This document shows, piece by piece, positions 1-53,168 of a DNA stretch of 53,168 nt; position 1 is the first letter of the stretch, and the number at the start of each line of letters is the position of its first letter. Below the pieces are notes generated by a model. That model was not told where the DNA came from, did not search any database, and saw only the letters and a list, made by a program, of their open reading frames with translations. The stretch comes from Geosiphon pyriformis uo1. Lineage: Eukaryota; Fungi; Glomeromycota. The DNA is taken from assembly GCA_016748015.1 (NCBI GenBank), contig JAAOMT010000205.1, positions 1 through 53,168 on the forward strand. The letters run 5' to 3'. The position numbers were made by a program, and so were the translations under genes.

Positions 1-329
1 GCTATCATGGGCTGTTGCTGGTAAGCTCCTTGATTTTGATACGTGGTGGGATATTGGCGTGGTATTGGCGTGTACTGGTTTCTGGGCATTTGGGGTGGCG
101 CGTAGTAATTATTTTCGCGTGCTTCCTGCATCATTCGCGTTCGACATTGACTAATCAAATGTCCTACGCGTTTGCAAAAATGGCAGGCGCGTGTTTCTGT
201 TCTGAATTCCTGGCGCGACGGGCGATTATTTCGACTGTCGCTGACTTCCTGGCTGCGTCTTTGGGGTGGTTGGTATGTATTTTTTCTCGGATCCGGGATG
301 AGGTAACTTTCTATTTTCTTAGAGAGTTC
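1..329 (-). CDS. gag: Element F Gag fragment (nucleocapsid region with CCHC zinc knuckle); partial, runs off the window and into an N gap
   Basis: Minus strand translates without stops as ELSKKIESYLIPDPRKNTYQPPQRR...ETRACHFCKRVGHLISQCRTRMMQE...; CX2CX4HX4C knuckle preceded by the same K(I/L)E.(Y/F)L...YQPPQ motif seen in Gag of A-D. Not in the supplied ORF track. Confidence 0.88.
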
Positions 330-740
330 NNNNNNNNNNNNNNNNNNNNNNNNNNNNNNNNNNNNNNNNNNNNNNNNNNNNNNNNNNNNNNNNNNNNNNN
401 NNNNNNNNNNNNNNNNNNNNNNNNNNNNNNNNNNNNNNNNNNNNNNNNNNNNNNNNNNNNNNNNNNNNNNNNNNNNNNNNNNNNNNNNNNNNNNNNNNNN
501 NNNNNNNNNNNNNNNNNNNNNNNNNNNNNNNNNNNNNNNNNNNNNNNNNNNNNNNNNNNNNNNNNNNNNNNNNNNNNNNNNNNNNNNNNNNNNNNNNNNN
601 NNNNNNNNNNNNNNNNNNNNNNNNNNNNNNNNNNNNNNNNNNNNNNNNNNNNNNNNNNNNNNNNNNNNNNNNNNNNNNNNNNNNNNNNNNNNNNNNNNNN
701 NNNNNNNNNNNNNNNNNNNNNNNNNNNNNNNNNNNNNNNN
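330..740. other. Assembly gap (411 N)
   Basis: Run of N. Confidence 1.
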
Positions 741-1100
741 TTCCTTGAGCGTTCCTAAAGGTGGCTTCCCTTATATCCGGTTCTTCCTCTTGATCACGAG
801 TTTCTTGGTTTCTGGACTGGCTGCTTGTTCCAGTGATTGGTCTTGTGATTGTTTTTTCGCTGGTCTCTTTTTCGGATTCTGATTCAGACTCCTCTTCACG
901 GTTTTCAAACCCCGTTCTAAATTTTGGCTGAAAAAGAGGGTTTTGGAATAGTGATGAATATCCTCCTGTAATTGGTATGTCTCCCCAGTTACGTTGTTTA
1001 ATTTTATCAATATAACTAGGAGTTTTTGGCGTTTGTGGAGTTGATGTTGATGATGATGCAGCTCCTAATGGAATTTGTACCTTATTTTCTGGTGAAAAAT
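741..1100 (-). CDS. gag: Element F Gag N-terminal low-complexity region; partial
   Basis: Open minus frame FSPENKVQIPLGAASSSTSTPQTPKTP...NWGDIPITGGYSSLFQN...EEESESESEKE; resembles TPRTP...W....GEYGSLFGN in Gag of C; lies upstream of the knuckle fragment on the same strand. Confidence 0.65.
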
Positions 1101-1510
1101 NNNNNNNNNNNNNNNNNNNNNNNNNNNNNNNNNNNNNNNNNNNNNNNNNNNNNNNNNNNNNNNNNNNNNNNNNNNNNNNNNNNNNNNNNNNNNNNNNNNN
1201 NNNNNNNNNNNNNNNNNNNNNNNNNNNNNNNNNNNNNNNNNNNNNNNNNNNNNNNNNNNNNNNNNNNNNNNNNNNNNNNNNNNNNNNNNNNNNNNNNNNN
1301 NNNNNNNNNNNNNNNNNNNNNNNNNNNNNNNNNNNNNNNNNNNNNNNNNNNNNNNNNNNNNNNNNNNNNNNNNNNNNNNNNNNNNNNNNNNNNNNNNNNN
1401 NNNNNNNNNNNNNNNNNNNNNNNNNNNNNNNNNNNNNNNNNNNNNNNNNNNNNNNNNNNNNNNNNNNNNNNNNNNNNNNNNNNNNNNNNNNNNNNNNNNN
1501 NNNNNNNNNN
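1101..1510. other. Assembly gap (410 N)
   Basis: Run of N; probably shorter than the true missing LTR plus leader sequence. Confidence 1.
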
Positions 1511-1663
1511 CTGCTATTGTGAACTGGTGCTTGCCACTATCGCGAGATGGTGTTTGCTACTATGTTAATCATTACCTTTCTAAGATTATTACTGTGCTAT
1601 ATTATGATTGAATAGTTTGTATTATTTTTATGATTCTTTTTGCTAAATTCTTAAACCGTAACA
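1511..1663 (-). repeat. Outer end of the 5' LTR of element F
   Basis: Ends GTAACA at 1663 (TGTTAC on minus, same terminus as A-E) exactly where LINE ORF1 homology stops; flank CCAC 1664-1667. Linkage to the gag fragments crosses an N gap. Confidence 0.7.
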
Positions 1664-2365
1664 CCACCCAAGAAGAAGAACCACTAACCACCTGAACCCA
1701 AGTTTTCTCACCAAAAGAAACTGAGTGAACAATTGGCACTTGCTTCTTCTTATATATGTTTGCCAAATGAATCTGATCCTGAGGAGTTGCCACCCACTTA
1801 CCACAAGCACCAAAATTTTCACCCAATAAATACTCTGTAGAGATATGACCAAACTGTTTGCAATTAGCACAACGGCCAAAGAAAGACCAGCCCAGTGCAA
1901 ATTCACACCCTTAAACACTAGAATAGAACCAATAGCAGCCAATTGGAAGCCTCATTGACAAAACACACAATTACACATCTATCATACACATATAAGCTGG
2001 GATTATGGCTGATAAAACAGGTCTTTCTACCATATGATTTCAACAAATCAGAAAGATCATGAGCCATTATACCAACTGGAAGAGTATAAAACAATGCCTG
2101 ATGACAATTTTTCACTACTTACAATTCTTTGTCATTCACTGTCAATACAACATGAACAGAATTTTTACCCATGAGAACTGACCATTTAAAAGCAACCAAG
2201 CTAGCCACATCTGATGACTCAAATTCTACTAAAGCTTTTTGCCAAAGTCTAATCAGTTGTATCCTAATCAAAATCATCTGATCAAATTTAGAGAACACTG
2301 ACTCAATTGCTGATTTGAGAAGATCTACTGGAATCTCCTTGACAATTACCTCCTGATTTAAATGG
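1664..2365 (-). pseudogene. LINE-a ORF1, downstream part (RRM-like region plus degenerate knuckle)
   Basis: Minus: HLNQEVIVKEIPVDLLKSAIESVFSKFDQMILIRIQLIRLWQKALVEFESS...ALFYTLPVGIMAHDL...LANIYKKKQVPIVHSVSFGEKTW; joins in frame to the 43738 segment when element A and one TSD copy are removed (RKINSH-LNQEV). Confidence 0.85.
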
Positions 2366-2424
2366 TGTTACTTGAAGAAAGAAAGAAAAAGTGACCTGAA
2401 AAAAAACGTGACAAAACATGAAAA

Positions 2425-2580
2425 GACACAGAATAGCACACAATAATGTTAAATAACACATTATAATGTTAGATAATGCATTATAACATAAGATAATATG
2501 TTATAATACAGGATAACATAGAATAACATATAATAACATCAGATAACATGTTATAACATAGAATAATTAGTTATAATATA
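2425..2580 (+). repeat. U3 array of about 9-10 bp ATAAC-core units (A/C type)
   Basis: Repeated ATAACAC/ATAATGT/ATAACAT units; less decayed copy in C at 7675-7865 keeps palindromic ATAACGCGTTAT. Confidence 0.85.
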
Positions 2581-2647
2581 AGAAAAACGAAGTAATAGCT
2601 AGCAAAAACAGACAATCCAAAGCAATCCTGTAAAACTAGAAAATACA

Positions 2648-2655
2648 TATATATA
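2648..2655 (+). promoter_or_regulatory. Putative LTR TATA box (equivalents at 4544, 7950, 37737, 47990)
   Basis: TATATATA or TATAAAA at an equivalent position in each LTR family, downstream of the U3 array and upstream of AATAAA-like motifs and a T-rich tract. Confidence 0.55.
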
Positions 2656-3270
2656 GCAATAGCATTAGAGACAGAAGGAAGGAAAAGGGAAAAAAAAAAT
2701 TCCTTAGTTACTGTTCCCCAGTTAGAAACCATAGCATTCTAAAATATTAATAAATATACTTATTCAGCATCTCAAATCCAGTTGTTCACTATCAACTCTA
2801 AATGGTCATAGTAATTAATACTTAAAACATATAGGAACAATAGTTCTTGATTACGGCTATTGATAGGATACTAACTTACATTGTCTTGGCTTATTGTCTT
2901 TATTTTTTTTATCTCTTTTATTTTTTTGTCTTTATTTTGTTGGGTATACTAATTGATTGAAGATTAAAGTGCTAAGTATTGATGTCAAAAATTGCCTGGT
3001 AAAAAACCTCTGCAAGTGGGTAGAATGTGTAAGAATTATGGATTGCTTACCAGAGGATTGCTGACCATTACGCTGAAAAAAAAATTGATAGAATTGGGAT
3101 TCTGGGAAGCTATAGAAAAAATAACACAAGAATCTTTGTCCATTATACAAAAAACTCCAATCAAAATCTTCTGATTGAAACATTTTTAGACATTACTAAT
3201 GTTATCAATTAAGCACCAAGTTATGGGTTTGTTATTTGCTTTGAGACCCCAAATAATCACCTGTAATATT

Positions 3271-3287
3271 TGGTGCTCTCTGTAAGG
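3271..3287 (+). promoter_or_regulatory. Primer-binding site of A
   Basis: TGGTGCTCTCTGTAAGG, 2 nt after the LTR end. Confidence 0.85.
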
Positions 3288-3330
3288 TATAATCCTACAA
3301 AAAACCAGCACCAACAACAATCATCCAAAA

Positions 3331-4324
3331 GTAACAGAATCAGAAATCATAGGAGCAAACCATTTAGAATTTGCCAAATCCTTGTTTCAACAATACAGCT
3401 AACAATTAGGATTAAACAACAATCATTTCCCAGTAGAATCAGCCTTCAACTTTTACATCAACAATAAAATCACAGACTGCTTAGAAGGAACAGTTAATAT
3501 TGAATCCACAAGAGAAAATTTCTATACAGAATTATTTCAACATACCAGCTTACCAAGAAATCACAGTTTTGCACCAATCATTAGGAAAATCAATTAAATT
3601 ATTGAAAGATACACCCAACAACAATTTCCCATCACCTACGCAGACAAAGACAAAAGAAGATTGCAAACACCAGTGATAACACCCAAAAAAATACAATCAC
3701 CCACTTGGAAGAAAACCAGAGTTGAATCACCAACCAATTCATTATATCATTATACACCAAGAAGTGCTATCAATATATTATCAGCAAATGTATCTACATC
3801 AAATGCGACATTAACCTTTAGATGATTCTTATTCTAAAGTAAACAAAAAAGAGCAGAGTTACTAGAACCATATGGCAAATATTTTAAAGGATTTAAATTA
3901 TGATCGCCAATGCCATTAGGTTTCCGATCACCACTACCTCAACCAAATTTTGGAAATGCGAGTTCCTGAAAAATAACAAAATCAGAAGAGGAGGAAGAAG
4001 AAGAAGCTGAAGATCAGGAATTTACTTACCAGAATCCGATCACAGAGAATTCAGAAATTGAAACTCCGAACATTCAAACCCAACAAATTCTGAATAATCT
4101 AAACCTGAGTTAATTAATCAGAGAAACTTACCTTTAATAATTGTCATCAATCAGCCACCAATTGTACCAATATTGAAACCAATTCTACTGCAGCCACTTC
4201 AGCAACCTATTCAACCACTGCTTTAACAACCCCAACAGCCATTGCAACAACCACAACCACAACAATTGAATTTAGATCTAATGGCCTACACTTTAATAGT
4301 GAAACTTAAAAAGTTTACTGGCAA
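3331..4324 (+). pseudogene. gag: A gag, 5' part (interrupted by B)
   Basis: VTESEIIGANHLEFAKSLFQ...MAYTLIVKLKKFTG; resumes in frame at 34605 (KEDNAQIWL); multiple stops. Confidence 0.9.
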
Positions 4325-5125
4325 TGTTACTCATAGAAAGAAAACAGATATAGGGAAATAGTAGACCAATAAGTAAATAGCATGTAGCATGTGAACATAT
4401 TGCTCAGCAAGGTGGAGCAATGTCAGAAAACATGGCACATTGCTCAGCAGTGTGAAGCAATGTTAGAAAATTAGAGCACATTGCTCAAAAAATCATAGCA
4501 TAGCACTTGGGAATGTGAGCAATCTCGTAGAACATCAATTATGTATATATAGTAATAGCATTAAAAGTAGAAAGAGTAAAATCTTTTAACTAGAAATCTC
4601 TTATCCACAAATATTAAATAAATAAATTATTCACCATCCACATCTACTCTCCACTATCAACACTTCATGTTGATAGTAATTGATACTTAACCCTGTTGGA
4701 ACAATAGCTCTTGATCATGGCTATTGACAAGATACTAACTTACAATTGCTTTGGTTTATTTTTTTTTATGTTTTCATTTCTTTGTTTTACTAATTAATTA
4801 AAAAGTTAAGTGTTAAGTTATTGATGTCAAGGATAGCTTGGTAAAAGACCCCAAAGGAAAGGTATAGGAATTGAAAATTTAAGAATAGCTTACTAGAAGG
4901 GCATCTCTGTCAAGATTACTGGCCACCACGCTGAGAAAGAAATTTGACGGAATTGCAATTCCAGGAGACTACAGAAAAGACAACAATTAAATCTCTGTTT
5001 ATTATACAAAAGACTCTACAACAAAACTTTTAGATCATTATTATCATTACCAATGACAATAGCTCTTGAGCACCAAGTTATGGGTTTGTTATTTGACTTG
5101 AGACCCCAAATAATCAACTGTAACA
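4325..5125 (+). repeat. 5' LTR of B
   Basis: TGTTACTCATAG...TGTAACA; direct repeat of 33781-34600. Confidence 0.95.
4385..4525 (+). repeat. U3 array of B (ACATTGCTC / GAGCAATGT inverted units)
   Basis: Alternating ACATTGCTCAGCA and GAGCAATGT motifs; the 3' LTR copy has an extra unit. Confidence 0.85.
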
Positions 5126-5127
5126 TT

Positions 5128-5144
5128 TGGTGCTTCCTGTGAGG
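5128..5144 (+). promoter_or_regulatory. Primer-binding site of B
   Basis: TGGTGCTTCCTGTGAGG. Confidence 0.88.
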
Positions 5145-5188
5145 TATAATCCTACAGAGAACCAGCATTAACTACACCTATTCCAAAA

Positions 5189-7617
5189 ATGGCAGAATCA
5201 GAAAGTATAGGAGCAAACCATTTAGGATTCACAAAATTCTTATTTCAACACTACTGTCAACACTTGGGATTAAACCAAAATCATATATCAGCAGAATCAG
5301 TCTTCAATTTCTATGTTAATGAAAAAATTGCCTATTTGTTAGAAACACCAGTAAACACTGAATCAGCAAGAAAAATCTTTTACCATGAATTAATCCAAAA
5401 CACCAGTTTACCAACAAATTATAATTTTGCATCCATCATTACTGAGATTAACAAAAAAATTGAACATCATACACAACAAAGATATCCAATCACCTATGCA
5501 AGCAAAGGCAAAGAAAAACTACAAACACTAGCAGTAACATCTCAATGAATCCAACCACCCACTTGGAAGAAACACAAAGTTGAATCACTCACAAATTTAT
5601 TATATTATTATACTCCTAGAAGTGCCATCAATATCACATCAACAGACGCGTCTACATTAAATGTGATCTCAACATTTGGACAATTTGCATTCCAAAGTAA
5701 ACAAAGAAAAACAGACCTACTAGAACCATATGGTGAATACTTTGAAGGATTTAATTCACGATCGCCAACCCCATCAGGACTTCGATCACTGTCACTGCCA
5801 CCAAATTTTGGAATCTCTGATCCATGAGAAATAATGGAATCAGAAGAAGAATCTAAGGATCAAGAATTTACTTACCAAAACCCAATTCCAAAAAATCCAA
5901 CAATTGAAACCCCAAATCTCCAAACTCAGCAACATCTAGATTTAGAAAATCCAGAAATCAAAACCCTGAATATTCAAACACCACAAAATCATAACAATTC
6001 AAATCCTGAATTAATTAATCAGCCAAACTTACTTCCAGTAATTGTTATTAATCAACCACTAATTAAACCAATTATTGAACCAATTAAACCTCCTCAACAA
6101 CCTCAGCAGCTGTTTCAACAGCTGCAATAACAACTTTAACAACCAAACTTAGATTTAATGGCCTATGCTCCAATAGCAAAACTTGAGAAATTCACTGGCA
6201 AAGAAGATGATGCCCAAATCTGGCTCAACGACATTGAAAAAGCCATTACAGCCAATAGATAGAATGATGCAAAAGCACTCCAAGCTATTCCCTATTTTCT
6301 GCAAGATACCGCCAACTCGTGGTATCAAAGTTTAGTTGCCAAATCTTAAACATTCCAGAAATTTAAAGTTGCATTTCTGGAATATTTCAGTAATAATAAT
6401 AGTATTAACCACCTAGTCAACACCTTCACTACCATCAAACAGGGAGAAAATAAAGCAGTTACCACTTACTTAAGATGCTTCCACAGAAATCTGTGCCAAA
6501 TCCAGGTCATACAGACTGATTATTTTACAGCACCACAGATTCTGAATCAATTTATTAAAGGTCTGTACAGTAGCATTCTTTAATGCGTTTACTCAATGCA
6601 TCCAGTAGATCTTCAAGCTGCTGTTATGGATGCCAGAGATTTTAAAGCCACTGAACTCAAAGCCAATCATGCCTATACAGTAAATCTAGTGATGAATAAA
6701 CCATCTGAACTGGATTCCAAATTAAAACAAATCAGCAAATCAATCAATCAAAAATTAGAAGGATACTTAGCTAACACCAATCAAGCCATTTATTAACCAC
6801 CCCAATGACACAACAATTAGAAAAACAGAAATTGCTCTCAAAATCAGTCACGTTTAGCATCATTCTCGACCAATTAACAGTGGTAGCAAGAAATGCATGC
6901 ATGCCACTATTGTAGTAAACAAAGACATTTACAATTTGAATGTCGAAAAAAGATAAGCAACCAGAGATCAGCTAATCAGTATTAAAACTCTGATCGCCAA
7001 CTACAAATTCAGAATTATGTCAGTAATCAATCAAACTCAGCTCTATATTAACCGAATTACCTTCCTATGATGCAGCCAATATATCAAACTCCAATGATAC
7101 AGCAATTATACTCACCTCCAGTCTATCAGCCTCCAGCATCAATTTATCAACTGCAGTCCCAATCCATTTATCAGCCACAATCTCAGATAAATTATCCGCC
7201 CCAACAAAATCAGACACTGCCATATAACTTACCTTAAAACAGAACTCAAAGACTGAGATTAACACAACAGAGCTGGAGATCATTGATGGTAATCTATCAA
7301 CTGATTTCCAGTTCTGTAAACCTGCCATTAGGATCTCGACAACGGAATTTGAGCACCAGATACAGCCAAAACCTGAATGCACAACATTATTTAAGTCTTC
7401 TGGTTATCCCAGAAAACACCTTACTCAACAATATAGCAACCAACCAAAAACAACTAATCACCAGCAACATACCTCTAGCCACTATTACCAACAATAAATC
7501 ACTAGCAGCAATCTTCCCATTTGAATTTAAGGAAACTACACCAGTTCCATTATTTAGTGGAGCTGCTTTTGACACCAAACTAATCACCACTATGTACACT
7601 GATGTAAAAGTTAATGG
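5189..7617 (+). pseudogene. gag: B gag through start of protease (interrupted by C)
   Basis: MAESESIGANH...MAYAPIAKLEKFTGKEDDAQIWL, knuckle CHYCSKQRHLQFEC, then YTDVKVNG; Gag and PR in the same frame. Confidence 0.9.
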
Positions 7618-8709
7618 TATTACCCAAGTAAAAAAACCGATCCAAAGTTATGAAGAAATGTGACCAAAATGTGACATAATACAGAATAACGCGCAATAAT
7701 GTTGGATAACGCGTTATAATGTTAGATAACGTGTTATAATGCAGGATAACACAGAATAGTGTGCAATAACATAGGATAATGTGTTATAACACAGGATAAC
7801 ACAGAATAACATGTAATAATGTCAGATAATGTGTTATAACATAGGATAATTAGCAATAACATAGAAAAACGAAGCAATAACAGAAACAACAAAGCAATAG
7901 CTAGTGATAGCGAGACAATTGAAAGCAATTCTGTAAAACCAAAAGAATGTATAAAAGCAAATAGTTGTAAAAATGAGAAAAGACAGAGAAGAAAAAATAG
8001 ATATGAACCTCTAGACCAGAAATTAAAATATCCATACCCCTTCATCCTTTATTATTTTCTCTATTTTATCTCCTGAAATAAACCAATTATTAAAAGAAAT
8101 CAGAATCATGAATTTATGTTCTCAAACTTCGTGGAATTTACATGAATTAACCCTTGTCTTGTACTTCCATTTTAGAACAGATGCTCTTAACATAACCACC
8201 TCGAATCTATTAACAATTTGGACCAATTGCTCTTGATCACAGCAATTAATGATACTAATTTATTTTTTCTCTCTTTTCTTTTCTTTTCTTTTTCTTTTTC
8301 TTTTTTTTTCTGTCTTATTTTTTGTGGAGTGGCAACATAGTAAAATTGACTGTCTGGGAATAGACTTCGTGATAGCCTGGTAAAAGAGGGAAGCTCCCCC
8401 TAAGTTTTGGATATTAACATTATCTTGTTAGCTTACCAAAAGGGTGAAAAGACAACGCCAGACCCTAATGACTGTGCTCATTAGCTCAGAAAAAAAAGCT
8501 CATATTTATGAAAAATGTTGCAATCAACAAAAGACAAACTCTGTGCCTTATAACCAAAGAACTCAATGGGTAAAATTCACATTCAGAAATAGACTTTCAG
8601 AGACTGATAATCAAGACTAAGCCAACAGAATTACATGAAAGATGCATCATTAATAATTGAGAGCACCAAACGTTACCATTTCCCATATCCACCAAGTTTA
8701 CCTGTAATA
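7618..8709 (+). repeat. 5' LTR of C
   Basis: TATTACCC...TGTAATA (both termini decayed); direct repeat of 16768-17870. Confidence 0.95.
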
Positions 8710-8711
8710 TT

Positions 8712-8729
8712 TGGTGCTCCCTGTGAGGT
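8712..8729 (+). promoter_or_regulatory. Primer-binding site of C
   Basis: TGGTGCTCCCTGTGAGGT; tRNA-like complement of CCA, discriminator, acceptor stem and T stem. Confidence 0.9.
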
Positions 8730-11529
8730 TATAAATCCACAGAGACAGAGCACCCCCAAAAATACATAAAAGTGGCAACTATTGAAACAATAGGAAAGGA
8801 CCACTCCTCGTACAGAAAAGCACTATTTCAATACTTTTGAAAAGACCTAGGAATACCAGCAGAAACCGCTTACACAGAAAGGGATTTTTGTAACTATATC
8901 AATACAAAAATTGACTGCTTGTTAGGCCACACAACTAATACAGGAAGACTTGGAGAACAAATCCATCAAAGCTTACTAGGGTACTCAACAGCCATGACTA
9001 CCTGAGCAATCACTGAAACTCTGTGCATAATCGATATAGACATTAAATATTACGTGGCACAACGATTCTCTCAAGTACAACAACCAGTAAAATTCGGCCC
9101 TGAGGAATATGAAAACGAATCCAACAACCCCGTAACTGCCCAAGCCAAATCCATGGTCAACAAGAAACCAAGGGTCCTCTCCCCAACAACTCCATTATAC
9201 CATCAGATACTGCAAAGTAGAATTGTATTCAACCCACTCCTGGAAACCCAGTCAGAAACACCACGAACTCCTGGAAATCCACACCCTTGGAATCAACACA
9301 GTTGGACCAAATCACTAGGAGAATATGGATCGCTGTTTGGAAATCTTACCCCAGCAGCTGGTCAAACAGAAGGAAACCCATCAACTTAGGAACAGCCACC
9401 AGCACAAAACCTAGCAGAATCAGCATCTCCTCTAACGGAAGAAACAGCTATCTTACAACCTATTGGTTCAAGTAACAAAGGAAAACAACCAGCATTAGCA
9501 CCCAGAGAATACTCGAATACGCAGACACCAATCCCTTTAAACATAATCAGTAACACCCCACCCATTAACTGGATCATGGCTTACTGGGATATTGCTAAAT
9601 TAGAAAAATTCTCTGGTGAAGAAGATAACGCATATTTTTGGATTGTGAATGCCAAGAAAGCAATTACTGCTAACAGTTGGAACAACAACCACACAGTTCA
9701 GACACTGCCATTTTTTCTGACCAGAACTGCCGATTCATAGTACCAGAGTCTGGCAGAGAAGCCTACCTCATTTACCGAGTTTAAACTCGCATTTCTGTAA
9801 TACTTCTGTGACCCCAATATGTTAATCTGATTGCAGAATCAATTCAGCATAATTAAACAAAAAGATCACAAAGCAGTAACTACTTATCTCAGATGATTCA
9901 ATTAAATCCTGCATCAAATATTAGCTATCGAAAAGGACTACTACACCACAGCACAAGTTCTTAATCAATTCATTAAAGGATTGCAGAGTAGTATTCTAAG
10001 ATTCATAAGACCCCGCCATCTGACCAGTTTATAAGACGCCATCACTCTCATTCACAATTTTGAGTCTGCAGAACAAGAAGTGAACCATACTCAAGCCATT
10101 AATTTAGCCATTAACGGAACCTCTGATGTCAATGCAAAAATAACCCAATTGAGTAAGAAACTAACTCAGAAAATTGAGAGATTCTTAGCCGGAACTACAG
10201 GAACTTACCAACCACCCCAATGGAGCAAAAATAACAACAACAGCAGATACCCATAGCAACAGAACCGTTAGCAACAGCAACAACCTTGAAGATCCGATCC
10301 TCACAACTGCTACTACTGTCAAAAACCTGGACACATTGCCCGTGACTGCAGAAAGAAGATCATGGACCAAAATCAAGGAAACCCATACCAGCAACCCAGA
10401 TATCAGCAAAACATGATACCCCAATATTCCATACCTCAGAATCAACCACCCTTATACGCACAACAAGTTCCGTACACTCAACCACTGCTCCAGAATTATT
10501 ATCAACCACCACCAATGACACAAGCAATTCCTCACTATCAAACTTCCTCCTACAGCCCGTCCAGACTTCAAGCTATAGACTATAATCAGAGATGGAGGAA
10601 TCTCAACAACAATCAAGTACAAACCAACAGTGGACCATCTTGACCAATCCCTCGCGGTTCTGCCCAATTTCGACCAACACCAACTGGATACCTGAATCAA
10701 GCTTCCTATCTCAGTCTTATGGAAGACCAGGGTTTTGATAAATCTACACCTGTGGAAGGGGAGATATAGAACAAATCTCCCAACCTTCCAAGCAAACAAA
10801 AAGCAATATCCCACCAGCCACTATTACCGAAGACACCACCCTAGCCACCATATTTTCTTTTGACATTGATAATTTGAACACACATAGTCTTTTTAGTAGA
10901 GCAGCTATCAATCAAAATAAACCAATAACGGCCCTATATACCGATGCCAGAGTTGGAGGAATAGACATTAAATTAATCCTGGATAGCGGATCAGCCAGTA
11001 GCATAATCATGAAGCAGCTTATGGACCAACTAGGTTGCCGAGTAGACTGTGCTGCTACCACCCAAATCATTACAGCAGATGGAAACACAAAAACCCCGAT
11101 AGGAGAAATTGACAACTTCCCCTTCAAGATTAATGGAATCCAAATCCCTACCAAAGTACTCGTCATGAAAGCTACTCAATATCAAGATCTAGTAGGAAAT
11201 GACTGGTTGTCAAAAGCCAATGCTATTCTTGACTGGAACACCCAAGAACTTCAATTCACGTTCAACGGACAGCATACCCAAGTCCCAGCTACGTGCAGAC
11301 ACTTTAAAAACCAACATACCGAAGAACCCCTTATTGAATTCGAAGACACATCAATGCCACCAACCATCGAGACCTATCAGGTTTTATGGACAGATGATTA
11401 TTGAACTGAACTACCCCCACCACCAACCTGGGAAGAAAAAGGAAAAGGCAGAGCCGAAAAAGAATCCCAATCATCATCACTAGGATACATAACCTCAGAC
11501 CAAAAAAACTTATTTTACCAACTCCCAAG

Positions 11530-12160
11530 ACTAATATGTGTCGATTGTGGAAAAAAACTATCCACTATGGGTGCATGTATCGGAGACAATGAAGAATGGC
11601 CCACCACCACCAAATACTATTGCAGGCCTTGTTTACTGGAAAGATTTGAATGACCAAAACGACAAGGCAAGTGGAACCACATGCCGTGTCTCACATGTGG
11701 CGAAATTCTGCCAGATGAAGAACTTTGGAATGATGTGCCTGGCAGAGGAGAAACATGCGACGAGGCTTGTCAATACATCATATTAATCAATGATTGAGTA
11801 CGAAAGGGAACCCCCATCGAGAACGCTTGAAAACAAGCACTTAACAGACTAGACGGTTATCCACACAATGACCACAAAATCTGGAGAATGGCAAGTGCCA
11901 AGGCCGAAGGCGTCATGCCTGAAGAAATACGAGAAATTAAGAACAACCCTTGGACACCTGAATATACTGGACCCGACTACCCTGAAGATGATTTCTTTAC
12001 AGATAACCCAGACGCATTTCAGAACCAATATCAGGAATTGGCCCTGACTCATGAGGAACAGGAGCAAAGATTGGCCGATTTGAATACCAAACTATGTGAT
12101 CACTGTTTGATCCCCTGTCACTTCCAATACTGCGATGAATGTGATCTCATGTTCAATCTG
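11530..12160 (+). other. Cys-rich domain (three putative zinc fingers) between PR and dUTPase in C
   Basis: CVDC..CRPC, CLTC..CDEAC, CDHCLIPCHFQYCDEC; the same Cys pairs occur in A, B and D. Confidence 0.7.
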
Positions 12161-12314
12161 CCTTTAAAAATACTGTTTTTAATTACCGAACTACCTGAAC
12201 TCGAAGAAGAGGTATTGATCACTGAGGACATGTTGTTTCAAGATCCAACTGAAGATACTGAAACAGAACAGTATCTCGTGTATTCCGACCTATCCAAATA
12301 ACTAGAGCTAAAAT

Positions 12315-12740
12315 AGTACAGTGACAACAAGGGAGAAATCTGCCCCAAAAGAATGCATGACACTGATGCTGGTTTCGACCTATGATACCCTGGACAATTA
12401 CCCATCATTATAGCCCCATATTCCCTCATAAAAATAGATTTTAAGATAGCATTAGAAATTCCTGTTAGTACAATGGTACAAGTTGCCTTTTGATCTAGTC
12501 TAGCCAAGAAAAAAATTAACATAAAAGGAGGAATCATTGATGCTGGTTACATGGGAAACATCATTGTGATGCTACAGAACAATTCGAACAGACCCTATAA
12601 AATAAAATCACAAGAAAAGATTGCCCAAGCTATCTTCCTACCCCTAGTCAAAATATCCCAATTAACTCCAGTAACAACCCAAAAAGAGTTAGGCCTCACT
12701 ACCCGAGGAATCAACGGGTTTAGATTAAGTGGAAGAGGAA
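12315..12740 (+). pseudogene. dut: dUTPase domain of C
   Basis: Trimeric dUTPase motifs: DAGFDL, (R)SSLA, GGIIDAGYMGNI, KIAQAIF, RGINGF. Confidence 0.92.
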
Positions 12741-14570
12741 ATGTACCAGTTAATTTCACGGAGAAAGACAGTAACCAGGTAAAATTTATCCACACTGACA
12801 CTGTCATCTCTATTCCTCCATACTGACAATACATCCTCAAGGTGAATCAAAAAATCCAAGATCAAGCCCTATTATTCGAAGCCAGTCCTGAAATCTGTTT
12901 CCTAGCTAATGTTGCTAATCTATACCTACTGGCTAAAGTCCATAAACACTTCAAAATCTCCATCCACAACTCTACAGAAAATGTTATTGAAATTCCCGAA
13001 AGGACCCTCGTCAATTCCATATCTGCAGATATTCAGAATCCTAAAAAACTCCAGTCTATTCCAGACTTTACACAATTATTCTTATTCTGTGATATTACCT
13101 CACAAGTATAAAATTTGCCAAAAGAAAGTTACTTGTTCACACCAAAAGAGATCAATAAATTGAATTTAGGAAATTTAAGTACTCTGCAACAAATGCAACT
13201 CAAAGTCCTTCTGAATCAATATGCCGATGTCTTTGCCAGCGAAAATAAGTTCAGACGCACTGACATCATGAAGCATCAGATTGATACAGGAGACGCTCGA
13301 CCAATTAAGCAAAAAATTTACCATGTACTCTCATCTGGCAATAACCTAATTAAGCAAGAAGTGCAATGGATGCTTGATAACGGCCTAATCAAAGAATCGT
13401 TAAGCCCTTGGTCCTTGCCAGTAATCTTGGTCACCAAGAAAAATGGGAAAATGCGATTCTGCATAGATTATCGAAAACTAAATAGTGTCATGCGAAGAGA
13501 TAGTTATCCCACTCCCTTCATCCAGGAAATTCTGGACAATCTAGGGAAAAAGAAATGGTTCTCGTCATTAGATTTAGCAAGTGGTTACTGGCAAATTGAA
13601 ATGGACCTCAAAGACAAAAGAAAAACAGTGTTTACTACTCGAGACGGAAACTTCGAGTTTAACGTAATGCCTTTTGGACTTTGTAATGCTCCTGCTACGT
13701 TTCAATGCCTGATGGATGTAGTATACAAAGGAATCTTTTGGAAATCAGTAGTAGTTTATCTAGACAACACAAACGTGTTCTCCAAAACATTCAAAGACCA
13801 TCTGCTCTACCTGCAACAAGTCTTCGAATGCCTTCGTAGTGCTGGATTGAAACTCAATCCCGAGAAATGCTTCTTTGGAAAAACTGAGTTAAAATTCCTA
13901 GGACATGTAATTGGCAAGGATGGAGTTAAACCTGATCCAGATAAAGTACAAAAAGTTAAGGATTTTCTAGTCCCAATCAACCTTAGAGAATTATGAGGAT
14001 TTCTAGAATTAGCAGGATATTATTGTCAATTTGTCAAAGGTTTCTCAAACATCGTAAAACCACTCCATCAATTGTTGTCCAAATATGTACCATACTTGTG
14101 GAAGGAAGATCAACAGAAAGCATTCGACTATCTCAAACAGCAATTGATCACATCCCCAATCCTGATTTATCCAGATTTCACTAAACAGTTTATTGTCACT
14201 ACGGACGCCTCAAAAAATGCTCTAGGAGCAGTCTTATCACAGATAGGACTGGACAATAGAGAACACCCAGTTGCCTACGCTAGTCACAGTACTAGCCCAG
14301 CAGAAAAAAATTACAGCACAACAGATCTGGAATGTCTCGCCATTTATTGGGCCATACAGACTTGGAAATATTACCTCAGTCAACCATTTGACCTATATAC
14401 TGACTACAAAGGACTTATTTGGTTATTCAACAATCCATAACTAGAAAGAAAATATGCGAGATGGAGTACTTATTTGCAACAATTCTCACTCAAAATCCAT
14501 TACAAAGAAGGATCCAAGAACACCAATGCCGACAGTTTGTCAAGGATGCCACAAACCTAATCCCAGACCC

Positions 14571-15938
14571 ATGAACACACTCACTTATCAACAACTACAT
14601 CAGTACCTATCGACACTATGTTTCAAGAAGATATTATCTCAACAGGAACAGAGTACCATATAAAAACAAGCCCGAAATTATTTTATTTAAGACAACCAAC
14701 TATATCAATGAGAATGCTAAAACCACCCCAACCCACAACGACTAATCACGGACAGTGAAAGAGGAACTATACTATATAGCATGCACTCAGATCCAACTGC
14801 AGAACACTTTAACAAAAACACTACCCTCGAAAGAACACTAAACTTATACTATTGGCCAATGATGCACAAAGACATTTTTGAATATGTGCTCAATTGTGAC
14901 GCATACCAGCAAAGAAGAGGAGCAAGATCAACAGAACCACTTCAACCCATTCCAGTTGGAAATCCATTTGATAGAATCAGGATTGATTTGGTTGGATCTC
15001 TTTTAATTACATCCCAAGGAAATCACTATATCACTGTAGCTGTAGACTATCTTACAAAATGGCCAGAAGCCAGAGCAATCCAAGTGGCTGGTGCCAAAAC
15101 AGTCGCCAAATTTGTGCATCAAGACCTAATTTGCCGACATGGATGTCTGAAAGAATTATTATCTGATCAGAAAACACACTTTGTTAATAATATGCTGATT
15201 GAACTAAGCCAATGGTTTGGAATAAAGAGACCCTTATTGTCACCATACCACCCACAAATGAACGGACTGGTAGAACAATTTAACAGAACACTGTGCAAAG
15301 CACTAGCAAAAATAAGTCATGAAAACAAACAAGAATGGGACTTATTCATACTTTCTGTACTCTTTGCATACCGAATATTGAAACAAAATACGACTCAGTT
15401 CACACCATTCAAACTAGTCTATAGAAGAAAAGCTACATTACCGATTGAATGAGTGATACTGTCATACCCAACAGAAACAATCAATGAAGAGAATTTTGAG
15501 GCTATCTTATACCAAAAAACGTACCAGCTAATGGAAACATTGGAAAACAATCGAAGAACAGCAGCTGACAATATTAGTCACACTCAAGAATAACAAAAAA
15601 AAAGACATAATAAACACCTATCAGAACAACTAATGAAATTCAAGATTGAAGACCAAGTACTGTTACATTGTACAAAAGCTGAAAAACAGTGGAGTGGAAA
15701 GTTCAACCCAAAGTGGGACGGTCCATTCCACATACACAAAGCATTAGGAAATGGAGCTTACAAATTATGATTGGAAAACAGGATTTTAAAGAAAGTAGCA
15801 CATAGAAATCGGTTAAAAATTTATCATGTAAAACAGGAATCATCGTCATCAGTACCTCAACTAGGAACACAAATTTCATTAATCAGACCAGAAGATATAC
15901 CACGAGATCTGGAACCAATTATCGTCATCGAAATGTAG
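14571..15938 (+). pseudogene. C integrase, separate ORF (455 codons)
   Basis: Own ATG 10 nt after the RNase H stop; H..H..C..(C) zinc site, IDLVG, LSDQ, PYHPQMNGLVEQFN, WDGPF; no chromodomain; start and final TAG share one frame. Confidence 0.9.
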
Positions 15939-16018
15939 ACAATGGGCAGCAAATTAAATTGGGGAATTCAAATATATATAGCATCCAAAAAGCAGCAAGA
16001 AATGATAGAAATTTTAAC

Positions 16019-16753
16019 ATGGATCTTTCAGATCAAATTTTAAAATTATCTAAACAATTATTTAAAACAATTCAAAAATCAACATCTCAAATAGAAATAA
16101 CAATTGATAAAAAAGAGATACGGTACAAAAATAAGAACAGGAGAAGAGAGGACGAGAGTTCAATTAGAACTAAACATTCCCTTCCCTACCCACCACCCGA
16201 AAGGCAATGTGGGAGGAAAAATTGCCTTCAGGTGGGGGGTGGAAAAGAAGGAGGCAAAGAACAAAAAAAAGGTTACAAAAGAAGATACTTGGTTCCCGAG
16301 CTCGAAAAAATAAAAGAAGCTTTAGCTCGTGGGACTGAACTCCCCAAAACAGGGGAGTGAACACCTGACAATGCCCAGAAATAGAAAGAAAGACTTCCTC
16401 CAGCTTATTGGTTCTACAAAATTGGAAAACAGCTTGACTTGAAAACACCATACAAAGACCTCAGCCAGAAAACATTTAACAAAAAAGCAATACAACAAGT
16501 AGAAAAATTTGTAGGGAAAAACAACCTGACCCTATATTACAAAGCAGCATACCAACTATACGCCACCTTCTAACATTGCCCAAACGTACTACTGAACGGA
16601 TCTATGAAAACCATAACAGTTAACAGCATAGGACGAATAACCAATCAACAGTTCAAAGACCTACAAAAGGCAATACTCGAGGCAACAATCGAACATTACA
16701 TGAACGAAGCCATGATAACAGATACATATGGTTTCGCAGGAGCTCAATTTTAA
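16019..16753 (+). pseudogene. C ORF3, unknown protein (244 codons)
   Basis: MDLSDQILKLSKQLF...YWFYKIGKQL...YKAAYQLYATF...ITVNSIGRITNQQF...GFAGAQF*; homologues at the same position in A, B and D. Confidence 0.85.
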
Positions 16754-16767
16754 AAATAGAGGGATAA
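16752..16767 (+). promoter_or_regulatory. Polypurine tract of C
   Basis: AAAAATAGAGGGATAA directly before TG of the 3' LTR. Confidence 0.85.
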
Positions 16768-17870
16768 TGTTACCCGAGTAGAAAAACCAATTCAAAGTTA
16801 TGAAGAAACATGACCAAAACGTGACATAACACAGAATAATGCACAATAATATTGGATAATGCATTATAACATTGGATAATATGTTATAATGCAGGATAAC
16901 ACAGAATAGCACGCAATAACATAAGATAATGTGTTATAACGCAGAATAACACAGAATAACATGTAAAAATGTCAGATAATATGTTATAACATAGGATAAT
17001 TAGCGATAACATAGAAAAACGAAGCAATAACAGAAACAACAAAGCAATAGCTAGCAATAGTGAGACAATTGAAAGCAATCCTGTAAAACCAAAAGAATGT
17101 ATAAAAGCAAGTAGTTGTAGAAGTGAGAAAAAACAGAGAAGAAAAAATAGATACAAACCTTTAAACCAGAAATTAAAATATCTATACCCCTTCATTCTTT
17201 ATTATCTTCCCTATTTCATCTCCTGAAATAAACCAATTATTAAAAGAAATCAGAATCATGAATTTATGTTCTCAAACTTCATGAAATTTACATGAATTAA
17301 CTCTTGTCTTGTACCTCCGTTCTAGAACAAATGCTCTTAGCATAACTATTTCGAACCTATTAACAATTTGGACCAATCGCTCTTGATCATGGCAATTGAT
17401 GATACTAATTTATCTTTTTTTTCTTTTTTTTTCTTTTTTTTTCTTTTTTTTTCTTTTTCTTTTTCTTTCTTTTTCTGTCTTATTTTTTGTGGAATGGCAA
17501 CATAGTAAAATTGACTGTCTGGGAATAGACTTCGTGATAGCCTAATAAAAAAGGGAAGCTCCCCCTAAGTTTTGGATATTAACATTATCTTGTTAGCTTA
17601 CCAGAAGGATGAAAAGACAATGCCAGACCCTAACAACTGTGCTCATTAGCTCAGAGAAGAAAGCTCACATTTATGAAAAACATTGCAATCAACGAAAGAC
17701 AAATTTTGTGCCTTATAAAGAACTCAATGGGTAAAATTCACATCCAGAAATAAACCTTCAGAGACTGATAATCAAGACTAAGCCAACAAAATTACGCGGA
17801 AGATGCATCATCAATAATTGAGAGCACTAAACGTTACCATTTCCCATATCCACCAAGTTTATCTATAACA
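16768..17870 (+). repeat. 3' LTR of C
   Basis: TGTTACCCGAG...TATAACA. Confidence 0.95.
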
Positions 17871-17874
17871 ATGG

Positions 17875-20800
17875 CCACACTATTAAACTGATTCTAGACA
17901 GTGGATTAGCTGGCAGTATAATTACATGACAACTCATGAACCAATTAGATCACTAAGTTGATCGAGCTGCCAGTACACAAATTATTACTGTGAATAGAGC
18001 AACCAAAACTCCTATTGGTAAGATTAATGATTTTTCTTTTGAAGTAAATAGTATTATTACACCAATCAAAGTTTTGGTGATGGAAGCTACTCAGTATCAG
18101 GCATTAGTTGGTAATGACTGATTAGTCAAAACAAACACTGTGCTTGACTGGAACACACAAGAACTACAGCTCAGCCAGAATGGCCAACACACATGGGTAC
18201 CTGTTATGTGTGGTTATTTCAAAACTCTTACCCTGACAACACCACTTATCGAGTTAGAAGAAGAAGAGAAGAAATTTACCTGGGAAGCCTATTAAGTATC
18301 TTGGGCCAACAAAGACCACAATGAGCTACTGCCAATACTATTATAGAACAAGCCAGAAAAAAAAAAACAAAGAGAAGAACTCACCTGGAAAACTGACGAT
18401 TTGACATGGACTGATAATGACAAACTAACATCCAATTGGGAGTAAAAAAAAGATAAAGGAAGAAACAAAAGGAAAGGAAAAGAGAAAGATATCATCCAAG
18501 CCAACAACACTTATATTCCAGCCATCTATGCTTTATTACAACAGTCTACCTATTGCCAATTCAAACTAGTATGCATTAATTGTGACAAGAAACTGTCGTC
18601 AATGGGTGCATGCTGTGGTAATGACAAGGAATACCAAATGGCAACTAAGTTTTACTACTGCTCATGCCTCATTGAACACTTTGGAAGACCAAAATAAGTT
18701 GGAAAATGGGACAATGAACCATGCTTGGCTTGTGGTAAAACTTTTCTTAATGAAGGAATGTGGAATAACATCCCTGGAAGAAAAGAAACATGTGATGAAT
18801 TGTGTCAGTACACAATTCTCATAAATGACTGGATGAGAAAAGGAACACCCATAGATGCTGTCTGGAGGCGAGCCATTAAATGCTTAGATGGTTGTCCACA
18901 CAACGACAACAAGATCTGGCAAATGGCTATCACCAAAATCAAAGAAGCATCATCAGAAAAAATTAGGACAATCAAAAACAATTCTCCAGAGCTCATAGAA
19001 CTTGACTGGGACCCAGAACCAGTCATAAATCTTTTGGACCCAGAACAATTCCATAAGCACTACCAAGAATTAGCATCCACTAGAAAGGAGCAGAAACAAT
19101 GCTTAGAAAAAATAAACACCTGATTATGTGACCACTGTTTGATTCCATGTAACTTCCAGTATTGCAATGAGTGTGATCTTATTTACAATCTACCACCATG
19201 CATGATCTACACAATCTCAGAAGAAAATGAACCAATGAGCAATTGCACATCAGAATTAAAATCAACTTTTGATCCTGATTCAAACTCCAACAATGATAAT
19301 AATGAAAACAACAGTTTCAGTTCCACTCCAAATAGCAATGAAAATGATGATGATTCAAACTCTGATTCAAAAACCCAAAACCTTTATCACACTTTCTGAT
19401 CTTTTCAAGAAACAGGAACTTAAATGGTTCAGTGATAATGGCAAAGATATTATGCCAGAATGTACACATGATACTGATGCAGGGTTTGACCTGAGATATT
19501 CTGAGAAAAATCCCATCAAATTAAAATCACATTCGCACACTTGCATCGATCTGAAAATAGCACTGGAAATTCTAGCAACAACAATAGTTCAATTAGCATC
19601 CAAGAGTAGTTTAGCAAAAAAAGGAATAAACATCAGAGAAGGAATAATTGACACAGGATATATAGAAAATATCATTGCTATGCTACAAAATGATTCAGAA
19701 AAAGCATATGTCATAGATCCAAATGAAAAAATAGCACAGGCAATATTTCTACCTCTGGTGAAAATAGCTCAGTTAGTGTCAGTAAGAAACAGGGAAGAAT
19801 TAAGGATCACAGCTAGAGGGATATAGGGATTTGAATCAACAGATAGAATAGATATACCAATTAATATGGCAGAGGAAGTTATTGACAAAGGAGAAATTAT
19901 CTCAATCTGCCAATCAATCTCTATTCTACCATATGACCAGTATATGTTAGCTATAAAGAGAGAAGTAAAGAATCAAGTTCAGTTGTTTGAAGCAGAAACC
20001 ACCATTTGTGAATCAGGAGAGATTAGACTCACCAATCTCTACATATCAGCCAAAAGCCCCAAAAACATCAAAATTCCCATCTACAACACAACCAGAAACA
20101 TTATTGAAATACCAAAGGGAACTATCATTGGATATTTAACCACTGAAGTTGAGAATCAACCACCAAACCACATCCCAGATTTTTTACAGCTGTGTGGATA
20201 TGTGGATATTACATCATAAACCATTTACAGACAAAGCAAATGTTATCTGCTCCAACCAGAACAATTAGAACAGATGAACATGGGGAATCTAGACCCACTC
20301 CAACAAATGCAACTAAAAATGTTACTCAGCAATTTCAATGATATCTTTGTAAGCGAAAATGAATTTGGCCACACCAATATCATTCAGCATCAGATCAAGA
20401 CTGGAGATGCAATGCCAATTAAGCAAAGAGCATACAGAGTACCACCAGCTAGCCATGAGATCATTTGTTAAAAAATCAATTGGATGCTTGACAATGGGCT
20501 AATTCAGCCATCAATAAGTCCATGGTCATTACCAGTGGTACTAGTTCAGAAGAAAAATAGAAAAATATGCTTTTGTATTGATTACCAGAAATTGAATGAA
20601 GTAACCAAAAGAGACAGCTACCCAACTCCAAAGATCTAAGAACTGTTTGACACCTTTGGAGGAAATAAATGGTTCTCAACACTAGATTTAGATAGTGGCT
20701 ACTGGCAAGTAGCCATGGATCCAGCCGACAAAGAAAAGACTGCATTTATAACAAAAGAAGAGAATTTTGAGTTTAAAGTCATGCCATTTGGCTTGATGAA

Positions 20801-21673
20801 CACTCTAACAACATTTTAATAACTTATAGAAATTGTCTATACAGGATTACTATGAAAATCAGTAGTTGTATACTTAAATAACACAAATGTATTTTCTAAG
20901 ACATTTGATGACCATCTATATTATCTCCAACAAGTATTTGAAAGACTCAGACAAGCAGGATTGAAACTAAATGCCAACAAATGCTTCTTTGGCAAAACTG
21001 AGCTCAAGTTTTTGGGACATGTGGTGAGCAAAAATGGTATCAAAACAAATTCAGATAAGATTGCAATAATAAAGAACTTTCCAGTACCAACAAACTTGCC
21101 AGAACTAAGGGCATTTTTGGGATTTGCAGGCTATTATCGCCACTTTATCAAGGATTTTTCTAAACTAGCCCAGCCACTTCATTATTTACAAACCAAGAAT
21201 GTAAAGTATGAATGGACTGAAGCTCAACAAAAAGCATTCAACATATTGAGAAGAAAGCTTATTCAAGCTCCAGTGTTGATATATTCAGACTACAGCAAAC
21301 CATTCATCATTACTACAGATGCATCAGGTCAAGCATTGGGAGCAGTACTATCACAGAAAGAACCAAATGGAAGAGAACATCCAGTAGCTTATGCCAGTAA
21401 AAGCTTAAGTCCAGCTGAAAAGAACTATAAAACACCAGCACTGGAACATTTAGCAATCTATTGGGCAGTCATGAAATGGAGAGAATACTTGAGCCAAAAG
21501 TTTGAAATATATACGGATCACAAGGGATTGACTTCAATCCAAAAACAAGAATTTGCAGACAATTACCATGCCAGATGGAAAATAGAACTTCACCATTTAA
21601 TTATACAGTACATTATAAAAAAGGAAAAGACAATAGAAATGCTAATAAATTGTCGTGAATAAAACAAATCTAA
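17875..21673 (+). pseudogene. pol: B pol: PR, Cys-rich domain, dUTPase (about 19420-19850), RT, RNase H
   Basis: ILDSG; DAGFDLRY, IIDTGY, KIAQAIF; LDLDSGYWQV, YLNN; TTDASGQALGAVL; ends QI* at 21671-21673. Confidence 0.92.
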
Positions 21674-21703
21674 AAACATTTCAACCCAAAAATATAACAA
21701 AAC

Positions 21704-22195
21704 ATAAATACACAAAAATACTAACAACTTTAATATTATATAAATACCCAATTGTTCAAGGAAAAATTATCTCAAAAAAAACAAAACAACATAAAACAAC
21801 AATCAAAATATTTTATCAATCATCAAAATATGCTTTACTGAAAGAACAGAAGAAATTCAGATCAACCAATCAGAGTAATCACAGAACCAGAGAAAGAGAC
21901 AATATTATTCAACATGCACTCAGACCCAACAGCAGGACATTTTCATAAAGAAACAACCATAGAAAGAACCAGAAAAAGATACTATTGGCTATTAATGTAT
22001 TCAAATACCATCCAATATGTTCAAAATTGTGATGCTTGTCAGAGAAGAGAAAAAACAAGACTCAGTGAACCATTAAGACCAATCAAAGTGAAACAACCAT
22101 TTGATCATATTGGAATTGACTTAGTCAAACCATTAACAATTACCAGCAGAAACAACAGATATATTGCAGTAACTATGAATTATCTCACTAAATGG
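21704..22195 (+). pseudogene. B integrase, 5' part (interrupted by D)
   Basis: ATA (decayed ATG), MHSDPTAGHF...CDACQ, IGIDLV, YLTKW; resumes PEAKA at 32183. Confidence 0.9.
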
Positions 22196-23042
22196 TGTTA
22201 CAGGTGACAATTTCTGGTGTTAAATTAAATACGAACTCGTAACTTGGTGCTCAAAGCTATTCTCGTTGTCAATGATCTGAAGGTTTGGTATCTGAAGGTT
22301 TTGTATCTGAAAGGTTTGGTTGAGTTCTTTGTATAATGGACAGAGATTCAATGGTGATAGTTTTTTCTGTAGCTTCCCGAAACCGCAGTTTTGTCAATTT
22401 TTTTCTCAGCTTGATGACTGGTATTCCTTCTGGTAAGCTATCCTCAATCAAGTGTTCTACCCTTATTTCTGGGTCTTTTACCAGTCACGTTTATCCTGAC
22501 GTCAGTGTCTTGTGTGTTAATTCTCAATAGAGTTAGTAAACAACAATAAAATCAAAACAAGAAAATAAATAAAATAAAATAAAATAAAGAAAGAAAAGAA
22601 ATAAGCCAAGGCAATTTGCGAGTTAGTATTCCATCAATAGCCATGATCAAGAGCTATTGTTCCAGTGTGATTAAGTATCAATTACTATCAACATGAAGTG
22701 TTGATAGTAGAAATGAGTTTGAGATAACAAATAGTTATTTATTAGATGATTGTAATTTGGAGAGTTGCTTAGATTAAATCTAAAACTAAGAGATCTGTCT
22801 TTTCAGCTTCTAATCCTGCTGCTATATATACATAATTGAGATTCCTCAATTCTTCACAACAAGAATCCTGAAATTTCTGGAATCCTGAAATTCTGGAATC
22901 CTGCGATTCCTCGTCAGAGAATCCTGAAATTCCTGGAATTCTGCAATTCCTGAGAGGAATTCTGGAATTCCACATTTACTATGCCTACTTCTGATTGGCT
23001 AATAATCATGCTAATATATTTCTTATATTTCTATGAATAATA
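22196..23042 (-). repeat. 3' LTR of D
   Basis: Repeat of 31257-32178; preceded on minus by PPT AAAAGGAGAGAATAA (23043-23057). Confidence 0.95.
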
Positions 23043-23055
23043 TTATTCTCTCCTT

Positions 23056-23685
23056 TTAATATTGAGCTCCGTCAAAATCCAACTCGTTTAATTCCCCCTC
23101 TTGAAGTATTTCTTGGATTTTGTTTTCGAGAATTACTTGTGTTATTTGGGTCTGTAATTTTTTAAATTGAGCATTAGTGATCTTTTTCAATTGATTACTG
23201 GTAACCATATCCATTGCTTTGTTGAGTAATATTTCTGGTCTATCCTAAAATGCTGTGTGTATTTGGTATATAGCTTGGGCCTGTGTGGATAAGTTGTTCT
23301 TTCTCACAAAATTTTTTAATTGTTGTGATATTCTTTTGTTGAATAATCACTTTGTTTTATCTGTATATAGATTCTGGATATTTACATGTTGTCCCAAGTA
23401 AAAATAACAATAGTTTCATGGAAATTGTTGTATCCACCAATTCCAAGTTTCTTTAGTCAACTCTTGATATAGTGACTCTTTTGTCGACTCTCTTATTGCT
23501 AATTTTACTTTCACAATGATTTTGTTCACAGTATTTTCAGTTTTCTTTTGTGTTCTGGATTGCAATGTCTTTCTAGTATCTTGATATCAAATGGTTTGTT
23601 GATTGATTATAATCTCCATTTCCTGGTGTTGGATCAATTGAAAGAGTTGTTGTGCTAATGAATAAATGTTGTCTGTAATTTCCAT
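23056..23685 (-). pseudogene. D ORF3, unknown protein (209 codons)
   Basis: MEITDNIYSLAQQLF...YCYFYLGQHV...AQAIYQIHTAF...DFDGAQY*; single frame with point stops; absent from the ORF track. Confidence 0.85.
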
Positions 23686-23739
23686 TTTTCTGATATTTCC
23701 TGTCGCATCTACCATGTCTTTATATATTTTTTTGATGAA

Positions 23740-25118
23740 TCAATTTGATGTGTTGTTGTCAATAATGATTGGTTCCAGATCTCGTGGAATCTGATCTGGT
23801 TGAACTAGTATTCTCTGTACTCCTAATTGTGGAATATTACTGGTGGATGGTGGTATGGTGTTGTGGTATGGTTTCAGTCAATCTCTATGTGCTGCTTTGG
23901 TTAAGATTTTGTTGTCTAGTCTTAATTTGTAAGCTCCATTTCCTAGAATTTTTTCTATGTGAAATGGTCTGTCCTATTTGGGATCAAATTTTCCACTCCA
24001 TTGTTTTTCCACTTTGGTATAATGTAAAAGTACTTTGTTTCCAATCTTGAATTTAATTGGTTTGTCTGGTAGTTGATTATCATGTTTTTTTTCTGTTTCT
24101 CTTGTGACTTTTGTATGTTATCAATTGCTCTTCTTTGTTTGTTTTCCAATGTTTCCATTAAGTCATATGTTTTTCTTAACAATGTTTCTTGGAAATTCTT
24201 TTCTGTTATTGGTTCAGTTGAATATGTGTTGATCTCTATCTTTACTGGTAATGTTGCTGTTTTACCGTATACTAATTCAAATAGTGTTGCTTGTGTAGTG
24301 TCTTGCTTCATTGTTCAATAAGCAAATAGTACTAATGGTATTAACATGTCCCAATCATTCTGGTTTTCTTGGCTAAGCTTATCTATTGCTTCACACAATG
24401 TTCTGTTGAATCTTTCAACTAATCTGTTGGTTTGTGGATGGTATGGTAATAATAGTGGTCTCTTAATTCCGAATTTTTGGCTCAATTCTGTTAATGTTCT
24501 GTTCACAAAATGAGTTCCTTGGTCTGATAATAATTCCTTTGAACATCTGTGTTGACAAATTAAATCTTGATGAATGAATTCAGCAATGGATTCTGCATCT
24601 GCTCTTTGAATTGCTTTCACCTCTGGCCATTTAGTGAGATAGTCCATGGCTACTGCTATGTATCTGTTTTCTCCTCTAGTGATTGTTAATGGTCTGACTA
24701 GATCAATTCCAATACAGTCAAATGGTTGTTTCACTTTAATTGGTCTTAATAGTTCACTGGGTTTCATTCCTCCTCTTCACTGACAAGCATCACAATTTTG
24801 AACATATTGGATAATGTCTGGATATATTGATGGCCAATAGTATTTTTTTCTGGTTTTTTCCATGGTTGCTTCTTTGTAAAAGTGTTCTGCTGTTGAATTT
24901 GAGGGCATGTTGAATAATATTGTCTCTTTTTCTGGCTCTGTAATTACTTTGGTTGGTTGCTCTAGCTCTTTTCTATTTTTTTGATAAAGTATATTTTGGT
25001 GAATGATAAAATATTTTGATTGTTGTTTGATACTCTTTCGTTCTGTTTGAGATAAATTCTTCTTGAACTGTTAAGTGTTTATATAATGTTGCAGTTGTTG
25101 ATATTTTTGTATGTTCAT
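23740..25118 (-). pseudogene. D integrase, separate ORF
   Basis: MNIQKYQQLQHYI..., CDACQ, IGIDLV, LSDQGTHF, PYHPQTN; ATG 61 nt after the RNase H stop. Confidence 0.9.
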
Positions 25119-25179
25119 CTTTTGTTATATTTTTTGTTGGTATTGTTCTGGTTTTGTTATATTTTGAGTTGAAATGTTC

Positions 25180-28100
25180 TTAGATTTGTCTCATTCACAA
25201 CAAACCATTAGCATTTCCATTGTCTTTTTCCTTTTTATAATGTATAGTATAATTATATAGTGTGAGTGCCATTTTCTATCTTGACTGTCTTTTATCTCCA
25301 AATTCTTGTTTTTGAAGTGATGTTAATCTTTTGTGATCTGTGTATACTCCAAACTTTTGGCTCAAGTATTTTTTCCATTTCATGACTGCCCAGTATATCG
25401 TTAAGTGTTCTTGTTCTGGTGTTCCATAGTTCTTTTCGGCTGGTGTTAAACCTCTGCTGGCATATGCTATTGGATGTTCTCTGCTGTCTGGTCTTCTCTG
25501 AGATAGTACTGTTCCCAATGCTGGGCCGGATGCATTGGTGGTAATGATAAATGGTTTGCTGTAATCTGGATAGATTAGTACTGGAGCTTGAATGAGCTTT
25601 CTTCTCAGAATATCAAAAGCTTCTTGTTGACTTTCTGTCCATTTATATTTTGTATTCTTGGTTTGCAATTGGTTGAGTGGCTGCGCTATTTTGAAAAAGT
25701 TTTTGATAAAACATTGATAGTAGCTAGCAAATCCCAAGAATGATTTCAGTTCTGTCATATTTGTCAGTACTGGAAAGTTCTTTACTATCTCTATTTTCTC
25801 TGGATTTATTTTGATGCTGTCTTTGCTGACTATGTGTCCCAAAAATTTTAGTTCTGTTTTGCCAAAAAAACACTTTGTTGCATTTAACTTTAGTCTTGCT
25901 CTTCTTAGTTTTTCGAACACTTGTTGAAGATGATGAAGATAATCATCAAATGTTTTTGAGAATACATTGGTGTTGTTCAAGTATACAATTACTGATTTCC
26001 ACAATAAGCCAGTATAAACAATTTCTATTAGCTTTTGGAAAGTGGCTGGTGCGTTGGTTAAGCCAAATGGCATTACTTCAAATTCAAAATTCCCTTCTCT
26101 GGTGGTGAATGCTGTCTTTTCTTTGTCAGCTGGATCCATGGTTACTTGTCAGTAACCACTGTCCAGGTCTAATGTTGAAAACCATTTGTTTCCACTGAAA
26201 GCATCAAATAATTCTTGGATCCGTGAAGTGGGGTAGCTATCTCCATGAGTTATTCCATTGAGTTTTCTATAATCTACACAAAAGTGGATCTTTCTATTCT
26301 TTTTACGAACGAGTATCACTGGTAATAACCATGGGCTCATTGATGGCTGAATTAGCCTGTTGTCAAGCATTCAGTTTATCTTTTGCCAGATAATCTTGTG
26401 GCTAGCTGGTAGTACTCTGTATGCTCTTTGTTTAATTGGCATTGCATCTCCAGTCTTGATCTAATGCTGGATGATGTCAGTTTGGCCAAACTCATTTTCA
26501 CTGGCAAAGATGTCATTGAAATTGTTGAGCAACATCTTAAGTTGCATACTTTGGAGTAAATCCAAGTTTCCTATGTTTATTTGTTCCAATTGTTCTGATT
26601 GGAGCAAATAACATTCGCTTTGTCCGTATATCATTTGTGATGTAATATCGACATATTCACAAAGCTGTGGAAAGTCCAGAATAGTGCTTGGTGGTTGATC
26701 CTCTATTTCAGTGCTTAAGTATCCAATGGTGGTTCTGGCTGGTATTTCTACAATATTTCTGGTGTTGTTGTAGATGGAAATTTTGATATGGTTATGGCTC
26801 TTGGCTGGTATGTGTAGATTAATAAGTCCAATTTCTCCTGATTCACAAAGGGTTGGTTCTGCTTCAAAAATCTGATTCTGTTTTTTTACTTCTTGCTTTA
26901 TCCCTATCATGTACTGGCCATATGGTGAAATGAAAATTGCTTGACCCACTGAAATAATTTCTCCTTGGTCAACAATTTTTTTTTCTGCCATATTAACTGG
27001 TACATCTATTCTACTCGTTGATCCAAATCCCTGTATTCCTTTCACTGTTATTCCTAATTCCTCCCTCTTTCCTACTGATACTAACTGAGCTACTCTAACC
27101 AGAGACAGGAATATTGTCTGGGCTATCTTTTTGTTAGGCTCTATTATATAGGTCTTTTCTGAGTCATTTTGTAGCATAGTGATGATATTTCTTACATATC
27201 CCATGTCAATTATTTTTCTTCTTATATTAATCCCTCTTTTCACTAAACTACTCCTAGATGCTAATTGAACTATTGTTGTTGCCAGAATTTCTAGTGCTAT
27301 TTTCAAATCAATGCAGGTGTGCAAATGTGGTTCCAATTTAATGATATTTTTTCCTGGATACCTCAGATCAAATTCAGCATCAGTATTGTGTACACGTTCT
27401 GGCATGATACCTTCATTATTGTCACTATACCATTTCAACTCCTGTTCTTTGGAAAGGTCTGGCAGTGCAATGTATTGTTCATATTTTGGGTCGGGGTTTG
27501 GATCTGAGTTGGAATTGTTGTCATTGTTAATGCCATTTTAAATGGAGCTGAAACCGGTGTTTTTGTTATCATCCTTGTTGGAGTTTGAATTGGAATTGAA
27601 AATCAATTCCGATTCTGATGTGCAGCTGTTGATTGGTTCTTCTTTTTTGGGGATTGTATAGATCATGTGTGGTGGTGGATTGTAAATGAGGTCACACTCA
27701 TTACAATATTAGAAGTCACATGAAATCAAACAATAGTCACATAGTCAAGTGTTTATTTCTTTCAATCTTTGTTCCTGCTCTTCTCTGGTGGATGCTAAGT
27801 TCTGATAGTGTTTATGGAATTCTTCTGGACTGTTTTCTAAGTTGAGAAAGATGTCCGGGTTGAGAACCAAAACAATGTCTGTTGGTTCTGGAGCATTGTT
27901 TTTAATTTCTAAAATCTCACTGGGTGAAGTGCCCTCTACTTTGGCATTGGCCATTCACCAGATTTCGTCTTTGTCATGTGGGTAATCTTCTAAGTGAGAG
28001 ATTGCTCAGTGCCAGACAGCTGTTATTGGTGTGCCGCGACTTACCCAATCATTGATGAGGATTGTGTATTGGCACAAAGCATCACACGTTCCTCCTCAAC

Positions 28101-31100
28101 CAGGAATGTTATTCCACATTCTTTCGTCGAGTAATTGTTCGCTGCAAGCAAGACATGGTTTGTTGTCCCATTTGCCTTGTCATTTTGGGTAACCATAGCA
28201 TTCTTTATGGCATGGTTTGCAGTAGTAGTAGGTTTGCATCCAGTAGTCTTCGTCTGGCACGATCCATGCTTCCATAGAAGAGAGTTTCTTCTTGCAGTCC
28301 TGACATTTTAAGGGAATATAAGGTGGCTCCTTCACTGGCTTATGTAAGTATTCTTTTTCCCAGCCACTGGTTATTTTTTCTGTAATTTTATTGGTTTTTC
28401 CAAGTAAGTCTTTTTCTTTCTCCTTTCCTTTCCCTTTTTCTTTCCAGCTGGTTGGTGTTGCTTTGTTTTCATCATCATTATTCCAGGTGTCAATAGTGGT
28501 CTCACAAGTATGTTCTTCTGTTTCTGTTCTTTTTCCCTTTACATTGTTTTTTTCTTCCCAGTCTAGAATTGGCGGTAGCTCGTTGTGCTCAATGTTAGCC
28601 CACAATATTTGGTATGCCTCCCAAGTAGGCTTTGGTTTTTTCTTCTCGAAATTGATAAGCGGCGTTAATGACGTGACGTTGTTAGATTTGAAATGGCCAC
28701 ACATGGCCGATACTTGTGTGTATTGGCTGTTTTGGCTAAGTTGGAGTTCCTGTGTGTTCTAGTCGAGCATTGCGTTGGTTTTGGACAACCAGTTATTGCC
28801 AACAAGAACTTGGTATTGAGTTGCTTCCATTACTAATACCTTGATTAGTACAGTGATGCCGTTGATTTCAATAGATAGATCATCAATTTTGCCAATGGGA
28901 GTTTTGGTTGCTCCATTAGCTGTTATGATTCTGGCACTGGCAGCATGATCAACTCGGCAACCTAATTGGTCCATGAGTTGTCATGTAATAATACTGCCTA
29001 CTAACCTACTATTAAGAATAAGCTTAATGGAATAGCCATCAATTTTGACATCAGTGTATATTGCCATGATGGGTTTTTCCTTAATAGTGGCTCCACTGAA
29101 CAAAAGAACTCTTGATGGTTTTTCAATTTCAAATGAGAATATGGCTGCAAGTGACTTGTCTTCTGTGATAGTGGCTGGTGGGATATTGCTGATGAGTGTT
29201 AATTGTTGGTTGAATCCCAAATTGGTGTTGGTGGCATTTTCTAGGGTAACTAGGAGACTTAAATAGTTTTGAGAATTCAGGTTTTGGGTGGCACCAGTAC
29301 CTGAATTCCGTGAACACAATCTTGATGGTAAGTTAGAAGAACTGGGAATCAGTTGGTGGACAACCATTGCCAATCTCCAGTTTTGTGTAATTCTAGGTCT
29401 GGGGTGGCCTGATGTCATATTAACTGAATTTTGGAGCAGTGTCTGAATTGATTGGGATTGATAAATTTTTTGGGGTTGTAGCTGATAGATTACTGGTGGC
29501 TATGATTAATAAATTTGAGGTTGATATACTGGTGGTTGATAGATTGGTGGCTGTGTCATTGGCAGATAAGTAGTTTAATCTTGATTTGGGTAACAATTTG
29601 GAGTTTGAAATCTGCAATCAAGATTTTGATATTGATTTTCCAATCATAAATTGTTGCTATAAAATTTGCAGTCTGCTTTTATGTGTCCTTGTTTACCACA
29701 GTTGTGGCAAATACACATTTCTGGCTGCCACAGCTGATTAGGTGCTGCTGATGATGATGATGGATGCGACTGATTTTGGAAACAATTTGCATTTCCTGGA
29801 TTATTGCATCATTGTGGTGATTGATAAATTGGGCAATTATCAGCTAAGTATCTCTCTAACTTCTGATTAATTAAATTACTAAATTGTTTCAATTTAGAAT
29901 CCAATTCAGATAATCCATTCATTATTAGGTTCATGGTGTGGGCATGATTGGCTTCTAATTCGGCAGATTCGAAATCTTTGGCATGTGTGACTGTGTCCTG
30001 GAGAATGGCTGGATGTAATGGACATACGTGTTGCAGGATGCTACTGTACAGGCCACAGATGAATTGATTGAGAATTTGTGGCACTGTGAAATAATTAGCA
30101 TTAATTGCTTGGATTTGTCGCAGATTTCTATGAAAACATCCCAGATATGTGGTAACTGCTTTAGTTTTTTTTTGTTTAATTGTAGTGAAAGTGTTGGCTA
30201 ATCTGTTGATGCTGTTGTTATTGCTAAAGTATCTCAAAAATTCTAATTTGAAGGCATTGAAATCTTGGGATTTGTCGACCAGGCTTTAATATCATGAATC
30301 TGCTGTATCTTTGAGAAAATAAGGTATGGCTTGCATGGCTCTGGCATTATTCCATCCGTTGACTGTAATGGCTTTTTCTATATCATTTAGCCAAACTTGT
30401 GCGTCATCCTCTTCGCTGGTGAATTTGTCAAGCTTTGCAATTGGTGCGTATGCCATTTGTTGTTGTTGCTGTGGTGGAAGTTGTTGTTGTTGTTAAGGTG
30501 GTACTGGGGGTGGTTGTTGAGTTTGTTGGTTCGGTATTTGGATGGGCTGACCAATTGGTTCAATTGGTGGTTGATTAATAATGATAAATGGAGATAAGTG
30601 TTGATTAATTACTTCAGAGTTTTGATTTTAGGGTGTTTGAATATTCAGAGTTTTGATTTCCAGATTTTTTCACTGAGTTTGAACATTTGGGGCTCCAAAT
30701 TCCAGGTTTTCAAGGATCAGGTTTTGGTAAGTAAATTCTTGATCTTCCAATTTTTTTTCCTCTTCTTCTTCAGATAGTTCCCACAAGGTAGTGGTTCTAA
30801 AGTCTGGTTGAGATGGCAGTAATCAAATTTTTGATGGTGTTGATGATCATGACTTAAATTCTTTAAAATATTTGCCTTTATTGATGTAAGTAATTGGATA
30901 TCTTTGTTGGATGTAATGTTTAATTTCTTTGTTGATCTCAATAATGATGGAGACAAAATTGTGATTTGTTGGCAGGTTGGTATTTTGAATTAATTCTCTG
31001 TAGAAAGTTTCCCTGGCTGATTCAGTATTCACTAGTGTTCCTAACAAAGAGGAAATCTTTTTGTTGACGTAAAAATTAAAGGCTGATTCGGTAGATATAT

Positions 31101-31194
31101 GATTGTGGTTTAATCTCAAGTGTTGACAATAGTGTTGAAATAGAGATTTCGCGAATCCTAAATGGTTTGCTCTTATGTTTTTTGATTCTGCCAC
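25180..31194 (-). pseudogene. D Gag-PR-Cys-rich-dUTPase-RT-RNase H polyprotein
   Basis: Track ORFs starting at 30237, 29418, 28974, 28704, 27954, 27438, 26370 and 26139 all share one frame; knuckle CHNCGKQGHIKADC; dUTPase RSSL, GIQGFGST; RT MPFGLTNAPATFQ. Confidence 0.93.
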
Positions 31195-31237
31195 TTTTGG
31201 ATGATGTTTATTGGTGCTGGTTTTTTGTAAGATTATA

Positions 31238-31254
31238 CTTCACAGAAAGCACCA
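31238..31254 (-). promoter_or_regulatory. Primer-binding site of D
   Basis: Minus TGGTGCTTTCTGTGAAG, 2 nt after the 5' LTR end. Confidence 0.85.
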
Positions 31255-31256
31255 AA

Positions 31257-32178
31257 TGTTACAGGTAACAATTTCTGGTGTTGAATTAAATATGAACTTA
31301 TAACTTGGTGCTTAAAGCTATTCTTATTGTCAATGATCTGAAGGTTTGGTATCTAAAGGTTTTGTATCTGAAGGGTTTGGTTGAGTTTTTTGTATAATGG
31401 ACAGAGATTCAATAGTGATAGTTTTTTCTGTAGCTTCCCAAAACCGCAGTTTTGTCAATTTCTTTCTCAGCTTAATGGCCAGTATTCCTCCTGGTAAGCT
31501 ATCTTCAATTGAGTATTCTACCCTTATTTCTGGGTCTTTTACCAGTCATGTTTATTCTGACATCAGTGCCCCATGTGTTAATCCTCAATAGAATTAGTAA
31601 ACAACAATAAAATCAAAGCAAGAAAATAAAGAAAAGAAAATAAAATAAAATAAAGAAAGAAAAGAAATAAGCCAAGGCAATTTGCAAGTTAGTATTCCGT
31701 CAATAGCCATGATCAAGAGCTATTGTTCTAGTGTGGTTAAGTATCAATTACTATCAACACTTCATATTGATAGTAGAAATGGGTTTGAGATAACAAATAG
31801 TTATTTATTAGATGATTGTAATTTGAAGAGTTGCTTAGATTAAATCTAAAACTAAGAGGTCTGTCTTTTTAGCTTCTAATCCTGCTGCTATATATACATA
31901 ATTGAGATTCCTCAATTTCTTGATTCTTCACAACAGGAATTCTGGAATTCCTGGAATCCTACAATTCCTTTAAGAAGAATCTTGGAATTCTGGAATCCTG
32001 CAATTCCTTTAAGAAGAATCCTAGAATTCTGAAATCCTGTGATTTCTCGTCAGGGAATTCTGAAATTCCTGGAATCCTGCAATTCCTGAGAAGAATTCTA
32101 GAATTCCACATTTACTATGCCTACTTCTGATTGGCTAATAATCATGCTAATATATTTCCTATATTTTTATGAGTAACA
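31257..32178 (-). repeat. 5' LTR of D (U3 array of GAATTCC(T/A)GGAAT units at about 31935-32108)
   Basis: TGTTAC..GTAACA termini; 75 bp longer than the 3' LTR, mostly from extra array units. Confidence 0.95.
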
Positions 32179-32182
32179 ATGG

Positions 32183-33073
32183 CCAGAAGCAAAAGCCATT
32201 CAAAAAACAGATGCAGAATCCATTGCCGAATTCATTCATCAAGATTTAATTTGTCGACACAGATGTTCAAAGGAATTATTATCAGACCAAGGAACTCATT
32301 TTGTGAACAGAACATTAACAGAATTGAACCAAAGATTCGGAATTAAGAGACCACTATCATTACCATACCATCCACAAACCAACGGATTAGTTGAAAGATT
32401 CAACAGAACATTGTGTGAAACAATCGCCAAAATCAGTCAAGAAAACCAAGATAAATGAGATTTGTTTATACCATTAATATTATTTGCTTATCAAACAATG
32501 AAACAAGACACTACACAAACAACACAATTTGAATTAGTATATAATAGAACAGCAATATTACCAATTGAAATAGAAGTCAACACTTATCCAACAAAACCAA
32601 TAACTGAAGATAATTTTCAAGAAATGTTGCTAAGAAAAACATATAACTTAATGGAAACTCTAGAAAACAAATGACAAAAAGCAGCTGACAATATACAAAA
32701 GTCACAAAAAAAGCAAAAAGAATGACATGATAATCAACTACCAAATAAACCAGTTGAATTCAAGATTGGAGACAAAGTACTTCTATATTATACCAAAGCA
32801 GAAAAACAATGGAGTAGAAAATTTGACCCCAAATGGGACAGACTATTTCACATAGAAGAAATTCTTAGGAATGGAGCTTATAAATTAAGATGGGACAACA
32901 AAATCTTAACCAAAGCAGCACATGGTGATTGACTGAAACCATATTACCAGATAGCATCATCATTCACCAATAATATTTCATGACTGGGAGTACAAAAAAT
33001 ATTAGTTCAACCAGAAGAGATTCCACAAGATCTGGAACCAATCATAATTATTGAACCAAACACATCAAATTGA
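32183..33073 (+). pseudogene. B integrase, 3' part
   Basis: PEAKAI...LSDQGTHF...PYHPQTNGLVERFN...DLEPIIIIEPNTSN*. Confidence 0.9.
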
Positions 33074-33129
33074 ACAACCAAAAGAATATATAAGAGCACA
33101 GTATACATGACAAAAGCAACCAAGATAAA

Positions 33130-33765
33130 ATGGAAATACCAGATCATATCTACATCATAGCTCAACAATTATTCTAAGCCTTAAGTCAACAACCTCTGGA
33201 CATAGAAATTATTGTTAACAACCAAACAATTTGCTATTGAAACACCAAAAGAAAGACAAAGAATACACCATATTAGTGATTATCAAATAATGATAAAAAC
33301 TGGTCAGATAACATAATAGAAAAAGTAAAGAACACTTTTGGAAAAATATCTATTATGACACCAACAGAAGAACTTACAAAAGAAAATTGGAAGCAATAAA
33401 CAGAACAACTTCCAATATCATACTGCTACTACCAGTTAGGTCAGAAGTTGAATCTTCAGGAGTTGTATATTAACAAATCCAAAAGAATATTTAACCAAAA
33501 CATAATACAGCAAATTGAAAAATTTATTGGAAAGAAGACAAATTCAACACTATATGTGAAAACAATTTACCAACTGCACAACATATTTCAGAACTATTCA
33601 AAATTACTGTTACACTCTAACATAGAAACCATAACTATTAACCAATGGGGAAGAATAAACAATATACAAGTAGAAGATGTAATAAATAAAGTCAAACAAA
33701 CAATACTAGAAAAAGAAGTATTGAAGCTAATTCAAAATGAAGATTTTGATGGAGCTCAATATTAA
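33130..33765 (+). pseudogene. B ORF3, unknown protein (211 codons)
   Basis: MEIPDHIYIIAQQLF...YCYYQLGQKL...VKTIYQLHNIF...DFDGAQY*; single frame; stop overlaps the PPT. Confidence 0.85.
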
Positions 33766-33780
33766 AAAAGGAGGAGATAA

Positions 33781-34600
33781 TGTTATTCATAGAAAAAAAA
33801 CAAATATAGGGAAATAGTAGACCAATAAGCGAATTGCATATAGCATGTGAGCACATTGCTCAGCAAGGTAGAACAATGTCAGAAAACATGGCACATTGCT
33901 CAGCAGTATGGAGCAATGCTAGAAAATTAGGGCACATTGCTCAGCAATGTGAACATTGTTCAAGAAATCATAGCACATTGCTTGGAAATGTGAGCAATCT
34001 CATAGAATATCAATTATGTATATATAGTGATAGCATTAAAAGTAGAAAGAGTAGAATTTTTTAACTAGAAATCTTCCATCCACAAATATTAAATAAATAA
34101 ATTATTCACCATCCACATTTACTCTCCACTATTAACACTTCATGTTGATAGTAATTAATACTTAACTCTGCTAAAACAATAGCTCTTAATCATGGCTATT
34201 GACAGGATACTAATTTACAATTGCTTTGGTTTATTTTTTTTTATGTTTTCATTTCTTTGTTTTACTAATTGATTAAAGAGTTAAGCACTAAGTTATTGAT
34301 GTCAAGAATAGTCTGGTAAAAGACCCCAAAAGAAGGATATAGGAATTGAAAATTTAAGAATAACTTACCAAAAGGACATCTCTGCCAAGATTACTGGCCA
34401 CCACGCTGAGAAAAAAATTTGATAGAATTGCAATTCCGGGAGACTACGGGAAAGACAATAATTAAATCTCTGTTCATTATACAAAAGACTCCACAACAAA
34501 ACCTTCAGATCATCATTATTATTACCAATAACAATAGCTCTTGAACACCAAGTTATGGGTTTGTTATTTGACTTGAGACCCCAAATAATCAACTGTAACA
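33781..34600 (+). repeat. 3' LTR of B
   Basis: TGTTATTCATAG...TGTAACA after PPT AAAAAAGGAGGAGATAA. Confidence 0.95.
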
Positions 34601-34604
34601 GCAA

Positions 34605-37496
34605 AGAAGACAATGCCCAAATATGGCTCAACAACATTAAAAAGGCCATTACAACAAATGGATGGAATGATGCGAGAGCCCTCCAAGCCATCTTTTATTT
34701 TCTCCAAAATACTGCCAATTCATGGTATTAAAGCCTAGCCAACAAACCCCAAGATTTTAATGCATTTAAGCTTGCATTCCTATGATACTTTAATAATAAT
34801 AATAGCATCAATTGTTTAGCAAACACTTTTACCATCATCAAGTAAGGAGAAAATAAAGCAGTCACTACTTACTTAAAACATTTCCACAGAAATTTGCACC
34901 AAATCTAGGCCATACAGGCTAATTATTTCACAGCACCACAAATCCTAAATGAATTCATTCAAGGCCTGCACAGTAGCATTTTCCAATGCATATGTTCAAT
35001 GCATTCAGCAGATCTTTAAGCTGCCATTACAAACACCAGAGATTTTGAAGCAGCTGAACTCGAAGCCAACTATGCCCAAGCCATAAATCTAGTGATAAAT
35101 GGATCATCTGAATTGGATTCCAAATTGAAACAATTTAGTAATTCAATTAATCAGAAACTAGAAGGATACTTAGCTGACAATCGAGCAATTTATCAGCCTC
35201 CACAATGACATGATAATTCAGAAAACATGAATCATTTCTGAAATCAGTTACATCCTTTATCATCATCATCCAATCAGCCGTGGCAGCAAGAGATGTATAG
35301 TTGCTACAATTGGGGTAAACAAAGTCACATCAGAGCTAGCTGCTAAGGTTATAGCAATAATCCATAATCGGAAAATCAAAATCAAAACTCCGATCGCAGA
35401 TTTCAAACTCCAAACCACTATCTAAATCAAAATCACTATCAACCACACTACACTCAAATAGCACAACAACTAATATATCAAACTCCAGCACCAGTTATCT
35501 ACCATCTACAGCTACAAGTAATATATCAACCACAACAAATTCAAACGCTGTTACACCATCTAATCCAGACATCACTTGGAAACCAAAGACTGAGAATTGT
35601 TCAACAAAACTGGAGATCAGTGATGGTTGTACATCAACTGATCCTCAATTCATCTAACCACGTCTTAAGATTATGTTCCAAGAATTCAGAAAATAAGTAC
35701 AACCAAAATCAAAATTCCCAGAACTATTTGAGTCTCCTGGTTGCCCCAGAAGATGCTTCGATCAACAATGATCTGGAAACTTCTCTGAAGCAAATGATCA
35801 ATAACAACATACCTTTAGCCACCATCACAAACAACAAATTGTTAGCAGCCATTTTTCTCTTCAAAATCAAGGAACCAACTGAAACCCCTCTCTTTAGTGG
35901 AGCCATCCTTGATACAAAACCTATTACTGCTATGTACACTGATGTCAAGGTTGATGGGCAGGCCATCAAGCTAATCTTAGACAGTGGTTTAACAGGCAGC
36001 ATCATCACATGACAACTCATGGACCAATTAGGTCACTAAGTTGATCATGCTGCCAGCACCAGAATTATCACTGCTGATGGAACCACCAAAACTCCAATTG
36101 GCGAAATCAACAATTTTTTCATCAAAGTCAATGGTATTATTGTATCAATCAAAATTTTAGTTATGGAAACCACCCAGTACTAAGCTCTTATTGGTAATGA
36201 CTGGCTGTCTAAAACCAACGCCATGCTTAATCCGAACACCCAGAAGCTACAGCTCAGCCAAAATGGGCAGCATACTAAAGTACCAGCCACCTGTAGACAC
36301 TTCAAAACCACTACAACCACATCACTAATTGAATTTAAGGAAGAAGAGAAGAAACCTACTTGGGAAGCCTATCAAGTTTCATGGGCTGACACCAATTACA
36401 ATGAATTACTGCCAATACTGTCTTAAGACAACAAAGGAAAAGAAAAAGAAGAAGATGAGCCACAAAAAAATATTACCAATGAAATTACCAGTACCTGGAG
36501 AAGTTTCTATTCAACTGACACCAGACCAGAACCACTCTATATTCTACTCCAGTGCAAAGACTACAGAAAAAAGTTGTTTTCCATGGAAGCTTGGATTGCA
36601 CCTAATAAAGACTACTAGACATGGACCCATTACTATTGCAAACTATGCCACCATGAATACTATGACTATCCAAAATGCTAAGACAAGTGAGACAACAAAT
36701 TATGTCTTACTTGTGGCAAACAACTGCTTGACAAAGGGATGTGGAATGACATTCCTAGTTAAGAAGGAACCTGTGACGCATCATGTCAATACACAATTCT
36801 CATTAATAACTGGGTAAGTCGAAGAACCCTAATAATTGCAGCCTGGCATCGAGTAATCTCTTGCCTAGACAGTTATTCACACAACAAAGGCAAGATCTGA
36901 AGAATAGCCAACACCAAGATAGAAGATGCTTCACCCAGTGAGATCTTAAAAATAAAGAACAATTATCCTGAACCAGTTGAAGTTGTTCTTATTCCCAATG
37001 CCTTTTTAAATATTGAGACAGGCCCAGAGGAATTCCATAAATACTACCAAAATTTAGCACCCATTCAAAAAGAACAAGAATAGTGCTTGGAAGAAATAAA
37101 TACCTAATTATGTAACCACTGTTTGATCCCATGTAACTTTCAGTATTGTAATAAGTGTGATCTCATCTACAATCCAACACTACACAGAATCTACATGATT
37201 TTGGAAGAGGAAGAACCAATCAGCAGCTGTGCATCAGAATCAGATTCAATTTTTAATTCCAATTCAAAACCCAATGACAATGACAACAATGGTTTCAGCT
37301 CCATTCAAAATGACAGCAGCAATAACAACAGTGATTTAAACTCAGATTCAGATTTCAAACAGTACATCCCACTTTTTGATCTTTCCAAGGAACAGGAATT
37401 CAGATGGTTCAGTAACAATAATAAAAGTATTATGCCAGAATGCGTGCATGATACTGATACAAGATTTGATCTGAGATATCCAAGAAAAAATGCCAT
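34605..37496 (+). pseudogene. A gag (capsid, knuckle), PR, Cys-rich domain, start of dUTPase
   Basis: EDNAQIWLNNIKKAITTNGWND..., CYNWGKQSHIRASC, ILDSG, CKDY..CKLC..CLTC..CDASC, DTRFDLRY. Confidence 0.9.
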
Positions 37497-38367
37497 TGTT
37501 ATTCATAGAAATATAGGAAATATATATTAGCATAGTTATTAATCAATCAGAAATAGATGTAGTAAAATGTGGAATTTCAGGATTCCTCTTAGGAATTGCA
37601 AGATTCTAGGAATTACAGGATTCTCACAAGGAATTACAGGATTCCAGAATTCCAGGATTTCTCTCAAAGAAATTGCAGAATTCCAGGAATCCCAGGATTT
37701 CTGTTGTGAAGAATTCAGGAATTGAGGAATCTCAATTATATATATATAGCAGTAGGATTAGAAGCTAAAAAGACAGATCTTTCAGTTTAGATTTCATCTA
37801 AACAACTTTCCAAACCACAAATAAATAACTGTTTAATATTTCAAATCTGCTGCCACTATCAACACTTCATGTTGATAGTAATTGATACTTAATCACACTG
37901 GAACAATAGCTCTTGATCATGGCTATTGATGGAATACTAACTTGCAAATTGCCTTGGCTTATTTCTTTTCTTTCTTTATTTTTTTTTATTTTCTTTATTT
38001 TTTGCTTTGATTTTATTGTTATTTACTAACTCTATTGAGGATTAACGCGTGGGGTACTAATGTCAGAATAAATGTGACTGGTAAAAGACCCAGAAATAAG
38101 GATAGAACACTTGATTGAGGATAGCTTACCAGGAGAAATACTGGCCATCAAGCTGAGAAAAAAATTGACAAAACTGCGGTTTCGGAAAGCTACAGATAAA
38201 ACTATTACCATTAAATTTCTGTTCATTATACAAAAAACTCAACCAAACCCTTCAGATACAAACCTTTCAGATATAAATCTTTAGACTACTATCAACTACA
38301 ACTAGATTTGAGCACCAAGTTATGGATTTGTTATTTAATCCAATACCAGAAATAGTCACTTGTAACA
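37497..38367 (+). mobile_element. Solo LTR E (D-family), inserted in dUTPase of A
   Basis: TGTTATTCATAG...TGTAACA, perfect TSD CCAT (37493-37496, 38368-38371), no PBS or PPT alongside; similar to the reverse complement of D LTRs; removal restores KNAIKLESY. Confidence 0.95.
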
Positions 38368-38371
38368 CCAT

Positions 38372-40532
38372 CAAATTAGAATCATATTCACACATCTGCA
38401 TTGATCTCAAAGTTGTACTGGAAATTCCTACAATAATAATAGTTCAATTAGCATTTAGAAATAGCTTAGCAAAAAAAAGAATCAGCATCAGAGGAGAAAT
38501 AATTGACACTGAATATGTGGGAAATATTATTGCTATACTACAAAATGATTCAGAAAAGACCTATATCATAAAGCCAAATGAAAAGATAGCACAAGCAATA
38601 TTCCTGTCTTTGGTTAAAATAACTCGATTAGTATTAATGAGAAACAGAGAAGAATTAAGAATTATAGCTAAAGGAATACAAAGATTCAGATCAACAGATA
38701 GAATAGATATACCAATCAATATGGCAGAAAAAAAAGTTATTGACAAGGGAGAAATTATATTCACCTGTCAATCAATTTCTATTCTGCCATATGACCAGTA
38801 CATGTTAACCATAAAAAGAAAAGTGAAGAATTAGGCACAAATTTTTGAAGCAAAACCAACCATTTGCAAATCAGAAGAGATTGGACTTATCAATCTCTAT
38901 ATACCAGCCAAAAACAAAAAACATATCAAAATTCCCATCTACAATGCAACAGGAAACATCATATAAATACCAAAAAAAACTACCATCAAGTATTTAAGCA
39001 CTGAAGTTGAAGAACAGACACCAAATCCCATTTCAGATTTTCCACAGCTTTGTGAATATGTGGATATCACGTCACAAACAATTTATGGACAGAACAAATG
39101 TTATCTGCTCCAACCAGAACAATTGGAACAAATGAATATGGGAAACTTAGACCCACTTCAATATATGCAGCTCAAAATATTACTCAACAACTTTAATAAT
39201 ATCTTTGCTAGCGAAAATGAATTTGGCCATACTAACATCATTCAACATCAGATCAAAACTGAAAATACGATGCCAATAAAACAATGAGCATACAGAGTAC
39301 CACCAGCTAGCCATGAAATCATTCATCAAAAAATCAATTAAATGCTAGACAATGGGTTAATTCAGCCATCAATGAGCCTATGGTCATTACCAGTGGTATT
39401 AGTCCATAAGAAAAATGGGAAAATCCACTTTTGTGTGAATTACAGGAAACTGAATGAAGTAACAAAAAGAGATAGCTACCCAACTCCAAAGATCCAAAAA
39501 CTGTTTGATGCTTTTGGAGGAAAGAAATGGTTCTCAACTTTGGACTTAGACAGTGGTTATTGGCAAGTAGCCATGAAACTGGAAGATAAAGAAAAAATGG
39601 CTTTTACAACATGAAAAGTGAATTTCAAATTTGAAGTAATGCCATTTGGTTTGATGAATGCACCAGCCACCTTCCAATGACTTATGGAAATTGTTTACAC
39701 CAGATTACTATGGAAATCAGTAGTTGTTTACTTAAATAACACAAATGTGTTCTTTAAAACATTTAATGATCATTTGCATCATCTTCAACAAGTGTTTGAA
39801 AAACTAAGAAGAGCCAGATTAAAATTAAATGCAACCAAGTGTTTCTTTGAAAAAACTGAACTCAAGTTTTTAGGACATGTTGTGAGCAAAAACGATATCA
39901 AAACAGATCCAGACAAGATTGAGATAGTCAAGAACTTTCCAGTACCAATCAATTTGACAGAACTAAGAGCATTTTTGGAATTTGCCAGATACTATCGCCA
40001 CTTTATCAAAGATTTTTTTAAACTGGCCCAGCCATTACACCAGCTCCAATCAAAAAACATCAAATATGAATGGATAGAAAACCAGCAAGAAGCTTTTGAC
40101 ATATTAAGAAGAAAGCTTATTCAAGCTTTAGTGTTGATGTATTCAGATTACAGCAAACTATTCATCATCACCACCGATGCATTAGGCCAAGCATTGGGAG
40201 CAGTACTATCATAGAAAGAACTGGATGGAAGAGAACATCCAGTAGCATACACCAGCCAAAGTTTGAGTTCAGCTGAAAAGAACTATGGAACACCAGCATT
40301 AGAATACTTAGCAATCTATTGGGCAGTCATGAAATAGAAAAAATACTTAAGCCAAAAGTTTGATATATACACTGATCATAAAGAATTGACTTTAATCCAG
40401 AAGTAAGAATTTGAAGATGATCATTATGCTCGATAGAAAATAAAACTTTCACTATTTAAATATACTGTACACTACAAAAAAAGAAAAGAAAACAGAAATG
40501 CCAACAGTTTATCACAAATAAGACAAATCTAA
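38372..40532 (+). pseudogene. pol: A pol: rest of dUTPase, RT, RNase H
   Basis: RNSLA, IIDTEY, KIAQAIF; FCVNYRKLN, LDLDSGYWQV, YLNN; TTDALGQALGAVL; ends QI* at 40530-40532. Confidence 0.92.
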
Positions 40533-40562
40533 AAACACTTCAACCCAAAAATATAACAAAAA

Positions 40563-41925
40563 ATGAATAAACAAAAATATCAACAACTTCAATATTTTAT
40601 AAACACCTAACAGTTCAAGAAAAAATTATCTCAAAAGGAACAAAACCATATCAAACAACAGTCCAAATATTTTATTACTCACCAAAATATACTTTATCAG
40701 AAAAACAGAAAGAATCCAGATCAACCAACCAGAGTAATCATGGAACCAGAGAAAGAAACAATATTATTCAACATGTACTCTGATCCAATAGCAGGACATT
40801 TTCACAAAGAAGCAACCATGAAAAGAACCAGAAATAGATATTATTAGCTATCCATGTACCCAGATATCATCCAATATGTGCAAAATTGTGATACTTGTCA
40901 GAGAAGAGGAAGAACAAGACTTAGTGAGCCATTAAGACCAATCAAAGTAGGACAACCATTTGAGCAGATTGGAATTGACTTAGTTGGACCATTAATAATA
41001 ACTAGCAAAGAGAACAGATATATCACAGTAGCCATGGATTATTTCATTAAATGGCCAGAAGCAAAAGCAATTCAAAGAGCAGATGCAGAATCTATTGCCA
41101 AATTCGTCCATCAAGATCTGATTTGTTGACATGGATGTCCAAAAGAATTATTATTCAACCAAGAAACTCACTTTGTGAATAGAACATTAACAGAACTGAG
41201 TCAAAGATTTGAAATAAAGAGACCATTATCATCGTCATATCACTCACAAACCAATGGATTAGTTGAAAGATTCAATAGAACATTGTGTGAAGTGATAGCC
41301 AAGATCAGCCAAAAAAACCCAGAACAAATAAGACTTATTTATACCATTAGTACTATTTGCTTATTGAATGAAGCAAGATACTACACAAGCAACACCATTT
41401 GAATTAGTATATGATAGAACAGCAACACTACCAATTGAGATAGAGGTCAATACATATCCAACAGAACTAATAACAGAAGACAATTTCCAAGAAACATTGC
41501 TAAAAAGAACATATGACGTAATGAAAATACTAGAAAACAAACAGCAAAGAACAGCTAATAACATTCAAAACTTACAAGAAAAACAAAAAGAAAGGCATGA
41601 TAACCAACTACCAGATAAACCAGTCAAATTCAGGATTGAAGACAAAGTACTATTATATTGTACCAAAGCAGAAAAACAGTGAAATGAAAAGTTGGATCCA
41701 AAATGGAATGGACCATTTCACATACACAAAATTTTAGGAAACAGATCTTACAAGTTATGATTAGAAAACAGAATTCTGAAAAGGACAGCACATGGAAATC
41801 ATTTAAAAATTTATCAAACACAAGGATTGACATTAGTAGAACCACAATTAGGAACACAAATTCCATTAATCTGACTAGAAGATATACCACAAGATATGGA
41901 ACCAATTATAATCATGAAAACATAG
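40563..41925 (+). pseudogene. A integrase, separate ORF
   Basis: MNKQKYQQLQYFI..., CDTCQ, IGIDLVGPL, NGLVERFN, WNGPF; contains a frameshift. Confidence 0.9.
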
Positions 41926-42005
41926 TTACACACATGCCAAAATTCAGATATTACACACATATATGCCTTAAGACCATAAAGAAAGAAATAATAGAAATTT
42001 CAAAC

Positions 42006-42776
42006 ATGGATTTTTTAGACAAAATTTTAAATTTATCTAAACAATTATTTAACAAAATTCAAAAATCTACATCTTAAATAAAAATTATAATCGATAAAAA
42101 AAAGATAAGATATAGAGATAAAAGGAAAAAAAAAATGGGCAAGAGTTCAACTAAAACTAATCATTTCCATCCCTACACTCTGCCTGGGAAGAAAATTTTA
42201 CAAAAAGAAATTAAATATACTTCTCGAATAGGATGTGGAGAAAAAAGAAGGAAGAAAAAAGAAGGAATGGAAAAATTAGATAGAAAACAAAAACAATTAT
42301 ATACAACATACTTGGTCTTCGAGCTAGAGAAAATTAAAGAATCTTTAGCTCATAGGACCAAACTCCCCAAAACAGGGGAGTGGACACTAGATAATGCCCA
42401 GAAGTAGAAAGAAAGACTCCCTTCAATATATTGGTTTTACAAAATCAGAAAACAACTAGACTTAAAAAACCCATATGGAAACTACAACCAGAAAACTTTC
42501 AACAAAGAAGCAATGCGGCAAGTAGAAAAATTCATAGGAAGAAACAACCTGACATTACACTACAAGACAGCATGTCAATTATATGTTGCTTTTCAATATT
42601 GTTCAAACATACTATTGGATAGATCTTTGAAAAAAATAATAGTCAACAACATAGGACAAATGACCAATCAACAGTTCAAAGATCTACAAAAAGCCATAGT
42701 TAACATAACCATCAAACATTACACAAATGAAGTTCTATCAACAGACATAACTGATTTTGCAAGAGCTTAATATTAA
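42006..42776 (+). pseudogene. A ORF3, unknown protein (C-type, 256 codons)
   Basis: MDFLDKILNLSKQLFNKIQKSTS...ELEKIKESLA...PKTGEWT...TDFARA*Y*; closely parallels ORF3 of C. Confidence 0.85.
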
Positions 42777-42791
42777 AAAAAAAGGAGATAA

Positions 42792-43733
42792 TGTTACTTG
42801 AAGAAAGAAAGCCTATCAAAAAAAGAAGGAAAAATGTGACCTGAAAAAAAACATGATGAAATGTGAAGAGATACAGAATAGTGTGCAATAATGTTGGATA
42901 ATACATTATAACATTGAATAATGCATTATAACATAGGATAACATGTTATAACATAGGATAATATGTTATAACACAGAATAACATAGAATAACATGTAATA
43001 ACATCAGATAATATGTTATAACATAGGATAATTAGTTATAATGTAAGAAAAACAAAGTAATAGCTAGCAAGAACAGATGATCCAAAGCAATCCTGTAAAA
43101 CTAGAAAATACATATATATAGCAGTAGCATTAAAGACAAAAGAAGAGAGGAGGGAGAAAAAGAAATTCCTTAGTTACTGTTCTCTAATTAAAAACCATAG
43201 CATTTCAAAATATCAATAAATATACTTATTTAGCATTTTAAATTCAGTTGTTTGCTATCAATCCTAAATGATGATAATAATTGATACTTAAACATGTGAG
43301 AACAATAGCCCTTGATTATGGCTATTAACGGGATACTAACTTACATTGCCTTGGCTTATTGTCTTTATTTTCTTTATCTCTTTTATTTTTTTGTCTTTAT
43401 TTTGTTGGGTATACTAATTAATTGAGGATTAAAGTGCTAAGTATTGATGTCAAGGATTGTCTGGTAAAAGACTCCTGTGAGTGGGTAAAATGCATAAGAA
43501 TTATGAATTGCTTACCAGAAAATTGCTGGCCACCACATTGAGAAAAAAATTGATGGAATTGCAATTCTGGAAAGCTACAGAAAAAATAACATAAGAATTT
43601 CTGTCCATTATACAAAGAACTTCAATCAAAACCTTCCAATCAAAATATCTTCAAACATTACTAATGTTATTAATTAAGCACCAAGTTACGGATTTGTTAT
43701 TTGCTTTAAGACCCCAAATAATTACTTGTAACA
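42792..43733 (+). repeat. 3' LTR of A
   Basis: TGTTACTTGAAG...TGTAACA after PPT 42775-42791. Confidence 0.95.
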
Positions 43734-43737
43734 ATGA

Positions 43738-44640
43738 CTGTTTATCTTTCTTAGATCATTATTGACAATAATTTTCTCACAGATTGCCAATTTCTTTGTC
43801 TTTTTCATATTAAACTCAGATATAAACAAAGCTTTGATAATTCCTGAGAATTTTGAGAGAGTCAATGCTCTCTCAAAACCATCAATTTAATAGAAAATTT
43901 TTTTAATTGCAATCAACTTATCATTATTTGTTTTTCCAGACATGTCAGACAACTTAATATTCAATGCAAACAATTTTACTAGCTCAAAGCTTCTTTTTTC
44001 CAAAACACATAATTCAACAGATAGCAGCTGATTGGACCCAATAAACTTAGCCTCAGAAAGCACTATTTCAGCATCATTGTCACTCAAATTTCTGAAAAAC
44101 AGTGCTCTCGGCAGCTGTTCCAAGACATAGATCTTTGTATGCATTTTCTTAGAAATTGTATCGTCCACCATGTCATCAGTCTCAGAAGTATTGGAGTCCA
44201 CATAACTCATCTCTTCGGTCACCATGTTGTTCATGTTTTCAATGTTGGATACCCCACTGATGCTGGCATCTTTATTCTCCACCTTACTACCCAAAGACAC
44301 CTTACATTCATCACAATCATTCTGTAAAACGTGGCCAGAAAGAAATCCAACTGATGAATCTACCACCACACTAGTAACATTAGGTTTTTTTGATTTTTTA
44401 TAAGAGAGACCCCAAGAATATACACTCTTAATGCACACTTTCTTTTTAACAACAGCCTGAGATCCCAACTCAGCTAAGCCAGAACCAGAACCATCAACAA
44501 AAAAGCCCACTGGATCTATCATAACAAAATTAGGTATGTTAAAAGAAATAACTAAAGGTAACAAAAAAGAAGAAAAAAGGAAAAGCTATAACTTTAGTAG
44601 TACAAAAACTCTTGTTGTGGTTAGGGGATCAACAAGAAAA
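43738..44640 (-). mobile_element. LINE-a 5' end and ORF1 N-terminal part
   Basis: ORF 43887-44564 continues through a stop (KKIFY*IDGFE...NDLRKINSH) into the 2365 segment; pyrimidine-rich leader to about 44640 (boundary approximate). Confidence 0.8.
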
Positions 44641-45196
44641 AAAATTTTTAAGAACTTAATTATAATATTATTTGAATGTTTTTTTTTTATATATTTAAAA
44701 CTTTTTTATAATTAAAACTAAATAATAATTATATAAACAACTTAAATTTAAATATTAATTTACAATATTTTTTTAAATATATTTTATAAATAATATTGTT
44801 TTAACAAAATTAGGCCAAATTATAATAACAATATTAAAAAACAATATATTAAAATTTCTTAATTATAAATAAAAATAATTGTTAACAAGTTTTTTGTTAA
44901 TTAATTAATATAAATAATTTAATAATATTAAAAAATTTTGGTTGTTTTAATATAATTAATAAAGCTATTATATTTTTTTTAAAATTAAAATTTAAATATT
45001 AATTTTAATATATTGTTATTTATTTTAATTAAGCTTTATATTATTATTTAATTTTAAATTATATATTTAAATTTAATATTATTAATATATACTTAAATAA
45101 TTAAACAGCTTTAGATTTTTACAAATATAAAATAAAAAAAATATTCTAATTTTTTAAAAAATATTAAATTAAATATAATTACATAATTAATAATAT
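44641..45196. other. Extremely AT-rich spacer between the two LINEs
   Basis: Almost only A/T; no ORF or recognisable motif. Confidence 0.8.
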
Positions 45197-45328
45197 TTTT
45201 TATTTATTTATTTAATAAATAAGGCCTAAATACTACCTAGTACAATACATCAAATTAAGTAATCTAAGCTAAACACAAATCATGCTTTTTCTACACACAA
45301 CTAGCCACTTAGGCCAATTAGAACAACA

Positions 45329-47390
45329 TTATAAATCTATTTTAATGGTAATCACACTATCTATATTAGAAAAAAATAATAGAATCTACAAAAACCAAAG
45401 CTAATATCATGTGCGTCCATAATCCTAAGCAACCTTATCACATCATCAGAAAACAGAGATAAAGAACTGTAAATTTTTAAAAACACAAACTCATTACTAG
45501 CAATTATATATCTTTCTTTATAATTACTCTATGTTTAGCTTTTATCAATCATATCTTAATCTAATAACTTATATTCAAACCTTATATCAGATTGACAACT
45601 TCTTTACAAGCCAACTTAGCACAACCAAAAACAGAAACAGTTTCTAAATACCAATCTTTAAACATAAAATCTTTACACAAGGCAGTATACATAGTATTAT
45701 TGGAAGAACACAGAAAAAAGAATTGCAAAATACATGATGATGGCAAATTTAGATCCAATCTGGAATTCTACCAAATCAAGTATAAATTAAGCAGTTCTTT
45801 TGTAAATGGCAAAATCTATTGAACAAATAAAGAAGTGATTAGAAAGTTTCACTTTTCCACAAAATAGACACAACATACTAAAGTATCTCTTATCATATAA
45901 ATGCTTCCTAATAGCAACAGACAATTGATAATGCAAAGCCTTTATAAAGTATAAGTACAAATTTATAATAGACTTATTTGTAAACTCAGACATCATATGC
46001 AAGTCAGGATACCAAACCAAAAATGCTCAAAACCAATCTATATTCCTAATTATATCTTTACTAATAATGTTAAAACTAGATCCAATCTCCTATTGAGCAT
46101 GCTAAACTGCCTTAAAAACATTACAAATAAAATGATAAATGTTTTCAGACACTAGTATTCTACCAGTCTTAATAAACTTCTTCTCAACAGGAACAGAAAA
46201 TCTTAAATTGGAATGTGAAGCCAAGTTGGCCAGTATGTTAGCTTAATTATTACTTAAGACACTCAAGTAACTCTTAACTTTAACTCAGAAGATATAGAGT
46301 CTTTTATGTCTAATAGAATTAGTAATATTATGTCTTTTAAGCCAACAGTGATTACAAAAGTCAGATATGGCTATAATTAATTCAGCAGCATATATATCTA
46401 AAGTCATCTAACTATCCAAGTATATTTCAACAGAGCTAAAAACTGGAATACACTTTAAGATCAAAGCTATTGTCTGCAATTTTGTTATTGTAAAAGAAAC
46501 CAAACCTTTAACTTTGGCACCAATATTAAGATCTAGGTCAAAAAAAATACAGTTACACCACACTTTATTTTGCATATACCCAAGTTTTTCAAAAACTCAT
46601 CTATATAAACATTAATAACATCCAAATTAGCATCAGAAAAAAAGCACTGCAGTACAGAAAAATTCACAGAACCAAAACCATCTGAAAATTATAAACTGCT
46701 ATCAGGAGATTGAACAACAAGATAAAAAAAAACTTGGCCAAGTAATTACAAGTTAACTTAAACCAAACAGAAACTAGGCTCTTAAGATCAAGCTGTTTTC
46801 AATAATAAAAACTTTTTCAATTAAATATGAACTTTTTTTTATTATATAATTGGTTAGCAAAAGCAATGTCAAACTTTTTAAGTAACTTAGAAACATTATA
46901 GAATATTGAGTCTTTCAAAATTGAAGACATAGAAATACCACCTGAAAATTGAAAGACAAAAAAAAAATTATTGTCAAGAAACATATCATAGTCTAAAAAT
47001 ATTTTAACTACATTAGCCAGAAAATTGTTAACTGGACTGATTCTTAGTCTGGCAAAAACTTGTAAAAAATACACAGAAGACCAACTTAAAACTTGTAAAT
47101 CCAAGAACTTATGAGTAAACAGATGACTAAAAACTTCAATGGTATTTGAAAAACACAATATAGAGATAGTCTTATTTTCTGTCTGTACTTGCTTAAAAGA
47201 CTTCAGACCATATAAAAATGAATAATGAAAAGTCTTATTGGAAAAATTTCTAGGCAAATCAGTCTTTATTCTCAAACTTTTTTTGACTATTATATCCTAT
47301 TTACTATATATGCTCTTAGAGACAAAATTAAACTGAATCTTATATTCAATAATAGAATGCAGTACTGCCAAGACCAAATAAAAAAACTGC
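45329..47390 (-). pseudogene. LINE-b ORF2 C-terminal part (RNase H and Cys/His knuckle)
   Basis: VYIDEFL (decayed YTDGS), KLQTIALIL, IYLDS, VKVKSY...NN*AN (about 46215-46625); CLFCGKVKLSNHFFIC near 45830-45880. Confidence 0.82.
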
Positions 47391-50344
47391 TATTATTAAA
47401 AGATTTTTATGTTTTTCAATGCAAAAATTACAACACATACAATGGAAATTAATATTAAAATCATGTAAAAAAGATCTATATTATCACATTTAATTAACAA
47501 AATCAGCCAGCAATCTGAAAATAAATGATCAGCAGTTAGTTTAATTACAACAAAAAAATATGACACAATCCAACAGTTTAACTAAGTTGAATACAAAAAA
47601 ATCTTGGCAAACTAAGAAACACCAATAGAAATGAATAATTAACACATGTAATCTAATAACAACAAGCTTTGTTATGTTCCAAAATTTTCATACACTCTTA
47701 TTAGAACAATTTAACATTTTGAATCTGCAATTAATATTTAAAAGTAGTTACCAAAAAATATAATCAATTGATTTACTTTTGATTATGTTGATTATAATTA
47801 CAATTGATATTATTAATTTACAATCAATGTTCTAGATCCAGCCATCTAAATCTAATCATCTAAATTACTAGCTTCTGAATAAACAACAGACTGAGTAAGC
47901 TCATTATAAATTAATTAATTTAATGTATATAAATAATTGATGTATTTTAAATAATCCTAATATAATATGTAGATCTGATATAATTTAGCTATATATATAG
48001 CCTCTTTGTCAGCTTAGAAAAGTATCAATTTAATATTAAGCCAACTCTTCACTATAGTTTTATAATAAGCAGTTAGTCTTTTTTTCTATATCTTATTTTT
48101 TTTTTTCTATGCTCTAAATACTTGTTATCACAATTTCAAGTATGTTTTCTCATATTTCATATTACTATTTAAAATTACATTGTTTCTAAGCTCTTATTTA
48201 CTTGTTATTATCATTTTAAGTTTTTTATTACTTTTGATCTTTCAAATTATGTGTTATCATTATTTCACATTAAGTCTTATTTTACCAAACAAATTGTTAA
48301 ATATAAAAATAAGTAATAAAATATTACATTGTTAAAGAGTAGTTTCAATAATAAAAAGCCTTATTGAAATTTATTTCAGTTATGTTTTACTTTTACAATT
48401 TCTTGATAAATTCCTATAACTTTGCTTTTAAAACTGAGTATTTCAACACCACACCCTTTTAACAACTAATTAAAAAAATTCTGGTTATATATTCATTAAA
48501 GTAGTTTGGTTGTACTTTTAATACATATAAAGAAATATGACTTCTTTTTTCTCTTTAAAATACCTAAGACTGGTTTTTATCCAAAAACAAATAATAATAA
48601 CAATACTTTTTTTCATTTTTAATAACTTTATCATGTATCTTTTTTTGCTTTTTCACTCACTAAAATAGTTTATATTCTCATAATATGCTATAGTTAATAG
48701 CATAATTATGATAATAAATATTCCAGGTAAAAATTATTGTTGTTATTAAGAAGTTATATAATCTATAGCTTTTACCTAGTAGTATATAATGTCTTTTGTT
48801 ATTAGTATAAAGACAACTATAAACATTTTAATGATTTTTAGATATTTCAGAGGACTTTGACTTTCCTTAAAAAAGAAAAAAAATTTAACAATTTGCAGAA
48901 GCTTATTTTTTAAAGATAGAAAAAATATTTACTAGAAGATTTTCATGTTTTTCAATGCAAAAATTACAACACATACAATGGAAATTAACATTAAAATCAT
49001 GTAAAAAATGCCTATATTATTACACTTAATCAACAAAATTAGTCAGCAATCTGAAAATAAATGATCAATAATCAGTTCAATTACAACAAAAATATATGAC
49101 ACAATTTAACAGTTTAACTAAGTTGAATACAAAGAAATCTTGACAAACTAAAAAACACCAATAGAAATAAATAATTAATGTATGTAATCTGATAACAATA
49201 GGCTTTATTATGCTCTAAAATTCTTATATGCTCTTATTAAAACAATCCAATATTCTGAATTTGCAATCAATAGTTAAAAGTAATTATTAAGAAATATAAT
49301 CAATTGATCTATTTCTGATTATGTTGATTATAATTATAATTGATATCATTGATTTACAATTAATGTTTTAGATCCAGTTATCTAAATCTGATTATCTAAA
49401 TTACTAGCTTCTGAATAAACAACAGACTAAACAAGTTCATCATGAATTGATTAATTTAATATATATAAATAATTAATATATTTTAAATAGTCCTAATATA
49501 GTATGTAGATCTGATATAATTTAACTATATATACAGCTTCTCTGTCAGCTCAGGAAAATATCAGTTCAATATTGAGCCAACTTTTTGCTATAGTTTTATA
49601 ATAAGCAGTTAGTTTTCTTTTTTATATCTCACTCTTTCTTTTCTTTTTTTTATGCTCTAAATACTTGTTATTATAATTTCAAGTATGTCTTCTCATATTT
49701 TTTATTACCATTGAAATTACATTGTTTTTAAGCTTTTATCTACTTGTTATCATTATTTTAAGTTTTTTATTACTTTCAATCTTTCAAATCATGTGTTATA
49801 ATCATTTCACATTAAGTCTTGTTTTACCAAACAAGTTGTTAAATATAAAAATAAGTAATAAAATATCATATTGTTAAAGAGTGATTTTAACAATAAAAAG
49901 TCTTATCAAAATTTATTTTAGTTATGTTTTATTTTTACAATTCCTTGATAAATTTTTATAATTTTACTTTCAAAACTGGGCATTTGAATACTACACTCTT
50001 TTAATAACTAATTGAAAAAATTCTGGTTATATATTTATTAGAGTAGTTTGGTTTCATTCTCATTATTGGTTGTACTTTTAATATATATAAAGAAATGTGA
50101 CTTCTTTTTTTCCTTTAAAATATCTAAGACTGATTTTTGCCCAAAAACAAATAATAATAACAATACTTTCTTTTGCTTTTAATAACTTTATCACATACTT
50201 TTTTTTGCTTTTCTACTTACTAAAATAGTCTATACATTCATAATATATTATAATTAATAGCATAATTATAGTAATAAGTGTTCTAGGTAAAAACTATTGT
50301 TGTTGTTAAGAAGTTATATAATCTATAGCTTTTATTTAATAATA
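47391..50344 (+). mobile_element. Element G: non-autonomous two-LTR element (LTRs 47391-48784 and about 48926-50344, 141 bp internal)
   Basis: Direct repeats of about 1.4 kb; termini TATTATTAAAAG / TTACTAGAAG and CTAGTAGTA / TTAATAATA fit decayed TGTTACTAG..CTAGTAACA; TSD CTGC (47387-47390, 50345-50348); PPT-like tract before the second repeat. Confidence 0.8.
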
Positions 50345-50348
50345 CTGC

Positions 50349-52880
50349 TTATCAAAAATAATTTTTTTTAAAACCATATTAGTAAAGAACTTAACATCTA
50401 AATGAGTTTTAATTAAACTAGGCTTAAACAAACTTTTAGAAAACAAAAAGATACCAAGATATCTATGAGACTTGTCTTTTTGTACAATTAAGATTGGTTA
50501 ATCACTAATTAACAATAAAATATTTTTGACCTTTTGGTTAATAGAAATGACTATTGTCTTTTTATTATTAATTGAAATATCATTAATACTAAAGAATTTA
50601 TTTACAATGTCCAGTATATATTAAGTTGCAGCCTGACTATTTTCCATTCAAATTGTGTTATCAACAAATACACCAGCAGCCAAAAATGAGGTCAATCTAT
50701 TTTGGGCCTCTATTCTGTCTGTTTTGGCAACAAACTTAGTGTCAATGTGATAACCACACAAGTCTTTATGTTTTTTAACCTCATATAACAAAAAATCATA
50801 AAAGATCTTCCAGAGCAAAGAAAAAAAAATCTTATCCTAATCTAAACTATCATAAACACAATAATTATTAGTAAGCCCAAAGTCTATTATAATCTAGTTT
50901 ACTCTATTATTGTAAATACTTCCAAAAAATTTAATGAAATGCTTGCACATTTTAATTTAATTCAAACTGTTCCTCAAGTAGTGCCAGTTTACAAAATTAT
51001 AGGCTTTTTTCATATCTTACAAAACCAGCCAAAGTTCACAACTTTTTTTCAAAACATTTTCAATTACTAAGTCTACCACAAAAATAGAAGACTAAGTAAA
51101 AGTACTCTTCAATACAAAAAAATTTTCTGAACAGTCTCAATCAAAGCAATTGGTCTGGTATTAATTAAAACTTGCTCCCATTTATAAGACTTAGAAATTA
51201 TTAATACCTAAGCTTTTTTCCAAGGACAAAGTACTGATTTACACACTAAACATAAATTTAAAAGATCCAAGAACATCATAAGAACAGAATTATTACATTA
51301 TTTTTGGAGTTTATTGACAATACCAAACAAATTAGCAGTTTTATCATCAAGTAATTCCTTGATTACTTATAGCAATTCATCAAAAATAGTGTTTATAACA
51401 TTAAAGAAAGCAGTATTATTAACATAAGACAGTAGCAAATACTAACTACTCTATTAATCAGAAATTCTATTCATAACTAGTTATTTTCTTGTCCAATTCT
51501 TTATTATTGTATTAATCTTAATTTTAACTTTATTAGAATTCAGAACCAGTTCATTATTTATCACCAAATAATCCAAGACCATTTTTCAAAAAGGGCATTC
51601 TAATACATTTCTGATTGTGTAACTTTTATTAATAGTGAAACTTTTTATATGCTTGTTAATAGCCAATCTGATTTTTGATTCTTTAGCTTTCAGAAATTTA
51701 ACAAGTTTAGAGACTCAGTATAATTTTCTTGCACCAGAAAGAGCAGACTTAATACAATTAAAGTTAGTATCAAAATTCAGCAAAACTCCAATTTTGGAGG
51801 TTTTTTCACCATCCATAGATGTCCAACAGCACATTAATGATGCAAACTCAATATTGAGCTCCATATAAAAAAACTTGAGAATCTTAGTAACCAAAACTTC
51901 CAGTTTGTAATATTTTAATAATTTCTTAGTAAAAACATTATTAAAGTTTTTGAATCACTTTTTTTTAAACACTCCATTAGCTGACAGACACATAACTTTG
52001 CAAACAACATCCCACATAGCATCCAGATTCAAGAATCTCTTATGTGTAACAAATGCATCTGAAACTATAGCTATATTGGTCATCATAGCTTTCTCGAATT
52101 TGGTCTATTTGGCATTATTAGTATTTTTAAAATCAAACTTCTAATGGTCTCTATTTGCTTGTTTATAAAGGAAATTTAAATATACATTTAAAAGTTCACA
52201 AACTTACTAATATGAACACTACTTGGTAATTGGTATTAAAATAGTCACTAATATTCAGAATATTACAACTTATCACAGAATTAATTAGATTTGAAGAAAC
52301 AAATATGTAATCAATTGTTTTTTTAATGATTCTTGAATTTTTTCAAGTTGGATTGCTTGTAATCAAACTTCTTAACAGAGAATTAATCAGCCCCAAATCA
52401 AGATACTTTTTAACACATTTATAAGAACTATTCTTATTGAAGTTACCACTCATAATCACAAAAAAAGATTTGTTTACAGTCTTTATAATCATTAAATTTA
52501 TCTAATTGGGTTAAGCAAAGTATGTTGTTAGAACAGTACCAACATACAATTCTAAGATTGAAACAGAAAACTTATTTTTGAAGAGAAGCTTAATAGACAA
52601 CAGCTGACCAGCAATCTCAGAAATTTTGTATACATGTTATGTCAATACAATATTCATTACAATAGTAATACCAAAATCTAAGTAACAAGAATCCAAACCA
52701 GAGATAAATACATGAACTTCATCAAATTTTTTAATGATCCACAAACAAACTTTTTTTTTTAGCTTCATTTTAGTAACAATAAAAACCAAATTGTTTATTT
52801 CTTTATGCCAATAAATAATATCTTCTTGCTTAGCAGAATTGTTCATGCCTTTAATATTACATGTGACAATTTTTCAAATC
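50349..52880 (-). pseudogene. LINE-b ORF2 N-terminal part (AP endonuclease and reverse transcriptase)
   Basis: APE: IVTCNIKGMN, IMSGNFN, TIDYIFVS; RT: TRPIALIET, DMKKAYNFV, AGVFVDNT, HRYLGIF. Confidence 0.88.
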
Positions 52881-53168
52881 AAAATAGTCATTAATAAGAA
52901 AAGGCATTAGGTTTTAATTCAAATTTGTCTATTTTGGTCATTAAGTCATTTATCAAATCAGACAGATTTTTCAAAGTCACTTCTAACTTAACAATATTTG
53001 AAAAAGGTGGAGAAATTTTACAAGTTGTAGTCTTTCTATTAACAATTACACCTGAACTTTTACTCATTGCTATATCTGCTCCTTAATTTTGTAATAAAAA
53101 GGTTACTAATGACTAATATTCAAGACAAGACTGGAGAACTATCAGCCCAAATATGTCCAATCTCTTTG

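Follow-up and report, generated by a model that had tools for sequence, protein, structure and literature searches.

An open reading frame in the env position of nested Geosiphon pyriformis Ty3/Gypsy elements encodes a non-env protein with a history of purifying selection

Is the open reading frame found in the env position of four nested retrotransposons of Geosiphon pyriformis a gene, and if so, what could its product do for the element? Passages of PMC7264820 describe a known kind of accessory gene in LTR retrotransposons, an extra sense ORF located 3' of pol and ahead of the 3' LTR. The locus studied here, referred to as the window, is the whole 53,168-nucleotide contig JAAOMT010000205.1. 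The original prediction held that each of its four elements carries such an ORF (ORF3), that the product is not env-like, and that it acts as a nuclear accessory protein, such as a transactivator, anti-silencing or targeting factor, of a family that was not recognised. The nest occupies positions 2366-43733 of the window and comprises four Ty3/Gypsy elements and one solo LTR, A holding B, and B holding C and the inverted D:

2366..43733, plus strand: element A, outermost, including the other three elements and one solo LTR of the D type (37497-38367)
4325..34600, plus strand: element B, broken by C and D, TSD GCAA
7618..17870, plus strand: element C, with LTR, PBS, gag, protease, dUTPase, RT-RNase H, integrase, ORF3, PPT and LTR, 4-bp TSD ATGG
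16768..17870, plus strand: 3' LTR of C, about 90% identical to the 5' LTR (7618-8709)
22196..32178, minus strand: element D, which interrupts the B integrase, plus-strand TSD ATGG

Retrotrans_gag/Ty3_capsid with CCHC, protease, dUTPase, RVT_1, RNase H and integrase domains were found in C, and the same order recurred in A, B and D (tblastn). All four elements have LTR pairs of 85-90% identity (blastn), a PBS beginning TGGTGCT, a PPT and 4-bp TSDs, the A copy with one mismatch. The LTR ends are of the TG...CA type, but C and D each have one LTR that starts with TA. By their LTRs, TSDs, PBS, PPT and gag-PR-RT-RH-IN order the host elements are Ty3/Gypsy LTR retrotransposons, and all four are dead copies.

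Several other features of the nest were recorded. A dUTPase is located between protease and RT in all four elements (12302-12799, with copies at 19416, 27441 and 37396/38385), and in each element it is preceded by a long Cys-rich, acidic spacer. The PBS at 8711-8728 and the other PBS sites read TGGTGCT(C/T)(C/T)CTGTGAGG, which we take to resemble the 3' end of elongator tRNA-Met, and the U5 of every LTR also contains a reverse copy of TGGTGCTC. Four of the five insertions have the TSD ATGG/CCAT (2362-2365, 7614-7617, 22192-22195 and 37493-37496), that of B being GCAA; this 4-mer occupies about 1% of positions in the cluster, and its repeated use as a target suggests sequence-specific integration. 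The sequence on both sides of the nest (1602-1910 and 43887-44585, minus strand) looks like decayed coding sequence that includes a CCHC knuckle and probably represents ORF1 of a LINE hit by the insertion of A. Outside the nest the window contains a 1.4-kb direct duplication (47393-48774 and 48929-50334, 86%) and an AT-rich inverted repeat (44890-45222). Rfam searches yielded no matches.

ORF3 was found in all four elements at the predicted coordinates, between the integrase stop and the PPT. The gaps separating it from the integrase stop are 80 (C), 54 (D), 56 (B) and 80 nt (A), and in all four cases the ORF3 stop is directly followed by a purine run and then by the start of the LTR:

16019..16753, plus strand: ORF3 of C, 244 codons with 3 internal stops; P0002 is an uninterrupted copy of the same type
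16754..16767, plus strand: PPT of C, immediately 3' of the ORF3 stop
23056..23685, minus strand: ORF3 of D, 209 codons with 4 internal stops; P0001 is an uninterrupted copy, 84% identity
23043-23055, minus strand: PPT of D, immediately 3' of the ORF3 stop
33130..33765, plus strand: ORF3 of B, 211 codons with 5 internal stops
33766-33780, plus strand: PPT of B, immediately 3' of the ORF3 stop
42006..42776, plus strand: ORF3 of A, 256 codons with 3 internal stops; C-type ORF3 in an element with B/D-type pol
42777-42791, plus strand: PPT of A, immediately 3' of the ORF3 stop

None of the four copies has a frameshift, in keeping with the claim that a single frame runs from ATG to stop despite the divergence, but each contains 3-5 in-frame stops, so none is open today. 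ORF3 has 1.2-2.4 stops per 100 codons; the corresponding densities are 0.25-1.5 for RT and 1.5-2.0 for the tail of integrase. The four ORF3s are mutually homologous (tblastn E values from 1e-13 to 1e-82), with identities of 56-61% for A/C, 38-43% for B/D and 25-34% for the cross pairs. The amino acid pattern that they had been proposed to share proved correct overall, except that D reads YCYFYLG and A has IR for IG. The ORF3 frame is the same as that of integrase in D and is shifted in A, B and C; in A and C it is open far upstream, into an overlap with the integrase tail. An additional in-frame ATG is present 30 nt upstream in D.

Selection was assessed at the codon level. The naive Nei-Gojobori method gave pN/pS values of 0.44-0.72 for ORF3, and non-coding LTR pairs, scored as a control by the same method, gave 0.52-0.66. 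Naive dN/dS was dropped as evidence of selection by itself, since non-coding sequence scores alike. The ratio is misleading because post-insertion decay consists almost entirely of transitions (333 of 349 mismatches between LTR pairs, approximately 95%), a bias which affects both dN/dS and LTR dating. CpG o/e in these elements is 0.27, and the LTR pairs differ at 29 of 41 sites in CpG context (71%) versus 17-29% in other contexts; this CpG-biased mutation suggests host methylation. The decay pattern of the LTR pairs (e.g. 7618-8709 versus 16768-17870) resembles methylation-driven or RIP-like mutation.

As a replacement, transversions at 0-fold and 4-fold sites of the ORF3 frame were compared. 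For A/C, 25 of 435 0-fold and 10 of 53 4-fold sites had transversions (P=0.0021); the corresponding counts for B/D were 50 of 360 and 11 of 25 (P=0.0005). P was below 0.02 in five of the six ORF3 pairs and 0.08 for A/B, where it should be considered that distant pairs were aligned protein-guided, with a bias toward a positive result, and that A/C is the cleanest pair. All six LTR controls were null, as were 11 of the 12 shifted-frame controls, the exception being A/B at shift 1 (P=0.012). Selection on ORF3 was about as strong as on the integrase tail and weaker than on RT. These results show that the ORF3 protein was under past purifying selection; the dN/dS check envisaged in the original prediction was uninformative in its naive form. 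We regard it as nearly certain that ORF3 is a genuine gene, kept by selection and not of the env type.

Homologues were then sought outside the window. The first protein search returned 137 matches among 4771 candidates; all 120 matches listed were named Geosiphon pyriformis, with up to 84% identity over the full length of D. When 1.84 billion representatives were searched with a profile, 106 matches reached E<=0.001, and the ten that were looked up comprised eight Geosiphon and two metagenomic proteins (P0161 and P0168). Further searches produced 62 matches (59 Geosiphon, 2 ENA and 1 window-encoded) and 11 matches (8 Geosiphon and 3 metagenomic). Altogether 237 proteins sort into 7 reference types, so that the homologues appear to form about seven subfamilies, nearly all of them from G. 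pyriformis, plus four metagenomic proteins. Seven of the 62 matches are gene models joining the integrase SH3 tail (PF24626) to ORF3, which indicates that integrase and ORF3 adjoin at other loci too.

The metagenomic contig encoding P0168 (L001) contains RT-RH-IN 55-59% identical to that of C and, after a 316-nt gap, an intact ORF3 of 230 amino acids. This ORF3 extends through a PPT-like run into an LTR-type start, TGTTA, the single such end on the contig. ORF3 is therefore linked to RT-RH-IN and a PPT in an independent element. Its C-terminal peptide ELSLEEEIML also ends P0161 and two distant Geosiphon types, which by this likeness probably abut a PPT too. A motif of type TTCGCAGGAGCTCAA just 5' of the PPT (16732-16748 and equivalents; 3086-3100 in L001) is kept across families. 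It is read in different frames, as FAGAQ in the window and SQEL in L001; because the nucleotides are kept while the reading frame differs, the motif probably acts in cis, either in plus-strand priming or in packaging. The 15-nt motif matched 49 viral-contig loci, none of which had ORF3 or RT/integrase.

When P0168 was used to query the ESM Atlas, a Mucoromycota cluster with 98 members ranked first (0.94, with 176 features in common) and hints at a wider ORF3 family. Such a family could mean that ORF3 is a gene captured from the host or from a neighbouring element, with little or no function for the retrotransposon, and the much faster divergence of ORF3 than of RT between the window elements (31-61% versus 58-81%) would agree with this. 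We consider a mere passenger very unlikely, given the codon-level selection and the lack of frameshifts across families with near-saturated synonymous sites, and the same position of ORF3 in L001. No usable match was obtained in the ESM Atlas with P0001, in the metagenome scan with P0161, in viral contigs with P0161 or the L001 integrase, or in a phage tblastn search. In PHROGs the best E value was 0.0012; nearly all families hit were unnamed, and none was common to different subfamilies.

The location between pol and the 3' LTR raises the question of an env-like membrane or movement protein. A 19-residue hydropathy of about 1.6 is the usual cut-off for transmembrane segments. In a Kyte-Doolittle scan of 11 ORF3 proteins the maximum over 19 residues was 0.27-1.29, i.e. 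none of the 11 had a segment of transmembrane strength; they contain 1-3 cysteines and lack a long hydrophobic N-terminus. No viral fusion glycoprotein was among the Pfam and structural matches listed, and the AlphaFold model (see below) is a small soluble helical domain. Location is all that speaks for an env-like protein, a reading which is scarcely credible. The further claim of a Lys-rich protein stands for A and C, with 45-57 K+R, but not for B and D, with 24-25. NLS-like basic clusters are clear only in A and absent from B and D, and three of seven reference homologues are acidic (pI 5.4-5.9).

An AlphaFold model computed with 13 sequences was unusable (pLDDT 39), whereas with 26 sequences the mean pLDDT was 77 and pTM 0.64, with approximately 85-95 over residues 81-200 (P0168 numbering). 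The predicted layout is an N-terminal helix and beta-hairpin (pLDDT 56-68), a disordered, often basic linker, and an all-helical C-domain (81-200), which bears out the helical appearance noticed earlier. Within the C-domain an HTH-like unit is predicted, made up of two helices joined by a G-K-(T/N)-N turn. Only N145, F160 and L167 are invariant alignment columns; with just three, no catalytic set stands out.

The family, which the original prediction had not recognised, could not be assigned to a named one with confidence. No enzyme family and no Tas or VANC family was among the Pfam matches of 30 and 26 members. The helical domain TTC3_9th (PF24905) matched one member in each set (1/30 and 1/26): its cut-off of 27 bits is exceeded by element B alone (29 bits, E 8e-7), and the B-type P0128 gave E 0.096. 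Foldseek found no match at E<=0.001 in PDB or BFVD, and the best E value in a PDB sequence search was 0.13. Fold comparison gave none of 48,161 chains at Z 5; the top rows were unrelated helical bundles and the N-terminal module was barely covered. A second structural comparison (VIA) gave none of 980 chains at Z>=5.

Some resemblance to bacterial HTH proteins was nevertheless followed up. Among the best 50 rows shown, ParB-type proteins were present (Spo0J, Z 4.0, rmsd 5.5, 94 aligned; KorB, Z 3.5, 5.1, 95; ParB, Z 3.3, 3.0, 59), scoring level with unrelated bundles. DUF1016_N matched 1 of 26 members (E 0.037), and in profile-profile comparison (16-sequence set) it matched over 58 columns in the same register with a probability of 14% and E 0.002, one of 25 block shuffles scoring higher. 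A narrower DUF1016 profile (12 sequences) gave no match in profile-profile comparison, the score with an HTH_ParB profile (29 sequences) was 11.9, within the shuffled range of 7.1-15.1, and a DUF3102 profile (3 sequences) did not rise above shuffles. As positive controls, HTH_ParB, DUF1016 and DUF3102 recognised one another at 78-94%. The ORF3 profile found no match in any of three bacterial genomes carrying DUF1016. The likeness of ORF3 to ParB, KorB and DUF1016_N over helix, GK turn and helix is thus weak and below significance, and a ParB/DUF1016-type HTH is to be taken as a lead, not as a result.

The cis context offers another approach to function. In all four copies a TATA-like hexamer is located in the gap between integrase and ORF3:

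15973..15979, plus strand: TATA-like box of C, 46 nt 5' of the ATG, candidate internal promoter
23720..23726, minus strand: TATA-like box of D, 41 nt 5' of the ATG
33087..33093, plus strand: TATA-like box of B, 43 nt 5' of the ATG
41960..41965, plus strand: TATA-like hexamer of A, variant TATATG, 46 nt 5' of the ATG

On the sense strand of the internal regions such hexamers have a background of roughly 0.5 per kb (0.006 for each 12-nt window), against their occurrence at -41 to -46 in four of four copies, which are however related and in which the pattern was spotted post hoc. The gap hexamers resemble the TATA box of three of the four LTRs. These observations point to a candidate internal promoter. 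In L001 the pattern is absent from the 119 nt before the ATG, and no enrichment of U3 motifs was seen near the proposed promoter. Out-of-frame ATGs precede ORF3 by 17 nt in C and 23 nt in B. The splice donor suggested earlier coincides in part with the PBS, where pairing with the tRNA probably constrains the sequence.

The U3 regions contain tandem arrays that differ between families:

16836-16990, plus strand: U3 tandem array of C, 10-bp unit
22863..22953, minus strand: U3 tandem array of D, 9/17-bp units; the other LTR (31937-32106) has a 39-bp period
33851..34002, plus strand: U3 tandem array of B, 40-41-bp unit
42896..43041, plus strand: U3 tandem array of A, 10-bp unit type as in C

A and C have a common ORF3 type and a common U3 array type. 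Up to about position 41,600 element A is 78-86% identical to B and D, it is then nearer to C through ORF3 and U3, and R-U5 is again of the B/D type. To judge from these identities, A is a recombinant with C-type ORF3 and U3 on a B/D-type pol, the crossover likely being at about 41600-41700, inside the integrase tail. The joint transfer of ORF3 and U3 can be explained by one template switch; it is compatible with a partnership between the two and is no proof of functional coupling. Element A also shows that ORF3 can function alongside a Gag and integrase core of another type.

The last observation bears on the idea that ORF3 acts as a separate protein in partnership with integrase or Gag, serving to tether the integration complex to chromatin or aiding particle assembly or nuclear entry, in a chromodomain-like role. 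ORF3 occupies the site of the chromovirus targeting domain, and in a Pfam domain search the integrase of C had an SH3_Tf2-1 tail and no chromodomain match. The target duplication common to four of the five insertions and the upstream opening of the ORF3 frame over the integrase tail in A and C are also in favour, as is the fold comparison with CHD1, whose helical C-terminal domain ranked fairly high (Z 4.3, rmsd 3.3, 82 aligned). Transposition of A with a C-type ORF3 and a B/D-type Gag/integrase core argues against tight co-adaptation, however, and the variable frame, together with the 316-nt gap in L001, makes a conserved fusion unlikely. We consider a role of this kind quite improbable. ORF3 also differs from the chromovirus targeting domain in that its C-domain is predicted to be all-helical.

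Taking the cis context and the predicted fold together, we tentatively prefer the view, to which we give a little less than an even chance, that the ORF3 protein, made from a promoter of its own, binds the LTR and activates the element or counteracts its silencing, much as foamy-virus Tas or VANC do. ORF3 would be transcribed from the TATA box in the integrase-ORF3 gap into a short mRNA ending in the 3' LTR, and the soluble helical protein would enter the nucleus. There the start of the second HTH-like helix, which is variable between subfamilies, might read the U3 tandem array of its own family. Binding to its own LTR DNA could increase full-length transcription or shield the element from silencing, in a genome that methylates its elements. 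ORF3 would thus work like Tas or Arabidopsis VANC while belonging to neither family.

A basic, helical, soluble protein at an accessory position could instead bind RNA, as a Rev/CERV-like export or packaging factor or as a suppressor of small-RNA silencing, possibly derived from an RNA virus. Cer1 CERV provides a precedent (passages of PMC10309623), and Gypsy elements are a main source of small RNAs in Rhizophagus according to passages of PMC8647823. The second ESM Atlas match of P0168 was a closterovirus coat-protein cluster (0.93), but with 156 of 256 features it falls short of the 170 typical of true family matches and recognition is under threshold. Foldseek found no viral structure in BFVD at E<=0.001, and DNA recognition is the simpler explanation for a second helix that varies and for U3 arrays that differ between families. 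We consider RNA binding rather unlikely, though it ranks next after the LTR-binding activator or anti-silencer.

The LTR-binding reading can be extended. A Glomeromycotina Gypsy lineage may have evolved the foamy-virus/VANC solution independently, with an HTH protein, perhaps descended from bacterial ParB/DUF1016, that is made from an internal promoter and recognises the U3 array of its family, ORF3 and U3 forming an exchangeable lock-and-key module for escaping host methylation. In this full form the proposal is unlikely to hold; if true, the module could account for the LTR burst in Geosiphon, where LTR elements make up 41.2% of the genome (passages of PMC11952901). A selected, family-diversified protein combined with family-specific LTR arrays offers a testable mechanism for LTR expansion in a methylating host, and if ORF3 is a DNA-binding regulator, fungal retrotransposons would have a counterpart of the transactivators of retroviruses. 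Should the mechanism prove wrong, a new protein family has still been defined, and well over a hundred 'hypothetical proteins' of Geosiphon become retrotransposon ORF3 copies or fragments.

A selected non-env accessory gene in a Glomeromycotina Ty3/Gypsy lineage, as originally predicted, is upheld by the transversion test and by the linkage in L001. The literature search, with Repbase, TE libraries, supplements and subscription papers outside its scope, found no description of the ORF3 family, and the passages of two papers on transposable elements of AM fungi (PMC11952901, PMC8647823) do not mention 'envelope' or an extra ORF. ORF3 thus apparently represents an undescribed accessory-gene family of Glomeromycotina Gypsy elements. 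New here are also the TATA-like hexamer before ORF3, the family-specific U3 arrays and the recombinant A. The sense aORFs in passages of PMC7264820 are alike in being conserved extra ORFs in the 3' internal region of most family copies, with unknown origin, but those described, from plants and insects, resemble env and have transmembrane segments, whereas ORF3 is soluble, fungal and of another sequence family. An accessory gene of maize Grande, cited in the same passages, is antisense and encodes a nuclear protein from its own promoter. Bdelloid LTR elements have non-env ORF3s encoding a GDSL esterase or a DEDDy exonuclease, and some lineages have a dUTPase, as here (passages of PMC5408684); ORF3 differs from them in matching no enzyme family. 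Cer1 CERV is a non-env third gene in a Gypsy-like element, expressed from a spliced mRNA and acting in RNA export (passages of PMC10309623).

Tas and VANC, like CERV, are working analogies only. Foamy-virus Tas/BTas is encoded close to the 3' LTR by an accessory gene that has an internal promoter, and its product binds LTR and internal-promoter DNA (passages of PMC4929722). ORF3 differs from Tas in that no sequence or fold link was found, its host is a fungal Ty3/Gypsy element without env, and DNA binding is here only proposed. VANDALs, which carry VANC, are DNA transposons. ORF3 and VANC have no common family match, and any demethylation by ORF3 is hypothetical. In passages of PMC5735166, VANC of Arabidopsis VANDAL is an element-encoded anti-silencing protein that goes together with tandem repeats specific to its family, in a host that methylates DNA.
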